A stretch of DNA of 64,000 nucleotides from a virus. The notes under the pieces were generated by a model that worked only from the letters and a program-made list of their open reading frames with translations, ran no database searches and was not told the origin of the DNA. Positions within the stretch are counted from its first letter, which is position 1. Each line of letters starts with the position of its first letter. Shown here piece by piece: positions 1 through 64,000 of the stretch. The DNA lies in IMG/VR virus record IMGVR_UViG_3300037042_003533, positions 19,700 through 83,699 of that record. One strand, given 5' to 3'. The position numbers and the translations under genes are program-made.

Positions 1-741
1 AATGCTAATTATCGGACAGTTGAAAGCCAGGCGGCTGACATTTTCAGTTATCTGACGATGATCTACCGTTATGTCAAGCATAACGCGCGTACCATGGGTT
101 TTGACCCGGTGAACTGGTTCTTGACCATGCGCGGGGACTTGTTCCAGCAACTGACTGACTACTGGCCCTGTGTGTTTGCAACCTATCGTTGTGCTGGGTC
201 AGCAGGAAATCCCAATGGGACTGATGCTCTGACCATGCGCCAGATGGCTATGGACATGCAGAACGGGTATTATCTGATGATTGATAATGTTCGTCTGCCA
301 GTTGTTATTGATGACTTCATTCCTGAAGCCACTAATACAAATAATGCTCGTGTTCCTAGTGGCTCGTTTGCTTCTGACATCTACCTTCTGCCACAGTCTG
401 TTCGTGGTGGGATTAGCACCCTGTTCTATGAGTATTTTGACTTCACCGGGGCTAATGCTGCACTTCAGGCTGTTCAGGAAGGTCGTCTGAGCAATACCTG
501 GACAACTGACGGCGGCAAGTTCTTGTGGACAAATCAACAGACTCTCTGGTGTGTTGAGTGGATGGCTAAGATTGAGCCTCGTCTGCGTTTGCTGACGCCT
601 CATCTAGCTGGTCGCCTCCAGAATGTTATGTATTCGCCGCTTCAGCACTTCCGTGATCCTGATCCTGCTTCTGCATACTTTGTGGACGGTGGTAACCAGA
701 CTGTGGCTAACAGTCCGTATTACTCGGATCGTTATCAATAG
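1..741 (+). CDS. Probable major capsid protein, C-terminal part (frame open from base 1, gene starts upstream of window)
   Basis: Reading frame is open from position 1 (NANYRTVESQ...); strongly biased codon use; followed by a strong terminator; heads the virion gene block. Confidence 0.55.
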   Translation, partial: NANYRTVESQAADIFSYLTMIYRYVKHNARTMGFDPVNWFLTMRGDLFQQLTDYWPCVFATYRCAGSAGNPNGTDALTMRQMAMDMQNGYYLMIDNVRLPVVIDDFIPEATNTNNARVPSGSFASDIYLLPQSVRGGISTLFYEYFDFTGANAALQAVQEGRLSNTWTTDGGKFLWTNQQTLWCVEWMAKIEPRLRLLTPHLAGRLQNVMYSPLQHFRDPDPASAYFVDGGNQTVANSPYYSDRYQ

Positions 742-758
742 GTTTGGATGGATAATTG

Positions 759-785
759 AGGGGAGGGGGAAACCTCTCCCCTTTT
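759..785 (+). terminator. Rho-independent terminator
   Basis: AGGGGAGGGG-GAAA-CCTCTCCCCT stem-loop followed by T tract. Confidence 0.8.
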
Positions 786-803
786 AATTAGGAGTTAAAT
801 AGA

Positions 804-1109
804 ATGGGTCATTTTGCAAAAGGTGGGGTGCAGAATAGTTATAGCTTCCCGTTTCTAGCTACTGGTCAGTTTATTCCCGGAACAACGGCTAAGAGATTGG
901 ATAATATACCCTGTGAACAGGTATATATAAGAGCTGGAACTTCCAATACAGGGACAATTTATGTTGGGGGAAGTAATGTAAGTTCTGCACAAGGGATGAC
1001 ATTAGCTGCTGGAGAGTTTACTCCTTGGCTCCCGATACAGAATCTAAACATGCTTTATGCAATAGGTACAGTAGCTACGGATATAATTAAGTATTTCATT
1101 GTGAGATAA
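804..1109 (+). CDS. Small virion-associated hypothetical protein
   Basis: AGGAG RBS; beta-rich G/T/S-rich protein directly after the capsid gene. Confidence 0.55.
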   Translation: MGHFAKGGVQNSYSFPFLATGQFIPGTTAKRLDNIPCEQVYIRAGTSNTGTIYVGGSNVSSAQGMTLAAGEFTPWLPIQNLNMLYAIGTVATDIIKYFIVR

Positions 1110-1110
1110 T

Positions 1111-2073
1111 ATGCCTGGGTCTTTGTTAAAGCATAATGGTTCTATATATGGTAATAGTCTAGTCGGCGTGGCGGGGGGTAGTGCAGCTTATAATATAGCA
1201 CTTCCAAGTGTTATCACACCTTCCACTGACGAGAAGTTGCTGAATGGAACTTTTGCATCCTGGACTGGTGACAATCCGACGAATTGGATTACCTCCGGTG
1301 AGGTAGGCACAAATCCAGAAGTGTCTGAGGTTGGCGCGGGAGAGGGTCACGGCGGCGCTGGAACTGGTATGTGTAATATTTACACTACTGGTGCTACAGT
1401 ACACATTCGGCAGGCCGTGTTAGTTGTTCACTCCTTTTATCGTGTGACTGGCGTGGTGGATAATACAACTGGCGCGGGTGTTACCAGATACGTGGGGGCT
1501 ACTGATTTTGCTAAGGCTGGAATTACATGGAGCGTTGCTGGATCATATCAGTCAGAGATGAGGTCGCAAGGCACGACGTTCAGTATTTATCGTCAAGGCG
1601 CAACAGACACTACAATTGATAATGTGTCTGCATTATTGCTGACAAATTTGTATTCTGCTATACACTCACACACTGATTCACTGAGTTATAACCAAATTAC
1701 CATGTCGATTGCCGCTAATAGTGCGGCAGGGGTGTGGCATCGACATGTTGCATCAGGTGATGAGGTGCTGGCATATATTGATAGAATTAAGTCAACACTT
1801 TGGTTGCTTAAAAAGGTAGGCGGCACAACAACTGAGGTAGCAAGTGTGGCTATCACATATGTGGATGGTAAGGCGATCAAATTACGTCATTCTGCCGCCG
1901 ACACGTGGGAGGTGTATTACGATACACCTGCGAATCTGAACGGTGGATTTGTTGCAGCACTGATTACCAACAACACACTTACTGATATTAACTTGGATTT
2001 ATGTGATGCGGATGGTTATTTTGCAGCTAACCCTGTTACGTCTTTTGTGGATTACCGTTATGCCCCAGGTTGA
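1111..2073 (+). CDS. Hypothetical virion protein with carbohydrate-binding-like (LLNGTF..W) domain
   Basis: 320 aa ORF; NGxF-W motif typical of CBM4/9-like jelly rolls. Confidence 0.45.
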   Translation: MPGSLLKHNGSIYGNSLVGVAGGSAAYNIALPSVITPSTDEKLLNGTFASWTGDNPTNWITSGEVGTNPEVSEVGAGEGHGGAGTGMCNIYTTGATVHIRQAVLVVHSFYRVTGVVDNTTGAGVTRYVGATDFAKAGITWSVAGSYQSEMRSQGTTFSIYRQGATDTTIDNVSALLLTNLYSAIHSHTDSLSYNQITMSIAANSAAGVWHRHVASGDEVLAYIDRIKSTLWLLKKVGGTTTEVASVAITYVDGKAIKLRHSAADTWEVYYDTPANLNGGFVAALITNNTLTDINLDLCDADGYFAANPVTSFVDYRYAPG

Positions 2074-2817
2074 ATGCACGTCGTACCGGGGGAGGTGCTG
2101 GCTACGCTGACAATCTATGCACAAACAGATTGTCACGTAGAATACTTGGGACAAGTTGGTTATGACCCAGGCAATGCAGCAGGCGAAGCTAACTTTGTGA
2201 CGTGGATCGCACTGGCTAACGCAGCAGGGTGTGATGCGGCTATTAGCATGGGTGACATGGTACAAACGACAGAGAACGTGCCAGAGGCGGGCAATTATCT
2301 AGATACACTAAGCAACTCATATGCTGTCATGGGAAATCACGAGATGGCTGTGCCCTATGCAACTACAAAAGCAACAGCGGTTACTGAGTATAGTATGCCA
2401 TCTAGTTACTATGTTACGACGATTGGGTTCTTGAGACTTATTATCTTGGATGATCAATATGATGAGTTTGATGCTGATTACCCAGGACTTGCAGGATGTC
2501 TACCTGACACTGAGATAGCTTGGCTTGCTGGAGAGTTGAATGCTTGGCCGGGGCCTGTGCTGGTTTGTAACCATCACCCAATTGTATCAACACACTTCAA
2601 CACAGATGACATTGTGGCAATTTTGGCGGTGCTTGGTACTCGCAGCAATATATGGTTTCTTAATGGACACATACACCCAACCGCCAACGTGTTACGACCA
2701 CTGGCGAGTACATTCCAATGGACACTGGCGGCTACGGTGGATGGTAAGTATTCGATTATCACGATAACACAGTATTCACACGCTGTTAAGTTTGCGATTG
2801 CACAACAGACATTTTGA
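2074..2817 (+). CDS. Calcineurin-like metallophosphoesterase
   Basis: All five motifs present: TDCH, GDMV, GNHE, HHP, GHIH. Confidence 0.85.
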   Translation: MHVVPGEVLATLTIYAQTDCHVEYLGQVGYDPGNAAGEANFVTWIALANAAGCDAAISMGDMVQTTENVPEAGNYLDTLSNSYAVMGNHEMAVPYATTKATAVTEYSMPSSYYVTTIGFLRLIILDDQYDEFDADYPGLAGCLPDTEIAWLAGELNAWPGPVLVCNHHPIVSTHFNTDDIVAILAVLGTRSNIWFLNGHIHPTANVLRPLASTFQWTLAATVDGKYSIITITQYSHAVKFAIAQQTF

Positions 2818-2860
2818 TAAGCGATAAGCGTTATAATCAGTAAGTATTTTAGGAGATAAT

Positions 2861-3472
2861 ATGGCACGGGGAGTTTTAGGGGGGAATGCCACACCAGTTT
2901 ATATCACGGGGAGTGATGTAACTGAAACTGAGGCTATAAATGTTCAGATTACCTCCCCCTCCGGAGGGGAGATTTATGATGAACTGACAGGGGCTATGCT
3001 GTCTATAGATATTGCTCATCATGAAGTTCATGAAGGGCATAGTTTTGTAGCATCCACATATAACTCCGCTGTCGTGAACAGTGCTTCCTTAATCTTACTT
3101 ATTACAACGACCTCTAAGTCCCCACATCTGGTGTTCAGGTGTGCTGCTGGAGGAGATGCCACGGTCACCTTTTACGAGGGAGTAACAACAATAACAGATG
3201 GCACAGTTGTAGCAGTAGTTAATTTGAGCCGAATATCTACTGAGGTATCTTCGGTTACCGCACATCATACTCCCAACACTTCAGGTTTAGGAACAACCTT
3301 AGAAACACAATTCCTAGCAGGCGGAACGGGACCGAGCCAGTCTAGTGGTTCTGAAGTTAGACGTAATACAGAATGGATTCTAAGGACAAATACTAAATAT
3401 CAGATTACTGTCACTAATATATCTGGCAACAATCAACCAGTTTCCATCAACATAGAATTCTATACCCTTTAG
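2861..3472 (+). CDS. Hypothetical virion protein
   Basis: AGGAG RBS, Thr/Ser-rich beta protein in structural block. Confidence 0.5.
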   Translation: MARGVLGGNATPVYITGSDVTETEAINVQITSPSGGEIYDELTGAMLSIDIAHHEVHEGHSFVASTYNSAVVNSASLILLITTTSKSPHLVFRCAAGGDATVTFYEGVTTITDGTVVAVVNLSRISTEVSSVTAHHTPNTSGLGTTLETQFLAGGTGPSQSSGSEVRRNTEWILRTNTKYQITVTNISGNNQPVSINIEFYTL

Positions 3473-3501
3473 GGTTTATTTTCCTACGGGAAATTAACTA
3501 G

Positions 3502-3534
3502 AGCAGGCATAAGTCTCTCCCTATGCCTGCTTTT
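3502..3534 (+). terminator. Rho-independent terminator
   Basis: AGCAGGCATA...TATGCCTGCT stem followed by T tract. Confidence 0.75.
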
Positions 3535-3545
3535 AATTTTGGGGG

Positions 3546-3574
3546 TTGCAAAGGAGAGAAAAATGGTATACAAT
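3546..3574 (+). promoter_or_regulatory. sigma70-type promoter of the sugar-modification operon
   Basis: TTGCAA-17 bp-TACAAT directly after a terminator. Confidence 0.6.
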
Positions 3575-3598
3575 TATAGGTATGGGAGAGAAATAAAC

Positions 3599-3946
3599 AT
3601 GACTTCAAACGACGGCTCAGAAAATAAAGCCCCAACAGAAAAAATTGAAGATTATTTGGGTTGGCTATTAGCAGGCAAACTTGCTGAATGGCTTGGTATG
3701 AAGGTTGGTGTAGAGCAGAGTGGGGACGGTGAAGTATTTATTCTAGTTATAGAATTGCCCTCTGGTCAGGTACACAAAGTTATCCCCGGCTATGCTGTGG
3801 AAGGTAAGTGGAAGAAGTTTAATTCAGAAGATTATCAAAACCGCAGACATTTTGATGAGGTTAGGTCTATTGAAGATTGCCTGAACGGGTTTTTAGTATT
3901 ACAACACAAGTTGGTTATTCCTGAGCAGAAAGAGGAAATTGAATAG
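3599..3946 (+). CDS. Hypothetical protein
   Basis: GGGAGAG RBS before ATG 3599; stop overlaps the next start. Confidence 0.6.
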   Translation: MTSNDGSENKAPTEKIEDYLGWLLAGKLAEWLGMKVGVEQSGDGEVFILVIELPSGQVHKVIPGYAVEGKWKKFNSEDYQNRRHFDEVRSIEDCLNGFLVLQHKLVIPEQKEEIE

Positions 3947-4893
3947 TGTCTGAATATAGAGGACTAAAAGGGAAAGTTTGTATTTCTGGGGGCACAGGTT
4001 CTCTCGGAACTGCTATCTTATCCAGAGCAGAAAGAGAGAATTGGGATTGTTCGTTTAGTATTTTTGCAAGAAATGAATTAAAGATAAACCAAACAAAAGC
4101 TCGGTTTCCTGATGTAGAGTGCAGGGTTGGGGATGTCCAGGACATAGATTTTCTGCGTACTGCTTTCATAGATTGTGATTTGATAATTCATGCGGCTGCT
4201 GCCAAAGTTGTCCCTCTGTGTGAAAGCAATGTGCGTAATTCTATCTTGTCTAATGTGATGGGAACAATGACAGTTTGTCAAGCGGCTGTGGAGTGTGGAG
4301 TAGGGCGGGTTGTTACTATTCTAACTGACAAACTCGTAAAATCGACTACGGTATATGGTGCAGGGAAATTCTTAGCTGGAGCCATCACTAGAGAAGCAAA
4401 CGCTTGGGGAAACACTCAATTTAATTCGACGCGCTATGGAAACGTGGTTGGATCAGCGAACTCCATCCGGCCCAGACTACTAGAGTTGAGGGAGCAGGGC
4501 AAGCCATTTGTGATTACTGACTCACGTTGTACACGGTTCTGGCTAACCTACCAAGATGCTATTAACCTTATTTTAGTGGCTTCTGATTTAGAAGAGCCTG
4601 GAACTACAGTAGTTCCTAAAGCTCCGGCAAGTTTGGTATTGGACTTATTCAAGGCCGTTGACCCAGATTGGCCTGTTGTTGAAGAATCTATCCGGCCTGG
4701 CGAGAAGATTCATGAGCAACTTATAGATGAGGTTGAATCCAGGCAAACGTATGATAATGGGGAGTATTTTATAGTTTACCCACCGGATAGTAATAAGGGT
4801 ACAAACCTACCGGATGGTTACGGGTACTACAGCAACAATCCTGCCCATCAACTGACTGTAAAAGAGTTGAAGCACATGATGGAGAGTAACTAA
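3946..4893 (+). CDS. UDP-N-acetylglucosamine 4,6-dehydratase-like (PseB/CapD, Polysacc_synt_2) enzyme
   Basis: GGTGSLG Rossmann motif, HAAAxKxVP, TDK, YGAGK, RYGNV, TRFW, RPGEKIHE. Confidence 0.9.
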   Translation: MSEYRGLKGKVCISGGTGSLGTAILSRAERENWDCSFSIFARNELKINQTKARFPDVECRVGDVQDIDFLRTAFIDCDLIIHAAAAKVVPLCESNVRNSILSNVMGTMTVCQAAVECGVGRVVTILTDKLVKSTTVYGAGKFLAGAITREANAWGNTQFNSTRYGNVVGSANSIRPRLLELREQGKPFVITDSRCTRFWLTYQDAINLILVASDLEEPGTTVVPKAPASLVLDLFKAVDPDWPVVEESIRPGEKIHEQLIDEVESRQTYDNGEYFIVYPPDSNKGTNLPDGYGYYSNNPAHQLTVKELKHMMESN

Positions 4894-5444
4894 TGTACCG
4901 TTATCAGGAACTGAACGGGAATTGCCCCTATGCTATGCCCGAAGAGTTGGAGTTTATCCGTCAAGAAGCTCTCAAACTCTCTCAGGATCAGCGACTAGTG
5001 ATGTTGGGTTGCGGGCCCGGCGTGATGGCAGTGAGTGCCCTAGAAGCCCACCCTCATCCACCCCTCACATCTATTGTAGATTTAGACACATTCTACTACT
5101 GTGAGGCCCACCTGCGCGGGGCTGGAGTAGATTTGACTAGAGTTGCCTTCCTGACTGGAGATTCATCTAAGATCGGCGAGTTGTGGGATATTCCAATTGA
5201 CTTTTTGATTGTTGACGGCGATCACACCTACAGTGGTGTCAAAAAGGACATCCGCGCCTGGTGGGGCACTGTCAAGGTAGGGGGAACAATATTTTTCCAC
5301 GACTCCCTTGAACGCGACGGCGGATTTAATGGCTCAGGAGATTGGGAGTTTGGCGGGGTTCATTGGGCAATCGAGGATAGCAAGGATAGTAGCTGGGAGT
5401 TTGTTTGTAGTGTAGGAATAAGTGAGGTTTACCGAAAGGTTTGA
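4893..5444 (+). CDS. Class I SAM-dependent methyltransferase (Methyltransf_24-like)
   Basis: LGCGPG motif I, GDS, IDFLIVDGDHTY, GGxIxFHD. Confidence 0.85.
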   Translation: MYRYQELNGNCPYAMPEELEFIRQEALKLSQDQRLVMLGCGPGVMAVSALEAHPHPPLTSIVDLDTFYYCEAHLRGAGVDLTRVAFLTGDSSKIGELWDIPIDFLIVDGDHTYSGVKKDIRAWWGTVKVGGTIFFHDSLERDGGFNGSGDWEFGGVHWAIEDSKDSSWEFVCSVGISEVYRKV

Positions 5445-6139
5445 GCGTGGGAGAGATACCTGCTGTTTATTGTTTGATAACAACCTATAACCGGCTAGAG
5501 ATGTGTCTACGAACGGTTCGGGGGATTAAAGAAAATCTCCGATGGCCGAATCTTGGATTTATTCTTGTAGATGATGGGTCTGGGCAGGAATATGTGGATA
5601 GGGTTGTTGAGGAAATTGGTGTAACTAACCACCTTTGGGTTTATCAGAGTAATCATAAGGGTGTTGGGCACAACATGAATGTGGGGTTGCAGCACATATT
5701 TGATCTAGGAGGTGAACTATTAATGCTCCTTGAAGATGATTGGGAGCTAACTACCCCCCTTGATTTAACTCCTTATGTCAATGTGGTGCTAAACAATGAT
5801 GTAGGACTTATTCGTATGGGCTACCTGAACGTAGGACTAAGGGCTGAATTGGTAAGTCACGAGAATATGCTGTGGTGGCAACTGGAAAGGAAACCAGAAG
5901 TTCAGCAGTACACATACACAGGCCACGCAGGACTCCGTCACAAGCGACTGTTTGATAGAGTTGGGATGTTCTCGGAGGGGCTTTCTCCAGGACAGAATGA
6001 GTTGGATTATTGCTCGAAGTATAACTATGCACAAAATCCCCCAGCAATTCTTTGGCCCGCAGAGTGGGGCGTGTGGGGAAAGTTTGAGCACATCGGCGGC
6101 GATAGTCTCTCCTCGATAGTCCCTGGGGGAGGTGGGTAA
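5441..6139 (+). CDS. Glycosyltransferase family 2
   Basis: ITTYNR, VDDGS, LLEDDW, HIG motifs. Confidence 0.85.
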   Translation: MSVGEIPAVYCLITTYNRLEMCLRTVRGIKENLRWPNLGFILVDDGSGQEYVDRVVEEIGVTNHLWVYQSNHKGVGHNMNVGLQHIFDLGGELLMLLEDDWELTTPLDLTPYVNVVLNNDVGLIRMGYLNVGLRAELVSHENMLWWQLERKPEVQQYTYTGHAGLRHKRLFDRVGMFSEGLSPGQNELDYCSKYNYAQNPPAILWPAEWGVWGKFEHIGGDSLSSIVPGGGG

Positions 6140-6807
6140 TGGTGCTTCCGATTTCGGTAGTTATTCCAGTCGGCCCACAAGAAGCCTACAAGGATTACTT
6201 GGAGGAGTGCATACAAAGTGTATACGAGAACGATCCTGCCGAAGTAATCGTGATTGACGATTTAGCCAACCTGGGGCCGCGCTGGAAGCAGAAGCATTCT
6301 GAAATACAATACTATAGAAATGACTGGCTTACGGGCTGTTCAGATTCGTGGAACAGGGGGGTTGCCCGTGCTGAGAACGAGTTAGTGTTCCTAATGGGCA
6401 GCGATGATAAATTCACCTCCCCCCATTGCTTGGAAGCCTGTGTCAATGCCTATGAGACCAACAACTATCTGGATGCCTGGTACAATGTTACCTGCATTAC
6501 TCAGTCTGGGGAGATAGTTTCGGCGTTTAACAACGCAGCAGCAGTCACACGCGGTCTTTGGCAGCTTCTAGGGGGCTTTGGCCCTAGCGCCTTTGCCGCC
6601 CCCGATGCCTGGGCAGTATCGATCATGATGGTGCATATGTCAGAAAGACTGATACAGGTGGAAAAAGATGTGCCACACTACTGGGTAAGAGAACATTCCG
6701 AACAGGATACACCCAGACAGTTTGGTAGGTTCTTCGAGGCTGCTCACAGTATCCGCAATATCGCGACACGGGATTGGGTTCCGCCAACATGGAAAGGTTG
6801 GGAATGA
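6139..6807 (+). CDS. Glycosyltransferase family 2
   Basis: ISVVIP, EVIVIDD, WNRG, GSDD motifs. Confidence 0.85.
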   Translation: MVLPISVVIPVGPQEAYKDYLEECIQSVYENDPAEVIVIDDLANLGPRWKQKHSEIQYYRNDWLTGCSDSWNRGVARAENELVFLMGSDDKFTSPHCLEACVNAYETNNYLDAWYNVTCITQSGEIVSAFNNAAAVTRGLWQLLGGFGPSAFAAPDAWAVSIMMVHMSERLIQVEKDVPHYWVREHSEQDTPRQFGRFFEAAHSIRNIATRDWVPPTWKGWE

Positions 6808-7070
6808 TGGTAAACCGACGTAAAGAAATCACAGAAGAAGAAGCAAAACGGGTTATCCCTAATGGAGTTTATTGCTATGACTACGAAGGCGGAGAGTATA
6901 GGAGATGTCCCTTCTTGGAGATTATGACTAAGGAAGATGATGGTCAAACTTATGAAGAGGGCTGGTGCCATTATTTACACGAAACCGATCTCCTGCTGTG
7001 GGATGCTGTGAAACTGTGTGCTGTCAATGATGAAATTACGTGGGATGAAGAAGGAAACGAGGTAAAATAA
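6804..7070 (+). CDS. Cys-rich hypothetical protein
   Basis: ORF coupled to both neighbours; IPxGxYCY...CPF...C motif. Confidence 0.55.
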   Translation: MMVNRRKEITEEEAKRVIPNGVYCYDYEGGEYRRCPFLEIMTKEDDGQTYEEGWCHYLHETDLLLWDAVKLCAVNDEITWDEEGNEVK

Positions 7071-8005
7071 TGGCGTGGAAGGAGGGCCGAAAGGATTTAA
7101 CTGGACAAGTGTTTGGCAGGTTGACTGTGATTGGGTTTAGTCATACAAATAATAAGCGTCTTTCATACTGGAAAGTCACCTGTTCTTGTGGGGCTCAGAA
7201 AGTTGTTCGTGGAGCAAGCTTAATTGCCGGTGAAATTAGAAGTTGTGGGTGTCTGCAAAAAGAATCTACTATAAAACAGCGCCTAGATTTAACAGGGGAA
7301 GTTTTTGGAAGACTGACCGTCTTAGAGTTTAGTCATATAAATAAAAATAGACAAACAATGTGGCGGGTACAATGCTCGTGTGGGAACCAAAAAATTATGG
7401 GTGGGAGTACAATTAAAAATGGGTATATCTTGAGTTGTGGTTGTCTAAACCATGAGTTAGAAAGTAAAGGGTGCTACAAAAATTTAGTGGGACAACGATT
7501 TGGTAGGTTGTTGGTGATGGAGCGAACAGAAAGAAGGCAAGGGAGGCAGATAATTTGGCGCTGTTTATGCTCCTGTGGCAAGGAAACCTTTGTTAGAACA
7601 GGAAGTTTAACAAGTTTATGGACACAAAGTTGTGGGTGTCTTAATAGAGATGTAATAACTACCCACGGTAAGAGTAAAACAAAGGAATATAATACAGCCA
7701 GAAATAGAATAAGATATGAACGAAAACGCAACCAAGACGGGGAGTGGACAATTTTAATGGAAATTTGTCTTAGGGATTACCAACCTGCTTGTGTGGTTTG
7801 TGGCTCAACTGATAGTTTATCTGTGGATCATGTTGTTCCTGTTGCTAAAGGAGGGGGGCTCAAACCTGGAACGGCTTGTATTCTCTGTAAACGACACAAC
7901 AGTATGAAGGGGGCCAAATCCTTGGATCAACTTCCCTTAGATATGGCAAACAAGATCAGGGATGCTGCTGAATCCTTTCGGGTTGCGTGGTCAGGGGGTT
8001 TTTAA
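7070..8005 (+). CDS. HNH homing endonuclease with three N-terminal Cys-rich repeats
   Basis: Three DLTGxxFGRLxV..W.xxCSCG..SCGC repeats; C-terminal CVVCG..DHVVP..GG..C..HN..K. Confidence 0.85.
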   Translation: MAWKEGRKDLTGQVFGRLTVIGFSHTNNKRLSYWKVTCSCGAQKVVRGASLIAGEIRSCGCLQKESTIKQRLDLTGEVFGRLTVLEFSHINKNRQTMWRVQCSCGNQKIMGGSTIKNGYILSCGCLNHELESKGCYKNLVGQRFGRLLVMERTERRQGRQIIWRCLCSCGKETFVRTGSLTSLWTQSCGCLNRDVITTHGKSKTKEYNTARNRIRYERKRNQDGEWTILMEICLRDYQPACVVCGSTDSLSVDHVVPVAKGGGLKPGTACILCKRHNSMKGAKSLDQLPLDMANKIRDAAESFRVAWSGGF

Positions 8006-10893
8006 TGCGAGTCTACCTTAATCCCAGTTTTGACCACGAAGAAAATGCAGATGGGGGAATCCGCCGTGTAGTGGAAGCTCAGAAGGCCCACTTCCCTAGT
8101 CTGGACATTGAAATAGTTAAAGACCCTAAACAGGCTGACATTGCTGCTTGCCATGGTACAGAACTTCTTCTTGATCATCCTTGCCTTGTTCATCACTTGC
8201 ATGGCCTCTACTGGAGTTCTTCAACCTGGAATGCTTGGGCGCACAAAGCCAACGAGCTTCTGGTTCAGGGCATAAAACGAGCCAAAATTATAACAAGCCC
8301 CAGCGATTGGGTAAGTAATAGTGTTATGCGTGGTACCCTTCGAACGTCACACACTTTATACCACGGTGTTGAAGTAGATGAGTGGGTTCCTGTAGACAAG
8401 AAGCCCTTTGCGCTGTGGGCAAAAAACAGAGTAGACTCTATATGTTCCCCCAAGGATATGAACAAATTAGCAGAACTTATTCCGGGGTATCAGTTTATTT
8501 CTACCTTTGGAAATGAGGCAGACAATGTGCTAATCATAGGCCCCCAAAAGTTAGCAGCTATGAAGCCTATTATTCAGGCGGCTTCACTCTACGTCTGCAA
8601 CGTCCTCGAAACTGGGTCAGTAACTCTGATGGAATGTATGTCATCGGGGGTTGTGCCGGTCGGTTGGGATTTTGGGGCTAATGCAGAAATCATCACTCAC
8701 GGCGTTGATGGTTGGTTGGCTAAGCCGGGGGACTTCACGGGGCTTTTAGAGGGGTTTAACTACTGCCTTAGCAATTTAACAGAGATGAGTTCTGCTGCAA
8801 GACATAAAATAGTTGAACGGTTCCAATGGAAAGATACAATCAAAAAGTACCGTGAGGTTTATGACCTTGCTCTCCAAGAACCTGCCACCGGCCCTGCTGT
8901 GAGTATAATTGTAACAGCCTACAATCTGGCAAGCTATCTACCAGACTGTCTAGAATCAGTTCTCAGTCAAGACTTCTCTGACTGGGAGTGCATCGTAATT
9001 GATGACGCAAGCCCTGATGAATGCGGGGCAATAGGAGAACATTATGCAGAAAAAGACAGACGAATTAAAGTCATTCACAATCAATCCAACGCTTACCTTT
9101 CCGAGGCACGAAACATCGGAATCCGTGCCTCTTCCGGTCGTTATATCTTGCCCTTGGATGCCGATGACCAGTTGGGCGCTGGTGCCCTCAAAACTCTGGC
9201 AGGAGCTTTGGACAGAAGCCTGGAACTCGACGTTGTCACCGGAAGCATGGAGTTGGTGGAAACAGACGGCAGAAGATGGGTCTCAACTTGGCCTCCAAGT
9301 AACCCTAACTATAACGAGCAGATAGCCGAGCATAACCAAGTACCATATTCCTCCATGTACCGCCGGTGGGTCTGGGAAAAAACAGGCGGATACCGACGAC
9401 GATACAAAACAGCAGAGGACGCAGAATTTTGGGCACGGGGTTTCAGCTACGGTGCTGTTCCCGCCAAAGTAACCAATAATCCAACTCTAATTTACTCTAA
9501 CCGCTCATCCTCTATGTCACACAAAGAGCCACCTATTTCGTGGACATCCTGGCTAACTTGGTCGAAATTCCCGGAACTCACGCCCTATGCAGCTTCAGGC
9601 GAGCCCCCGCGTGATCAACTGTTTTGGGACGTAAATAGCTATGGACCCGTTGAAGTCTCAGTGGTTATCCCTGTGGGGCCAGGACATGACTGGTATTTGC
9701 AAGATGCTTTAGACAGTTTGGTAGCCCAAACCTTCCTAAACTGGGAAGTTATACTGGTGAATGACACGGGCACTCCATGGATGGACGGCGACCAACTCAT
9801 TAACCCTTATCTTGCTGGCTTCCCTTGGGTCAAACTAATAGACTCGGACGGTACGAACCATGGTGTAGCTTGGGCTCGCACGCAAGGCACAATGATGGCA
9901 AAGGCTCCCCTTGTGTTCTACCTGGATGCAGATGATTATCTCCAGCCGCTGGCTCTGGATGCTTTTGTGAAGACCCAGAAGCAGTATGGTGGTTGGGTTT
10001 ATTCTGACTGGTTTGACCAAGACGGTCAGCTAAAGGAAGCCAAAGACTGGTCGGCAGACGGCTTAGTTGAAAAGATGCTTGGGCCTATGACGGGCCTGTA
10101 CCCACGCGATCACATGTTGGCAGTGATGTTTGAAGATTTCGGCGGCTGGGAAGATTGGGATGCTCAGTTGTCTTTGTTGGAACGAGGGGTTTGTGGCACA
10201 CACTTAGCTTATCCTCTGTTTACGTACCGCTATCACACAGGCACGCGCAGGGAAGATAATTTTGAAAATGCTGCAAATCTGTTAAAGTATGTTAGAACTA
10301 AACATAAAAATCTCTTGAGGGAGGAAGTCATGGCTGGATGTAGAAGTTGTGGAGGCGGGGGTGGAAAGCCCAAAGCGAGTTTAAGTGTAGCTGCTGGAAG
10401 AAAAGCAGTAGCACCCGCAGAGATGGCTCTTATTGAGTATATTGGGCCGATGACCCAGTTCCAACAGTTCAAAAGCAGGGTTAAAGCAGGAACTACCTAT
10501 CGCTTTGGGGGTGATCCTGGGGAGGACAGCAGGAAGTTTTATATCTACCAAGGGGATGCAGAATGGATAACATCCAATCCGGTCTACAGGATTGTGCCTG
10601 AAGTAGTTGAAAACACCACAGTACCTGATGTTCCTGTGCTGACAGCTTACACCCGCCCGGCTCCTGTGGATTTCAACGACTTTATGAGGCAAGCTGAGTT
10701 TATAAAGGCAGTTGAACCTGCTGCTATCGAAGCCCTCCCGCTTTCTCCTGAGACTGTTTCTATCCTGAATAGTGCCGGGTTTGATACTATCGAGCAAATT
10801 AAATCTCTGTCGGTGGCTCAACTCGTAACAATCAAGGGAATCGGGGCTACTAGAGCTAACAAGATTATGCAGGCAGTTAAGGAGTATAAATAA
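8005..10893 (+). CDS. Multidomain glycosyltransferase: GT4 + GT2 + GT2 + C-terminal helix-hairpin-helix module
   Basis: GGIRR and ETGSVTLME (GT-B); VSIIVTAYN/IDDAS/LDADD; VSVVIP/VNDT/LDADD; IKGIGATRA HhH at the end. Confidence 0.85.
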   Translation: MRVYLNPSFDHEENADGGIRRVVEAQKAHFPSLDIEIVKDPKQADIAACHGTELLLDHPCLVHHLHGLYWSSSTWNAWAHKANELLVQGIKRAKIITSPSDWVSNSVMRGTLRTSHTLYHGVEVDEWVPVDKKPFALWAKNRVDSICSPKDMNKLAELIPGYQFISTFGNEADNVLIIGPQKLAAMKPIIQAASLYVCNVLETGSVTLMECMSSGVVPVGWDFGANAEIITHGVDGWLAKPGDFTGLLEGFNYCLSNLTEMSSAARHKIVERFQWKDTIKKYREVYDLALQEPATGPAVSIIVTAYNLASYLPDCLESVLSQDFSDWECIVIDDASPDECGAIGEHYAEKDRRIKVIHNQSNAYLSEARNIGIRASSGRYILPLDADDQLGAGALKTLAGALDRSLELDVVTGSMELVETDGRRWVSTWPPSNPNYNEQIAEHNQVPYSSMYRRWVWEKTGGYRRRYKTAEDAEFWARGFSYGAVPAKVTNNPTLIYSNRSSSMSHKEPPISWTSWLTWSKFPELTPYAASGEPPRDQLFWDVNSYGPVEVSVVIPVGPGHDWYLQDALDSLVAQTFLNWEVILVNDTGTPWMDGDQLINPYLAGFPWVKLIDSDGTNHGVAWARTQGTMMAKAPLVFYLDADDYLQPLALDAFVKTQKQYGGWVYSDWFDQDGQLKEAKDWSADGLVEKMLGPMTGLYPRDHMLAVMFEDFGGWEDWDAQLSLLERGVCGTHLAYPLFTYRYHTGTRREDNFENAANLLKYVRTKHKNLLREEVMAGCRSCGGGGGKPKASLSVAAGRKAVAPAEMALIEYIGPMTQFQQFKSRVKAGTTYRFGGDPGEDSRKFYIYQGDAEWITSNPVYRIVPEVVENTTVPDVPVLTAYTRPAPVDFNDFMRQAEFIKAVEPAAIEALPLSPETVSILNSAGFDTIEQIKSLSVAQLVTIKGIGATRANKIMQAVKEYK

Positions 10894-11222
10894 TGACAGA
10901 GTGTTGTTGTCCACAATGCAGACTCGGAAGGGGTGAAATAACTTTTGAGGAAGCCTTAGAAATAAATTCTAGCACCAGACGAGGTACTAAAGAACAACCC
11001 AGTGTTGGTAGAGTTGTACATTATGTAGCCTATGGAACTCCTGGAGGAGAGTTTCCTGCTGGGGCTCATCGGGCAGCAGTAATAACCGAAGTAGAGGATG
11101 AAGGAAAACACATCGTGTCTCTTTGTGTTATGAATCCAACAGGACTGTTCTTTAACCAACATATTAAATATGATAGTACAGTCCAGATGCCTGGTACATG
11201 GCACTGGCCGGAGATAGTTTAA
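10893..11222 (+). CDS. Hypothetical phage protein (PSVGRVVHY...GTWHWPE family)
   Basis: Recurrent small phage protein motif; translationally coupled. Confidence 0.6.
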   Translation: MTECCCPQCRLGRGEITFEEALEINSSTRRGTKEQPSVGRVVHYVAYGTPGGEFPAGAHRAAVITEVEDEGKHIVSLCVMNPTGLFFNQHIKYDSTVQMPGTWHWPEIV

Positions 11223-12964
11223 TGTCACAAATATCACTAAGTGGGATCGGTTTTCTGCTGGGCGATAATCAGCAAGCCGTAGATCGGATCAACGGAAATA
11301 CTGCTACAACGGGCATTGAACCACGGTGGGTCAAAGTTCACAACTCTATGATTCACCTTCAACAGTTGCGAATTGGCAACCCTCACACTAACTTGATGTG
11401 TCGTCTAACAGCAATCGAGCCTTATTTCGAGAACTACATTCGTAGGATGCAAAACGGCGAGACTGTTGACCCGGCTGCTTCGGCTCGTGAATACTACTCT
11501 TATATGAAGGCAGTAATGGGTGGTGCAGCTCCTCCAGGAACGTACATGGAAGTTTGCCCTCCAGGGTTTGCCACCTGGCAATACTCTACATGGCTGAACA
11601 GCTATTTCCTAACCATTATGCCCCTGCTGGAAGCTGACGGCCTGTTTGCTGTTATTTGCAACTGGTACACAGGTAATCCTCATACAATATCAGATGGTAC
11701 CGACGGCTGGTCACCTTTCCTGCCTGCTATCCAATACGCGGCGGCTCATGGACATATTGTGGGGGCACAAGCTTACTGGGAGAACCCTGACAAAGCTATG
11801 GAAGACTTGGGGCACTGGACAGCCTACCGCCCACTGCGAGTAAACAGCGACTATGTTCTGCCTGCTAATCTAAAGTGGGTGCCCTCGGAGTTCGGGTTTG
11901 ACGGCCCTGGAGGATACAAAGCTAACAGCATCGATGATGGTCAGTATCGAGCAGCTATTAACAGAGCGGATTTGGCTTTCCGAGGGACGCTGGTAGATGG
12001 GTTCACAATCTTTATCTTGCAGGAATATGGCACTGAGTGGGACGATTTCCTCTTCTGGGGTATCTTTGATGGCTTGCTGGCTGATATAGCTGCTGCTGGC
12101 CCTGATACTGGCTCGCCTCCTCCTCCACCCCCACCGCCGCCTCCTCCCCCGCCTCCACCACCTTCTGGGGAAAACCTTATTCTCAACGGGTCTTTCGAGA
12201 ATGGCTCTACCAAAATCACGGCGGATTTAGATGTACCCACTGATTGGCATGTTTGGTTGGGAAGTGGAAGTAATATAATTCATAGTGAGATCGAACATCA
12301 CCCCCCACACGTAGTAGAGGGTGTGTCTGCTGGTAGACTGTGGCAGGGAGATCACGGAACTAGAGCATCAGCTTACTATCAACAGGTAGATGTTGAAGAG
12401 GGTGCTGAATATCAACTTTCTGCTCAGGCTTTTGGGATGAGCACAAACACACCGATTGTGGGGACTCCCTCCGAATCTGGGATGGTTGTTATGGTTGGTA
12501 TTGATCCTGATGGGGGAACTAACGCGACCCTCCCTTCTGTAATATGGTCTACTATCTGCAATCCACAAGATATGTATACCTCTCTATCTGTGAAGTCTGC
12601 GGCCTTTAATGACTTTATTACTGTGTTTCTGTATGCTTACCCGATGGAAGCTCGTTTGAGGAGTGACATCTTCTGGGATGTTGTTAGTTTGGTAAAGACC
12701 CAAGATGCTCCTGAGCCAGAAATCATGGTGACTACTGGTAACCTAAACTTACGTACAGGCCCTGGCGCTACATTTAGCAAGATGACTATCATCCCTAAAG
12801 ACACTGAAGTCTTTGTGTATGAGATCGAAAACGGTTGGGCTTTTGTAGAAGTGACGTTGGATATTTGGCCGTTGGCAATGGAAGTAGCTGCGTCAAACTA
12901 CAAGACATGGGTAAAGGGTGAAGCAACCCTGATTGGTTACTGTTCAGCAGACTACTTGGAATAG
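11222..12964 (+). CDS. Candidate cell-wall hydrolase/lysin: glycoside-hydrolase-like domain, poly-Pro linker, CBM-like domain, SH3b domain
   Basis: SEFG nucleophile-like motif; 16 consecutive Pro; NLILNGSFE CBM-like start; NLNLRTGPG...NGWAFV...GY SH3b. Confidence 0.6.
   Translation: MSQISLSGIGFLLGDNQQAVDRINGNTATTGIEPRWVKVHNSMIHLQQLRIGNPHTNLMCRLTAIEPYFENYIRRMQNGETVDPAASAREYYSYMKAVMGGAAPPGTYMEVCPPGFATWQYSTWLNSYFLTIMPLLEADGLFAVICNWYTGNPHTISDGTDGWSPFLPAIQYAAAHGHIVGAQAYWENPDKAMEDLGHWTAYRPLRVNSDYVLPANLKWVPSEFGFDGPGGYKANSIDDGQYRAAINRADLAFRGTLVDGFTIFILQEYGTEWDDFLFWGIFDGLLADIAAAGPDTGSPPPPPPPPPPPPPPPPSGENLILNGSFENGSTKITADLDVPTDWHVWLGSGSNIIHSEIEHHPPHVVEGVSAGRLWQGDHGTRASAYYQQVDVEEGAEYQLSAQAFGMSTNTPIVGTPSESGMVVMVGIDPDGGTNATLPSVIWSTICNPQDMYTSLSVKSAAFNDFITVFLYAYPMEARLRSDIFWDVVSLVKTQDAPEPEIMVTTGNLNLRTGPGATFSKMTIIPKDTEVFVYEIENGWAFVEVTLDIWPLAMEVAASNYKTWVKGEATLIGYCSADYLE
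12116..12163 (+). repeat. CCN repeat encoding 16 prolines
   Basis: Direct reading of the sequence. Confidence 0.9.
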
Positions 12965-13044
12965 TTGACAGTTTGAGGTAAAATATACCCAGATGTCTCT
13001 AGGAATGGGGTGTCTGGGTATAGGAAATGTTGAGGGAGAGAGAG

Positions 13045-13254
13045 ATGGCAGAAATAGTTTACGAACAATGGCAATGTGATTTCTGCAAGACAGTCAGTCT
13101 ACCTATAAAAGACAAAGCCAACCCACCAGACTCATGGATGATGGTTAGTCTAGCTCCGGTATTTAGTGGTATCTATTATTTTTGTAGTAAAACCTGTTTT
13201 CGTTGCTATGGGGATTCCAAGTTAATAAGTTTAGCAGAAAGTAGGGAGAGATGA
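13045..13254 (+). CDS. Small CxxC...FCS zinc-finger-like protein
   Basis: GGGAGAGAGAG leader; CDFC...PDSW...YFCSKTC. Confidence 0.6.
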   Translation: MAEIVYEQWQCDFCKTVSLPIKDKANPPDSWMMVSLAPVFSGIYYFCSKTCFRCYGDSKLISLAESRER

Positions 13255-13454
13255 TTAAAATTATTTGCAATCTTTGTGGGGAAACACAAGAAATGGAGTA
13301 TGATGCTTCTGAAGGTTTTGAGTGTCTATCCCCCGTCGTTCCAGAGGGATGGTCTTGTTTTAAGGGTAATGGAAAAATTTTGCATTTCCACGACAAAGAA
13401 GAGGGAAGTTGTTTAGAACTGTGGATGCAACAGGAGAGAGATCAAAATGTATAG
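13251..13454 (+). CDS. Small zinc-finger-like protein
   Basis: AGAAAGTAGGGAGAG leader; CNLC...PEGW...HFHD...C. Confidence 0.6.
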   Translation: MIKIICNLCGETQEMEYDASEGFECLSPVVPEGWSCFKGNGKILHFHDKEEGSCLELWMQQERDQNV

Positions 13455-13713
13455 TCCAGAACCCTTCCGTATCTATGTACATGATTTTTATTGTGGGAAC
13501 GGAGAATATCCTTGGGAGGGTAAACAAGTAATAACTGTAGGAACCTTTGGTTGCGCGTGGGCACAAACCTACGAGTTGAATAAAATGCACCCCCCTTGTG
13601 GGGTTACTTGCTACCAATTAGATTTATGGGTATTAGGTAGATTTATTAAGTGTTTATTTTCAGGCAACTTAGTTTTGTGTTTTAATGAGTGGTGGTTAAA
13701 CCCTAACGCTTAG
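13447..13713 (+). CDS. Hypothetical protein
   Basis: AGGAGAGAG RBS; ends in the AACCCTAACGCTTAG motif. Confidence 0.5.
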   Translation: MYSPEPFRIYVHDFYCGNGEYPWEGKQVITVGTFGCAWAQTYELNKMHPPCGVTCYQLDLWVLGRFIKCLFSGNLVLCFNEWWLNPNA

Positions 13714-13733
13714 TGTAGAAAGTAGGGAGAGAG

Positions 13734-13942
13734 ATGTAAATTTTGAAGTTGGTGGAACAATCTTCGATTTGGCGTTCTTTATAGATCAGGGAGTAAATAT
13801 AAACAGAGAACCACAAGAAAAAGCTGTAGACGATGCGATTAATCTATTCCTGCAACTATACCCTCGATGGAAATCTATTCCGAGAGAAGAGTTGGTTGCA
13901 AGAAGTGTGACTACATTTAACTCATGGCACGATGAAAGGTAG
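13734..13942 (+). pseudogene. Probable frameshifted micro-gene (ATG TAA after a canonical leader)
   Basis: Conserved leader, then ATG TAA; a ~68-codon open frame (VNFEVGGTIF...HDER) continues in the adjacent frame to TAG at 13940-13942. Confidence 0.45.
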
Positions 13943-13952
13943 GGAGAGAGAT

Positions 13953-14153
13953 ATGATCTTATGGATAGTAGGGAGGATTCACGGAGATGATTGGGAGTTG
14001 CAAGGAGTGTGTGAGTCTGAGCAACTAGCAAAAACTTTTTGCCACCACGATGAATACTGGTCTTATTTTATTGGGCCGGTTGAATCCAATAAAGAATTAC
14101 CTATCAAAACGGAATCATGGCCTGGAGCATATTTTCCGTTGGATAATAATTAA
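13953..14153 (+). CDS. Hypothetical protein
   Basis: GTAGGGAGAGAG leader. Confidence 0.6.
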   Translation: MILWIVGRIHGDDWELQGVCESEQLAKTFCHHDEYWSYFIGPVESNKELPIKTESWPGAYFPLDNN

Positions 14154-14170
14154 AGAAAGTAGGGAGCCTA

Positions 14171-14380
14171 ATGTTAGCTTGGAGAGAAGAGTTAGACAAA
14201 GCAATATGTAAGGAAATTGCCTCACATACACCATTCTCGATAGAGGATGTTCGTACTGCTTATAAGAAAAGTAAGTCTTTTGATAAGGTTCTTGAGGCTG
14301 TTGATGTTTGTGGTCAGTGGGGACTGCATAGCATTGAATTTGCACTGGATTTCAAAACAGATGAGCTAAACGTTGAATAG
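14171..14380 (+). CDS. Hypothetical protein
   Basis: AGAAAGTAGGGAG leader. Confidence 0.6.
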   Translation: MLAWREELDKAICKEIASHTPFSIEDVRTAYKKSKSFDKVLEAVDVCGQWGLHSIEFALDFKTDELNVE

Positions 14381-14397
14381 AGAGTAGGGAGAGAGAG

Positions 14398-14784
14398 ATG
14401 ATAGAAAATAGAATAACAGATATAAAGAATTTTATTCCCAAAAATCTTGGGGGGCATTGCTGGCACTTAACCAACCCTCATATGACATTATCAGACGGTA
14501 TATCTAAATTTCCAGATTACACCTGTTGCTATTGTGGTGTTAGATCAGTTGCGGCAATTCCTTTTGAAAAGAGACCAACGGATCACGGGGAATTTTATCC
14601 TGGTGCTTTATTGAAACAGGAAGACTACTGGGAGTTTACTGGTAATCACTATAAATGCCAAAAGGGTATAACAGGGGCTTGTAAAGGACTTGTATTTTAT
14701 GTACCTACTCCCAGACCAGAACCCCCCAAACCGGAGTTCTATGATTCGGGCGGGCGAAATAATCCTAATCTATATCCAAGGTAG
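14398..14784 (+). CDS. Cys/His-rich hypothetical protein
   Basis: GTAGGGAGAGAGAG leader. Confidence 0.6.
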   Translation: MIENRITDIKNFIPKNLGGHCWHLTNPHMTLSDGISKFPDYTCCYCGVRSVAAIPFEKRPTDHGEFYPGALLKQEDYWEFTGNHYKCQKGITGACKGLVFYVPTPRPEPPKPEFYDSGGRNNPNLYPR

Positions 14785-14807
14785 GATTTAACAGAAAGTA
14801 GGGAGAG

Positions 14808-15020
14808 ATGATTTTTGAAGGCAGACATTCAATGACTGTGGGTGAGCTTTTGGATGAACTAAATTTGTTACCCTCTGATGCTATTGTCATAACGGCGGGA
14901 TGTGACTGTATGGGCGATGTGGCAGAGGTTAGTTATGATAGCAGTAACAACACAGTTTATTTAGATAGAACTGATAACCATTATGGTCATTGTTTCAGTT
15001 TTAGTGAAATCATAGAATAA
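14808..15020 (+). CDS. Hypothetical protein (MTVGEL..L type)
   Basis: AGAAAGTAGGGAGAG leader. Confidence 0.6.
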   Translation: MIFEGRHSMTVGELLDELNLLPSDAIVITAGCDCMGDVAEVSYDSSNNTVYLDRTDNHYGHCFSFSEIIE

Positions 15021-15054
15021 CCCTAACGCTTAGTCTTAGAATACCGAAGGTAAT

Positions 15055-15868
15055 ATGCTAGAAATCAAAGGAGATCATATGACCACACCAGACCCAAGAC
15101 ACCCAGTCAAAACTTCTCAGGATACTTGTCAAGGGTGTAAACACTCTATGACCGTTGACTACATGTTACTAACCTGCATGTGTGAGTTATGTGACCACTA
15201 TAATCACCTCTTGATTAAGACTCATCCAAAATGCTCTTGGTCGGAGGATAAACAAATTGGGGAGTAGCCTTAGAGATTTAGTTGCCTTTGCCTTGTTTGA
15301 GGGTGATCGAGGAAGTGGGCATAAACATATTAAAACTGATATGTCTATGTGGGAAACCTTTTATGTTAATACTGAACACAACAAAGGGCAAGGCCGTAAG
15401 TGCTTTGATAATTGTGGTCGATGTGAGATGGATAGATTTTATAAGTTAGCAGACGAAATATTGTTTACTTGGAAAGGTTAGGGTTATGAAGAAAGTATCT
15501 CATACAACAGAATATATAGCCTTCGGTTGTGGAGTAGCAACCTTGTGCTTTGTGATGAATCTACCCCTTGAATCAATTGCACTCTTTTCTATTTTATCTG
15601 TGTTTGGTGTTTGGTTTATAATAAAACTAAGTGGGGGTATTTGATGTGGAATATAACGTTTCCTCAACCAATTCAAGGATGGGAGTGCCCTAGATGTCAT
15701 TTGATCAATTCACCACAACGGATGTCGTGTCCATGCTCAGCGAAAAATATGCCCAGCATCTCCACGACAAGCAGCGCCGCGCCCTACGGTACCGAAGGAA
15801 CAACTTGCGACGGCGGGATGGGGTGCAAGTGTTCGAGCTACAAAGAAGACGGCGATACCAAAGAGTAG
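15055..15868 (+). CDS. Four small hypothetical genes (15055/15079-15267, 15257-15481, 15486-15644 membrane peptide, 15644-15868 zinc ribbon)
   Basis: Abutting or overlapping short ORFs; GWECPRC zinc ribbon in the last. Confidence 0.5.
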
Positions 15869-15901
15869 TACAAAAGCAAGAAGCTAGAAGGGAAATTGAC
15901 C

Positions 15902-16255
15902 ATGCTGGACTGGATTTTATCGAATCTCTCAGAGAATATTAACTGGTTCTGGTTGGTAGCAGGCTGTATTGCAACCTGGCGAATAACTTCTATCATTCAT
16001 GTAGAAGGGATAGCCGCCCCAATTCGAAAGTTCTTTGGTGGTGTTCATGATGCAGAAGGAAACATTAAATACCATCCTCTTAAGATACTAGGAAAACAAA
16101 CTACATTCTTCGCTGAACTCATGTCCTGTTTTTGGTGTCTATCTGTTTGGGTGGGGGGAGCAGTCACTGTAATTGTTTTGATTTGCCCCTATATTCTGTT
16201 ACCATTTGTTATGAGCGCTGTTGCAATCATACTAGAGAAGATTTGGGATAATTAA
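15902..16255 (+). CDS. DUF1360-like membrane protein
   Basis: WRITSII...R...ELMSCFWCLSVW signature with TM helices. Confidence 0.7.
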   Translation: MLDWILSNLSENINWFWLVAGCIATWRITSIIHVEGIAAPIRKFFGGVHDAEGNIKYHPLKILGKQTTFFAELMSCFWCLSVWVGGAVTVIVLICPYILLPFVMSAVAIILEKIWDN

Positions 16256-16257
16256 TC

Positions 16258-16707
16258 ATGAGTGATAATGAACTAACAATGGATGAAAAATATTTTGACT
16301 TGCAGAATAGGCTGATTGAAACCAAATTATCCGCGATTGCAAGCGCGGTGGAGAATTTTGGCAAGGATATTAAGAAAGTTTTGGATGACCACGAGTTACG
16401 ACTGAGAGAACAGGCTAAATCATCTACTATCAATGCTCAGGAGATTATTGCCCTGAGTGCTGTTAATGCCCAAAAGCTTGTAGTCATGGAGAATGGGCAG
16501 AAAGAACTTAAATGTTCTATTATTGCTCTGGAAGCAGAAGCAATGAAACGGTTGGATGCTCTTGCTAAAGAGCGTGAGGAAAACTCCCGCAAAGAACTTA
16601 CTCTCTGGCAAACAATAGCAATTGAAGCAATCAAGTTCACCTTCTTGGGAGCTGGTGGTGGTGGTGTCATCATAGCAATAGTTAAACTATTTGGGATCAC
16701 ACTCTAA
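16258..16707 (+). CDS. Coiled-coil protein with C-terminal TM helix (holin/XhlA-like lysis accessory)
   Basis: Heptad-rich body, hydrophobic C-terminus. Confidence 0.45.
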   Translation: MSDNELTMDEKYFDLQNRLIETKLSAIASAVENFGKDIKKVLDDHELRLREQAKSSTINAQEIIALSAVNAQKLVVMENGQKELKCSIIALEAEAMKRLDALAKEREENSRKELTLWQTIAIEAIKFTFLGAGGGGVIIAIVKLFGITL

Positions 16708-17955
16708 ATGGCCTACGCAAGTGTTCGTACTCTTATCCCCCTCGATAATTGGGCTAGGGTTATTCAACTAGACCCAATTCATTTCAATTCTATCCTGACT
16801 GACCTCAGACCAGAGACCAGCGCCTGTGATAGTGTTTATGCACAGCACGACTGGCAGGACACGGGCAGAGTCTCGCGAGAGGCTGTGGCGATGGCACTGA
16901 AGCAGGCAGAGGATACAGTAACTATCTATCTGGGGTATTTTCCTGTTCCTACTTGGGTTGAAGAGGAAGAGCACGAGCTGACCCGGCCCTTTAAGCCGGA
17001 ACTTTCTTATGCTGTTAATTTGGACATAAGAGGTAAAAAACAGTCTATTGCTACGAGAAGGGGCTACTTCATCGAGGGAGGCAGAAAAGCCAAAGTCCTC
17101 ATTGAAGCAGGAAGTGTAGTAACCTACTCGGATTCAAACGGGGACGGGTATAATGATCTGGCTACAGTCACTGTAGTCACACCTATCACAGAACCATCTG
17201 AAATTTGTGTCTTCTACCCAGGGAAATCTGGCGCTGATATATGGGAGATAAGACCAACAACGGTAACATTCGCAGCAGGTGTGGCTACAATAACTTTCCA
17301 GAAGTACCAGGTTCCCCTTGAAGTGCTAATTGAGAAACTAGCAAACTCCCCCGGTGATCCCAACTTCAGAGCAATTGATGGAGATGTGGATACTAACTTT
17401 ATCCGAACCGCTGACGTGTACAGGGTGTACAACGACCCATCACAGCAACTGAACTTCCTATCAGAAGATAGTTGTGTGTCCTGTGGGGGAACAGGTTGTA
17501 TAGCATGTAATGAGTATTCTGAATCGGGTTGCATGTATCCTAGAAACAGCCGTCTAGGAGTTGTGGCTGTATCTCGGTCAACTTGGGATGCTGTCACAGA
17601 AACATTTGTGTCCACCAGTTTTACTAACTGCTTGCTGCCGGATAAAGTAAAAATCTGGTATCGTTCCGGTTATCAGAATAGAGACATGGATGTGCCTTTA
17701 ATAAACATGGACCCGACGTGGGAACGTTTGATTGTATATTACAGCTTAACTCTGATTGATACAGAAATCTGTGGCTGTGATAACACCAAGCGTATCATCT
17801 CCTCTATGCGGCAAGACTTAGCTAGACCAACTACCCAAGGGGCTTTTGCAATGACTTCCAGAGACCTGGACTGCCCTCTTGGTACAAGCCGCGCGGGGCT
17901 CATGCTGTGGAAGAAAATAATCTCGCCGGGCACCCGGCTGGTACAAGCCAGGTGA
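16708..17955 (+). CDS. Probable head-tail connector/neck protein
   Basis: Position upstream of tail genes; AE..V..YLG and VKIWYRSGY motifs resemble adaptor proteins. Confidence 0.45.
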   Translation: MAYASVRTLIPLDNWARVIQLDPIHFNSILTDLRPETSACDSVYAQHDWQDTGRVSREAVAMALKQAEDTVTIYLGYFPVPTWVEEEEHELTRPFKPELSYAVNLDIRGKKQSIATRRGYFIEGGRKAKVLIEAGSVVTYSDSNGDGYNDLATVTVVTPITEPSEICVFYPGKSGADIWEIRPTTVTFAAGVATITFQKYQVPLEVLIEKLANSPGDPNFRAIDGDVDTNFIRTADVYRVYNDPSQQLNFLSEDSCVSCGGTGCIACNEYSESGCMYPRNSRLGVVAVSRSTWDAVTETFVSTSFTNCLLPDKVKIWYRSGYQNRDMDVPLINMDPTWERLIVYYSLTLIDTEICGCDNTKRIISSMRQDLARPTTQGAFAMTSRDLDCPLGTSRAGLMLWKKIISPGTRLVQAR

Positions 17956-17972
17956 TTTTAAGGAGAGTTTGA

Positions 17973-18281
17973 ATGCGTGTAAACTATAGTGAAGAAAATG
18001 GAGATATTCAGATCAGGGAAGTTCCCGACAAAGCCGATCCTAAAAGCTATAAATATGGGGTAGTGATCGGCCCACCTGATCTGAGTGATCTTAGTCTTTC
18101 CAGCAAACTTATAAAACAATTATCCAGAGAACTAGCTTTAGCTGGTTTTGGTAATTATAAAGATACGATGAGCAGGAGAGGGGAGCTTCTTGATGTTGTT
18201 AGGAAGGTAACGGGGAATAAAGACAAAACCCTTCTTAAACAAATTTTGTATATCTATCAAAAGAATTACTTTGAGGACTAG
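17973..18281 (+). CDS. Hypothetical protein
   Basis: AAGGAGAG RBS. Confidence 0.6.
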   Translation: MRVNYSEENGDIQIREVPDKADPKSYKYGVVIGPPDLSDLSLSSKLIKQLSRELALAGFGNYKDTMSRRGELLDVVRKVTGNKDKTLLKQILYIYQKNYFED

Positions 18282-18292
18282 GGAGTAAAATT

Positions 18293-19807
18293 ATGCCAAA
18301 CGAAGGTGTTATTATAACGGGCGGAAAAAGCCGCGTTTTCTCGATTGAAGGTCAGGCTGGCCCTGACAATGTGCCGTTTTACCACAGTTGGGCGGCTGCT
18401 GGCTCTGTAGAACAGCCCGTAGGGGATATTACCAGGGTTGAAGCCCCCTCTGTGACAGAGTATGGTGGGTTTGATGTTGTGGGTGAAGTGCTGGGAGCAG
18501 AAGAGAATGCTACCATTACCCTGACCCTGCAAGATCGTATGTCGGTCTCGGAAGTGTTGGGTTATGCTCGCCGTCGTTGTCCTTTTGACCTGCAAATCCA
18601 TCAGGGTTCTTGTCAAGACCCTCGTGACTTTGATGCAGGCTGGGATAAGATTCGTGTGTTCGAGCGTGCCCGCGCAACTGGGTATAGCACGGATGATCTC
18701 GGTTCGCTGGAATCAGGGGACGTGGGCAAGGTAACTGAGAGTCTGGATGTTTCTGCTCTTCGGTACTACGAAATCCTGCCAATGACTTATGCTGAGAAAG
18801 CCACAACCGAAGTAACCAATGAAATCATTGCCATCTCGGTCTGTGACAAGCCGTCCTGCGGTGATTGCAACAACGCTTCTAATGGTTGTAGCAAGGTTTT
18901 TGCTATCTCCGCTCCTGCTGGGAGTTCTCCTGGGCTTGGCTCGGAAGTTATCTTTACGGATGATGGCTTTGCTACTGCTGGAGATTCTCCTATCACTACG
19001 CTGGCTGCTGGGCAAGACCCTGACGACGCCACCTGTGTTGGGCCTAACCTGGTAGTTGTGTCTAATTCTGCTACTGGCTTCGGTATTCACTGGGCTCCTA
19101 GCGCGGACATCCTGGATGGAACAGAAGTTTGGACAAAGGTAACTACTGGACTGGTTGCAGCCCACTATCCTACCTGCATTACTTCTGCTTCTCCAAGAGA
19201 TACCTGGATGGGTGGTGACGGTGGCTATATTTACTTTGCCACTGACCCAACCAACGGGGTTACGGTGCAGGAAGCTGGTGCTTTGTCGGTTCAGAACATC
19301 AATGACATCTATGCCTTCTCAACCAAGCTCGTGGTAGCGGTGGGGGCTTTGAACACTATCCTGTACACCACCAATGGTTCGGATTGGTCTCTAATCGCAG
19401 GCCCTGCTGCTCTTGCGGCAGTTAACCTTAATTGTGTAACTATCCGGGGTGAAACTGAGTGGTGGATTGGTGCTGCTAACGGCAGTGTCTACTATACCAC
19501 AGACTCAGGTGCTCACTGGAGTTTGAAAGCCTTCCCTGGCTCTGGCGCTGGTTCTATCGAAGCTATCGCGTTTGCTAGTGACACGGTTGGTTATATTTCT
19601 CACAAGACAGCCGCTCCCAAGGGAGTTATCCTACGCACGATTTCTGGTGGAAACACCTGGTACATCGTTCCCGAAGGAACTTCTACGGTACCGGCTGCTG
19701 ACGCCTTTAATAGTATTGCAGTTTGCATCGACGAAGCCAATATCCTGTACGCAGGTGGGCTGGCCGACAACGCTGCTGATGGCATTATTATCAAGGGCTC
19801 TTACTAA
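18293..19807 (+). CDS. Major tail (tube) protein with C-terminal Asp-box/YCF48-like beta-propeller
   Basis: Position before chaperones and tape measure; biased codons; Asp-box-like repeats FTDDGF, YTTNGSDW, YTTDSGAHW, RTISGGNTW. Confidence 0.65.
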   Translation: MPNEGVIITGGKSRVFSIEGQAGPDNVPFYHSWAAAGSVEQPVGDITRVEAPSVTEYGGFDVVGEVLGAEENATITLTLQDRMSVSEVLGYARRRCPFDLQIHQGSCQDPRDFDAGWDKIRVFERARATGYSTDDLGSLESGDVGKVTESLDVSALRYYEILPMTYAEKATTEVTNEIIAISVCDKPSCGDCNNASNGCSKVFAISAPAGSSPGLGSEVIFTDDGFATAGDSPITTLAAGQDPDDATCVGPNLVVVSNSATGFGIHWAPSADILDGTEVWTKVTTGLVAAHYPTCITSASPRDTWMGGDGGYIYFATDPTNGVTVQEAGALSVQNINDIYAFSTKLVVAVGALNTILYTTNGSDWSLIAGPAALAAVNLNCVTIRGETEWWIGAANGSVYYTTDSGAHWSLKAFPGSGAGSIEAIAFASDTVGYISHKTAAPKGVILRTISGGNTWYIVPEGTSTVPAADAFNSIAVCIDEANILYAGGLADNAADGIIIKGSY

Positions 19808-19921
19808 ATAGAATAGGCTCAGGCCCTATCTATCCTCTGGTGAGAGGATGTAACAATCTGAGCATACGGGCTACCGAACAAGGGACTAAGGTAGCCCACC
19901 TTTAGTTTATGGGAGAGAGAA

Positions 19922-20482
19922 ATGTCAGATAATTATAATGAAACACTTGGTATTGCCCTAGATAGTGTAAAAGAGACAGAAACTGTTCAGGATGATGGGT
20001 ATATTCATCTTAGTTCTGGGGTTGTGCTGGCCCCCCGCAAAATTAACCCCCTTGTTTTCCAGCAAGTAGCTTCCCAGTTCAAAGACCCTGTTGTACCTTA
20101 CGTATGGGATGAGAAAAAACAACGTAAAGAATACAACCCAATGAATCCAGAATATCTTGAGGAAAAGAAACGGGTTGAAGCTGAGCGTAGCATGGCAACC
20201 ATCGATGCGGTGATTGCTCTGGGGACAAAACTTAGTTCAGAGCACCCTATGCCCCCGGATATTAGTTCACTGGAAGATGATGATTGGATATATGATTTAG
20301 AAGCTGCTGGTCTTGTCTTCGATACAGACAACAAACGTATGCGCTATCGCACATGGGTTAAATTTATTGCTTGCCCGGAAGTTAAGGACATTGAAATTCT
20401 TACCAATAAGGTGCTTAAATACATCGGGGTGCTAGAGGAGAATGTCGGCGCTGCCGTGGACTCCTTTCAATATAAAACGTAA
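19922..20482 (+). CDS. Tail assembly chaperone (gpG-like)
   Basis: Between tail tube and tape measure genes. Confidence 0.65.
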   Translation: MSDNYNETLGIALDSVKETETVQDDGYIHLSSGVVLAPRKINPLVFQQVASQFKDPVVPYVWDEKKQRKEYNPMNPEYLEEKKRVEAERSMATIDAVIALGTKLSSEHPMPPDISSLEDDDWIYDLEAAGLVFDTDNKRMRYRTWVKFIACPEVKDIEILTNKVLKYIGVLEENVGAAVDSFQYKT

Positions 20483-20753
20483 TGGGGTTCTGCTTACCCA
20501 AGCGGAAATAAAGACAACGATTGATACCGGGATTACTATGTCTGGTTTTCCTGGCATAGTTAATCCCTTCTATGAGATAGCTGCTTGCAACGCAGCTAAT
20601 TATAAATACTATCACGACTGGCAAGACCTGTCTTCAGAACAAAAGGAAGTTTTAGTTGGGCACTACTTTGCTGGTACACTGTTAGAGAATCATAAATCAG
20701 ACGCTCAAAATCGTGCATCGGAAAAGGCTAGTAAGGGACGAGGCAAGAAGTAG
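20442..20753 (+). CDS. Tail assembly chaperone extension (gpT-like), probably reached by +1 frameshift
   Basis: Overlaps the upstream ORF in the +1 frame; TCC TTT C at 20462-20468; W..LS.E.K and basic C-terminus typical of gpT. Confidence 0.55.
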   Translation: MSALPWTPFNIKRNGVLLTQAEIKTTIDTGITMSGFPGIVNPFYEIAACNAANYKYYHDWQDLSSEQKEVLVGHYFAGTLLENHKSDAQNRASEKASKGRGKK

Positions 20754-20756
20754 AGA

Positions 20757-23700
20757 ATGCCCGAACAGATTGGTGTTGAGGTTGTTGCAGTGGGAGTTGC
20801 GGCTTTTAGCCGCGCTTTGCGTACTGCCCAAGATGATCTTGAACGGTTTCAAGGGTCTATACTTACATCTGCCAATTCTGCTACCACGTTAGGAAACAAC
20901 CTTATTTCCATTGGTGGAAATATGGAGCGTCTTGGGAGGGCAATGACTATTGGAATCACAGCCCCCTTGGGTATTTTAGCAGGCACTCTCATTAGTGCTG
21001 GTATTGCCTTCGAAGACTCTTTCGCAGGTATCACCAAAACAGTTGATGGACTTGGTGTTGGTTTTGACGAGATTAGAAATGCAGCTCAAAGTCAACTTGG
21101 AATTGTTGTTACCAATATGGATGAGGCTAGAGATGCCGCCGCTAAAATGGGAATATCTTTTGGTGACCTAACCCCATTAGGGGAGGAGGTTAGAAAACAG
21201 TTCCGGGAGATGGCTCTTGAAATCCCTCTAACTGCCTCGGAGTTAAATAAGTTTGGAGAAACGGCTGGGCAATTTGGTGTGGCAGCTTCTGAGATCGAGG
21301 GAGTTACACGATCTATGGCCGCTCTTGAGGTAGCCACTAACTTAGCAGGTGACGCCGCCGGTTCTCAGATAATCCAACTTAGAAACATTACTAAATCTAG
21401 CATGGATATGTCAGAATTTGTTAATAGAGCTGGCTCTGCCTTGGTTTACTTGGGGAACAGTTCTGTTTCGACAGAAAGTCAGATATTAGATGCCACCATG
21501 AGAATTGCGGCTGCTGGTGACGCTGCAAACTTCACTGAACAGGAGATGTTTGCTTGGGGAACCACTATTTCTGACTTAGGGGTCAGAGCAGAAAAAGGTG
21601 GTACTGCTGTTAGTCGTATGATCAATGAAATGTTGATTGCAGTAGAAACTGGTAGTGATAATCTTGGCACCTTTGCTGGCGTGATGGGAATTAGTGTTGA
21701 AGACTTACAAAAGATGTTTGAAGAAGATGCTTCAAATGCTATCTTTACCTTTACACAAGCTTTAACTACTAATATTAAAGCCGGTAATGTTTCTAAGAAG
21801 ATGCTGACTGAGTTGGGTCTTGGTGGTGTGAGAGCTATTGATGTTGTTCAAAGGCTTTCTGGGGCCCAAGATATGTTTACTACTAACTTGGATAATGCTA
21901 ATAAATCTTGGGCCGAAGGAGTTGCTCTTCAAGAAGAGGCGGAGAAACGTTATAACACAGTTAAAAGTCAGATTCAATTAACCAAGAACGCTTTCAATGA
22001 TTTAGGGATTACTATCTTTGATTTAGTGAAGGGAGATATTAGCAACCTTCTCGAAAAAATACGAGAAGGCATAACTTGGTTTAAGAACTTAGATGCTGGT
22101 CTTATAAAAACAATCCTAAAGTTTGCCGGAATTGCAGCAGCAATCGGGCCAGTGCTAGTTGTACTGGGAGCACTTATATCGGCAGTCGGAACTGTATTTA
22201 CAGCTATAGGGGGTATTCCTACTGCGCTGAAGTTAATAAGCCGGACTCTACTTAGCACACTTGGCCCCGTGGGGCTTCTGATCTCTGGACTTATGCTGTT
22301 AATCCCCCTCCTTTCAGGTACTGGGTTCAAGCTTAATATAGATTTCTCAGAAATTATAGATAAATTTAATGGTCTCGTAGAAACAGTTAAAACAAGTTTA
22401 GGGGAAATTGTCTCAGCTTTCGCAAATCTTAAAATTGGGGATACGGGTCTGCTTGAGTCTTTACAAGGTTTACTAGACACCCTCATCAACAGTATTATAA
22501 ATAAAATTACTAGTGTAATGGAATTCTTCCAAGACATGGCTAAAGGATTCTCTGACACTTTTACACCCTTTATAGTTGACAAAGGCCCCCAAATAGAGCG
22601 TATTCTAATCAACGTGAAAACTATTGTAGACGAAGTTAGAACAGCTTTTGAAAAAGCAGGAGCTGCTATCGCTGCTGCTTTAGGGTTAAATACTAATGGA
22701 ACGGGAGTAGGGGAATTTCTTGGGGCCTTAGCTGGTCTAGCTTTCGAGGAGCTACTAAATGGTCTTGAGGCAGTTACTGGTTTTATTGCTAAGTTAGATG
22801 AGGGTATTACCAAAATCGCAGAGAACCAGGCAGTAAAGGATGTTATAAGTGGGATTGCTGATTCTTTTATTAGAATAAGGGACGCCGCTGCGGGAATATC
22901 TGTTTCTTGGATTAACGGAGTTGCTAGTGGATTCCAAAATATCACTAATTCTATAGCAAATTCAGAAACATTACAGAGTTTTGTGTCTTTAATAAAAACA
23001 TTGTTTGATATAATTTCTAAGTTTGCTTGGCAAGCAATAAACGATAACGTGAATAATCTAAAAGATGCTGTTAGAGGATTCATTGAGGGTATTACACCTT
23101 TTATTCAATCACAGGGCCCCAGGCTGCAACAAATCTGGGAAAATCTAGCAACAGTTTGGGAAAGATTAGGGCCCCTGTTTGAGGCGATAGAAAAACTAGC
23201 CCAAGCCTTTGAGAAACTAGGCGCGGCGGCTGGTATTAATGTTGATTGGGAAACTATCGGAAAATTCTTTGGGTTTTTGGCTGGTCTAGTTCTCGATGGA
23301 ATTATTCGTGGGATTGAGTGGTTCACAAAATCCTTAATTGATGCTGTCAGTATAATGACAATTTTAGTAAACGCGGGTACACGGTTTGTTTTATTTCTTC
23401 AAAATTCTTCTGGAACTATAAGCGGTGTAGCTGCAAATATAGGTAGTGCTATAAGCAGAGCTTTTAGTCCGATAGTAAATTTATTTGATGCTGCCCGAAA
23501 TAGTATAGACCGGATGAAAGAAACTTTTTATGGAGTCCAGAACACAATTAATAATGTTATGTGGTCATTTGATATGTTACAATGGAAGATTGGAAACGTT
23601 GTAAATACTGCCAAATGGTATCTCGACCAACTAGGATCAAAAGTACAAGAAGTTCTCAGAATGATCACAGGATCACCGGAACTAATCATTCAGCACCCCT

Positions 23701-23942
23701 TCGAGAAATTTGAAGGTTATTTGAAAGCAGTTGATTTTAGCAAGCTTATAGAAGGCTCCATGGCTCTAAACAGTATGAATCAAATATCAATGGTAGCCCC
23801 CTCTGCTTCTAGTAATCAACAAACTATTACCAACGACCGCCGTGTACAGGCCAATATTACCGGTGTTCCCATGGACACTGCTAGTGGTATAGTAGACATC
23901 TTGCAGCGTCAAACTAGGATGGCAGAGGTATTCCAGTCATGA
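20757..23942 (+). CDS. Tape measure protein (TP901-like)
   Basis: 1061 aa, helical, G..MTIGITAP, FE..FAGI.KTVD, AEKGGTAVSR motifs, periodic W/F repeats. Confidence 0.92.
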   Translation: MPEQIGVEVVAVGVAAFSRALRTAQDDLERFQGSILTSANSATTLGNNLISIGGNMERLGRAMTIGITAPLGILAGTLISAGIAFEDSFAGITKTVDGLGVGFDEIRNAAQSQLGIVVTNMDEARDAAAKMGISFGDLTPLGEEVRKQFREMALEIPLTASELNKFGETAGQFGVAASEIEGVTRSMAALEVATNLAGDAAGSQIIQLRNITKSSMDMSEFVNRAGSALVYLGNSSVSTESQILDATMRIAAAGDAANFTEQEMFAWGTTISDLGVRAEKGGTAVSRMINEMLIAVETGSDNLGTFAGVMGISVEDLQKMFEEDASNAIFTFTQALTTNIKAGNVSKKMLTELGLGGVRAIDVVQRLSGAQDMFTTNLDNANKSWAEGVALQEEAEKRYNTVKSQIQLTKNAFNDLGITIFDLVKGDISNLLEKIREGITWFKNLDAGLIKTILKFAGIAAAIGPVLVVLGALISAVGTVFTAIGGIPTALKLISRTLLSTLGPVGLLISGLMLLIPLLSGTGFKLNIDFSEIIDKFNGLVETVKTSLGEIVSAFANLKIGDTGLLESLQGLLDTLINSIINKITSVMEFFQDMAKGFSDTFTPFIVDKGPQIERILINVKTIVDEVRTAFEKAGAAIAAALGLNTNGTGVGEFLGALAGLAFEELLNGLEAVTGFIAKLDEGITKIAENQAVKDVISGIADSFIRIRDAAAGISVSWINGVASGFQNITNSIANSETLQSFVSLIKTLFDIISKFAWQAINDNVNNLKDAVRGFIEGITPFIQSQGPRLQQIWENLATVWERLGPLFEAIEKLAQAFEKLGAAAGINVDWETIGKFFGFLAGLVLDGIIRGIEWFTKSLIDAVSIMTILVNAGTRFVLFLQNSSGTISGVAANIGSAISRAFSPIVNLFDAARNSIDRMKETFYGVQNTINNVMWSFDMLQWKIGNVVNTAKWYLDQLGSKVQEVLRMITGSPELIIQHPFEKFEGYLKAVDFSKLIEGSMALNSMNQISMVAPSASSNQQTITNDRRVQANITGVPMDTASGIVDILQRQTRMAEVFQS

Positions 23943-24892
23943 CAGTAAGAAACTTCCGCCGTGCTGTTACTGAGTTAATCCAGTACATCACGCCAGACGG
24001 CATTGTAGTTAATCTACACGATCCTCCTGGTGGGAGGTCTATCTTGCTCTACGAGGGCGACGGCTTACCCTCGCTTTCCTATGATACTACTAGAGGCCCC
24101 TTCCAACACGGTTCAAGTGTTCTGGGGGCTAAAGAACCAGAACGGGAAATAAATCTAGCGGTTCGCTGGAATGCCTGTGACCGTGATGAATATTGGGATA
24201 TGCGTCATGAGTTTGGAAACTACATGCGCCCTAATCGTACAGATATGAACAACCCAGAGCCTGGGATTATCCGAAGAGTTCTCAGTAATGGCGAAATCTA
24301 TGATCTAGACGTTTATCTTGTAGAAGGGCCAAAATATGTTTTTCCAGCAGAGTGGGATCATTTCTCTTTCCAAGAAGCTTTATCTTTTATTGCTTACAAC
24401 CCTATTCTCTACAAGCCAGAGGATATAACTTGTACTTTAACTGACTTTGATCCCGGCGTTTTGCCAGATATTGTTTTTCCTTTCGAGTTTCCTTTTGAGT
24501 TTGCAGAAGAAGACCCGACGGTAGCCAAGTCCTGTGTTATTAACTATGATGGTAACTGGGAATCGTTCCCCATCATCACTGTGGAAGGCCCATGGACAAA
24601 TCTACTAATAACTCACACCAACACTGGGGATGTGATCGAGATAGTAGGCTACACATCGCCAGCAGCCGAGATAACAACATTTGACCTGACCTACAACGTG
24701 AAAACTATTCAAACGGGAGCTGGTATATCATTGATGGGCTATCTGGTCAACCCCAACGATCTGGGAACTTTCAGTATAGAGCCGGAACCAACTGTTGCGG
24801 GGGGTATCAATACCATCAGTATAACTGTAGAGGGTGGCACGGCTGCCACAGAAGCTATCATAACGTATAAAGAGAGGTTTATCACAATCTAA
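23939..24892 (+). CDS. Distal tail protein (Dit, Sipho_tail-like)
   Basis: Follows the tape measure; FIAYNP, FPFEFPF, NYDGN..FPIITVEGP, GINTI motifs. Confidence 0.8.
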   Translation: MTVRNFRRAVTELIQYITPDGIVVNLHDPPGGRSILLYEGDGLPSLSYDTTRGPFQHGSSVLGAKEPEREINLAVRWNACDRDEYWDMRHEFGNYMRPNRTDMNNPEPGIIRRVLSNGEIYDLDVYLVEGPKYVFPAEWDHFSFQEALSFIAYNPILYKPEDITCTLTDFDPGVLPDIVFPFEFPFEFAEEDPTVAKSCVINYDGNWESFPIITVEGPWTNLLITHTNTGDVIEIVGYTSPAAEITTFDLTYNVKTIQTGAGISLMGYLVNPNDLGTFSIEPEPTVAGGINTISITVEGGTAATEAIITYKERFITI

Positions 24893-27270
24893 TGGCTGAA
24901 GACTCTGCATATTGGGGAGGACATTTAATAGGGGACGCCGCTTCCGCAACTTTGTGGCAAGCTCCCTACTCGTCTGCCGAGTGGTCAGATGTACTGTCAA
25001 AACTCCTTACCTCTAATAATACGCTTGGTGGTTATATTGTTCCTGACTGTGATAGTGAGTTAGTTGTTACAGAAGCTAACCCTGCTGCTATGTCAGTGCG
25101 AGTCTTTGCTGGGGTCATGAACATCCACGGGCGAGTGTATGAGAATACCACTACTGAGACACTAGTCATTGGAGCTAACGCCACAGGCAACCCTCGAATT
25201 GATAGGGTTGTAGTTAGAATAAGTGTTGCTGCCCAAACTATTCGTCTGGCGGTTTTGCCGGGAGCTGCTGCTGCCTCTCCTTCTCTGCCTGCTTTAACCC
25301 AGACTGCCGCAACCTATGAAATATCCCTGGCCTACATTTGGGTAGCAAACGGGGCAGCTACTATTGTAGATGAAGACATCCATGACGAGAGATTGTTTCT
25401 TGCCAGTTCCGGCAACAGTGAAGATGTTACTCCTGTCGATAACCTGATCCGGAACAGTGAGTTTTATGGTTACAGCAAGATGAGTGGATTTGCTGTTGCT
25501 ACTGATCCCCCGGATGGTTGGAGTTTGGTGTCTACTCCTGCATCTATTGGGTTCTATGCTAAACCTGCTCAAATGGTTCGAGGGAGAGCTTTAGAAATAA
25601 TTGCTAATGGTGCTTCAGAAGGAATTTCTTACACCTTCTCTGTGCTGGCTTCTACTTCCTATGTTATTAAATTATTGACGCAGGTCACTGCTGGGGATAT
25701 TGGGTCAATTGTGGTAACAACAAATGCTGCTGCTCCCACCACGATAACTCGCTACACTAGAAGAACTGCCGCCTGGATAGAAGAGTTAATTTATTACACG
25801 ACAGAAGCCGACGCTACTACCATGACAGTTCAGTTACTAGCTTTAGCAAACACCGATGTGATTCAATATGGGCAGGTACTTGCCGTCAAAGGCCATATTC
25901 CAGGGCCCTTTAGAATGTGTAAGGAAGTTATCTACCACATTAAGGGTGTAACTGATACCAACTGGGCGGCGGATACTAAGTCGGATGGAACTACTACCAT
26001 CGATCTAGATGCGGACTTCCAAGCAATTATTCCCGGTGGGGCAAAGAAAGTTTTAGTTGGGTTAAAGGCCCAAGATTCTACTGTTGCAGGAGATAATATT
26101 CTAACTGAATATGCTGTTGCTAATCAAGATGTAGGAGTTCCTCTGCGGGGCCCTTCTGGAGCGGGGGGAACAGCCGCTATAACTGGAACCGGGACTCCTA
26201 TTCGTATAGGCGATAGTGCTAATTTAGACTATTGGGAGGCCCAATCCTTTACAACAATTACATCTGGTAGATTATCTCAACTGACATTTACTTTACTAGC
26301 CAACACCGGAACACCAGTTGGGGACATTACTTGGGAAATCTGTACCAACAATGTATCAGTGCCATCTGCAACAATTTTGCAGACTGGCACAATTACTCCC
26401 ACTGCAAGTGCAGTTAACACAGTAACTATTACTAATGGAGTATTTCTTAGCACAGGTACTACATATTGGCTTGTATTGCATCTTCCGGATCAAACCACAA
26501 ATAATGGTTGTAATTTGGATTGTCAAGATTCTTCCGACCCTGATGGTAACATGGCCTACAGTACAAATGGGGGAGGTTCTTGGACAGCCACTACGTATGA
26601 TTGTGCCTGTACTATTACTACCAACCCCGTTAGTGTCGGGGATAAATTAGCTCAATCCTTCCAAATAGCTGCTGACTCTTCCGTAACAGGAGTTAAACTA
26701 TACTTACTCAAGGTTGGTTCGCCTGTCGGAACAATGACCTTACGCATCGAAACTAACAATGCAGGGTCGCCTTCGGGGAACTTAGCTCATGCCAATGCTA
26801 CAATAACTTTGGCTGAGAGTGGGCTGGGGGCTGCTTATGCTCTAACAACATTTGCTTTTGCCACGGCTGCTTCCTTATCAGCAGCTACAACATACTGGAT
26901 AGTTCTATCGACAGACCGTGTTGCTAGTACAAGTAACTATGTCCTGTGGGGAAGTGATGCTTCGGCTCCCGGATATGCTTCTGGAGAACTGAAGTCTCAA
27001 GTTGGAGCAGCTTGGAGTGCTGAGTCTAAGGATGGGTGCTTCCAAGTTTACTTAACTATTGTAGCTTTAACTTCCAGTTTATCAGCGAGGGCAAAATCTG
27101 GTACAATTGATTTTGCAAAAGTAAGTCTAGCTGGGTTGGTGGGTAGTACAAATTATTATGGGCAGGGATGGGTTCCGGTAGACTCACTTAACAGATTTGA
27201 TCTTTATGTTGTTGATACCATAGCTAGTTCACTTATTTGTACTGTGTTGCTGTTAGGATTGGAGATATAG
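24892..27270 (+). CDS. Tail fibre/baseplate protein, paralog 1 (with duplicated internal module)
   Basis: RIDRVVVR...P.LTQ....YEISLAYIWV...HDER N-terminus; two AQSF...TTYWxVL repeats. Confidence 0.75.
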   Translation: MAEDSAYWGGHLIGDAASATLWQAPYSSAEWSDVLSKLLTSNNTLGGYIVPDCDSELVVTEANPAAMSVRVFAGVMNIHGRVYENTTTETLVIGANATGNPRIDRVVVRISVAAQTIRLAVLPGAAAASPSLPALTQTAATYEISLAYIWVANGAATIVDEDIHDERLFLASSGNSEDVTPVDNLIRNSEFYGYSKMSGFAVATDPPDGWSLVSTPASIGFYAKPAQMVRGRALEIIANGASEGISYTFSVLASTSYVIKLLTQVTAGDIGSIVVTTNAAAPTTITRYTRRTAAWIEELIYYTTEADATTMTVQLLALANTDVIQYGQVLAVKGHIPGPFRMCKEVIYHIKGVTDTNWAADTKSDGTTTIDLDADFQAIIPGGAKKVLVGLKAQDSTVAGDNILTEYAVANQDVGVPLRGPSGAGGTAAITGTGTPIRIGDSANLDYWEAQSFTTITSGRLSQLTFTLLANTGTPVGDITWEICTNNVSVPSATILQTGTITPTASAVNTVTITNGVFLSTGTTYWLVLHLPDQTTNNGCNLDCQDSSDPDGNMAYSTNGGGSWTATTYDCACTITTNPVSVGDKLAQSFQIAADSSVTGVKLYLLKVGSPVGTMTLRIETNNAGSPSGNLAHANATITLAESGLGAAYALTTFAFATAASLSAATTYWIVLSTDRVASTSNYVLWGSDASAPGYASGELKSQVGAAWSAESKDGCFQVYLTIVALTSSLSARAKSGTIDFAKVSLAGLVGSTNYYGQGWVPVDSLNRFDLYVVDTIASSLICTVLLLGLEI

Positions 27271-27271
27271 A

Positions 27272-28663
27272 ATGGCTGAAGGTTCTGCTTATTGGGAAGG
27301 TGTAACCACAGGGGATGCAGGAACTTCGGCTGTTTGGGATGCTCCTTATACACATTCGGAATGGTCAAGCATTAAAAATTATCTTCTCGCTAATAGTGGA
27401 GAAGGTGGGTTTGTCCTTCCGGGGTACAACAATAACTTAGTAGTATTAGCATCAGCTCCTGGTGCTATGACAGTTGAAGTTGGGTCGGGAGCGATGTTTT
27501 CCCAAGGCAGAATTTACGAAAACACCACTACCCTAGTATTAAATATAGCTGCAAATACTTCGGGTTACAATCGAATAGACCGGATTGTTGTACGAACTAC
27601 ATTTGCTTCTCAAACAATCCGAACGGTAGTAATAGAAGGAACTCCTGCTGTAGTTCCGGCCTTGCCCGCTTTGGTTGATTCAATCACTTACTATGATGTA
27701 CCCTTGGCCTATGTTTGGGTAGATAACGCGGCAGTTGCAATAGCAGACACAGCAATTCATGACGAGCGATTGTTTGCAAGTAATCATCTATCTTTGAATA
27801 GCTACTATGATAAATCAAACCTTCTTAAAAACTCTGAGTTCATGGCATTTAGCCAACTAAATGGGGGGGCTACCACCAATCCACCAGAGTGCTGGGATTT
27901 GGTTGGTACACCATCCGATATTGCTTCTTACTCACGACCTTACCAAATGAGTCGGGGGCGAGCAGTACAAGTAACAGCCGATGGAGCCTCAGAAGGTATA
28001 TCCCAGACAGTTACAGTGAAGCCCTCGACTCCTTACGCGATAAGACTGCTTACCAGAGGAACTTCAGGAGATGTTGGACTTATTTCAGTTACAACTAACT
28101 CAGGGGCCCCAGGCACAATTTCCAGATATACTAGGAGATCAGATTCTTGGGTGGAAGAAACCCTTGTCTACATAACTGAAGCTGATGCTTCAACACTAAC
28201 AGTAAGTTTGCTTGCTCTTAATAGTGGGGATATTATTCGCTACGGTCAGGTAATTCTTGTGGAAGGTTATATCTCAGGGCCGTACAGAAAATGTCACGAG
28301 AAAATAGAATTCACTGAAGCTGTTACAGACTTCTTTTGGACTGTTTCCACTCGCGCAAATTATATATATACCGTGGATTTAACTACAGAATTTCAGGGGA
28401 TAATACTAGAAAACACCAAAGGGATTCTTGTGCAGCTATCTGGCTATGATGCAGTTGCCGCCGACAGCACTATATATGTAGGTCTAGGGCAAGCTACTGT
28501 CTCAACTGCTAACGTAGCAGAAAATATAACATTATACTCTACAGCTTGGGTGGGACTACAGACAAATGATGTTTCTGATTATCACACGTTCTATGTTTTT
28601 AGTTACTCTAACCCTGTATCCTCTTTTCGTATTACTATCAAAATATTAGGGATTGTGATCTAA
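27272..28663 (+). CDS. Tail fibre/baseplate protein, paralog 2
   Basis: Same SAYW/RIDR/HDER/NSEF/RGRA motif order as paralog 1. Confidence 0.75.
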   Translation: MAEGSAYWEGVTTGDAGTSAVWDAPYTHSEWSSIKNYLLANSGEGGFVLPGYNNNLVVLASAPGAMTVEVGSGAMFSQGRIYENTTTLVLNIAANTSGYNRIDRIVVRTTFASQTIRTVVIEGTPAVVPALPALVDSITYYDVPLAYVWVDNAAVAIADTAIHDERLFASNHLSLNSYYDKSNLLKNSEFMAFSQLNGGATTNPPECWDLVGTPSDIASYSRPYQMSRGRAVQVTADGASEGISQTVTVKPSTPYAIRLLTRGTSGDVGLISVTTNSGAPGTISRYTRRSDSWVEETLVYITEADASTLTVSLLALNSGDIIRYGQVILVEGYISGPYRKCHEKIEFTEAVTDFFWTVSTRANYIYTVDLTTEFQGIILENTKGILVQLSGYDAVAADSTIYVGLGQATVSTANVAENITLYSTAWVGLQTNDVSDYHTFYVFSYSNPVSSFRITIKILGIVI

Positions 28664-30024
28664 TGTCTGAAAATTCTGCCTTCTGGGATGGTATTGCTGT
28701 AGGAGATGCTGCTTCAGGAACAGGCTGGAAAGCAAAATACTCTAGTTCTAATATGAGTGATATTCTGTCTAAGGTTTTATCTAATGATAGTATATCGGGA
28801 TATGTTGTTCCTGAGTACGAAGACGAGCTAATGGTGCAGAGTAGCACACCTTATAGCATGAATGTTGTTGTTGGGGTAGGAAAAGCTCTTGTTAGCGGCA
28901 GGATTTATGCCAATACAGCTAATAAAACACTAGCTTTAGCCCCTAACGTTTCAGGTCAGGCTCGTTTAGATAGGGTTGTTTTACAAGTTGCCATAGCTCC
29001 TCAAACTTGCCGTCTTATTATACTAGAAGGAACACCGGGGGCTCCTCCTGTCCTCCCAACATTAACCCAAGATGCTAATATATTTGAGGTTCCCCTAGCC
29101 TATGTTTGGGTTCCTGCGGCGGCTGCTAATGTAGTAGATGCTGATATACACGATGAGAGATACTTCTTACAAACATTCTCAACCCTAAATAAGTATGCGG
29201 GAGCAGACACAGAAATTTGCAACTCTGAGTACATGATCACAGATAGGCTTGCCGCAGCAGGCCCTAAATATTACTACTACCCTACAAATTGGATTGGTGA
29301 TACCAAAACAGAAGCTATTTATAGTGCTGCTCCATCTCAAATGACGAGAGGGAGGGCCATAACTTTAACAGCCATAACAACTTCTACTACAGGTATCTAC
29401 CAAGACTTCCCAATAAAAGCTAGTACCCACTATGCAATCAAAGTTTTAGTCAAAGTAGCCATAGGTTCAGTCGGTTATATTACTGTAACTACAAACTCCT
29501 CTTCCCCAGTTACTATAACCAAGACTATCCGAAGAACAAATCTGTGGATAGAAGAAACAATCTACTATACTTCCGAATATGATTCTTCTAATATGACTAT
29601 AGCATTTTATCTCCCGGCTGTTAATGGACAGGTAATGTATGCTGGGCAAGTTTTAGCTGTAGAAGGGTATCATCCTGGGCCTTTTCGACCGATACACGAA
29701 ACTATCTTGTGTAGTTCAGAAATGGCATTCCATATAGACTTGCCTGGTTCTCATAGCTCCTCAACCGACACAGAAGATTGGAGTACAGTGTTTCCGGGGG
29801 CCAAAAGTCTTTTCCTACGGTCAAGTGCTGATGATACCTTAGACACAACAGGAGCCTTTTACAAACAATATGGTGGAACAGATGTATGGGTTGGTTGTGT
29901 GGGGGGTAGATCGCACAACAACGGCGAGATAGCCTTGATTGACAACAAATATGATGTAGAATATGTTGCTTCAGGGGTAAACACTATTTCAGCCTACTTG
30001 TACATAGACGGGATTCAAACATGA
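28663..30024 (+). CDS. Tail fibre/baseplate protein, paralog 3
   Basis: SAFW/RLDR/HDER/NSEY/RGRA motif order. Confidence 0.75.
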   Translation: MSENSAFWDGIAVGDAASGTGWKAKYSSSNMSDILSKVLSNDSISGYVVPEYEDELMVQSSTPYSMNVVVGVGKALVSGRIYANTANKTLALAPNVSGQARLDRVVLQVAIAPQTCRLIILEGTPGAPPVLPTLTQDANIFEVPLAYVWVPAAAANVVDADIHDERYFLQTFSTLNKYAGADTEICNSEYMITDRLAAAGPKYYYYPTNWIGDTKTEAIYSAAPSQMTRGRAITLTAITTSTTGIYQDFPIKASTHYAIKVLVKVAIGSVGYITVTTNSSSPVTITKTIRRTNLWIEETIYYTSEYDSSNMTIAFYLPAVNGQVMYAGQVLAVEGYHPGPFRPIHETILCSSEMAFHIDLPGSHSSSTDTEDWSTVFPGAKSLFLRSSADDTLDTTGAFYKQYGGTDVWVGCVGGRSHNNGEIALIDNKYDVEYVASGVNTISAYLYIDGIQT

Positions 30025-31157
30025 GTGCTCTCTACGAGATTACTTTCTATGATGAAAACCTGGTTCCTCAAGGTATTCTGCAAGGCTGGGAATATTTGGA
30101 ACTTACCCAACGAGTTAACTCTCCTTGGAATATAAATATACGCTTAAAAACTAGCAACAGTAGTACCATGACCAGTTTTTTACGTAACACCGACGGCATG
30201 GTGGACTGGATATTCCTTGTTCGAAGAATAGACCCAGTTGCAAATATTAGTCATCTTGTTTATGAGGGGTTCAATCGTACTGTAGTAGATCAGTTTGATA
30301 GCCATGGTAACATTATCTTCAATTTATATGGGGTGGGATTCACAGAATTACTGCAAAGACGGATAGTTGTTCCTCCCACAGGATCAGAGACACTGGTGTA
30401 TTCTGGGTATGCGGAAACTGCTATGAAAGATTTTGTAAACTCACAGTGTATTAACCCGGCTGATCTTGCTAGAAGGGTGCCGGGGCTTACAAATGAAGTT
30501 AATAGCTCAACAGGGAATCCTGTGACTTACTCTGCCCGTTATACAGTTTTAGGAACTGTAATAAACAAATGTGCAGTAGACGGCGAGGTAGATTATGGGA
30601 TTGTCGGGGGTGATCCTGCTGTTGGAGGAACAGTAGGTGACCTTGAGTTTCAGGTTAGACCCACATGGGGGACAGATAAGCGAGTCGGAAACACCTTTGG
30701 CAACATCCCCACCATATTTGATGCTAGTTATAACAACATGGCTATCCCCATATACTCTGTAAACTCATCGGGGGAGAAAAACTACGTATATGTAGGGGGG
30801 CAGGGCCAAGGTGTTGATAGAATTATCAGACAAAATAGCAATGTAGATGGATTAGCAAAATCCCCTTGGAACAGACGAGAGGACTTTGCTGACGCTAGAC
30901 TCGAAAATACAACTTCTGCCCTCGATCTGTATGCTTCTGATTTGCTGAATACTTACAAAATAAAACGATCCCTGACATTTAATGTCATTCAAACTATAGG
31001 CACTCGTTGGGGGGTTAATTGGAACTTGGGAGATATTATCACCTCCCGATATTATGAAGTTCAGACAGACCAAAAAATTGTGGAAATAACTGCTAGAATA
31101 AGTCCTAACCAGAACACCGAAACAATTTCTGCCGAGTTCGAGCAACTAGAGGTATAA
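30021..31157 (+). CDS. Siphovirus Gp37-like (ReqiPepy6-type) tail/baseplate hub protein
   Basis: L.RRIV, NYVYVGGQGQGVDR, RREDFADAR, WNLGDIIT motifs. Confidence 0.8.
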   Translation: MSALYEITFYDENLVPQGILQGWEYLELTQRVNSPWNINIRLKTSNSSTMTSFLRNTDGMVDWIFLVRRIDPVANISHLVYEGFNRTVVDQFDSHGNIIFNLYGVGFTELLQRRIVVPPTGSETLVYSGYAETAMKDFVNSQCINPADLARRVPGLTNEVNSSTGNPVTYSARYTVLGTVINKCAVDGEVDYGIVGGDPAVGGTVGDLEFQVRPTWGTDKRVGNTFGNIPTIFDASYNNMAIPIYSVNSSGEKNYVYVGGQGQGVDRIIRQNSNVDGLAKSPWNRREDFADARLENTTSALDLYASDLLNTYKIKRSLTFNVIQTIGTRWGVNWNLGDIITSRYYEVQTDQKIVEITARISPNQNTETISAEFEQLEV

Positions 31158-31158
31158 T

Positions 31159-31668
31159 ATGTCTCAGGAAAGAGAAGTTAAAGGGATACTTCAATCCCTA
31201 AACAAAACCCCGGCTGAGCTTGAAAAACGTCTTGCCTACTTAGAGAAGGCTGAGTATTCAAAACTTAACTACTATGCAGCTATTTACTTAGCAGTAGGAC
31301 AAATATTAGATACCACTGCTGGACTAACTATAATTCCAAGTATGACCTCCACTTATCTGAAGGGGTTTACACTAGCTTCTTCGGCTCTAACCTGCACAGA
31401 AGCTGGGGTGTATGTGCTAAATTACAGCATAAGTGTTTCTACAGCAGTCAGCACTACTTTGGCTAGTCTTGTGTACAAAACTGGAGTTTTTGCCCCTGGA
31501 AGCTATATGCAGCTTAATGCTGCTGCGTCGGCCATTAGTGTTTTATCAGCTCCCTTAATTGTATCTTTGGAAGTTGGTGACACAATCAGCTTAATGATGG
31601 ATTCTACCCCTAACAATATTGTAGTGGGGCAAGCTTCCTTGGTTCTAAACCGTGTTGGTGATAACTAG
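31159..31668 (+). CDS. Minor tail protein with C1q/BclA-like C-terminal domain
   Basis: LEKRLAYLE coil; AGVYVLNYS...LEVGDTISL. Confidence 0.6.
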   Translation: MSQEREVKGILQSLNKTPAELEKRLAYLEKAEYSKLNYYAAIYLAVGQILDTTAGLTIIPSMTSTYLKGFTLASSALTCTEAGVYVLNYSISVSTAVSTTLASLVYKTGVFAPGSYMQLNAAASAISVLSAPLIVSLEVGDTISLMMDSTPNNIVVGQASLVLNRVGDN

Positions 31669-31703
31669 CTTATAATACAGGAAAAGAATAATTTTCAAAT
31701 AAT

Positions 31704-31737
31704 AAGAGGAGGGCTGAACTAACAGCGCCTCCTCTTT
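31704..31737. terminator. Bidirectional terminator between convergent modules
   Basis: AAGAGGAGG...CCTCCTCTT stem at the strand switch. Confidence 0.65.
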
Positions 31738-31890
31738 ACCATATAAACACCAGTCTGTGCCAGTAGATGGCTCTACTACTGTGAGATCATCCTGCAAGGC
31801 ATTGTAGATGATCAATGCGTGCTGAGGCTCTTCCAAGACATCAATTTTCGAGCATGAGGGAAAGTCCCAAAAAGATTCTTTCATGACCAA

Positions 31891-31919
31891 AGTATACTAA
31901 ACTTTACCTGGTTTGTCAA
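31891..31919 (-). promoter_or_regulatory. sigma70 promoter (TTGACA-17-TATACT) before a possible leaderless ORF at 31884
   Basis: Near-consensus boxes; ATG 7 nt after the -10 box. Confidence 0.6.
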
Positions 31920-32373
31920 GATTGCCCCAGTCCAGTGTTTTTGCTACACCAAACCCCCATATACCAACAGCTATCGCGTCACATTCATCCTCTGACAGCT
32001 TCTCATCAGGCAGAATCATAGTTGCTAAGTTTCTGATGTGTAGTTTACGACCTTTGTGGGTGATCCCACAAGCAGAATCTATGGCAGTTGTCATCCCAGC
32101 AAATGTCCTGGGGCCTATTACTGAGCACCAACCTTCAACCCAGCCAACAAGCCACTTTGTTTGGCCGAAGTTTCGAATGTTTTTGCCATAGTAGCAATCT
32201 TCAATAGCAACCCAATCGGGAGCAATCTCCCGAAGCCATTCCGTGGTCTTGTGAGCCATCTCTAAGGGGGTTTTTGCTGTGTACACACAATGATACACAG
32301 GCTCTTCATCATGCCAGACCACTAGCCCCGTATGAGTTGGGGCTAGGTCTAGGCTTACTCCGATTGTGGTCAT
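31897..32373 (-). CDS. RuvC-like Holliday junction resolvase
   Basis: LDLAPTHTG, VAIED, DECDAIAVG catalytic motifs. Confidence 0.85.
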   Translation of the reverse strand: MTTIGVSLDLAPTHTGLVVWHDEEPVYHCVYTAKTPLEMAHKTTEWLREIAPDWVAIEDCYYGKNIRNFGQTKWLVGWVEGWCSVIGPRTFAGMTTAIDSACGITHKGRKLHIRNLATMILPDEKLSEDECDAIAVGIWGFGVAKTLDWGNLDKPGKV

Positions 32374-34653
32374 CTGCTCTCCCACTGACCCGGTAGCGGT
32401 ATAGCCTCACTAACGGGGGGATAGATAAGACCATCTTTTGTCTCAATTTTTATAAGGCTACAATCTTTTGACAAAGTTCTCTCTTTGATAAATGTTATTG
32501 GGTCAGTAATGTTTGTTCTCACCTCTTTAACTAAGTACCCAAGTACACAATATGGATCACCATATTCCTCTTCGAACGCTAATAGACAACAATCATCGCA
32601 AGCTTTATAAGTGATCATTTTACTTTCCTTGTACTGTCTACCATCCCATACACCATAGGGTACACAGCAAACAATGTTGTAAACACAGCACAACTAAAAC
32701 TTTCCTCCACTGTTATTGGGAGAGAAAATATTCTAACAACAAGAAATATAATTGTTGTAATGACAGCAACTATTCCTAAGTTAAGAACCAGCATTCCGAG
32801 GGCTGTTTTGTAGCTCATGTTTTAATAACTCCCACAGTTTTATACTTCCCAAAGTGATCTGGGTCAGAAATCTCAATCTTTGTTGAATCTTCTTCTTGTT
32901 TTTCTGTTACTTCTTGATCGGTCATCCTATTATGAAATTTCTTTATCTGCTTCGCTGTTTTTATCCCCAAGTCCTCTACCAACTCCCAGAAATTACCACA
33001 CAGCTCTTCATGTACACATATAAGATCAGCAGTGCCCTTGAATTTTACTACTAAATTTCTGCCTGTGCTAGTATCTTGAGATAAACGAGCCCATACTATT
33101 TCATCTTTGTTGATTATAACTTCAGTAAGATTATCAACCATTTCTCTCCCTTTTCCTAATGTCCTATAACACTTATTCTAGTAGCGAGCGTTAGGGTTAA
33201 AAACTTCTAAACAATCTTCCTTAGAAATTTCCAGCCCCTCTAAAAAATCTTTTAGAGAAAAGGATTCTTGACCAAGCATAAACCCGCTATCATGTGTGCC
33301 TTCTACCAAGATTCTCTTAGTCTGTTGATCATAATCTATTAGGATATGATCTTGGTATTTAGTTCCTTTTGGTATATAAAGTCTAGACATCTCTCCCTAC
33401 TTTCTCAAGAGCTTTTCTGGCAATTTCTCTCATGTAGTCACGTTCCCCATTGGACCCATACAGAGTACCATAACTAATAGGATCACCGCTGGGCCAAGTT
33501 TCCCCTGTCTCAGGAAACTCTCCAAACCACTTTGTAATACATCGAAGAGCTTCTACCAAGATAGTTTCGTTGGTCATTTCAAATCCTTTCTAAGACTGAG
33601 CGTTAGAGTTATTTGTTTCAAAATAACTCGCTATAAAATCAGGGTAGGATTCTAACCATCTTCCGTAACAACCATTACCTGAGCAAAAATTGTAGTAATG
33701 ATCCGCCCCGTCTTGGTCAGTATACAAAACACCACACCAACCAATAGGCAAAAGTATGTTTTGAGTCTTACACCCAGATTCAGTTATGAAATACCGGGCA
33801 GGCTCAACCAGTCTACAACCATCACAAATTATTTTAACTGACATCTCTCCCTGCTTTCTAATAGTCAAATTTGTTCGGGCTGAAAACCCACAAAAGATAC
33901 AAGGCACCTAAACCTATAGTTAGTCCATGAACAAATCTTTCCCAAGTTAATTTTCTGTCTCGAATAACCTCCATAATAATCCAACCCACCATAAAAGCTG
34001 TAAGCTAAGTTAGCGCCTTCATTTCAAATCCTCTCCATCCTCAACTTCAATCTCGTTCTCTTCATCGGGGGGTCGCAGTAACCACAAGTCCAGACAATCC
34101 CCCAATTCACGATCATGGAAGTGTCCTCTGTCTGAAAAATACATATTCCCGTCTGAGGGATTAACAATTTCTTCCAGACAATAATCACAGAATATTTTAA
34201 TCATTTCAAATCCTTTCTAATGATGCCATCCATTATGTAACTTAGCCTCAATCCATATTTCCAGCCGTCTGAGCCAGGACTTTGGTTGAATTAAAAATCC
34301 CTGAGCTACTTCATAAGTACTCCCATCTACACTAACAATCACATGATAGCGTGTGCCAGCCTCTAGGGTTTCAACCACTTTACCGGAGGGGTAGCCGTTT
34401 TTATCTGTTTCAACATGACCGTGTAGTTTATCCAACATCAAAACCCACCTTTCTTCTCTTTATCATACTCCACTACGATCTGCCAAAACCTATCAATTAT
34501 TTTCTCTAGCTCTTTGGCATCCTTAGAACTCATGCAGGGAGCAACCCGCTGGTCATGCAGGTTCAGCAGCGCCCGCAGGTAAGGAATGGTAGCCCGCATC
34601 AGTTCGATGCTGTCTTCGCTCATTCTCCCCACCCTAAATATAGCGTGCCCCAA
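32370..34653 (-). CDS. Array of small hypothetical genes (32370-32618, 32615-32818, 32815-33141, 33178-33390, 33383-33577, 33590-33844, 34019-34204, 34217-34441, 34438-34653)
   Basis: Coupled short ORFs with repeated leaders AGAAAG(T/C)AGGGAGAG-ATG and TTAGAAAGGATTTGAA-ATG. Confidence 0.6.
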
Positions 34654-35210
34654 ACATTATCCCCTGTCAAGTAAGCTGCTACCTCTTTGCATTCAGTGCT
34701 GACGTACAGTGCTGGAGGGGGGTCAAGACAAACCCAAACATCTTTCTGGGGATAGACATATAACAAGCTGTAAACCTTAACCAACTCCCCTTCCTTAATC
34801 TGCCTTATTACAGGACAAACATTCCCAACTGCCGCACACTTACGCACGTTACGTAAGCTGTTCGGAACATAGATACCCTCGTAGTCCTGAGCAAGAAGCC
34901 CGCTGGTTTGTTCTGTTGGGTATCCACCTAAAGGTGTTGCCTCTATAATGGACAAGGTAGTTATCTGGGTCGGCGTAGGCCCTGGGAAAGGTATCTCTGT
35001 GGGAGTCACTGTGGTAGTAGGCATATCAGTTGCTGTCGGTACCACCACAGGCTCAGGAGAAGGTGTGGTAGTAAGTATGGGGGCCTGAGTAGGCTCCTGG
35101 GTCTGGGTAGCAGACGGAGTCTGGGTAGCAACTGGCTCTACAGGGATATAGTTTAGGTTACAAGCCCCCAACACGATTATTATAATCAGGATTAGTATTT
35201 TATTCTTCAA
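34620..35210 (-). CDS. Lipoprotein with Pro/Thr linker and SH3-like domain
   Basis: TTG start after GAAGGTGA; MKNKILILIIIIVLGAC lipobox; TP-rich linker; RNVR..A. Confidence 0.7.
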   Translation of the reverse strand: MKNKILILIIIIVLGACNLNYIPVEPVATQTPSATQTQEPTQAPILTTTPSPEPVVVPTATDMPTTTVTPTEIPFPGPTPTQITTLSIIEATPLGGYPTEQTSGLLAQDYEGIYVPNSLRNVRKCAAVGNVCPVIRQIKEGELVKVYSLLYVYPQKDVWVCLDPPPALYVSTECKEVAAYLTGDNVWGTLYLGWGE

Positions 35211-37489
35211 AATCACCTTCCTCGGCCCACAAAGGTTTGGTTGTGTCAACTTCACTCTCATCCAGTACCTTGTGATTCCGCGCATCCTGTGCGATATGTT
35301 CAATGTCCACCAGCAATTCCTCCAAGTCTGAGGAGGATAGTACAACTGGACTAAGGGTAAAGGCCACAGGCACACCTTTGTTGTAATAGACCTCGCGAAC
35401 GCTATAAGTAATTTTGTTGTCAACGTTCTGACGTAAGACTCTGTAATTCCACACTGTTTGGGTCCTCCAAATATTTAAGATACTCTTCATCGGCAAACTG
35501 TTTCAATGCTTCTCTCACATCTTTAAGTGTAGCACATAAAGCACAATTTGTGCCAACCAATTCCCTCTTCTCACCTCGATAGGACACAAGCACCTCAGCA
35601 CATCTTATGAAAGGCTGGGCTTCAATATACCAGGCAACTATTCTACCCTTCTTGGAGCTGTGAAAGACCTTGCAGCCATCATCCAGGTAAAATAGTGTCA
35701 GATAGTAGTCTAGTTGCATGAGTCAAAGTATCCCATCAGTTCTGTTTCTGTAAATTGATCCAGCGATTGAACTAAGTCATATTTGCTGTGGCAAAAACTA
35801 GAGTTAGTTCCTAATTCCCGGTCATTCTTATTGTAAACTACCTCTAGGTTGACCCACATGAAATTTTCCCCGCATAAACTTAGGACTCTTCTGCGTTTTC
35901 GGGTGTAGAAGGTCATAACGGGCATGGTGGCATCTTTTTGTAAATCTACCCGAAAGATCGCCTTGATATTGTTTAGTATCATTCTTCCCCCATCTCTAAC
36001 ACATGAAAAACACAAGCATCACAATCACAGCCTATTTCCAGCCGTGCCTCATCCTGTGCCTCATCCCAAGTGACCCAAGACCCATTAAGCTTAAAGACCT
36101 TAACAACGTCTGGGCAACATCGGTCTGCTTCTGATCTAGTGGTATAAATATCTCCACAGACATTACACATATATCTACATGCAGGTGTCATCTTGTTCTC
36201 CTATGCTACTTGAATTACATCCCCCTGGTACCAAGGAGTGTGAATATAAGTAACAGAAACTTTATCAATCCCATTAGGGTAGTGTGGTAGTTCATCATCT
36301 GGATAGACTACTTCTAAGTTTCCGTGAATTACTTCTAGTTCTTGCAGATGTATGATCAGTTCTGATACGTTCATTTATTTTCCCCTCCCCTTAACCCATT
36401 CTATAAGTTCCTTGTCTAAGTCGTCACCCCAATCTATTGCATCTTGCAATAGATCATTAAAATCTTGTGGAAATACTTTCCCATATAAGATGGTGTGACC
36501 AATGAAGGGAGTATTCTCGAAACATCCCCAATGATCTGTTAATTCAATTGACACACTAAAACCGCCTTCAGACTTTATTATAAAGTCCCATTGTCTGTTT
36601 ATTCTCTGAATCTTTCTATCAAAGTTCATTTATCTCTCCTCTTCCATGTCCGCTCTAATTGTCCACACTAACTCACATACAAGTTTCCCGGTTTCTTCTG
36701 CATCCCAAAAATCAAATTTAGGCGTGCAAGGCAAATCCTGAAGTGAGGGGGTTTTGGAAACTTCAGTCAATAATGCTCTCTTAATATCTTCTTGATTAAA
36801 AGTTACAGTAACTTTCTTGAGTCCAACGAACTCTTTTTCTATCTCCATTTAATCCTCTAGCTTTCTATAAGGCAAATTCTAATACCTAGCCTTCGGTCTT
36901 GGGCATTATTCCATAGGCTAGATAACCAAAACGATTATCATCACTCATATCTGATTTCCGTAGCACTGCCCCCCCATTGATGTCTACACACTTTATAGTG
37001 TCAGCCAAAAACGGGAAAAGCCACAAGGGGATCAGAAATATTGGATCATCTGACCATAACCCAAAACCGAGTATCTGCATTTCATCTTTAGTTAACTCTG
37101 CTGGGTTGATGTCCCTGTACCAATCAGACCCCTTTATGCGTGCTGGAAGGTCTCGAATTTGTGAAACAGAAAAAGACTCAGACCATGAAGAGTAATTCAT
37201 AACTTCCGCTGTGGTCGATAGAATAACCAACTTAATGTGCTTGGCAATCTCAAATGTACTTTCCATCACTTTATCTCCTTATGAATTTAATCTTACCTTC
37301 GGCAATAGCTTTTAGCAGACCTATATACAAAATTTGTGTTGCTACAGCGCTTATGGTAGCAGCTAATTCAGAAGACTCTGCTTTGGAAGCAATCTTAATT
37401 ATGTTGTTCATCTCAAGATTAAGAAAGGCTGTTAAAAATTCTGACCTATCTGTTGGGCCGTGTAGAATAAGATCTTCTAAGTCACTCAT
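35200..37489 (-). CDS. Array of small hypothetical genes (35200-35454, 35420-35719, 35710-35982, 35979-36191, 36201-36374, 36375-36629, 36630-36848, 36886-37269, 37271-37489)
   Basis: Tightly coupled ORFs with RBSs; 35420-35719 and 35710-35982 are tandem paralogs (REL(V)GTN..(L/F)C). Confidence 0.6.
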
Positions 37490-38432
37490 TATCTTCTCCA
37501 AAATCATCCCACATCTCAGCCATCTCACCCAAATCCCCCCTCTTGCCGATGTATTTCTCGGTGACGACAGAGGAACTGTGACCCAAATCATCTCTCACCG
37601 TCTCAATGCTCGCTCCCCCTAACCTGCTGACCAGAGCATGACTACGCCGCAGGTCGTGAGGAGCAACACCAAATCCACACAGGGTTGAGTATTCTGTTAC
37701 AATACGGTAAATGGTCTGAGTCGTAATCTTGCCTCTCTTATTCCCATGGCGGTCATAAGACTGAATAATCCGTGCATCCTTGTCCCATGGCTCTATACAG
37801 TATTCCACCAACATTTTATACACCCAAGCAGGCAGATTGACTGTTCTGATCCGCCCGTGTTTGCCTCGGATGTCAGCAATAACGAACAACTCTCCATCTC
37901 TGCGTATCTGGCCCCAAGTCAGGTTGCAAACTTCCGACCGTCGCAAGCCACAGCCCACCAGCAACCCTAGCACTGCTCGATCCCGCAGGCCAAGCGCTGT
38001 AGTAGGGTCTGGAGCAAAACACAGGATTTCTAGTTGACTTTTAGATAGCCGCGTCCCATAAACATCCCCATGCTGGGGGATATTGCGGATGTTTTTGATG
38101 GCTATGCTGACTTCATGGTTGAAGGGCCAGCCGGTCTTGCCAATACCTAACGTAGCAGCAACTTCGAACAGCCGCCGAATGGAGGACAGTTTCTTGTTGA
38201 CAGTTGCCGGTTTGAGCTTCATATCCTCAGAGAGATACTTCCGATAGCCGGTAACAGCCGCGATGGGGTTATTAGTTCCTGATCGTAGCCACCACTGAAG
38301 AAACTCATCCACTGAAGGGCCATAGGAAAGACCAGTCAAGGCACTCACACTGTTAAGTAGAGTTTCCTTGACTGGCTCCCAGAAGGTTAAAAAGTTCTGT
38401 TCTTGTTCTGATTCGTAAACGGTGATGCTCAT
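37482..38432 (-). CDS. Tyrosine recombinase (XerC/integrase family)
   Basis: ATVNKKLSSIR SAM-like domain; RDRA..GLRRSE, GK, HDLRR, LGHSS, Y catalytic residues. Confidence 0.93.
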   Translation of the reverse strand: MSITVYESEQEQNFLTFWEPVKETLLNSVSALTGLSYGPSVDEFLQWWLRSGTNNPIAAVTGYRKYLSEDMKLKPATVNKKLSSIRRLFEVAATLGIGKTGWPFNHEVSIAIKNIRNIPQHGDVYGTRLSKSQLEILCFAPDPTTALGLRDRAVLGLLVGCGLRRSEVCNLTWGQIRRDGELFVIADIRGKHGRIRTVNLPAWVYKMLVEYCIEPWDKDARIIQSYDRHGNKRGKITTQTIYRIVTEYSTLCGFGVAPHDLRRSHALVSRLGGASIETVRDDLGHSSSVVTEKYIGKRGDLGEMAEMWDDFGEDNE

Positions 38433-38472
38433 GATAAATTCCTTGTATGTTATAGATTTATTATCTATTTAC

Positions 38473-38501
38473 AGTATAACATACAAGGGCCAGCTTGTCA
38501 A
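38473..38501 (-). promoter_or_regulatory. sigma70 promoter of the recombinase, overlapped by a 14-bp inverted repeat
   Basis: TTGACA-17-TATACT; IR at 38441-38454 / 38475-38488. Confidence 0.75.
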
Positions 38502-38665
38502 GAATCTTCTATTTCCTTAGTTTCTTTTTCAAGAGCTTCTTTAATCACAGCAATCAACCAGAAAGCATTTACAGGCTCCGTAAACCTAACTTCATATTCA
38601 TAACAAAGGTTGTCAGAGGTTGCTTGAAATGGGCTTGCGGATACCTCAAACAATATCTTAGCCAT
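38498..38665 (-). CDS. Small acidic hypothetical protein (55 aa)
   Basis: GAGG RBS, ATG at 38665, TGA at 38498; not in the supplied track. Confidence 0.5.
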   Translation of the reverse strand: MAKILFEVSASPFQATSDNLCYEYEVRFTEPVNAFWLIAVIKEALEKETKEIEDS

Positions 38666-38672
38666 TATTTCC

Positions 38673-38969
38673 TCACTTAGTCTTCAGAAACTTCTCCATA
38701 GCATCATGGTCAAGTAGCCGTTCAATAATCAACACACCAGAGCTGCTGATGTTAAACAGGAACCGCCAGCCCTGATTTCCCTGTGTGACATAGCCCAACC
38801 AAGCTGTTTCCATACTGTGCTTGACCTTATGGGCGCACACTGAGGGAAGTAGGGTCTTAGTCAGTACAATATTCCTAATAGCTTTGTTGAAGCGCTTCTG
38901 AATATCGTCTGGCACACGATCCCAATCTGTCCAAAATTCATCACTAAAAATAATATCTTTAATCTTCAT
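38673..38969 (-). CDS. RelE/ParE-fold toxin-like protein
   Basis: IIFSDEF..DW..VP.DIQKR, HKVK, WRFLF, IERLLDHD pattern of the RelE superfamily. Confidence 0.6.
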   Translation of the reverse strand: MKIKDIIFSDEFWTDWDRVPDDIQKRFNKAIRNIVLTKTLLPSVCAHKVKHSMETAWLGYVTQGNQGWRFLFNISSSGVLIIERLLDHDAMEKFLKTK

Positions 38970-39567
38970 TGTTATAATTCCAATCTAACCAATATAACTG
39001 AGTAGGGTACTTGTTCCGTAAGCCAGAACACCATTTTATTAACATGTATGCGGTAGCGTCTGTTCTACGATCCCCTGTGAAAGAAGGTCGCTTGCTTAGC
39101 ACCCAAACTTCTGAAGGGGGGAACTCTTTCCACAATCCCCCTCCCCTCTTTTGCCCTTCCAAGAAGTTCAGCCGCAGTAGGAAGATAATGTCACCATTTC
39201 TTCGAAGAAGGCTGTGACTCTTCCAGATAAACTCCTCTGCCAACCTGTAGGGAGGATTTCCTACAATCAAATCATAAGGCGCATTAAACTTAGATTTTTC
39301 TTCTAGGAAGTCCTGTTTGAATATTGCGTTGTAAATTTTCCCCATCTCAATTTGAGGAGATATGTCAACGCCGTCTATGTAAACTTGGGAATATATCTCT
39401 CTGGCAGCTTGCCCCCAAACACCTGTCCCACAACCTGGGTCTAGAACGTTACGAGGGGAAGTGAGTGTTGATAAATCCACCCCTGCCCGGCACAACTCAA
39501 TGGGCGTGGGGTAGTGATCGTTTTTTTCTCTAGGTCTCAAAGTTTTGGTCGTCTGAATAATAGACAT
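38959..39567 (-). CDS. N6-adenine DNA methyltransferase
   Basis: D.YPTP, VLDPGCGTG, IVGNPPY, RPSF motifs. Confidence 0.88.
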   Translation of the reverse strand: MSIIQTTKTLRPREKNDHYPTPIELCRAGVDLSTLTSPRNVLDPGCGTGVWGQAAREIYSQVYIDGVDISPQIEMGKIYNAIFKQDFLEEKSKFNAPYDLIVGNPPYRLAEEFIWKSHSLLRRNGDIIFLLRLNFLEGQKRGGGLWKEFPPSEVWVLSKRPSFTGDRRTDATAYMLIKWCSGLRNKYPTQLYWLDWNYNNED

Positions 39568-40402
39568 CGTTTAATTCCTCGCTTTCTCGGATCATAGTTA
39601 CATGTTCATCTAAAGTTATCCCCAGCATCTCCATCAGTTTATCCAGGGCTCTGTGTTTCAGTCCATAACTATCCTCAAAATACCCTTGCCAGTTCAATTC
39701 ACCTATCTCGGCTTCATTACCATTCTCGTAAGCCACCAGAACTGGCCCCTCCATCCTGAACCGTAAGCTGAGCTGGATAGGCCGATCTGCCTGCTCGTTC
39801 ACCTCGTAAACACTCTTTACCATCTGAGAAGAACTTACATGATCATCTGACATCATGGTCCACAATTGTCGGGTCATTTTACCCTGCTCAGCCAGGGGCA
39901 CTGCTACCTTCAGTTTAGCCAGGGTAGATTTGGTAGGGTCCCACTCTACTTGGGTGGTAAGGGCCCTGCCGTTCTCATCTTTCTGAATCTGCCCGGACAC
40001 ATCCCGCATGGGCACATCAATCATCCCAAAGGGTTTGACTGTGTTATTGTTGAGCAGAAAGACCCGCACGGCCCGTAGGTCAGACCGGATAGTAGATGGG
40101 CGGCGCGAATATCTTCGAAAGGCCAGAGTTAAAAAATCACCACCATATTGTGCTTTCCACTCCTCATCCAACTCGGCCCAATGATCCTCCACAATGGCTA
40201 ACAAAACAGCCTCAATAACCGAGAGGCCATTCCCTAGTCCATGTATAGTATCGAGTATCGAGATACATTCATCTCGCCATGCTACTGTAGGCTCAAAGGT
40301 GCTGTTAAATCGCAAAACATCAGATAGAACTCGTTTTGTTATTAACTCCGAACCCTGTGTGTAAAGTGCTCTACCTAAGATTTCTTTTACGTTGCGATCC
40401 AC
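39530..40402 (-). CDS. Hypothetical protein
   Basis: 290 aa ORF within the replication operon. Confidence 0.65.
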   Translation of the reverse strand: MDRNVKEILGRALYTQGSELITKRVLSDVLRFNSTFEPTVAWRDECISILDTIHGLGNGLSVIEAVLLAIVEDHWAELDEEWKAQYGGDFLTLAFRRYSRRPSTIRSDLRAVRVFLLNNNTVKPFGMIDVPMRDVSGQIQKDENGRALTTQVEWDPTKSTLAKLKVAVPLAEQGKMTRQLWTMMSDDHVSSSQMVKSVYEVNEQADRPIQLSLRFRMEGPVLVAYENGNEAEIGELNWQGYFEDSYGLKHRALDKLMEMLGITLDEHVTMIRESEELNDVYYSDDQNFET

Positions 40403-40407
40403 GATTT

Positions 40408-42159
40408 TTATACCTTATCCCAAGTTTTAGCAACCCCAGCATCTGCCGGAATAGATACATCCGGGCATATTTCGTGAGCTGCGCTTTCCATAGCCCCTAC
40501 TAAGTTATACATCACTTCATCTGCAATTTTATCAGGAGCTTCCAATACAATCTCGTCATGAATGACAAGCACGGGTTTTACACCTTCTATACCTTTATAA
40601 TACTCCCGAATCTTGATAAGCGCAAGCTTCCCGATGTCCGCCGAAGTACCCTGCACAGGGGTATTAACTGCCTGGCTTGCAAATTTCCAGTATTCATCCG
40701 GCCTTGTTCCTGTAACCTCTGGGAAGTACCGCCGCCTACCCCACAGGGTTGTAACGTAACCAGATTTAATCAAATTCTCTAACTGTTTGTCAGCATATAT
40801 CCTCATACCTGGGTAAGTAGAAAAAATCATCATACGTAACTTCTCTGCTTCGTCTTCTGTTGTACCCAGCACTGCTGCCAGTTTTGTTTTCCTCGCGCCA
40901 TAAGCACAGGCTAGAACCGCTGTCTTTACCAAGAACCTACGCTCAGAACCTTTTTCCACATCCTCATTGAACACTTGTTTGGCAATCATGGTATATACAT
41001 CACCAGATTCACAGGCTGTTCGAAGATTAGGATCACCACATATTTGAGCAAAGACCCTTGCTTCCTGTTGGCTATAATCTGCTATAATTAGATTACAGCC
41101 CTCGGCACCTTTGAAAAGGTGTCTGAAATTAGGATCACCCTCTTTAGGTCTTGGTGTCTGCTGTAAGTTGGGCCCGGAACAACTAAACCTACCGGTTTCC
41201 GCGTTTAAGGGGTTCCAAGACGGGTGAATTCTCCCAGTAACCGGGTTTACATCTTGATCATAGCCCCAACTTACTTTCTTGCGCCAGTCTTTCCATGCAA
41301 TCACCTGCCCCAGTAAATTAGCCTGCTCAGTGCCCGCGTGCTTCTCTACGTAAGCTTGGAAGGTTGCTTCACGAGTATCCTTGACGTTAATTCCATGCTT
41401 ATCCAGCAACCCCTTAAGTTGCTTCACAGAATTCAGATTGATGTCTAACTCTACCTCGCCGAAGAAAGAGGTTGCGTACCCGCAACCGGTAATCCCCATG
41501 ATACTCTTTTTTATCTCTTCTAGCCTTCGGTTAATCCACTCCATGTGGGAAGCCCACAACTCTTTATCAAACCCCACACCGGCCAGATACATATCCACCA
41601 CAGTCAGCATAGCCTTGTTCTCAAGCCCGGCAATCTTGCCCAAGCCCGCACTACTGATCTCCTTGACCTGCTGCTCTCGCAGGGCAGGGAGGTGAATAAC
41701 ATCGTTTGCAGCATAGGCTATCTGCTCCTCAGTCAGTTCCCCTCTGTGGGACATAAACTGAGACCGGGTGGATTTATCCATGTAAATGCCTAGCTGAGCC
41801 AGGCAATCATCCAGACCATGCCTCATGCCTCTTCCCGCATGAATCATACGACTCATCAGCAGGCTATCTGAGATATTGACCGGATCAGCTTCTAGCTGAT
41901 AGACAAGAAATGAAGCGTCGAATATGGCATTGTGAATTATTTTCTTCTTGGTTGGGTCATTAACCAGTCCCACTACTGACCTAAAATTACCGTCAGGCGG
42001 GATAATCCACACATCCGTGCCATCACTGACCGCAATGCTTACGATCCTATCTTGGAATGGGTTCGAGATAGAGTTGCCAGGTGTGCTGGTGGTCTCGATG
42101 TCTAACGCCACCACCCTACTCTCGATATTGGGTAAATCATGAACAACTTGTATAGTCAT
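40408..42159 (-). CDS. polA: Family A DNA polymerase (3'-5' exonuclease + polymerase, no 5' exonuclease)
   Basis: LDIET, HNAIFD, YAANDV exo motifs; TGRFSCSGPNLQQ, ADYSQQE, K...YG, NTPVQGTSAD, IHDE. Confidence 0.95.
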   Translation of the reverse strand: MTIQVVHDLPNIESRVVALDIETTSTPGNSISNPFQDRIVSIAVSDGTDVWIIPPDGNFRSVVGLVNDPTKKKIIHNAIFDASFLVYQLEADPVNISDSLLMSRMIHAGRGMRHGLDDCLAQLGIYMDKSTRSQFMSHRGELTEEQIAYAANDVIHLPALREQQVKEISSAGLGKIAGLENKAMLTVVDMYLAGVGFDKELWASHMEWINRRLEEIKKSIMGITGCGYATSFFGEVELDINLNSVKQLKGLLDKHGINVKDTREATFQAYVEKHAGTEQANLLGQVIAWKDWRKKVSWGYDQDVNPVTGRIHPSWNPLNAETGRFSCSGPNLQQTPRPKEGDPNFRHLFKGAEGCNLIIADYSQQEARVFAQICGDPNLRTACESGDVYTMIAKQVFNEDVEKGSERRFLVKTAVLACAYGARKTKLAAVLGTTEDEAEKLRMMIFSTYPGMRIYADKQLENLIKSGYVTTLWGRRRYFPEVTGTRPDEYWKFASQAVNTPVQGTSADIGKLALIKIREYYKGIEGVKPVLVIHDEIVLEAPDKIADEVMYNLVGAMESAAHEICPDVSIPADAGVAKTWDKV

Positions 42160-42193
42160 ATTCTCTCCTATAATTACACCTCATGAGTCGTAA

Positions 42194-43705
42194 TTAGAAA
42201 TCTCCAAAACTAGTATCTCTTATCGCCACCACCTTAGCAGACGTGCCATTGATGCTTTCGGTAACTTCCTTCAGGTGGTCAAACACCAAATCACTCCGAA
42301 CCAGTGGGTCTGTGTACTGAGTGCATTCAGGATTCCAGTTTAGCCTCACAGAGCCCAAACTCCCGTAACGACACTTCTGAACAAACAACGTTACATGATG
42401 CTCACTTACACCTTCTATTTGAGCATATTTCATGCCAGCAGCCTTCATATAAAGAGGATTCCAAACTTCCATAATAGAATCTGCTGCATGTTGTATAGCT
42501 TTTGAATATCTTGGGCCTCCTGGACCCGCAGGATAGATGGTTTTAGACTCCCCGCTGTATGTTGTTTGACTAATGATTGTTACATTAGCTCCTGTTACTC
42601 TGGCTAAACGTAAATGCTCGTGAATAATATGATCGAGTTTCTGTTCTTTATTGTCCCCCTTGTCACTATCAAATAACTCAATATAGTCGGCGGAACATTT
42701 CCGAACAGGCCCCCATTCTGATGTATGAAGACCCTCAGTTGCAAACTGCATGGCTGAAGTGGTTAAAAAATTTGTCTGGTCTATATAAACAGGCAAAGTA
42801 GCTACGAACTCCAGCCATTTTGATAATCTATTAAAATCCTCGTCAGATAATCCGTCTAGGTAATTAAGTTTACTAGTATCTACTCCCGCTAGTAGAGCAG
42901 CAAACCTTCCAGTAAGCCGCTCTTGTGGCATTTCTAAAGAGAACTCAGCCACACAGCCAGGAATGTTATTCATCCTAAGCCCAATAGCAATACCTAAATC
43001 ACTTTGATGCACAAGAGCACTTTTTCCCGCCCCACTCAAGCCGTGTACTACAGTTAAATCACCAGCAGCAAAAAATCCTGCTCCGATCAAACTAGGCATC
43101 CCAGAGGGTAAAAATGTCATTTGCTCCCCTCGGCGTTTCCTATTCCATATTTCTTGAACATTGTTAGCAGCTACTGATATATGTTGTAAACCCCCTGTGC
43201 TGACCTTGAGGGTATTGCGAAAGGCGGCCAGCTTTGTGTTAGCCCAACCATCTATATCATCGATGTGAAGAACTTCCTTCTCGAATCTATCCTGATTACT
43301 AAGACCATCCGCTATATCTGAAGCCTTAGCCATCAGAGCATAAGCACTGCCTACTTTGTCAATAATCTCAGCCCAATGCCGGATGGTTGGTTCATCTACA
43401 TCATACACATGGTATCTATCAGTAACCTGCCCCGCCAGTGCCTGTAAATATAGACGAATATCGTCTGATTTATCTTGTATATGTGACAAGACATTGGGTA
43501 TGTTGACGGTTGATCGGTCTACTAGATAGGTAGTCTCGATTGCCCTCCAGATGTCCCTGTGCTGGTAAGAGCCAAACTTACCATCAGTCCCATAGATATA
43601 GCGATCTGGTGTCAGAGCAGGCAGTACAAGGTTAGCTGCCTCATTGCCATAACGCAGGACGGTTCCGATTAGAAGGCTTTCTATGTCAAACGGTGTTAGA
43701 TTCAC
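42194..43705 (-). CDS. DnaB-like replicative helicase
   Basis: GLSGAGKS Walker A, FSLEM, ADYI, ISQ, AIQHAAD, KCRYG. Confidence 0.9.
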   Translation of the reverse strand: MNLTPFDIESLLIGTVLRYGNEAANLVLPALTPDRYIYGTDGKFGSYQHRDIWRAIETTYLVDRSTVNIPNVLSHIQDKSDDIRLYLQALAGQVTDRYHVYDVDEPTIRHWAEIIDKVGSAYALMAKASDIADGLSNQDRFEKEVLHIDDIDGWANTKLAAFRNTLKVSTGGLQHISVAANNVQEIWNRKRRGEQMTFLPSGMPSLIGAGFFAAGDLTVVHGLSGAGKSALVHQSDLGIAIGLRMNNIPGCVAEFSLEMPQERLTGRFAALLAGVDTSKLNYLDGLSDEDFNRLSKWLEFVATLPVYIDQTNFLTTSAMQFATEGLHTSEWGPVRKCSADYIELFDSDKGDNKEQKLDHIIHEHLRLARVTGANVTIISQTTYSGESKTIYPAGPGGPRYSKAIQHAADSIMEVWNPLYMKAAGMKYAQIEGVSEHHVTLFVQKCRYGSLGSVRLNWNPECTQYTDPLVRSDLVFDHLKEVTESINGTSAKVVAIRDTSFGDF

Positions 43706-43977
43706 TTTAATCCTGTCCCTTCAATCCAAAATTTAACCTCATCTTCAACTATCTCTTTTGCTGCTTCAATAGATGAGTATAGTTGGTATTCTAAATTAAC
43801 CCCAGGTAAGTGAACCATAGCCTGATACTTATCATCAGGTGTAACTTTCATATAATACCAACTCCACCCAACTTCTCCCACCTTAACTGTTCCTAGTATA
43901 TACTCGTATAAACACTCCCCGTTGCCACTAAATTCCGTTGGGGTATTCTGTAGATATTCAACCCATTTTAGCTTCAT
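43702..43977 (-). CDS. Hypothetical protein
   Basis: Coupled between primase and helicase genes. Confidence 0.55.
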   Translation of the reverse strand: MKLKWVEYLQNTPTEFSGNGECLYEYILGTVKVGEVGWSWYYMKVTPDDKYQAMVHLPGVNLEYQLYSSIEAAKEIVEDEVKFWIEGTGLK

Positions 43978-45221
43978 TAAAAATTTCCTTTCGCTAATGA
44001 CCAACTCTCAGCCGTCTGTAACAACACGACAGCCATAGTAGAATAAGAATGTGCTAACTCTAACTGCCTGATTAAATCCTGCCACTCAGAAGCCGTCGTC
44101 ACCTCGAAAGGGTAACTCGAAGCCACACACTGCATCTTGTGACTTACTGACCACCACTTATATCCAGTCTCTTCTAAGATAACCAGCAACTCAATTGCCT
44201 TCTCCCCCTGCCCCAGCGAGACATACTCTAAGATGTCTTTAACCGTTTGGGCATGAGCAGTGTTTTCTATGAATGGGCTTTTACTCACCTGTAACACCTC
44301 TTCTATGAATTGCTCTGCTGTATGAGCTAACCTAAAGTCCGTATAATCTTTTCCTGACTCCATCTCCGGCAAGTACCTGATCTTTGCTCCTAAAGCATTA
44401 GCCAACCTCATACTTTCAATGGTCTCACTTCTGGTATTATCAGGAACAAAGTATAGTTCCTTAATGTCCCCAATGATCCACTTTAACTCATCCAATCTCT
44501 TTGACCAGACAGTAAGACCGTTGGGGCTCACTGCCGGTATGCCGTCTTGCCCGGCCAACACACAATCTAACGTCCCCACAAAGAACACCAGGAACTCACT
44601 GTTCATGGTGTGTCTGCCAATTAACCCGGCAAACCCATGGTTGTCCAAGCTGATGTATCGGGACTTCCTTCCCTCTTTAGGTGCAAATCTAAACTGAAGG
44701 ATGTCTACCTCTGACATCCCTGGAACACCCTTCCAGAATGGTATGCTATAAGCATCCATGTCTGGCCGCCAGCCGATCTTCAGGTAATCAATCGTCTGGT
44801 CATTTAACAACCGTGCTTCTTTGAGCCACAATCTACGCGCGGTTGTAAGTTGACTATGAAAGAACTCTATCAGTTCTGGATTAACTGGCTCACGACGTAT
44901 CTTTTTTGGTACATCCTTGACCTTGGTAGCCGGGATGTAAACTTCTCCTGGCTTTCTTTCGGCTATCCCAAACCACTGAGCCAGCAGTTCAAGGGCCTTG
45001 GTGAAGTAGGCACTCTCCCGGTCAATAACAAACTGGATGATGTCACCAGTCCACCCACAGCCACCATAACAATGCCCCCCGTTGTCATAGACATGAAAAC
45101 TGGGGGTATCTTCCTTGTGAAACGGACAGCATATCTTACGAGCATGGTTAATCTTGTACCCATAGTGGCTCATCAGTTGGGGGAAATCTATACGTGCCTT
45201 TATTTCCTCTGGTTGATACAT
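43977..45221 (-). CDS. DNA primase (CHC2 zinc finger + TOPRIM)
   Basis: CPFHKEDTPSF..HCYGGCG..GD; G.LD, PDN, GKDYTD. Confidence 0.9.
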   Translation of the reverse strand: MYQPEEIKARIDFPQLMSHYGYKINHARKICCPFHKEDTPSFHVYDNGGHCYGGCGWTGDIIQFVIDRESAYFTKALELLAQWFGIAERKPGEVYIPATKVKDVPKKIRREPVNPELIEFFHSQLTTARRLWLKEARLLNDQTIDYLKIGWRPDMDAYSIPFWKGVPGMSEVDILQFRFAPKEGRKSRYISLDNHGFAGLIGRHTMNSEFLVFFVGTLDCVLAGQDGIPAVSPNGLTVWSKRLDELKWIIGDIKELYFVPDNTRSETIESMRLANALGAKIRYLPEMESGKDYTDFRLAHTAEQFIEEVLQVSKSPFIENTAHAQTVKDILEYVSLGQGEKAIELLVILEETGYKWWSVSHKMQCVASSYPFEVTTASEWQDLIRQLELAHSYSTMAVVLLQTAESWSLAKGNF

Positions 45222-45556
45222 ATCTCCTCCACCAGCTTGAAGCTACAAGGATGATTTGACGTATCCACAGCAATTTTTACTGCCCGTTTCAGCTCCCCAA
45301 CCTCATACTTCTCCATCAGTTGTTTAGCATGGTGTTGAAGAGCAGTGAAACTCAATGAGCCGATGATAGCCTTCCCAAACTTCTTCACTTCCAGAGCAAT
45401 CAGGTAATTTACTAAGTCCTTTGGTTTATAAATTCCGCCCTCATCAAACTGGTCTGAGTGAGGGTTGGAAAGTAAAACAGAGGCAGGCCCCTCTGATTGA
45501 GAGACCTGCTTGATGGTACCAAGGGACTGTGGATTGAGACGATTCCACAGTGGCAT
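45200..45556 (-). CDS. Hypothetical protein
   Basis: Coupled ORF in the replication operon. Confidence 0.55.
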   Translation of the reverse strand: MPLWNRLNPQSLGTIKQVSQSEGPASVLLSNPHSDQFDEGGIYKPKDLVNYLIALEVKKFGKAIIGSLSFTALQHHAKQLMEKYEVGELKRAVKIAVDTSNHPCSFKLVEEICINQRK

Positions 45557-45559
45557 GGC

Positions 45560-46756
45560 TTAGAACTCGCTCGTGCCTAACTTAGCCTGGATAGCATCAA
45601 TCAATGCTGATGCTTGTGTGCTGGATAGGACACCAAAATTGCGAGGCATCCCGTAGCCCAAACTATCCCAAACAGGTGCTACGTTTTCCTTACACCAACC
45701 AGCCCCCTTCTCACTCAGGTGGTAGGGGTTCTCTGGGGTGGCTTCAAAGACGTTACCGTTTATGTCTGGGTAAGCATGATCATTGATAACCTTAATCAAG
45801 TTCATGTGCATCTTGACAGTAGGCTCAGCCGCCGGAGCTGCTTTAGGTGTAACCCCAACCAGAGGAGCACCCTTAGCTGGTTTCAAATCCAGCAAATCCA
45901 TCTTGGTATAACCCTGCTCGGTTAGTTCCAACTGACAAAGGGCCTGTTTCCCACTGGCACGAGCTTTATCCACAATAACCACGATAGGATTAGCTGCCTC
46001 ATCAACCCCATAGATGCTATCCTCTGGGTCAGAAACCCATTTGTAGTCTTCCACATCAGGCCAGAAGATGCTTAAGAAGCTCCGAAGTCTGCGCTCCGGC
46101 TTATACATAGGCATATTCTTAGCTTTATTGAAAGAAGGTTCGCCGTTTTCAACCCCATTAAAAGGATTATAAAGGTTTACTAAGAAATTATTACCTGCAT
46201 AGCCAGTATCGCCCTCTATGTCCGAAACAACTTCGAACTGAAGCCTGACAACCTCATTGTTGCCCTCGAACTTGCTGTTGGGCATTGCTTGGAAAGTCAA
46301 GGGTTCAGTTTTATCCAGAGAGAAAGCATTCTTGAAAGTGATCCGATAAAATCCAGAAGGGGGTTGGAGAGCGTCAATTTTCTTGACCCACCCCTTATCA
46401 TTTGTGGCACAACGAGAACTACAATTAGCCCCGTCAATACGTGCCTGAATTTTACCGAGATATTCCGTGGTAGGTTCAACCTTCAGTCCCTCTACATTGG
46501 CTCCCAGAGCCTTTGCCAAGTTATAAAAACTTTCCTTAGTTCCTTGCCAGGCCGGAAGAGCACTGCTATTCTCTGTAATTGAAAAATGACAGCGAGCTTG
46601 AAGCTCATTGCCAACAGGAATAAAGCAGGGGTAACCTAGATCATCCTTACTGAAATAATCAGCAATACCTGTGATTGTATATGTTCCTGCGGGTAGGTTC
46701 TCAAAACTACCTTCACGAGGATCAAGCTTTGGATCACCACTATTTGCGAACGGCAT
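45560..46756 (-). CDS. Hypothetical protein, possibly ssDNA-binding/recombination
   Basis: AGGAG RBS; two LP.G.Y..I-type repeats; position in the replication operon. Confidence 0.45.
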   Translation of the reverse strand: MPFANSGDPKLDPREGSFENLPAGTYTITGIADYFSKDDLGYPCFIPVGNELQARCHFSITENSSALPAWQGTKESFYNLAKALGANVEGLKVEPTTEYLGKIQARIDGANCSSRCATNDKGWVKKIDALQPPSGFYRITFKNAFSLDKTEPLTFQAMPNSKFEGNNEVVRLQFEVVSDIEGDTGYAGNNFLVNLYNPFNGVENGEPSFNKAKNMPMYKPERRLRSFLSIFWPDVEDYKWVSDPEDSIYGVDEAANPIVVIVDKARASGKQALCQLELTEQGYTKMDLLDLKPAKGAPLVGVTPKAAPAAEPTVKMHMNLIKVINDHAYPDINGNVFEATPENPYHLSEKGAGWCKENVAPVWDSLGYGMPRNFGVLSSTQASALIDAIQAKLGTSEF

Positions 46757-46791
46757 GTTTAATTCTCCTGTTTATATGTTGTATATGTTAG

Positions 46792-47452
46792 TTAGAACGT
46801 TTGTTGATCGGTTAGTTTTGTGTATGTGTTTATGCGTATCTTTTCGTTAGCTCCTGTAACTGCCATCACAGCAAAAACAAACTCATCCAATGTGATTACC
46901 TTCAACCCTTCAACCTCTTCGGGAGGATCAGGGGGTTCCTCTCGTGTTGGCAAAGCTACCAGAACATTTCCGATAGCTGCACTGGAGAAGCTAATATTAG
47001 ACCGTCTGTCATCTGTACCAATTCTGTACCGCAAATCCGACCAGACCTGCTTAGCCTCTAGAATAACCCACCCATCAAAAGATAAGCTGATGGGTGTCAT
47101 GATCGAGGTGGTTATCTCTCCGGGTTCCATGAACTCATCCACTGCCCACCTCCTCCAACAACCAGCGCACGGCATCTGGGTGCTTACGAGCCACTTCCAC
47201 CATAGTCATAAAACACCGGCGGCTGTGCTCAGTCATGATGTGGTACCGGCTGTCTGATGTCAAAGGCTTGCCGGTGTTCTCATCGAAAAGCTGTCCCTTG
47301 CCCTCTAAATAACCCCGTCGCATGGGCCCCTGCCACTCATCTGGCATGGAGTCTATGACATCTGAGGTAAACTGGAGAAATTCCAATGGGGGAGCAGCTT
47401 CCATGTGAAGTCGTTCCTTGAGTTCTTGTATTTTCGTTCCTGACTTTTTCAT
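46792..47452 (-). CDS. Two hypothetical genes (46792-~47142, 47135-47452)
   Basis: Overlapping coupled ORFs. Confidence 0.55.
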
Positions 47453-47454
47453 GA

Positions 47455-48216
47455 TTAAAATTGACTTTCTATGTCCGCTTTATTTTGTTTGAGTTCTTTA
47501 ACATCGTTCAAGATGGTCGTTGTGCTGACCCCGAACGTCTCTGCCAATTTTGATTTATTAAGTGATTCACCACGCTCTAATTGTTCCTGAATAGCTGCTC
47601 TGCGGGTTTGCTTATCACAAACAATCCCAGGTGTCACAGAGGTTTTGTTATCCTCAGCCTTCCAAGCAACTTCTAATTCCTCGTTCCACTTAGCTAACTG
47701 TTGGTAGTATTCTACCTTAGCTTGCCTGAACTCGTCAAAATATTCTGGTATGGTCACCGACAAGTTCTCTAAATTGATGACTACCAGCACGGGGATCATC
47801 ATCCCCAGAAAGAACACCAGTACAATCTTGAGTGACTCTTCTGAGATAGCCAGTCCAACTTGCCTAATCTCGTAACTGGCATTGGTAACGATCAAGATCA
47901 GCAACAGGATAACGATGGTTATCCACTTGGCACTTGATCGTAGAAAGTTAGTAAACCACCCCTGGTTCTTGTGGGTTCCACTCAGGATAAGCCCTGCCAG
48001 TGAAAACTCCAGCGCCAGAACTGCAAAGGCGGCAATACTAGAACCGCTCTGCTCAGCAATCAGAGTAAACGTCCTGGAGGCTGAGAAAATAACCCCGCCC
48101 AGTGCGGCCAGAATGAGCAGCAACAGATCAACCCGTAAAACATAATTCCTGAGCCGGGGTTGCTCAGGGAGAGGATTGAAAGTTTTGAATTGTTCTGTGA
48201 AATTGTCTAAGCTCAT
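47455..48216 (-). CDS. Four-TM membrane protein with C-terminal HTH
   Basis: Hydrophobic helices, coiled coil, KSKLAETFGVSTTTILNDVKEL HTH. Confidence 0.75.
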   Translation of the reverse strand: MSLDNFTEQFKTFNPLPEQPRLRNYVLRVDLLLLILAALGGVIFSASRTFTLIAEQSGSSIAAFAVLALEFSLAGLILSGTHKNQGWFTNFLRSSAKWITIVILLLILIVTNASYEIRQVGLAISEESLKIVLVFFLGMMIPVLVVINLENLSVTIPEYFDEFRQAKVEYYQQLAKWNEELEVAWKAEDNKTSVTPGIVCDKQTRRAAIQEQLERGESLNKSKLAETFGVSTTTILNDVKELKQNKADIESQF

Positions 48217-48224
48217 AAGTGCCT

Positions 48225-48410
48225 TTATGCCGGATAAACGGGCGTATCCAAATCTTGTAGGTATTCAGGAATGTCATCCCAGTCGTTGGTTCCTTCTGCC
48301 CCAATTGAAGCACCTAGAGGAGTTTCTGGTTCAGTCTCGTGCCATTGACACAACGGCTTAGGGGTTAAAATTATGACTTCAGGATTTCCACAAACATAGC
48401 ACCTTAACAT
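48225..48410 (-). CDS. Small zinc-binding protein
   Basis: GAGG RBS; CYVCG...LCQWH. Confidence 0.55.
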   Translation of the reverse strand: MLRCYVCGNPEVIILTPKPLCQWHETEPETPLGASIGAEGTNDWDDIPEYLQDLDTPVYPA

Positions 48411-48430
48411 TTTGTAATCCTCAGAAGAAT

Positions 48431-48964
48431 AGTGCCCGAACTCCCTAACGAAACAAAACACACAGCACACAAGGAGTTCAATCTACTAAACGAGAGTTCG
48501 GGCACTTCGGTGCGGTACTACTACCCCATCAAACCACCTCTTGCTCGCCTAACCCGCTTCCGCACCTTGGGGCTACCAACCCCAGACCAGGCTCAGGATT
48601 TGAACCTGTTCTTCCCCCACATATGAGGGCGTGCTGCCATTACACTAAGCCCAGAAGAAAAACCACGACGGTGCCGGTATACCGGACATTTAACTCGCCT
48701 GTAAAGTAAGGTTGCCGTCCCAACCTGGCTCTTACATTTGCTGGACTGGTGGAGCAGACCAGCGATATAAATATACTACAGTCTTTCAGTCTGACCTTAG
48801 CTTCAACCCTTCCCATGCTCCCTCATTGTGAGGTCTAACGCAATCCAGTCGGCTAAGGAAAAACTGTCTATAATAAGGGGCATGTCGGTGACACTATAGA
48901 AATCATCTCACATGCTATGTTTATCCGAGGTCTTCTTGTTTCGACCATTCGCTGCCCCGTTCTT
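48431..48964 (-). ncRNA. Candidate structured non-coding RNA block / long leader
   Basis: ~530 nt without a credible ORF, downstream of a promoter, made of successive stems. Confidence 0.45.
48586..48654 (-). tRNA. Degenerate tRNA-like cloverleaf (pseudo-tRNA, anticodon not assignable)
   Basis: Acceptor CTGGGCT/AGCCTGG, TA-GTGT-AATGGCA-GCAC D arm, CAGG-TTCAAAT-CCTG T arm; 6-nt anticodon loop, 4-bp T stem, no CCA. Confidence 0.55.
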
Positions 48965-48970
48965 AACTTC

Positions 48971-48999
48971 AGAATACCACGCTAATTAAAGTTTGTCAA
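48971..48999 (-). promoter_or_regulatory. sigma70 promoter (TTGACA-17-TATTCT)
   Basis: Near-consensus boxes ahead of the ncRNA block and replication operon. Confidence 0.7.
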
Positions 49000-49023
49000 T
49001 AGCAATTTGAAAAGTCATGACAA

Positions 49024-49782
49024 CTAGTTGCAGTCGCACATCTCAGGGGGCAGCAGCAAAGCATACTTCATCCCCCTGCCCCACAGTCGATCAGTCACAT
49101 CCGCCAGCCAGTAATAGTCAACTCCCCCTAACTCCAGGCTTCTCTGCCCAATCCTGAGATGTCCGTAGAAATCATTGACACTCTCCCCGAAGTACATCCA
49201 ATCATGCCTACCCGCAACTCCTCCCACAATCACCTTTCCCAAGACCCTGCGGGAGGGAAAATCAATCATGCAGAACTCCCGGCCAATATCGTTGGGACTC
49301 TTGACCGAGATTATCCCAGCATATTCCCTATCAATATATGCGCGTGCTTGCTCAGGGGACATCATGGATAGCTTCAAGAGATTGAGTTGATTGGAGTTGT
49401 GATTTGGGAAGGGCTCGCTAATTTTGTCTGCCATCATCCAGTAGCCGTCTGAAGCCCTGTTGTCAATCAGGTACTCCCTGCCTCCTATCCACCTGTACCC
49501 GTAGCCCCCGCCCAGCAGACCATAACCACGAGTAATCTGAGACCTATATTCCTGGGAGAGGTTGTACAGCTCACGGAAGGCTAAGTCATCTGAGCCATAA
49601 CGTGTAACATGACCGTAGACCGCTTCAGGATAGGTCTGGTAGTAAAGTTCTGCTGCTTGTCGGAACTCAAGGCCGTCGGGCAGATAAGTTGCCGGGGCTA
49701 CTGTGACGCGCTGATAAGCCCCACAGATAAGCAGCAGGAATGTGAGAGAGACTTGGAGGGTTGCCTGTAGCAATGTTTCCAT
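49024..49782 (-). CDS. Secreted/membrane-anchored hypothetical protein, possibly leaderless
   Basis: N-terminal hydrophobic segment; TGcTATACT extended -10 box 7 nt before the ATG. Confidence 0.55.
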   Translation of the reverse strand: METLLQATLQVSLTFLLLICGAYQRVTVAPATYLPDGLEFRQAAELYYQTYPEAVYGHVTRYGSDDLAFRELYNLSQEYRSQITRGYGLLGGGYGYRWIGGREYLIDNRASDGYWMMADKISEPFPNHNSNQLNLLKLSMMSPEQARAYIDREYAGIISVKSPNDIGREFCMIDFPSRRVLGKVIVGGVAGRHDWMYFGESVNDFYGHLRIGQRSLELGGVDYYWLADVTDRLWGRGMKYALLLPPEMCDCN

Positions 49783-50175
49783 GTGAGCAGTATAGCAGGG
49801 TTTGGGTGAGAGAAAAACTGGCGGCTGGTTGGTGTCCTGAGAATTTCCAAAACAAAGGGTTCTTCTTTCCCCCATACCCCCTATTAACTCCTAAATTCAA
49901 GCATGAGGAATAGAATTAGTGTTTAAGATTTATAATTAAGACTTTATATTTATATTATATTAATCTTGTTACTATTATAATCACCTAGAGATTTTACGTA
50001 TACCATTCGGACAGATAATTAGAAACGTACAGGAGATAGGCGGCGACGAATTGGGTGGGAATTGTCTGGTATTACCTGCCTGGTATCTCTGCCTGGGGAA
50101 AGGTGGAAAATTATAGGGTGGTATTTAGAAAAAGAAAAATCTATCATTCAATTTCTAAGAAATGAATTCAATTTC

Positions 50176-50204
50176 TTGACAACAAAATGGATGTGGTATA
50201 TACT
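50176..50204 (+). promoter_or_regulatory. sigma70 promoter (TTGACA-17-TATACT)
   Basis: Near-consensus boxes; followed by a ~200-nt structured leader. Confidence 0.75.
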
Positions 50205-50410
50205 AAGGTTAGTAGAAGAGTTCATTTGTAGGGTGGTGCCCTGCAATTAACATTAAGTCTGCAAGGGAAATGAAGCTCCCCAGATGGGAGCGGGCGTGTG
50301 TTCTAACCAAACACATTTGTGCCTTGCAGCCGCCCGTTGCCATTTGTGGAGCTTTTTGCTTTTAGAGAAAAGAATTCAAATGACATTATAAAATAAAAGG
50401 AGACACTCAA

Positions 50411-51265
50411 ATGAACATTTTTAGATCGGAAGTTAAGTTTCAAAAGTTTATCAACTGGTTAGTTAAGGGGGCCACACTTATTGTAAGTGCCCCAGCTACA
50501 ATTGCCGTCGCAAAGAAAGCTTATTCCGATGTAACGGGGATAGCTCAAATTGTAGTCATTGCTGCATGTGTTGTATTGGTTGAAGCTTCATTCATTTACT
50601 TCTGGATTCGTGTTGAACAAAAGAGCACGAATGTGAGCAAGGATGAACAGCTTCAAATGACCAACGTTTTAGGTTGCTGGGTGATGTACGGAGTTCTTTT
50701 GTATGCGGGGTTTTTGCACAATGAAGGAATGATGACTCTTTTGTTTCGAGCTTCAATTGGGCTTCTTTTGTTTATAGCCACTCGTGATAGATTGGTTCAA
50801 ACAAAAGTAAGAATTGAAGAGATGGTGGCAAATGGAGACTACCGTAACAGAAGAATTCAATCGGCACAAGGGAAATCAAAAGAAAAGGTTGCCCTTGCTA
50901 GAATTAAGAAGGATTTTGAGCTTCAAATGAGTTTAGTAAAGAATGACCCAGATGGGATGTTGGCAAAGCAAGCAGAAGAAGGTGTGTATGTAATGTTGGT
51001 TGAGCATGAGCAAAGTATTCCGAAGATTTCAAAACCTTCTGTCAAAAGAAGCGGAGAAATGATGGAAAATGAATACTACAAAATCAGTTCAATTGATGAT
51101 CAATTTGAAGTTTCGTGCTTACGATGTTCGTTTCATATGTTGAAACCAACAAGAAAAGCAGCAGCTTTATCTGGGAACTCACATCAACGAGTTCATACAA
51201 TTCCCAATCATAATGGGTATCATGGAAAAGAAGCGGCTGAATCTATTTTGAAAGCGAAAGAATAG
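50411..51265 (+). CDS. Four-TM membrane protein with coiled coil and C-terminal C2H2-like finger
   Basis: AAGGAG RBS; TM helices; CLRC...H.R.H. Confidence 0.7.
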   Translation: MNIFRSEVKFQKFINWLVKGATLIVSAPATIAVAKKAYSDVTGIAQIVVIAACVVLVEASFIYFWIRVEQKSTNVSKDEQLQMTNVLGCWVMYGVLLYAGFLHNEGMMTLLFRASIGLLLFIATRDRLVQTKVRIEEMVANGDYRNRRIQSAQGKSKEKVALARIKKDFELQMSLVKNDPDGMLAKQAEEGVYVMLVEHEQSIPKISKPSVKRSGEMMENEYYKISSIDDQFEVSCLRCSFHMLKPTRKAAALSGNSHQRVHTIPNHNGYHGKEAAESILKAKE

Positions 51266-51270
51266 AGTAT

Positions 51271-51307
51271 AAAAGAAGGGGGTAACATCCGTTGTTACCC
51301 CTCTTTT
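51271..51307 (+). terminator. Rho-independent terminator
   Basis: GGGGTAACA...TGTTACCCC stem followed by T tract. Confidence 0.7.
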
Positions 51308-51335
51308 CGTTTATAATTATAGGAAAGGATTTGAA

Positions 51336-51890
51336 GTGGACAGAGTATTTGTTTATTTTATTATGAATTTAGAGACTAAAGAAATAAAAATTGGGCAGTC
51401 ACAACAACCTCTTATGAGATTAAATCAATTAAGAGAAGAGGAGAAAGCCCCCCTGCTTTTACTTGGTGTTGTTGAAGATGTAGTTCCTCTTGAGAAAAAA
51501 TTACATAGAAAATTTGAAGGTTGCAGAACGAGGGGGGAATGGTTCAAAGCCAGCACTTCTTTACTGGATTATGTTAGTAAATTAAATGGAGATATTTCAT
51601 CACCAACTATGCCAGTTTTAGAAACTTATCCTCCCTCTATAGTTCGAGGGTGGAACTCAATGAAAGCCACTTTGAAGCATGGGGAGTTATTCAAACGTTC
51701 TGACATTGAACAACATATGGATTGTAGTCGGCAGTGGGCTTGCAGTGTACTTCTCTATGGGCGTTCCCAGAATGAAATAGAAGAACAAGAACGTGGGATA
51801 TATGTTTATATTTCCTCTGAGGAGAGTTTTGAGAGCGAGATCAACGAGGAAATATTAAATAGGTTGGAGGAGGATGAAGAGGATGATTGA
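51336..51890 (+). CDS. GIY-YIG (T5orf172/MUG113-like) domain protein with C-terminal winged-helix-like region
   Basis: FVYFI...IKIG.S..P..RL..L...LE..LH..F...R..GEWF. Confidence 0.85.
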   Translation: MDRVFVYFIMNLETKEIKIGQSQQPLMRLNQLREEEKAPLLLLGVVEDVVPLEKKLHRKFEGCRTRGEWFKASTSLLDYVSKLNGDISSPTMPVLETYPPSIVRGWNSMKATLKHGELFKRSDIEQHMDCSRQWACSVLLYGRSQNEIEEQERGIYVYISSEESFESEINEEILNRLEEDEEDD

Positions 51891-51891
51891 T

Positions 51892-52107
51892 ATGACCGAA
51901 GAAGACTCCGGAACCTGTTACCTCTGCGGGGGCCCAACCTATATAGTTCGACCGGGGCACTATCAGTGTGATAGATGCTCTGATGCCTTCTGTCGGGACT
52001 GTGGGTGGGTTCACACAGACATCACAAAGTTCTGTGATGAGTATCAAGCACTGCTTCAGAAGTATGACCTTGATGAGAGAAGACTGCTAAAATCCATCCG
52101 GGAATAG
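51892..52107 (+). CDS. Small zinc-binding protein
   Basis: CYLCG..CDRC..CRDCG. Confidence 0.55.
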   Translation: MTEEDSGTCYLCGGPTYIVRPGHYQCDRCSDAFCRDCGWVHTDITKFCDEYQALLQKYDLDERRLLKSIRE

Positions 52108-52111
52108 AATC

Positions 52112-52175
52112 AAAAAAGAGCCCCCTGTGTACCAAACTTACATGCTAAGTAAGCCTAGTACACAGGGGGCTCTTT
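52112..52175. terminator. Bidirectional terminator
   Basis: AAAGAGCCCCCTGTGTAC / GTACACAGGGGGCTCTTT stem between convergent genes. Confidence 0.8.
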
Positions 52176-52188
52176 ACGTCTACCTCCA

Positions 52189-52422
52189 TTATCTTCTCAA
52201 AACATATTGTGGGTTGCTCTTAATACACGCAGGGCACAACCACCCCAGTGCTGCTGACCGTAACCAATTCTTTCCTGCCAGATGTTTTTCAGCAGCCAGG
52301 GGGCTACCGATAGCAGCCTCCCTGTTCCGACAGTTACCAGCCCCACAACACACAAACCATCCAGCTTCCAGTTGACCCTTAGCCACAGTGAATCCTCCTT
52401 GGTGGATCAGTAAATACCCCAT
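52189..52422 (-). CDS. Small Cys-rich hypothetical protein
   Basis: CCGAGNC...GWLCPAC. Confidence 0.55.
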   Translation of the reverse strand: MGYLLIHQGGFTVAKGQLEAGWFVCCGAGNCRNREAAIGSPLAAEKHLAGKNWLRSAALGWLCPACIKSNPQYVLRR

Positions 52423-52497
52423 ACCCCGTTTTTGCAGAACCTTTCAAATCTTTTTGAAATATTAAAGGGGCTTAAAGGGAGTGGTCAAACCTTTAGT

Positions 52498-52626
52498 AAG
52501 CAACGACCAAACCCTTTGACTCTATTGTACAAGGAATAGCCAAAGGGTTACACTAAATCCCATGAAATCTTTGTGAAGGTTTTCAAGCAACGACCAAAGA
52601 TATAAAAGCAACGACCAAACCCTTTG
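52498..52626. repeat. Three direct repeats AAGCAACGACCAAA
   Basis: Copies at 52498, 52585 and 52606; the first and third extend to 21 bp (…CCCTTTG). Confidence 0.85.
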
Positions 52627-52719
52627 CAAGGAGTGATCAAAACTTTCAATGGACCTGCCACTATTGCAAGTGGGTCTCCTCCTGCCGGGTGTACCCCGGT
52701 CTTACAAAAGATCGATTCT

Positions 52720-52935
52720 TTACAGGCCCGTGACACAATTTTCACACACAGGCACCCATACCCCATTTAGCGAAGACTTGATTAATTGATTGACCTTTGC
52801 TCCACATAAGGGACAGGTAAGGAGAACTATTTCTGAAGGACATTCTTCAGGAGCAGGGAGATTCTTCCAGCGGGTTTCCCAGCCGGATTTGTGCCATCCC
52901 CACCACTTGTTTTCTTCACTCCTATGTTGTCTCAT
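52720..52935 (-). CDS. Small zinc-ribbon protein
   Basis: GAGG RBS; CPLCG...CENC. Confidence 0.6.
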   Translation of the reverse strand: MRQHRSEENKWWGWHKSGWETRWKNLPAPEECPSEIVLLTCPLCGAKVNQLIKSSLNGVWVPVCENCVTGL

Positions 52936-52981
52936 GGATTACCTCTTCATAGCTGGCAAGTAGAATTACTTGTTAGAAATC

Positions 52982-53494
52982 TTAACCTTCATCTTCAAAG
53001 TCATCAAACCAGGTAGAACCCTTCAATTCCTTGCCGAGTTCTACCTTGTTTGACGGGTTTTTGAAATCTTTACTTGTTCTCTTAATCTGATCAGGGTTAT
53101 GATTTCCGAAGTCATATTTCTCAATTCCCCAGAAATTTTCTCCCTCATCAAAGTATTTAAGCTCAAAAGAAATATTGAACTTGTTTATAAAGGCCGCTAT
53201 GATGGGATATGGAACAGACCAAGCCGTGTCAAATTTGATGAAGGCTTTGCCATTTTCCTCTCCACAAGATTGATCATAGCAATTCCACTTTGTGCCCCAG
53301 TGTGTATTATTCCAAGTGTTCCAGTTAATAGGGAAGTCCTTCTCATCAGTTGCGGATAAATCTCCCCGATAGACTTCAAGGGGGGTCGGAACTAGTGTTT
53401 TGAAGTCAAATTTCCCTTTGGGGCACACCGAGTCGAAAACCTTCTGAGACTCGTCTAAGCTGAATGTTATTTTATTCGTAACATGGTTAGGCAT
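52982..53494 (-). CDS. YubB/DUF1281-like ferredoxin-fold protein, enclosed by an inverted repeat
   Basis: MPNHV.N, FDF..LVP.P, W..W...WGTKWN, F.TAWS.P. Confidence 0.8.
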   Translation of the reverse strand: MPNHVTNKITFSLDESQKVFDSVCPKGKFDFKTLVPTPLEVYRGDLSATDEKDFPINWNTWNNTHWGTKWNCYDQSCGEENGKAFIKFDTAWSVPYPIIAAFINKFNISFELKYFDEGENFWGIEKYDFGNHNPDQIKRTSKDFKNPSNKVELGKELKGSTWFDDFEDEG

Positions 53495-53577
53495 TTTTTA
53501 TCCTTTAGCTTGCCAGCTATGAAGAGATAATCCCCTCTCGCCAGCATAGCAACTTCTGCTATGCTGGAGGCAAGAGA

Positions 53578-53760
53578 CTAGCTTCCACAATCGATATGAT
53601 CTTCAATGAGACTAAGAGTTGCCTCAAGAGCATCCTTGAATGCTACTTCCTGCCAGAATAATTCTAACTGCCTGTTGGCTTTGTACTCATTCATTCGCTC
53701 CGAGGATGAGTTGAGCCATTCTTTAATCCGACCACGACACTCTTCAATACAGTTGTGCAT
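53578..53760 (-). CDS. Hypothetical protein with its own promoter (TTGACC-17-TATACT at 53783-53811)
   Basis: AAAGGA RBS before ATG 53760. Confidence 0.6.
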   Translation of the reverse strand: MHNCIEECRGRIKEWLNSSSERMNEYKANRQLELFWQEVAFKDALEATLSLIEDHIDCGS

Positions 53761-53846
53761 TTTAGTATTCCTTTCTACTTTCAGTATAACATGCTCTTGC
53801 ATTAGGGTCAACACAGTTATTAGCTGTCAACTGGCGAGAAGGTTTC

Positions 53847-54038
53847 CTACGGTTTGTAAATCCCGTTCCCTGAGTTTCGAGACCATTGCTCATCAAGGGG
53901 AGGGGAACCATTCAGATAGTGAACTCGCTCTGCTGCTTTATCTTTGCTTTCATGGTCACTCTCAGGTTCCCATCTACCATCAGGCTGATAGAAACCAACT
54001 GTCCATAGACCAGGCTCAGATTGAACATAAACATACAT
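53847..54038 (-). CDS. Hypothetical protein (MYVY..SEPGLWTVGFY), enclosed by an inverted repeat
   Basis: GAGGT RBS; recurrent small phage protein. Confidence 0.7.
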   Translation of the reverse strand: MYVYVQSEPGLWTVGFYQPDGRWEPESDHESKDKAAERVHYLNGSPPLDEQWSRNSGNGIYKP

Positions 54039-54119
54039 AGTATCTACCTCTCTTCTCTCACCAGTTGACAGCCAAAAACACCCCCTATCCATCACTGAGT
54101 AGGGGGTTCAGTTTCCCGA

Positions 54120-55563
54120 TTAGGTACGGGTCATGCCAGCTACCCGCGCTTCACGAAGGATGCGTTGATCAAACCGGACAGCTTTGCCAGCTTCCTTGAT
54201 GATCTCAATCCGTCGGGTCGGGTTTGCTTTTGCATACCACAGTTCCTTCAACTTTGAGCGAAACTGGCTATCCCATTCCACCAGATAATCCGGGGCAGCA
54301 TAACCAGCTAACCGCTCGTGCAACTGGTAAAACTCATCCTGCGGTATTCCATTACTCCATCGTTCCATGGTAAAACTCCTCTATTTTAGGTATACCCCGT
54401 TTGGGCCGATCTGATCTTCAATGATCCGATTCATCAAAAGGGGAAATTAAACGCTTTGTGACACAGAATTTTGTGGGGGTGTTACGGGCCAGTGAACGGG
54501 TGCGTTCTTGTGGTCAACCCAAGCAACGGCTGTTACCAGAGCACATATCCAGATGCCCACCAGAATGATAGCCAGGCATACTGCTGTGAGGCACCATTCA
54601 GAAATTGTTTTGTAGGTTTGTTTTGTTTTAGACATGACAAGCTCCTTTTATAGTAGTTAATCCTACACAACTGATCCTATACAAGATAGGATCAGATGGT
54701 CTAGGATGAACTGAAGTTTATTCCACCTCATCCCGCATCGACAAGGGAATGTAGCAAGGGGCAATCATCTTCTCAGTTTCCCACTCTGACCAGCGCGTGC
54801 CGGTCATATGAGAAGTTACTCTCTCAACCTTGCCATGCAGGGTGATGATACCACAGCGCTGGTTGCCGGTGGTGTTTGTGATGGTCACAATCCGGGCGGC
54901 GATCTGGCGGTTAGGTACAATTCCATGCCCATCGTAAAACGTTGTTACAAGGCTTTCCTTCTTGATTTCTACATTGTATTTCATGGTGTGTCTCTTTTCT
55001 TTTGTATAAGATAATTTATCCAACCATGCAGCTTACACACTCATCATTGTAAGCTGCCGGGCGGGAGAAATATACCTACGCCTACCGGTTACCTACGCCT
55101 GCCGGTTACTTCAATCTTCCCATCCTGTGGGGAAACTTCCCACATGAATGGGTCACCGCTTTGTGCCTTAGTGTCATAGATTGAAGCAGGCTGACCAGTT
55201 TTTCCCGCCAGGAAACTCCCTTTCTGGAAAGCTTCCCAGCGGTTAGGCGTGGTAACAAACTGATCCCGACCTACGTTGATCTCGTATCGATGTTCGTTCA
55301 CTTTATACCTCGTATCTTGGAAGGTAGATAACCGTACCCTTACCCAAATTATCAGTAAGGGCAGACACCATAACATCACCTATCTGGTGGCGTAGCTCAC
55401 TGTCTTCTATGCCAACTATAATCTTGGCAGTAGCAGCCGATGGGCTTTCGTTGGTGGAGAATGCCAGGCATTGTTTGCCGAACATCATTCGACCAGAATA
55501 GGGGTACACCTGGTATCCTGCATTTTCAATAGCTTCCTTGAGTAGGTCAATAAAGAACTTCAC
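54120..55563 (-). CDS. Small early-type genes (54120-54368, 54447-54635 TM peptide, 54718-54984, 55089-55301, 55303-55563)
   Basis: Each has an RBS; separated by hairpins. Confidence 0.6.
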
Positions 55564-55621
55564 GATACACCTCTTTTCTGCAAGGGGATAACCCTGCTCA
55601 AACGGCGAGAGATATGTTCAG

Positions 55622-55870
55622 TTAGACAAACAACGAGCGAAACCAGGCTTTAGGACATGCGGTATCAATCCAAGCCAATGTGTGATCACAAACAGATAAC
55701 CATATCACTGCTAGGATAGCAGCAGGATAATCTTCTGTATTATCTAACCACCTGCTGGACATCTCACTGTTGGCTGGATCATCCCTCACTGCTTGGAAGA
55801 TCGCTTCTGCTTGATTAGGGAATAACCCATTATTGACCAGCTTGTCTTTAACAGCTTCCTCAAATGTCAT
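55622..55870 (-). CDS. Hypothetical protein enclosed by a perfect 20-bp inverted repeat
   Basis: ORF with AG-rich RBS; IR at 55592-55611 / 55891-55910. Confidence 0.7.
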   Translation of the reverse strand: MTFEEAVKDKLVNNGLFPNQAEAIFQAVRDDPANSEMSSRWLDNTEDYPAAILAVIWLSVCDHTLAWIDTACPKAWFRSLFV

Positions 55871-55946
55871 TTTACTTTATCTCTTTTCTACTCTCGCCGT
55901 TTGAGCAGGGGGCGATTCAGGTACACCCCGAATCGCCGCTGCTTTT

Positions 55947-56270
55947 CTACATATTTGTTAAGTATTGCCTCAGAAGGGGGGTAGGTTGGTCAATTTCTTC
56001 TTGCTGCAACACATCATCAAGGGATAGGTTGGCCGGTGGTGGGGTTCTTTTGATGTGGGCGGGGGTAAATTCTCCATCGACGTAATTCCACACTGACACA
56101 TCACCCACACAAGCCATATCCACAATAACTTGGGTGTATTGATACTTCCCAGCACAGCGCTGGCAAATATCAGCAGCTTCAAAGAGATGATCAACCTGTT
56201 TGATTGTTTCATCCAGACCGGTTTCTGCATTGTAGCCGGTTACTGTATAACGACCTTTTATTGTTCTCAT
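55947..56270 (-). CDS. Hypothetical protein
   Basis: AAAGGA RBS. Confidence 0.6.
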   Translation of the reverse strand: MRTIKGRYTVTGYNAETGLDETIKQVDHLFEAADICQRCAGKYQYTQVIVDMACVGDVSVWNYVDGEFTPAHIKRTPPPANLSLDDVLQQEEIDQPTPLLRQYLTNM

Positions 56271-56324
56271 GTTGAATCCTTTCTTATACTAAGGTTATTA
56301 CCTGCTGAGCGGTGGGAAACTAAG

Positions 56325-56528
56325 TTAGATTATCTTTAGCAAATTTTCTAAGGAGTAAATTTCTATGATGAGATCGTTTGCCTCATCTGATATTTCTACC
56401 AGACAGGCAACAGGAGTATTTTCATCCTTCATCAAATCCTCTGCCATCTGGCACAACTGCAAATGTTCTACTTTCTTGTTTGCAATGGTTTGCTTGATGG
56501 CTTCTATGTCTAATCTTAGGTTATCCAT
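56325..56528 (-). CDS. Coiled-coil hypothetical protein enclosed by an inverted repeat
   Basis: ATG 56528; IR at 56293-56320 / 56543-56570. Confidence 0.6.
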   Translation of the reverse strand: MDNLRLDIEAIKQTIANKKVEHLQLCQMAEDLMKDENTPVACLVEISDEANDLIIEIYSLENLLKII

Positions 56529-56630
56529 TGTTGCTCTTTTCTGTTTCCCACCACTCAGCAGGTAGCAACCCACACCCCGTTTTGAGACTGTTTGAAATTG
56601 AGATATGGGTTGCAATAAGAGGGAAGGGGG

Positions 56631-57365
56631 TTATTTTATTCCCCAGTTAAGGAGATAGTGAGCATTTGCTTCCTGCTCTGCGTAGTCCTTCCCTTGCTGT
56701 GCTGCTGCTGCCCGTGATTTGATAAGGGGTACAACATCCAGATAGAAGCTGTGAGGCATAATAGCCTCATCTTCTTCGATCAAGCTGGTATAGCTGTTAT
56801 CCATATACCACTCATCTTCATTATGACGGGCAATCTTATACAGTTCCAGTGCTTCAATCGGATTAGTGTTGCTCAGGATTGAAGCCTTCTCATACTGATT
56901 CTTAATCCGAGCTTTTTCTTCCAGTATATCCCTAAGAAGATCGGCCCGGTCATCTTTGCGGGAGAGGTTGAATCGCTCTGCTGCGAAGTCCACACACTCC
57001 CAAAAATCTTCCATCGTGCCCTCGTTGCCACCCAGGTAGCCCGCGATCTCTCGCATTCTGCGGTCACTCAGGTTCGAGGCATCCCAACCCTTTTCCTCAA
57101 AGTCATCACGGGATACCCGTGTAACATCAAAGAATTCCTGTTGGGTTGGCTTGGGCTCATAGTGCAAAGTTACAGCACCATTGTTAATCTGAACAAAGGG
57201 CTGAGAGTAACTATTGCTCAGCAGAAAACTGATGTGACCAAGCCTCCCAAAATAGCGGGGGGTGTAGGTTTTCTCAGTATGCCAGTTGTCCTTTGTTTCT
57301 CTCACAAAGGTTATTTCATACTTTGTACTGTGGCAAATTCTCACTTCGATAATCTTGTTTTTCAT
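56631..57365 (-). CDS. Hypothetical protein
   Basis: AAAGGT RBS, 244 aa. Confidence 0.65.
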   Translation of the reverse strand: MKNKIIEVRICHSTKYEITFVRETKDNWHTEKTYTPRYFGRLGHISFLLSNSYSQPFVQINNGAVTLHYEPKPTQQEFFDVTRVSRDDFEEKGWDASNLSDRRMREIAGYLGGNEGTMEDFWECVDFAAERFNLSRKDDRADLLRDILEEKARIKNQYEKASILSNTNPIEALELYKIARHNEDEWYMDNSYTSLIEEDEAIMPHSFYLDVVPLIKSRAAAAQQGKDYAEQEANAHYLLNWGIK

Positions 57366-57632
57366 GTTCTTACCTTTCTTTGTGTATAGGTTGTGATATG
57401 TAATTACATCTCATGAGACGTAATTATACTTCAGAGAGATAACTCTCTCATAAGACCACACCCCGTTTTGTGTGGATTGTGATCTTATGAGAAAGCCTTT
57501 CTATTTGTGTTGTATGACGTTATTATACTATTTTCCTGCCAACTGAAGTGTACCCGTTTTTAGGTACACCCCAATTGGCAGAAAGTGATCTTCGTTGATC
57601 ACCTTCTGGAGATAAGGTAGTTAATTTCAGCA

Positions 57633-57779
57633 TCACACTTGCTGAGTATATTCTGGCAGGGGGAAGTGATGAGGTGTATGTTTCAAGGTTACTGCAAGAT
57701 ACCCCACCCAGATTGTACCGGCAATAGTGGCGACCAGGATTATCACCCCGCACCATTTTATAGCAGTAGCAAATGACAT
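57633..57779 (-). CDS. 48-aa single-TM peptide, paralog of 54447-54635
   Basis: AAGGAG RBS; MSFATAIKWCGVIIL...KHTPHHFP vs KNAPVHWP; not in the supplied track. Confidence 0.6.
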   Translation of the reverse strand: MSFATAIKWCGVIILVATIAGTIWVGYLAVTLKHTPHHFPLPEYTQQV

Positions 57780-57864
57780 GATAAAAGCTCCTTTTTAGCT
57801 ATACCCCGTTTCGTAGGGGTTTGAAATTGTTATGATTGTTTCTCATAAGAAGGGCAAAGGGTTA

Positions 57865-57987
57865 CTAAAATTCTACCCTAAAATTAAACCACAGCCAATG
57901 GTAAACACCAGGGCTAGAACTAAGGGTCAATTTTCTAGGCAACCAAGAGAATTTTACATAGACCGATCTTGCTATTTGAAATCTCAT
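57865..57987 (-). CDS. 40-aa peptide enclosed by an inverted repeat
   Basis: AAAGGA RBS; MRFQIARSVYVKFSWLPRK...FRVEF; double stop; not in the supplied track. Confidence 0.6.
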   Translation of the reverse strand: MRFQIARSVYVKFSWLPRKLTLSSSPGVYHWLWFNFRVEF

Positions 57988-58112
57988 TGTAGTCTTTATC
58001 CTTTTCTATCCGTTGCCCTTCTTATGAGACACAATCATCTTAAAACCTACCATACCCCGAATCGCGCGATCTGATCCGAGGTATGATAGGGTGGTATGGT
58101 GGTAAGGGAAAG

Positions 58113-58478
58113 CTAATAGGCTTTCTTTGTGCGCTTGCAATGGCATATCTGAGTCCATTCACCATACTGGACTCCGTGCCACCAGTAACCATCAAACACA
58201 AACCAAACATCGACTCTACTGCCCGCAATGTTGTGCTTTCCCGTGTGGTAGCTCGTTGGCTCGAATTTAAGGGTACCCGACCAGTTTGTGATCTTGTAGG
58301 TATCCCGCTCTTTGGTGAGATACAGATCGATCTTGCCGGTTTCCCTCATGTCCTTCTGATCTTCAATTGCACAACAAGCATAGCATATCGGGCCGGTCTT
58401 AGATATACCGTACCCCATGCCACCACTATTCGCGAGGGACATAATTTCCTTCTTACAACTACTGCAAACGATATTCAT
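58113..58478 (-). CDS. Zinc-binding hypothetical protein
   Basis: AGAGGGG RBS; CSSC...CYACC. Confidence 0.65.
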   Translation of the reverse strand: MNIVCSSCKKEIMSLANSGGMGYGISKTGPICYACCAIEDQKDMRETGKIDLYLTKERDTYKITNWSGTLKFEPTSYHTGKHNIAGSRVDVWFVFDGYWWHGVQYGEWTQICHCKRTKKAY

Positions 58479-58537
58479 TGTAAAGCCCCTTTTTGATTTT
58501 ATTTTGTTTGTTACCTGCTCATAGGCCAGCAATGTTA

Positions 58538-58774
58538 CTAGAAGATACTATCTTCCACCTGCTCGGCTAGTGCCTCGTTGTATTCCCTTAATTCGTCTAG
58601 TATCTCATCGTATGCTTTCACGATTTGTCTATCTTCCCACGACATCGCCTTGCCGCTTACCTTTACCTCATAATAGAGTAATTGGGTATCAACATCGCCG
58701 CACGATATAAAATCGTTCATGCTTACCGAATACCCGAAAAACTTTTTGAACGCTTCACCTACTATCATTGCCAT
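58538..58774 (-). CDS. Hypothetical protein enclosed by an inverted repeat
   Basis: ATG 58774; IR at 58507-58531 / 58790-58814. Confidence 0.6.
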   Translation of the reverse strand: MAMIVGEAFKKFFGYSVSMNDFISCGDVDTQLLYYEVKVSGKAMSWEDRQIVKAYDEILDELREYNEALAEQVEDSIF

Positions 58775-58919
58775 TGCTTTACTCTTTCCTGCTGGCCTAT
58801 GAGCAAGTAACAAATTGATCCTACTCTTTGACCACCATAAGATATGATGGTCAAAGAGCAGTATCCTACCATACCCCAAAACGTGCGATCTTGTGATCAC
58901 AATCTGCAATAGTAAGGGG

Positions 58920-61900
58920 TTACTCCTCAACTAACTTTCCAGTGATGACTCCACAAGTATTGATGTAATACAGTGTCCATGGTTGCCCATAAGCATCATA
59001 GAGATCATCATGATCGGGTATACATTCCCCCCACTCCTCCACCCCCATCATACTCATGTTATCAATGCGCTTGTATGCTCGCGCAATAAGCCTTGCAATA
59101 TCTGCTTTCCAAGCTTGGCGAATTTTCCCGCGCTTAGTATACTTTGATGGATTCCAAGCATACCTTTGTGAATTTACCGGGAGAGTTTCCGGCTTTTGAT
59201 ATAATATTCGCATGATTGTTTAATCCTTTTCTCTAAAACTGCTATACGTTATTTCCTACTATTTGGGGTATAAGCATATTTTACCTATACCCCAAATAGC
59301 AGGAGTCGATCTGAATTGATCGACTCTCTGTTAGGGGAGGCGATTATCCAACCAAGCATACGTTGCAGCACTTGGCAAGGTACCGAATGTATCTTATCTG
59401 ATGTTGGGTGTAGTTGATCGAGTCAACGTCAACACTAGGATCACCATAGTTGTATATGGGCCGATTATGCTTTCCTCGGAAGATCGGTATCAATTCGGCT
59501 CGATGATATTTGTACTGCAAATTGTTGTGGTACCGTTGGCGGTACAGATCAAGATCGTTTGTCAATCGCTCATACTCAAATTGTAGTTGATCATAGGGTA
59601 TAGCGAATCGACCGGGCGCGTGCTTTGTGCAATCAATAGTGGGCCAGATCGGTCTATTTTGACGCCTAAAGGCCGCCGTCTGATAATCCCAAGGTGTAAG
59701 TCGCCAGTGTCCTTGTTTGTCCTTATATCCCATCTTATAATCCTTTGCTGATAACTAGTAGAACGTTATTTACTGCTTTCCTGCCAACTGAGGTATACCG
59801 GTTTTCGGGTATACCCCAATTGGCAGAAAGTGATCTCATCAGATCACGATCTGCTATGGGAAGGGGATTAGGACTCAGCATATCTCAGTAGATCAAGTGT
59901 GGTGCTATTCAGTGGTTTGTCACACTCAAGAATACGCATGTTACAATCCCATGATCCCGGCTGACATCTTTTGTCTTGCGCGATCTCAAGCTTTCTTAGC
60001 GCGGCATAAGCGCATTTCAGCTTGCGATGTTTGCTCACTGTCTCATAAGCACTATCTGGCGCATGAACGTGCGCCCACTTGGTTTGTTGTACTTCGAACA
60101 TTCTAGACTCCTTCTATGCTATCTTTACGTTATTTCCTGCCAATTGTGGTATAAGTATACTTTACCTATACCCCAATTGGCAGAAAGTGATCTTTTCAGA
60201 TCACGATCTGCTAAGGTAAGGGGGAAAATCTAGTCGGTTTCTTTTTCTAGCCAACCAAGATCGCCCAAAGCCTCTAAAATATCCTCTTTGTACAACCAAC
60301 CCTCATTATCCCAAGCCGAGTCAAACTCGGATTCCATCTGAGTCTTGATATAGTCAACGACGATCTCAACCCAGGACTCCGGCTTATCATCGATGGTGGC
60401 ACGAGACTCACACTTGATCGACTCTTCCATATTGCTAGAATATTCCTCATATTCCATATTGGAATAGTGATCCTCATCAGCCGCAGGATAGCCGTCAAGC
60501 TTATCTAGCCAATACAAAACACGCCTTCCGGCTTTCGTGATCCGCCCGTTCTTGGTGATCATCTTAACGGATAGGTGATCCTCCCACCCACAAGCCCAAT
60601 GGCTACAGTGATCAATGATAGTGTTTTTGGGGTGGCGCGTGATCATATCCTCACTAATTACTTCCCAGTTTGAGCGCTCCAAAACATCAGAGTCGCGATT
60701 GACTGAGAAAGTAAAGGCCCAAGTCTCACCAAGATCGGCTTCCCCGTGATAACCAAAATCGGGGATATTCTTGCTTTCTTTGACGATCTGGCGGGCGATC
60801 TCACTGTCGGTCTTATCTTGTTTGAATTGATAGAAATCTTTGTGATTCATTTTTGTTTTCCTTTATTAGCTATAGGGTATTTTCTGCTATACCCCAATTT
60901 CCGTGCCTTAAGCTTTGCATATAGGTTATGCAAGGCTTAAGGCAAGGGGCGATCTATCCTGAGATCGCCGCTTGTCTGGTATTACAGCCCATGAGACAAC
61001 TACAGCCATTCACTTCTGAGAGCATATCCGCCCGACTTGTGCATGTGCGGAGTCCGATCAGTATCCCCGTTGTGGTGCTCATTGCTGGGGCAGTGTCCAC
61101 CAGTACACTCAAAGCCATCAGGATATAGAATTGATCCCAGGGTATACACCAAGTGAAACCCCATATCCATCCCACACCCTTCCATTTTAACCCCATCATA
61201 GCTACGATTGATCGCCTTGCCAAGCAGTACACTCGCAGCATAGTTAGGGTGAATAGGGTAGCCGTCTTTGGTGATAATGACTAGTCCGATATGACGAGTC
61301 ATACCAGATCGGCTACAATGGCGCAAAATGCAGTAGATTGTATCGCCCGGCTTGACTACTGACCGTAAGAATTCCTTTTGTTCCTCTATTTCCTTATCTG
61401 AGTATTTCATCGTCTATTCCTTTGCTGATAACTAGTAGAACGTTATATTTTCCTGCCAACTGAGGTATACCCGAAAAACAAGTATACCCCAATTGGCAGA
61501 AAGTGATCTTTTCAGATCACGATCTGTTATGGTAAGGGGATTAGATATAGAATAATCCCGCGCAACCAGTAGGGCGAATCTGTGTATGTTGTTCATAAGC
61601 ACAATATCCCGCCATTTGAGCAATCAAGCAAGCTCTTTTGTATGTTATAGAATTATATTCTCTGATCCCGTTTGATCGTTCTATGTTGCAAAAATAACCA
61701 TTAGTGTAGTTGCTATACCCTACTTCAATCGCGCAAATTCTATTTTTCATTCTAGACTCCTTGCTTGCTATCTTTACGTTATTTCCTGCCAACTGAGGTA
61801 TACCGGTTTTCGGGTATACCCCAATTGGCAGAAAGTGATCTTTTCAGATCACGATCTGCTATGGTAAGGGATTATACACTTCTGGCACAAGTACACTCAG

Positions 61901-63078
61901 CAATACCCATACAGGAGCAATGGCAATCGGCCAGTGTTTTGTAGTTGTGATCCCTAAACAAAGTTTGACGCGCTTCCCATCTATGCGCTTGGCAATGCCA
62001 CAATGACACACTGATCGGCTTTCCTTCTATATCGGCTTGACTCCAATAGTGTGCAATTTTGGCATCGTAACAAAACAAACAGAAATGTCTTTCTTTTGAC
62101 AAATCCTTGAAAAACTCCCGATGTGTTTTGATGTTTATCATGAGTTTATCCTTCCATACTATCTTTACGTTATTTGTTTCCTGCCAATTGCGGTATACCA
62201 GTTTCCAGGTATACCCCAATTGGCAGAAAGTGATCCTTTCAGATCACGATCTGCTATGGTAAGGGGGGAGTATTATCTAAATGTATCTTCATAGGCAAGG
62301 GCCGTCAGAGAGTCCTGGGCTTCTTGCCACTCGTTCTCACGGTTTGACCAGCGCTTAAAGCTATTTACCCTCATTCCTATTTGGCGGGGAGTTTGACCTA
62401 TAAACTCAGGATTACCGTCCCCAGTATACCAGCCATTAGTTTTTGATCTGATATCTTGAGTAATACAAACACCATCGACAAAAACAAGTTGCTGGATACC
62501 ATGCCCACAATCTATATCTCGTTCATACACCTTGCAGTTCATTTTAAGTTTACTCCTTGCTTACTATCCGAACGTTACCCTACCCTATACGCCAATTTAC
62601 CGATGTTTGATCTTGATCCAATTGGCGCATAGGGTAAGGGGGAAATGACACAATAAATTGTGCCAGGCTTTCCCCTTACCAGCAAATTGGCTATCGCTTT
62701 GCTAGACTGGCCGTATGATCGTAGTATGACCTACTGATCACCCAACTACGCGCAATGCTCATTGTACCATACGCAGAAAAACTCAATTTCCTTGCGAGTG
62801 TTGAACATATCAATCTCGCCCGGATAACCTGATAGGTCAATATCCCCAGCATTCTGATCGTCAATTCTGATCGAATGATGGTATGACTCATCTTGCAATA
62901 CCTCAAAACTCCAATGCTTTCGAATGTTTCCCAACACTCTGATCTTCCCATCAATGTCATTGAGATCGTTTTGTTTTTCGTCAATTGCTGCTTGGCGTGC
63001 CTCTCTCAGTGTTGGGTAAGCACTAACACTATCGGGCAAGTATCCATCTTGCCCTACTTGCACAAAATATACTTTCAT
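58920..63078 (-). CDS. Cassette-like early genes (58920-59213, 59344-59733, 59868-60101, 60230-60850, 61000-61410, 61541-61750, 61872-62141, 62273-62542, 62746-63078)
   Basis: One ORF, nearly all with an AAGGA-type RBS, between consecutive copies of the intergenic element. Confidence 0.7.
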
Positions 63079-63263
63079 CTTATCTCACTTTCTTGTGATA
63101 TGTTTCACAAACTCCAAACATGAGCAATTGCTCATATTCCCGGTATACCCTAGAAGGGGAATACCTTACCATACCCCAAAACGTACAAAAGTGTTTTGAG
63201 CTATGGTAAGGTGAGAAGGGTATTACTCTGCCCTTCTCTATCCTTACTGATGGCCGAATGATG

Positions 63264-63731
63264 CTATGCAACCTTGGCTACTTTCTTTGCCTCATTGTTA
63301 CGCATATTTAGCAACCATTTCACCATGTCCGATTCAGACCGGCTATCCTTGTGCCACTTATCAATCAATCGTTGTTCTGTTGCACTAAGTGCTCCCAGGG
63401 TGACGATTGTGGACACTGTAGACACTGTGGCAGGCTTGGCTACTGCTGGGGTTACTTCAGTTTTGGCAGCCACAACAACAGGCTTGGCGATCTTTGCTGG
63501 CATTAGGGGGAGAGTGTATTGTTTCCCGTCAAGCTTGATCGTCAGAGTCTCGATTGTACTCTGATATGCCAAATTTTGGGCTTCCAGGTACTTAATGTAG
63601 GTTTCAGCCTTGCTACCCCAGCGGTGAAGCGCCTTACCCTGTTTTTGTGCTCTGTAGAGCTTATCTTGCGTATCCAGCAAAGCACCAAGCAGAGCTAAAC
63701 TGACTATGACTAAAATAACGTTTGCGATCAT
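63264..63731 (-). CDS. Membrane-anchored coiled-coil protein
   Basis: AAGGAG RBS; N-terminal TM helix. Confidence 0.7.
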   Translation of the reverse strand: MIANVILVIVSLALLGALLDTQDKLYRAQKQGKALHRWGSKAETYIKYLEAQNLAYQSTIETLTIKLDGKQYTLPLMPAKIAKPVVVAAKTEVTPAVAKPATVSTVSTIVTLGALSATEQRLIDKWHKDSRSESDMVKWLLNMRNNEAKKVAKVA

Positions 63732-64000
63732 TGTAAACTCCTTGTGTTTTAATAATTTAGGACGTTATTATTTAAGATACTTAATTTTATAGTATCTTGG
63801 CAGTAGACAAACACTAGAAAGATCAAAACTCAGCTAACCATAGGCGATATAGGTCAATCTGACTCTGGTAATACTCAATCGCTGGTAAGTTTTGCACTTG
63901 CTGCGAATGAGCTAACAGAGTCTCAAAATTGGCTAGACTGTCGACTATCATGGTCTTTGTGTAGATTGTCATTTTGCTACACCCAAAAGTAGGCTAAAAA

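Follow-up and report, generated by a model that had tools for sequence, protein, structure and literature searches.

An uncultured phage from sediment, with a genome of 83.7 kb, has in its early operon six small genes – mutually unrelated when compared with one another – that each lie between two complementary arms of 20–29 nt (52936–58814; positions are counted from the first nucleotide of the window, the 64,000-nt stretch of DNA that was analysed). The two arms of a unit most likely pair with each other in mRNA. The best reading, to which we would give an even chance, is that they form stems in the sense-strand RNA and that host RNase III would cleave these stems much as it does the processing stalks of rRNA. 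Literature searches returned no published description of such a gene-enclosing-stem layout in phages, in agreement with the first-pass annotation of this DNA, which knew of no phage system of the kind.

The early region is encoded on the minus strand, and its operon extends from ~63.9 kb to 52.1 kb, where it is closed by a strong predicted intrinsic terminator (52122–52168, minus strand; 20 pairs and then a T-run). A search along the operon sequence found no terminator after the 3′ arms of the six units, so the transcript continues past them. No gene for RNase III or for a dsRBD was found in the phage genome, and it would therefore be the host enzyme that is used.

Architecture of the six units

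Each unit, here called U1 to U6, holds exactly one ribosome-binding site, one reading frame and one stop codon between its arms, all on the minus strand, and every arm lies outside all reading frames. The 5′ arm ends 14–25 nt before the ATG and the 3′ arm starts 4–21 nt after the stop codon; both ranges match those originally reported, as does the description of the loop as ribosome-binding site, reading frame and stop alone. The arms of a unit are 149–548 nt apart and 88–100% complementary.

In U1, the 5′ arm (53509–53533) comprises 25 nt, engaged in 24 Watson–Crick pairs and one sense-strand G–U pair with a duplex energy of −43.7 kcal/mol, while the 3′ arm (52936–52960) holds the Shine–Dalgarno sequence of the next gene, whose ATG is at 52935. 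The enclosed gene (52982–53494) encodes a product of 170 aa with a DUF1281_C/Api92-like domain (Pfam, E = 6e-10), also matched by PHROG families. The 5′ arm of U2 (54056–54079) overlaps the T-run of a terminator-like hairpin, and its 3′ arm (53816–53839) has the terminal sequence AGCTAATAAC; the gene between them (53847–54038, 63 aa) is preceded by a Shine–Dalgarno sequence, and its product had no family match in Pfam or PHROG searches. U3 pairs perfectly over the 20 nt of its 5′ arm (55891–55910), with the 3′ arm at 55592–55611 and a gene of 82 aa (55622–55870) assigned to phrog_31275 (E = 4e-7).

The arms of U4 (5′, 56543–56570, 28 nt; 3′, 56293–56320, with the terminal sequence AGGTAATAAC) enclose a gene of 67 aa with a Shine–Dalgarno sequence (56325–56528), which differs at four positions from that of a related strain, three of the four being third codon positions as counted by eye. 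U5 (5′ arm, 58010–58038, 29 nt; 3′ arm, 57832–57860) surrounds a putative reading frame of 40 aa (57865–57987) that has a Shine–Dalgarno sequence but is of uncertain coding status, with no homologues found. Finally, U6 (5′ arm, 58790–58814, 25 nt; 3′ arm, 58507–58531) contains a gene of 78 aa, also with a Shine–Dalgarno sequence (58538–58774). A GGGGTRT motif is present 8–20 nt upstream of the 5′ arms of U3–U5.

Inverted repeats far above chance

A search of the whole 83.7-kb genome for inverted repeats (minimum length 20 nt, at least 85% complementary, 60–1500 nt apart) yielded seven: those of U1–U6 – so that all six annotated pairs, including the 3′ arms of U3, U5 and U6, were recovered where the annotation had placed them – and one formed by copies of a palindromic repeat that match each other. 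One hundred dinucleotide shuffles yielded a mean of 0.16 such pairs per genome (maximum 2), and 543 kb of unrelated viral DNA, used as a control, contained nine, or about one per 60 kb. The Poisson probability of six pairs falling within 5.9 kb is ~1e-9. The six pairs are genuine, and far more numerous than chance would produce.

Probable pairing on the sense strand

The six stems contain ten deviations from Watson–Crick pairing: six are G–U pairs on the minus (sense) strand, another is a plus-strand G–U pair, and at the remaining three the bases do not pair. The earlier count of eight deviations, six of them sense-strand G–U pairs, thus keeps its six wobbles, but the total rises to ten with the slightly longer arms defined here. 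Sense-strand G–U pairs outnumber antisense ones by 6:1 in the six stems alone (six of seven, p = 0.06) and by 40:7 when all stems of the early region are included; with the repeated hairpin family conservatively counted once, the ratio is 22:3 (binomial p = 8e-5). The sense strand is favoured by this asymmetry in all other stems of the operon as well as in the six. The sense strand is purine-rich by strand skews, and since G and A then rise together, neither G–T nor A–C is favoured; on this qualitative argument, strand composition is not behind the wobble bias. The bias could, however, date back to local hairpins ancestral to the stems, and need not reflect selection on the long-range pairing.

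Structure prediction points the same way. The minimum-energy fold includes all six stems, with mean pair probabilities of 0.78–1.00 in a 1.2-kb context and folding z-scores of −5.7 for U5 and −8.2 for U4 as a whole unit, and the long-range stems dominate the predicted folds. Cognate arms form duplexes of −37 to −49 kcal/mol, whereas no non-cognate combination is stronger than −25 kcal/mol; the arms of the operon's local hairpins, unlike the orthogonal arms of the six long-range stems, are interchangeable in this duplex test. Pairing over long range, with no kinetic advantage from proximity, would require exactly such specificity. Taken with the wobble asymmetry, the pair probabilities, z-scores and orthogonality support the original proposal that the arms are built for single-strand pairing on the sense strand. 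Its description of each pair as distinct holds as regards pairing specificity, but has to be qualified in that a loose core, CTGCTCA/CTCATAG, is common to the arms, which resemble one another more closely than shuffled arms do (p < 0.0005).

Between units, the arms are about half diverged, each still matching its own partner, and the U2 and U3 stems differ by two fully compensated pairs – a comparison of paralogues, made by reading. The collections searched yielded no related genome, and the compensation seen is between paralogues, in U2 and U3 and in the local hairpin family.

Possible kinship with the intergenic hairpins of the operon

The operon also carries a repeated local intergenic element, present as an array of six copies (59254–62229, minus strand) and as a seventh copy at 57533–57584 (minus strand), in which a C-rich box, a GATC palindrome and a 22-bp hairpin are followed by TAAC; in the consensus fold of the hairpin, five pairs are altered on both sides with pairing kept. 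From their context and from a 3′-junction motif picked post hoc, we infer that the six long-range stems are kin of this hairpin, and that their arms stand where it would be, with a gene placed within the expanded loop. Most plain genes have the C-rich box after the stop codon; the enclosed genes do not, and in their units both the box and the GATC palindrome precede the 5′ arm. The 3′ arm bears the element's 3′ junction, AG(G/C)(A/T)AATAAC, whose five occurrences in the genome are all at the 3′ ends of stems. The junction is unpaired in local hairpins, but in five of the six long-range stems it contributes 7–9 extra outer pairs. In arm sequence, an nhmmer profile of the local hairpin arms matched none of the long-range arms, and the similarity between the two sets was not significant (permutation test, p = 0.28). 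A further stem, an 'empty' paralogue of that of U5 (57443–57495, minus strand), forms a hairpin of 18 bp around a 17-nt loop and has TCTCATAAGA and TCTTATGAGA in common with the U5 arms.

Such a kinship raises the possibility that the layout is a by-product: genes would have entered, or been swapped, in the loops of older intergenic hairpins by PeSL-like recombination, the arms would still match only as the two halves of one former hairpin, and the pairing across the genes would be functionless. The enclosed genes are indeed unrelated to each other and poorer in G+C (0.408, against 0.456 for their neighbours; Mann–Whitney p = 0.01), the U5 stem has its empty paralogue, and the U1 gene is widespread, with homologues in 38 unrelated viral contigs, the closest of which – L001, the only locus inspected gene by gene – has no flanking repeat. 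The sole RNA library, which consists of contigs, adds two differences in a related strain, each read over 20–22 nt only: within the U3 5′ arm its contig departs from 55904 inward, and elsewhere an intergenic element is joined to a different gene at the element/gene boundary. Such differences are expected from modular shuffling (PMC2839356). We nonetheless consider this reading unlikely, as both arms are intact in six of six events, the outer pairs added in five of the six are absent from local hairpins, and partners have remained matched through the divergence of the arms, including the two compensated pairs of U2 and U3; insertions that destroy a stem are seen nowhere in the operon.

Proposed fate of the stems in RNA

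If the arms do act in RNA, the repeat pairs would be the two strands of helices in the long early transcript (minus strand, from ~63.9 to 52.1 kb), each helix amounting to about two turns of near-perfect double-stranded RNA and looping out one complete translation unit. The six helices would belong to the same system as the intergenic 22-bp hairpin, their loop being filled by a whole unrelated gene, and a single stem would serve two gene junctions. By cutting across the helix, host RNase III would at a single stroke part the enclosed message from those upstream and downstream of it; the enclosed message would be left with its 5′ and 3′ ends paired and thereby shielded from end-dependent decay, and at U1 the cut would also release the ribosome-binding site of the next gene. 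In this way, a double-strand RNase could divide a long transcript into messages of one gene each, their ends paired.

Helices of 20–29 bp are a classic RNase III substrate, and rRNA stalks and the early RNase III sites of phage T7 provide further precedents. The length of the stems is a sound basis for supposing an rRNA-like excision by RNase III, and the supposition also fits published long-range sites in mRNA: in Bacillus subtilis, RNase III cleaves mRNA duplexes of 10–36 bp at sites that may be separated by as much as 505 nt (PMC11780869). We infer that the six stems would be cleaved likewise, and that they may affect message stability and translation.

The stems might instead form in RNA but stay uncut, where they could tie the 5′ and 3′ ends of each message together against end-dependent RNases, insulate ribosome-binding sites from structure nearby, or aid re-initiation by placing the stop codon beside the start. 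The structural evidence – wobble, specificity and pair probability – is the same for uncut as for cleaved stems, and if the GGGGTRT motif upstream of the U3–U5 5′ arms is a promoter, the arm would begin the primary transcript at its very 5′ end. We regard this alternative as rather improbable, since escape from cleavage by helices of classic substrate length would want explaining, and since the transcript does not end at the 3′ arms, where there is no terminator. In hbs (PMC5737220) and icaR (PMC3868564), pairing between 5′ and 3′ UTRs is reported to influence translation or the access of RNases; a perfect helix of 20–29 bp, however, exceeds what end protection needs, the hbs interaction being 14 bp.

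Functions at the level of DNA fare worse than cleavage of RNA stems, and neither DNA inversion nor integron-like capture is supported, any more than is circular RNA. Inversion would make the repeats recombinase sites that flip each cassette and so turn single early genes on or off. Inverted repeats of 20–30 bp with a common core around a short segment are the layout of an invertible element, and an Xer-like tyrosine recombinase (~80 bits against Xer models) is encoded at 37485–38432. That recombinase is generic and 15 kb distant, however, the wobble asymmetry is unexpected for sites in double-stranded DNA, the enclosed segments contain no promoter, and the stem family also occurs as hairpins with loops of 5–17 nt, which are unable to invert. 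The DNA assembly is unbroken through the six units, the related strain's contig crosses U4 in the same orientation, and all these contigs show one orientation – weak evidence, as contigs drop rare variants. Altogether, we take inversion to be very unlikely.

Also very unlikely are two readings that build on suggestions of the first-pass annotation: that the stems act in single-stranded DNA in integron-like excision or capture of cassettes, or that the phage's RNA ligase seals RNase III-cut, end-paired messages into circles. Single-stranded DNA hairpins also tolerate G–T wobble, a T4 Rnl1-type RNA ligase is encoded in the genome and the related strain appears mosaic at the elements; but the genome's one tyrosine recombinase reaches 21.9 bits with the integron-integrase model, for which the cut-off is 265, attC sites are local imperfect hairpins that close a cassette on its 3′ side whereas these arms stand on both sides of a gene, 149–548 nt apart, reading of the flanks gave no target-site duplications, joints of any kind are absent from the DNA and RNA contigs, and the ligase (genome position 2862–3923) is 70 kb away near tRNA-like elements (~5.1–5.3 kb), the usual setting of tRNA repair. 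An integron cassette array was accordingly rejected, for want of an IntI-type integrase and of an attC-like local hairpin layout, as was a transposon or MITE: no direct repeats flank the arms, and there is no transposase among the best 25 of 38 Pfam families.

Comparison with known systems

The closest parallel is found in rRNA operons, where helices flanking 16S and 23S rRNA are cut by RNase III and the enclosed RNA is thus released from a polycistronic precursor. In both cases, flanks hundreds of bases apart come together in a helix of at least about two turns; here, however, private helices of 20–29 bp, proposed to be cleaved, enclose six different small protein-coding messages of a phage operon. 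In phage T7, host RNase III cleaves helices between the early genes and so turns their polycistronic transcript into single-gene messages. The local 22-bp hairpins of the present operon resemble this arrangement, but those of T7 are local hairpins that contain internal loops, whereas the six stems each span a whole gene, with one helix for two junctions.

The RNase III sites in B. subtilis mRNA have the same duplex sizes and spans as the stems described here (149–548 nt), but are not presented, in the part of that report drawn on, as an array bracketing whole translation units; the phage has a six-unit array with exact enclosure (PMC11780869). The PeSLs of T4-type phages are near-identical direct repeats that combine a promoter with a terminator and serve as recombination sites (PMC2839356, PMC4122927). 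Like them, the stem-loops of this operon are repeated between small non-essential early genes and may bound strain differences, and the local array at 59–62 kb does consist of near-identical repeats in direct orientation; the six stems, in contrast, are private inverted pairs around single genes, with no terminator T-run after them. Finally, in hbs (PMC5737220) and icaR (PMC3868564), too, the two ends of one message pair and govern RNase access or translation, but each of these is an individual cellular gene whose pairing is shorter or partial, whereas the phage stems are serial, near-perfect helices of two turns.

Six genes enclosed by inverted repeats

The source of the sequence is a siphovirus-type phage from a sediment metagenome, 97% complete, whose early operon – about 29 small genes on the minus strand – begins near 63.9 kb and ends at a strong terminator (52168–52122). 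In the upstream half of this operon, nearly every gene junction carries a repeated element of ~125 nt, in which the stop codon is followed by a CCCCTTACC box, a GTGATC-N6-GATCAC palindrome, a 22-bp hairpin (TTTCTGCCAATTGGGGTATACC ...; the 'local hairpin'), TAAC, a Shine–Dalgarno sequence and ATG. The downstream half holds six units, each consisting of one small gene between two complementary arms: U1 (52936–53533, arm to arm), U2 (53816–54079), U3 (55592–55910), U4 (56293–56570), U5 (57832–58038) and U6 (58507–58814). Plain genes lie between the units, no two of which are adjacent.

All six inverted-repeat pairs described in the first-pass annotation were recovered by a repeat search at the positions given there, with arms of 20–29 nt that are 88–100% complementary. 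The architecture ascribed to them also holds: each pair encloses one minus-strand ORF with its Shine–Dalgarno sequence, leaving 14–25 nt between the 5′ arm and the ATG and 4–21 nt between the stop and the 3′ arm. When each arm pair was compared base by base on both strands, the six G–U pairs reported for the sense (minus) strand were found again, but the reported total of eight deviations from perfect complementarity was not, as slightly longer arms contain ten, including one antisense G–U and three non-pairs.

The entire genome (83.7 kb) was then scanned for inverted repeats with arms of ≥20 nt, complementarity of ≥85% and a spacing of 60–1500 nt; seven were returned, namely the six units and one match across two copies of a palindromic repeat. 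Such repeats are far rarer in shuffled and other sequence, the comparison that the annotation had proposed: 100 dinucleotide shuffles averaged 0.16 and never exceeded 2, and 543 kb of unrelated viral DNA held nine, or ~1 per 60 kb. The Poisson probability of six in 5.9 kb is ~1e-9, and the repeat observation itself is confirmed.

No close relative of the phage was found in the collections searched. Megablast against a phage collection gave no match, no known phage polymerase reaches 30% identity to its DNA polymerase, and viral contigs scanned for five proteins and for two DNA patterns contained nothing close; a metagenome scan yielded three chance matches of 22 nt, none of which has a hairpin (loci L040–L042), a genome-contig scan only host polA genes (27% identity), and a protein homologue search one partial homologue (P0002). 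Genome-wide, ACGT, CGCG, GCGC and TCGA occur at 0.41–0.53 of expectation, which suggests restriction-site avoidance; GATC is not depleted.

Anatomy of a unit and its link to the local hairpin

The units share much of their context with the intergenic element. Upstream of the 5′ arm are found the C-rich box, the GATC palindrome and a GGGGTRT motif; a C-rich box after the stop, present in most plain genes, is absent from the enclosed ones. The 3′ arm bears the element's 3′ junction, AG(G/C)(A/T)AATAAC, a pattern picked after the data had been seen. All five copies of it in the 83.7-kb genome are on the minus strand, and each stands at a stem's 3′ end (those of U2, U4 and three local hairpins). 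This junction is unpaired in local hairpins, whereas in five of the six units 7–9 extra outer bases of the 5′ arm pair with it. On this anatomy, a unit can be read as one intergenic hairpin element with a gene in its loop, in which one stem serves two junctions. Furthermore, a hairpin at 57443–57495 (18 bp, 17-nt loop) has TCTCATAAGA / TCTTATGAGA in common with the arms of U5, and looks like an unfilled ('empty') version of that unit.

Among themselves, the arms of U1–U6 are more alike than shuffled arms are (p < 0.0005). Their likeness to local hairpin arms was not significant (permutation, p = 0.28), and an nhmmer profile of the latter found none of the six stems, so no sequence homology between the two is claimed; the family link is read from context and the junction motif. 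As the local-hairpin form, the gene-enclosing form and the 'empty' paralogue stand side by side in one operon, these coexisting forms suggest that the stems originated when a gene came to sit inside a hairpin loop.

Several other features of the region may be recorded here. Seven of the ~125-nt elements (window 59214–62272 and 57510–57632) part single small genes, much like arrays of promoter/stem-loop (PeSL) cassettes, and breaks in the source assembly fall at these elements. The motif (A/T)(A/C/T)(C/T)GGGGT(A/G)T has 19 minus-strand copies between window positions 52420 and 63180, almost all of them in early-operon intergenic spacers, against only five plus-strand copies genome-wide; it frequently pairs back with the C-rich box after the preceding stop (e.g. 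58046–58090), lies 8–20 nt upstream of the 5′ arms of U3–U5, and may be an early promoter or processing signal. At U2, a terminator-like hairpin on the 5′ side has a T-run overlapping the 5′ arm (the two flanks of the unit being window 53783–53811 and 54080–54105, minus strand), and just past the 3′ arm the minus strand has a good promoter of the sigma-70 type (TTGACC-17-TATACT plus an upstream TG). A scan for sigma-70 promoters and terminators gave no enrichment over shuffles, and an Rfam search only sub-threshold chance hairpin matches. Two predicted small membrane proteins of 48 and 62 aa (window 57633–57779 and 54447–54635, minus strand) are weak paralogues (E = 2e-4), the sole such pair among the early genes.

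Probable pairing on the sense strand

Across all stems of the early region, G–U pairs number 40 on the sense strand versus 7 on the antisense strand, or 22 versus 3 (p = 8e-5) with the repeated hairpin family counted once; U1–U6 alone give 6 versus 1 (p = 0.06), and their wobbles may be a legacy of ancestral local hairpins. The bias is not accounted for by composition, since the sense strand is purine-rich, with G and A raised together and neither G–T nor A–C favoured – a qualitative argument, made from strand skews rather than base fractions. In the local hairpin itself, pairing is kept in seven copies, with five pairs changed on both sides and several sense-strand G–U pairs.

Folding points the same way: all six stems are present in the minimum-energy fold of their unit, the mean pair probability is 0.78–1.00 within 1.2-kb transcript stretches, and whole-unit z-scores reach −5.7 for U5 and −8.2 for U4. 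Pairing is also specific. Cognate arms form duplexes of −37 to −49 kcal/mol and non-cognate arms never any stronger than −25, whereas the arms of local hairpins are fully interchangeable (−26 to −36 kcal/mol). Long-range pairing would need private sequences because proximity cannot be relied on, and the cross-pairing matrix shows why the sequences of the stems became private. Taken with the wobble counts, these models make pairing of the arms at the RNA level likely.

Putative processing by RNase III

RNase III classically acts on nearly perfect helices of 20–29 pairs, and processing of the stems by this enzyme is plausible. In B. subtilis, mapping of RNA ends places RNase III cuts in mRNA duplexes of 10–36 bp, with cut sites up to 505 nt apart (PMC11780869). 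No gene for RNase III or a dsRBD protein was found in the phage genome, so the host enzyme would have to act. If the helix were cut across, three messages (upstream, enclosed and downstream) would come apart, with the ends of the enclosed one still paired. In U1, whose 3′ arm holds the ribosome-binding site of the next gene (ATG at 52935), control of that gene would also depend on whether the stem is cut or melted.

Origin of the enclosed genes and alternative explanations

An all-against-all comparison of the early proteins showed no relationship among the enclosed genes; these are thus no paralogues, and an origin by duplication of entire units, gene and stem together, was rejected. The G+C content of the enclosed genes is below that of their neighbours (0.408 versus 0.456, p = 0.01), and the U1 gene is found in many unrelated phages, its closest homologue (locus L001, 56%, the one locus checked gene by gene) having no flanking repeat. 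These three results fit acquired genes. A locus with a 38% homologue of one early gene (L045) likewise has no gene-enclosing repeats.

A related strain, 93–100% identical, is represented by metatranscriptome contigs from the RNA library of another sediment study. One contig tracks the phage to 55904, inside the U3 5′ arm, and then continues into different, arm-like sequence; another joins the element at 63076 to a gene start that here lies at 59711, so that gene order differs. The strains therefore appear to differ by exchanges at these elements, and such PeSL-like exchanges keep alive the explanation that recombination produced the arms in part as a by-product. A pure by-product would sit poorly with both arms being intact in all six units, with the outer pairs gained in five of them and, on our reading, with the two fully compensated pairs by which U2 and U3 differ. 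In U4, none of the eight differences from the related strain falls in the arms, although only ~1.1 would be expected there by chance, which is not significant.

It is also conceivable, if decidedly improbable, that the phage places whole genes in intergenic hairpin loops, or that strains swap loop contents at the conserved arm core, with the stems doubling as RNA-processing sites; every captured gene would then arrive with ready-made signals at both ends. In an even bolder form of this reading, the cut, end-paired messages would be sealed into circular mRNAs by the T4 Rnl1-type RNA ligase that the phage encodes (L039:2862–3923, outside the window; Pfam E = 2e-20). Circles fare worse, as the ligase gene lies far off, in the left-end operon near tRNA-like elements, and contigs of the related strain, whose coverage has holes, contain no joints. 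ARAGORN also reports a tRNA-like gene at window 48585–48654 (minus strand), its two-base anticodon left undetermined.

Explanations at the DNA level fare worse as well. Inversion of cassettes might be performed by a Xer-like tyrosine recombinase (316 aa; window 37485–38432, minus strand, within the replication module), but the contigs show one orientation only, and other stems of the family have loops that are too short for inversion. A transposon origin fares no better, target-site duplications having been looked for at the units and none seen. Excision or capture of gene cassettes by way of ssDNA, raised in the first-pass annotation, fails in an integron form both on the integrase – the recombinase does not match the integron-integrase model – and on the attC layout.

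Comparison with known systems

A literature search found no phage genes individually enclosed by long-range stems, in line with the annotation, whose author knew of no described phage system of this layout, and the layout is apparently an undescribed phage feature. If the stems are processing sites, phages apply the rRNA-style logic of excision by a flanking helix to protein-coding genes: a single helix would set both ends of a message and part three genes at once, a compact natural insulator of interest to synthetic operon design. A parallel is offered by the PeSL cassettes of T4-type phages, whose strains differ by exchanges at these elements (PMC2839356), much as strains of this phage may do at theirs. 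The particular contribution of the present genome is the presence of local and gene-enclosing forms together in one operon, and of orthogonal arm pairs.

Follow-up and report, generated by a model that had tools for sequence, protein, structure and literature searches.

A repeated double-hairpin element between the small genes of an uncultured phage as a candidate RNA-processing site

Results

The window, a stretch of 64,000 nt from the 83.7-kb genome of an uncultured phage, contains an array of small minus-strand genes and hairpin-bearing spacers at 57.5-62.3 kb. The genes share this orientation, occupy the part of the leftward arm nearest its promoter, and precede the replication genes. Thirteen small, mutually unrelated ORFs (48-206 aa), all on the minus strand between 57633 and 63731, make up the cassette genes: 63264-63731, 62746-63078, 62273-62542, 61872-62141, 61541-61750, 61000-61410, 60230-60850, 59868-60101, 59344-59733, 58920-59213, 58538-58774, 58113-58478, and 57633-57779. 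They are ORFans to which no function is assigned; one of the proteins is matched by 344 homologues (40-60% identity) from unrelated contigs.

An element of about 100 nt recurs between these genes in seven full copies and one half-degenerate copy, all on the minus strand and in the same orientation as the genes. A 26-nt core, allowing at most one mismatch, occurs six times and not once in 100 shuffles. A covariance model trained on the copies gave seven full-length matches, every one of them on the minus strand (E 1e-32 to 7e-23), as well as the half-degenerate copy (58810-58922, E 6e-6), with no further copies elsewhere in the 83.7-kb genome, in agreement with a preliminary description that had counted seven clear copies plus degenerate ones. 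The element fills the gap between genes, starting 1-7 nt past a stop codon and stopping about 25-30 nt short of the following ATG. Its order is stop codon, a C-rich box (CCCCTTACC) beginning 1-7 nt after the stop in most spacers, a GTGATC-N6-GATCAC hairpin (6 bp in the canonical copies), a 22-bp stem, TAACGT, leader, RBS, and ATG. This layout is as previously claimed except at 57517, where the C-rich box is missing and about 150 nt of additional hairpins precede the gene. Similarity among the canonical copies is 70-97% within this single genome, so that much of the apparent conservation reflects recent duplication or gene conversion, and the independent evidence comes from the two divergent copies and the non-homologous analogues.

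Canonical copy 1 (62167-62272, E 6e-31) has the box, the short GATC hairpin, the 22-bp hairpin at 62178-62229, and TAACGT at 62167-62172, followed by leader A' (62142-62166) and the gene at 61872-62141. In copy 2 (61776-61871, E 1e-32), the short hairpin lies at 61835-61852, the 22-bp hairpin at 61783-61834, and TAACGT at 61776-61781, with leader A in front of the gene at 61541-61750. Copy 5 (59763-59867) has the same long hairpin as copy 2, then an 8-nt extra spacer and leader B before the gene at 59344-59733. The loop of copy 3 (61440-61540; leader B, gene 61000-61410) is T-rich, an inversion of the loop found in copies 2 and 5, and the apex of copy 4 (60127-60229; leader A, gene 59868-60101) resembles that of the 59246 copy. 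The latter, divergent copy 6 (59246-59343, E 7e-23), combines a 9-bp short with a 19-bp long hairpin and is followed by leader C and the gene at 58920-59213. In divergent copy 7 (57517-57632, E 9e-26) the apex pair has changed from A-U to G-C; downstream lie an 18-bp hairpin (57443-57495) and a palindrome, then the gene at 56631-57365.

The same order, a short GATC hairpin followed by a hairpin of 20-23 bp, recurs with unrelated sequence in two spacers, which, like the two further spacers described below, read on the minus strand. The half-degenerate copy (58778-58919, E 6e-6) retains the box, the GATC hairpin, and GGGGTAT, has an unrelated 23-bp hairpin (58817-58865) in place of the long stem, and next has one arm, the 5' one, of a stem that brackets a gene (58790-58814). 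The non-homologous spacer at 60851-60999 carries an 8-bp GATC hairpin (60940-60963), a 21-bp hairpin (60901-60947), and then a GGGGTAT hairpin. A variant at 62543-62745 places the box within a 12-bp hairpin (62633-62680), followed by a 20-bp hairpin (62578-62639) with two sense-strand G-U pairs, TAACGT (62572-62577), and an A-like leader before the gene at 62273-62542. Further upstream, the spacer at 63079-63263 has a box, CCTTACCATA, that pairs with GGGGTATGGTAAGG, and no canonical long stem. Private inverted repeats of 20-29 bp bracket six neighboring genes; the arms of the element can pair locally, as the 22-bp hairpin, or across a gene, the 5' arm with the 3' arm of the next copy (up to 28 bp). 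Genome-wide, we find 28 stems against 1-5 in shuffles. Stem lengths fall mainly between 18 and 29 bp (mode 22). Except for G-U pairs and no more than one mismatch, the helices are uninterrupted, without an internal loop or bulge.

Covariation, named as a check in the preliminary description, is present. In the alignment of the copies 97% of pair cells are paired, five pairs are changed on both sides (a number reached by 1 of 500 shuffles), and the covariation score is 0.204 versus 0.112. As described before, the long stem of the 61776 copy is fully paired (22 bp, three G-U on the sense strand, no mismatch), and the 59246 copy has compensatory changes in both stems, its short stem contributing two more compensatory pairs that are offset by the alignment. 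In each of the six canonical copies the sense strand folds with a stability advantage of 3-6.5 kcal/mol over the antisense strand, and the covariance model scores 81-113 bits on the sense strand versus 33-46 on the antisense. At non-Watson-Crick positions of independent stems at 52-63 kb of the window, about 17 are G-T on the coding strand and 1-2 on the other, a bias with a binomial p of about 7e-4 by our own arithmetic. The stem at 60901-60947 is an exception, with a wobble that favors the antisense strand, where it also folds better. Covariation, the sense-strand wobble bias and stability, and the identical architecture of non-homologous spacers thus support the element acting as a coding-strand structure.

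The 5' arm is identical in six copies while the 3' arm varies. A strand-specific word, GGGGTRT, has 18 coding-strand occurrences within 10 kb versus 6 in the other 73.7 kb. GATC is 3.9-fold enriched in the array, with a pair or triple in every spacer. Nearly all spacers contain both the GGGGTRT word and clustered GATC.

Promoter-like matches in the array equal the shuffled expectation (22 vs 22.0; best 9/12), and terminator-like matches show no excess over shuffles (9 vs 7.0 expected). No U-tract follows the 22-bp stem; only the short hairpin of the 59246 copy was flagged as terminator-like. The spacing from stem to TAACGT varies from 0 to 9 nt, with no consistent -35/-10 geometry. The strong promoters of the phage itself, TTGACA-N17-TATACT, are present in five copies, all outside the array. 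A described repeat family, the possibility raised earlier, did not emerge from Rfam, where the sole overlap was a chance-level miRNA (24.6 bits vs a gathering score of 211), and no element homologues were found in IMG/VR or a metagenome scan. The phage genome encodes neither RNase III nor an integron integrase. Its only tyrosine recombinase (37482-38432) scores 21.9 bits versus the TIGR02249 cut-off of 265 and is a generic Xer-like enzyme; the gene lies 20 kb from the array and has its own promoter.

The leaders of several copies are shared. As had been noted, near-duplicates stand in front of unrelated genes: 59726-59769 and 61403-61446 are 89% alike, and 60099-60153 and 61748-61802 are 91% alike. 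Leader A precedes three or four unrelated genes and leader B two. Homology between copies stops at TAACGT, at ATG, or at the stop codon, and at 9/9 TAACGT sites it breaks off right after the word.

For comparison we used a single syntenic relative, G001, which is not the closest relative that exists. More than 30 structural and replication genes are common to both genomes, against a single array gene, so that, on this comparison, the array appears hypervariable. Its gene junctions are tight, with no stem excess (5 vs 3-5 in shuffles) and none of the array hairpins, and the Xer-like recombinase gene is missing. Since G001 has no such stems, the hairpin design is dispensable for this phage type.

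Discussion

We give a probability of about one half to the element being a cis-acting intercistronic structure of a polycistronic early mRNA that serves for RNase III-type processing and stabilization and, secondarily, for gene exchange. By analogy, it would most likely be a lineage-specific version of the design known from phage T7. Host RNase III, whose presence we assume, would cut the continuous 22-bp helix and separate the neighboring cistrons. The short GATC hairpin would remain on the upstream message, where it would shield the newly made 3' end from exonucleases, although a protective role for so weak a 6-bp hairpin is uncertain, and the downstream message would begin with the unstructured TAACGT-leader-RBS. 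Cleavage would also strip the C-rich post-stop box, for which pairing with the Shine-Dalgarno sequence of the next gene is predicted; the predicted unpaired probability of that sequence is 0.09-0.61 when the spacer is intact and 0.66-0.85 once the 3' arm has been cut.

RNase III processing sites lie between the early genes of T7 and T3 (R0.3, R0.5, R1.1, and others), and SP82/SPO1 early RNA has conserved Bs-RNase III sites. Like these, the stem-loops described here stand between cistrons of a phage early transcript (a presumed one in our case), have a helix of about two turns with structure conserved on the mRNA strand, and would leave the upstream message with a 3'-terminal hairpin. The internal loop of T7 sites leads to one cut. 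Here cleavage is itself a prediction, and the helix is continuous, interrupted by wobbles only; a double cut would therefore be expected, removing the apex. The unit also differs in adding the short GATC hairpin, the post-stop box, and the TAACGT word, and in having near-identical copies confined to one array. The long stems, at 22 bp on the mRNA strand, have the roughly two-turn helix (about 20-22 bp) of RNase III sites, and the idealized E. coli RNase III substrate is a helix of 22 bp, or two helical turns (PMC3867540). What an RNase III model leaves unexplained is the invariant 5' arm together with the GGGGTRT and GATC words, a pattern that points to a sequence-specific partner.

As for exchange, about 100-130 nt are common to the flanks of many unrelated genes and may therefore offer homology for recombination, by which genes could be gained, lost, or replaced as units. 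The modular exchange unit proposed in the preliminary description draws support from the shared leaders, the ends of homology, and the hypervariability relative to G001, but the copy-to-copy pattern is also compatible with one tree plus one block replacement. From these sequence patterns we regard the copies as plausible exchange units.

A site acting at the DNA level, either as regulator-binding words or as single-stranded hairpins recognized by an Xer-like recombinase in an integron-like cassette system, is unlikely. The invariant 5' arm and enriched words would suit it, and the 'stoperators' of cluster A mycobacteriophages are an analogue of co-oriented regulator-binding sites. The homology break after TAACGT looks like a crossover point, the encoded recombinase is absent from the hairpin-less G001, the inverted loop of copy 3 is a DNA-level event, and the G-T asymmetry would fit a fold of the single coding DNA strand as well as one of RNA. 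However, the recombinase is distant and generic, the element has no RYYYAAC/GTTRRRY boxes, extrahelical bases, or unpaired central spacer, and the non-homologous stems have no common core at their base. Copies 4, 6, and 7 break the GGTATACC palindromes yet keep arm pairing, partly via G-U, which is not what a dimeric DNA binder requires. Leaders common up to the ATG likewise misfit cassettes bounded at TAACGT. Unlikely, too, is a palindromic repeat of selfish or neutral character (REP/MITE-like, or a quasi-palindrome that template switching keeps perfect) that spread through the array by duplication and gene conversion without a role for the phage. Near-identical copies in one lineage, with the stem excess here and not in G001, the lack of homologues in IMG/VR or the metagenome scan, and the palindrome dynamics seen in the loop inversion fit this, but 8/8 copies share one orientation and keep a fixed register to the stop and start codons, and none falls inside a gene. 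Wobble pairs persist uncorrected on one strand, and other spacers build the same architecture from unrelated sequence.

It is quite improbable that each element combines a terminator or attenuator with an early promoter, making every small gene its own transcription unit, as in a PeSL-type cassette. TTGGCA in the 3' arm with TAACGT (T1, A2, and T6 of a -10) is weakly promoter-like and UUUCU follows the short hairpin, but the irregular spacing, a best match no better than shuffles, the near-consensus promoters elsewhere, and the missing U-tract speak against it. The setting is nonetheless similar: T4-type PeSLs are repeated composite intergenic elements that flank ORFans in a hyperplastic, hypervariable region and have been proposed to supply the homology by which cassettes are gained, lost, or replaced (PMC2839356, PMC4122927). 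The element described here differs from them in having no sigma-70 promoter and no terminator signature. Just as improbable is a primarily translational device, in which the C-rich box masks the next RBS across the hairpins and the terminating upstream ribosome opens the mask with no cleavage. The box is well placed behind the stop codon, MFE folds pair it with the SD or AUG region in five of six canonical copies, and in the 62578 variant it is itself an arm of a stem ending at TAACGT. Yet the pairing is short (4-9 bp), copy-dependent, and only modest in its occlusion (four copies are 0.4-0.6 unpaired), complementarity to a purine-rich SD is expected of any C/U-rich box from its composition, and the need for a 22-bp helix is left unexplained.

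Integron attC arrays and CALINs, such as the Vibrio cholerae repeats, also have co-oriented, small, promoterless, mostly ORFan genes, each followed by a homogeneous dyad-symmetric element of about 100 nt. The integron likeness drawn earlier nevertheless failed on every specific feature tested, namely IntI, R/L boxes, extrahelical bases, and central spacer. For the R''/R' boxes (RYYYAAC ... GTTRRRY), AAATAAC and GTTATTT misfit on inspection, the element ends being non-complementary and the stem continuous. The favored strand here is the coding strand, and leaders are common up to the ATG. We hold it very improbable that the hairpin units are joints of a phage gene-cassette system, releasing end-paired single-gene messages and marking sites of gene insertion and excision, possibly with the Xer-like recombinase acting on folded single strands. 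Such a system, if real, would resemble an integron but lack both IntI and attC.

REP/BIME or MITE-like mobile palindromes are dispersed, found in either orientation, and placed without regard to gene register; the eight copies here sit in one array and one orientation. The SAS/ESAS of cluster K mycobacteriophages includes a 17-bp imperfect inverted repeat with a variable 4-13-nt spacer, upstream of the start-associated sequence (PMC3203893). The sequences are unrelated, the second hairpin and the post-stop box are additions here, and SAS contains the RBS (PMC3203893), in contrast to TAACGT, which stands 25-30 nt ahead of the ATG. In both, an inverted repeat (17 bp in SAS/ESAS, 22 bp in the phage element) stands just upstream of a conserved start-associated word, in one orientation and before a subset of genes, and its left arm is better conserved than its right (PMC3203893).

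Copies and layout of the hairpin element

The small minus-strand genes at 57.5-62.3 kb of the window are separated by copies of a double-hairpin element, and this array is real: a 26-nt core occurs six times, versus 0 in 100 shuffles, and a repeat search returned an 89-nt family whose members are 69-100% identical to the reference copy. Seven copies were used to build a covariance model, which was searched against the whole genome. It recovered all seven clear copies named in the preliminary description (E 1e-32 to 7e-23), every one on the minus strand, with sense-strand scores of 81-113 bits versus 33-46 bits for the antisense strand. Degenerate copies had also been proposed, and the model added one that is half-degenerate (58810-58922, E 6e-6). 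Reading the spacers on the coding strand confirmed the order stop codon, box, hairpin, hairpin, TAACGT, ribosome-binding site and ATG. The C-rich box (CCCCTTACC) begins 1-7 nt past the stop codon and is followed by GTGATC-N6-GATCAC and then by a 22-bp hairpin whose loop is 8-14 nt; TAACGT follows the long hairpin after 0-9 nt and leads into a 25-30-nt leader, which carries the Shine-Dalgarno sequence and ends at the ATG. The copy at 57517 has the hairpins but lacks the box, and further hairpins lie where a gene had been placed directly downstream.

Leaders are duplicated in front of unrelated genes, as first noticed, with one shared segment between TAACGT and ATG (leader A) preceding three or four genes and another (leader B) preceding two. 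No similarity was found among the 19 array proteins, and paralogy among the cassette genes was rejected because these proteins are mutually dissimilar. The likeness of the canonical copies may reflect recent duplication. The T-rich loop of the copy at 61440 (61462-61476, ...TTGTTTTTCGG...) resembles the reverse complement of the loops in the copies at 61776 and 59763 (CGAAAACC; 61805-61812 and 59800-59807), the hairpin apex being inverted in flip/flop fashion. Logan contigs were available from X1, a DNA sequencing run from which the assembly probably derives. These contigs end at each canonical repeat, and neither alternative joints nor loose ends are reported; cassette order between near-identical copies is therefore the order given by the assembly alone. 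Logan per-contig word depth (59800-63900) steps from 15.7 to 8.7 across the array, a trend that may stem from differences in cassette content within the population or may mean nothing.

Genomic setting

The window is the final 64 kb of a virus record in IMG/VR; the record is 83,699 bp long and is rated as linear and 97% complete. The phage is siphovirus-like. Its structural genes are on the plus strand (tape measure at 20757-23942), and a leftward arm encodes PolA, DnaB, primase, a methyltransferase and an Xer-like tyrosine recombinase. The array lies at the promoter-proximal end of this arm, 1.4 kb from the right end of the record, in a series of roughly 19 small genes on the minus strand (54.7-63.7 kb). 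PolA is at most 29% identical to that of any INPHARED phage, and the phage therefore has no cultured relative. An ARAGORN search reported a tRNA-like gene at 48585-48654 with a two-base undetermined 'anticodon'.

The element is a strand-specific structure

Compensatory changes had been described for the copy at 59246, and both of its stems are indeed rebuilt from other bases; in the copy at 57517, an apical A-U has become G-C and a G-U has been added. The covariation check agrees, with 97% of pair cells paired in the seven-copy alignment. Both-sided changes occur at five pairs, a count reached by 1 of 500 shuffles, and pairing falls to 35-48% when partners are slid by 1-3 columns. The sense RNA folds better than the antisense RNA by 3-6.5 kcal/mol in all six canonical copies, while one analogue spacer prefers the antisense strand. 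In a tally of independent stems and events, about 17 non-Watson-Crick positions are G-T on the coding strand and one or two on the other strand; base composition predicts no such bias. The G-T bias would equally fit folded coding-strand DNA. Stems of at least 16 bp number 28 in this genome, 23 of which fall within 52.1-62.6 kb; shuffled sequences contain 1-5. The stem lengths group near 22 bp, and an idealised E. coli RNase III substrate has a helix of that length (PMC3867540). At 52115-52175, sub-threshold Rfam matches to miRNA and PK-repBA models were obtained for a perfect 18-bp hairpin.

The architecture is maintained where the sequence differs. An unrelated 8-bp GATC hairpin is followed by an unrelated 21-bp hairpin in the spacer at 60851-60999; the spacer at 58778-58919 retains box, GATC hairpin and GGGGTAT around a different 23-bp hairpin; and at 62543-62745 a 20-bp stem reaching to TAACGT has the box as one of its arms. 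Within 52936-58814, six genes have an inverted repeat of their own, 20-29 bp long, with one arm on either side of the gene and pairing on the coding strand; 58507-58531 pairs with 58790-58814, for example, as does 55592-55611 with 55891-55910. The arms of adjacent canonical copies can likewise pair across the intervening gene (61450-61477 with 61807-61834, 28 bp).

Other identities for the element

The arms contain palindromic words (CCAATTGG, GGTATACC) that decay in the 3' arm and in the divergent copies with pairing retained, which argues against two dimeric DNA operators; a pair of independent GGTATACC operator palindromes was rejected because the divergent copies preserve arm-to-arm pairing and not the palindromes. 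Sigma-70 promoter-like and intrinsic terminator-like matches in the element equal the shuffled expectation, and no U-tract follows the long stem. The five near-consensus promoters of the phage (TTGACA-N17-TATACT) all lie outside the array, and the spacing from stem to TAACGT varies, so that no fixed -35/-10 pair exists; sigma-70 promoters and intrinsic terminators in the element were both rejected. The check for a described repeat family found no match in Rfam, and an Rfam family was rejected on that ground. CRISPR-like and tRNA-like identities were rejected as well.

The comparison to an integron did not hold. The Xer-like recombinase (37482-38510 region, 316 aa, about 20 kb from the array) was rejected as an integron integrase at 21.9 versus 265 bits for the integron-integrase model and is a generic enzyme, and the element has no R boxes, extrahelical bases or central spacer. 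The recombinase gene stands behind one of the five near-consensus promoters, has a 13-14-nt inverted repeat overlapping its -10 box and start region, and has no counterpart in the syntenic relative G001.

Proposed function

The best-supported reading is that the element is an RNA-level intercistronic unit. Of the processing or stabilising element proposed earlier, the coding-strand structure is supported; the cutting and stabilising steps we infer. Host RNase III would cut the two-turn helix, the upstream message would keep the short hairpin as a 3' cap, and the downstream message would begin with an open leader. The cut would also detach the C-rich box, the predicted partner of the next gene's Shine-Dalgarno sequence. 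In partition-function folding of the intact spacer, the Shine-Dalgarno sequence is predicted to be 0.09-0.61 unpaired because the post-stop box pairs with it, and after a cut in the 3' arm the prediction is 0.66-0.85 unpaired. Neither a phage-encoded RNase III nor a Dam methylase was detected in the genome. A T7-type RNA polymerase gene was also sought; no match was obtained, but this search is uninformative, since the controls matched nothing either.

The principle is not new, having close precedents in the processing sites of T7, the PeSLs of T4 and the ESAS of mycobacteriophages. By analogy, the element would work most like the RNase III sites of T7/T3 (and SP82/SPO1). Its setting is similar to that of T4-type PeSLs (PMC2839356, PMC4122927), and its anatomy to that of cluster K ESAS/SAS repeats, including a better-kept left arm (PMC3203893).

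If this RNA-level reading is true, early accessory genes here follow a compact modular grammar of post-stop box, protective hairpin, two-turn processing helix and leader. A small gene placed between two units would need no signals of its own for expression, processing and stabilisation, and the same units would supply homology for swapping such genes. RNA processing would thereby be tied to accessory-gene turnover in an uncultured phage clade, accessory genes being where host-takeover and anti-defence functions are usually found. The element could also be tried directly as a portable insulator in synthetic operons.

Relatives and possible gene exchange

Megablast and blastn detected no close DNA relative among INPHARED phages, and an exact 23-mer had no match in IMG/VR. 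A 20-mer gave three single matches in metagenome contigs, which we take as chance since none has covariance-model support; two degenerate architecture patterns gave single chance matches in IMG/VR, with model scores of 18 bits at best. An unrelated IMG/VR phage contig (L123, 5314-5392) was picked up only because it shares GGTATACC with the element; its three tandem TTTACGGTATACCGTTA palindromic sites, 29-33 nt apart, look like a typical operator array.

The array proteins are singletons at 90% identity. PolA relatives form a clade at 54-63% identity on 77-84-kb contigs, absent from IMG/VR, GTDB genomes and INPHARED. G001 (PolA 40%, capsid 68%) is the only relative with readable DNA. It has more than 30 genes in common with this phage, and from the array only the 206-aa gene; its junctions are tight, with no match to the model and no stem excess. 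The 136-aa Cys/His-rich cassette protein (61000-61410) belongs to phrog_12365, a family of unknown function, and has 344 homologues at 40-60% identity from marine and other metagenomes, on unrelated contigs of many sizes. A 1.6-kb ENA contig carries a copy that is 90% identical. The array is accordingly hypervariable relative to G001 and of mixed origin, with a hairpin design specific to this lineage.

As for the suggestion that the element is a modular exchange unit, the sharing of leaders stands, and homology between spacers stops at TAACGT, ATG or the stop codon. A four-gamete reading of the seven copies did not prove recombination at the elements: the states can be fitted by a tree in which the leader was replaced once as a block.

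Sequence words and a possible partner

Some features are left over by the RNA-processing model and point to a sequence-specific partner, namely the 5' arm, GGGGTRT, TAACGT and an excess of GATC. The 5' arm and TAACGT are invariant. GGGGTRT occurs 18 times on the coding (minus) strand of 54000-64000, in nearly every spacer whatever the hairpin sequence, versus 3 times on the other strand of that interval and 6 times in the coding strand's remaining 73.7 kb. A Chi-like role for it was rejected by reasoning only: entry from the nearby genome end would call for the opposite orientation. No 4-mer is more enriched in the array (58000-63300) than GATC, which has 78 sites there where the remainder of the genome predicts 20.2, a 3.9-fold excess (13-17 per kb versus about 3.6 per kb elsewhere). 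The excess spans spacers and cassette coding regions, with 12 sites within the gene at 60230-60850, and no extended context motif was found around the array sites.

The phage genome as a whole shows extreme avoidance of 6-bp palindromes (0 seen versus 6-23 expected), including TTTAAA, CTGCAG, CAGCTG, CGATCG, GCCGGC, ATGCAT, CCCGGG, GAGCTC and CTCGAG, and GATATC occurs once versus 22 expected. CAATTG, GTATAC, TGATCA and GATC are not avoided. This avoidance points to a host with many type II restriction systems.
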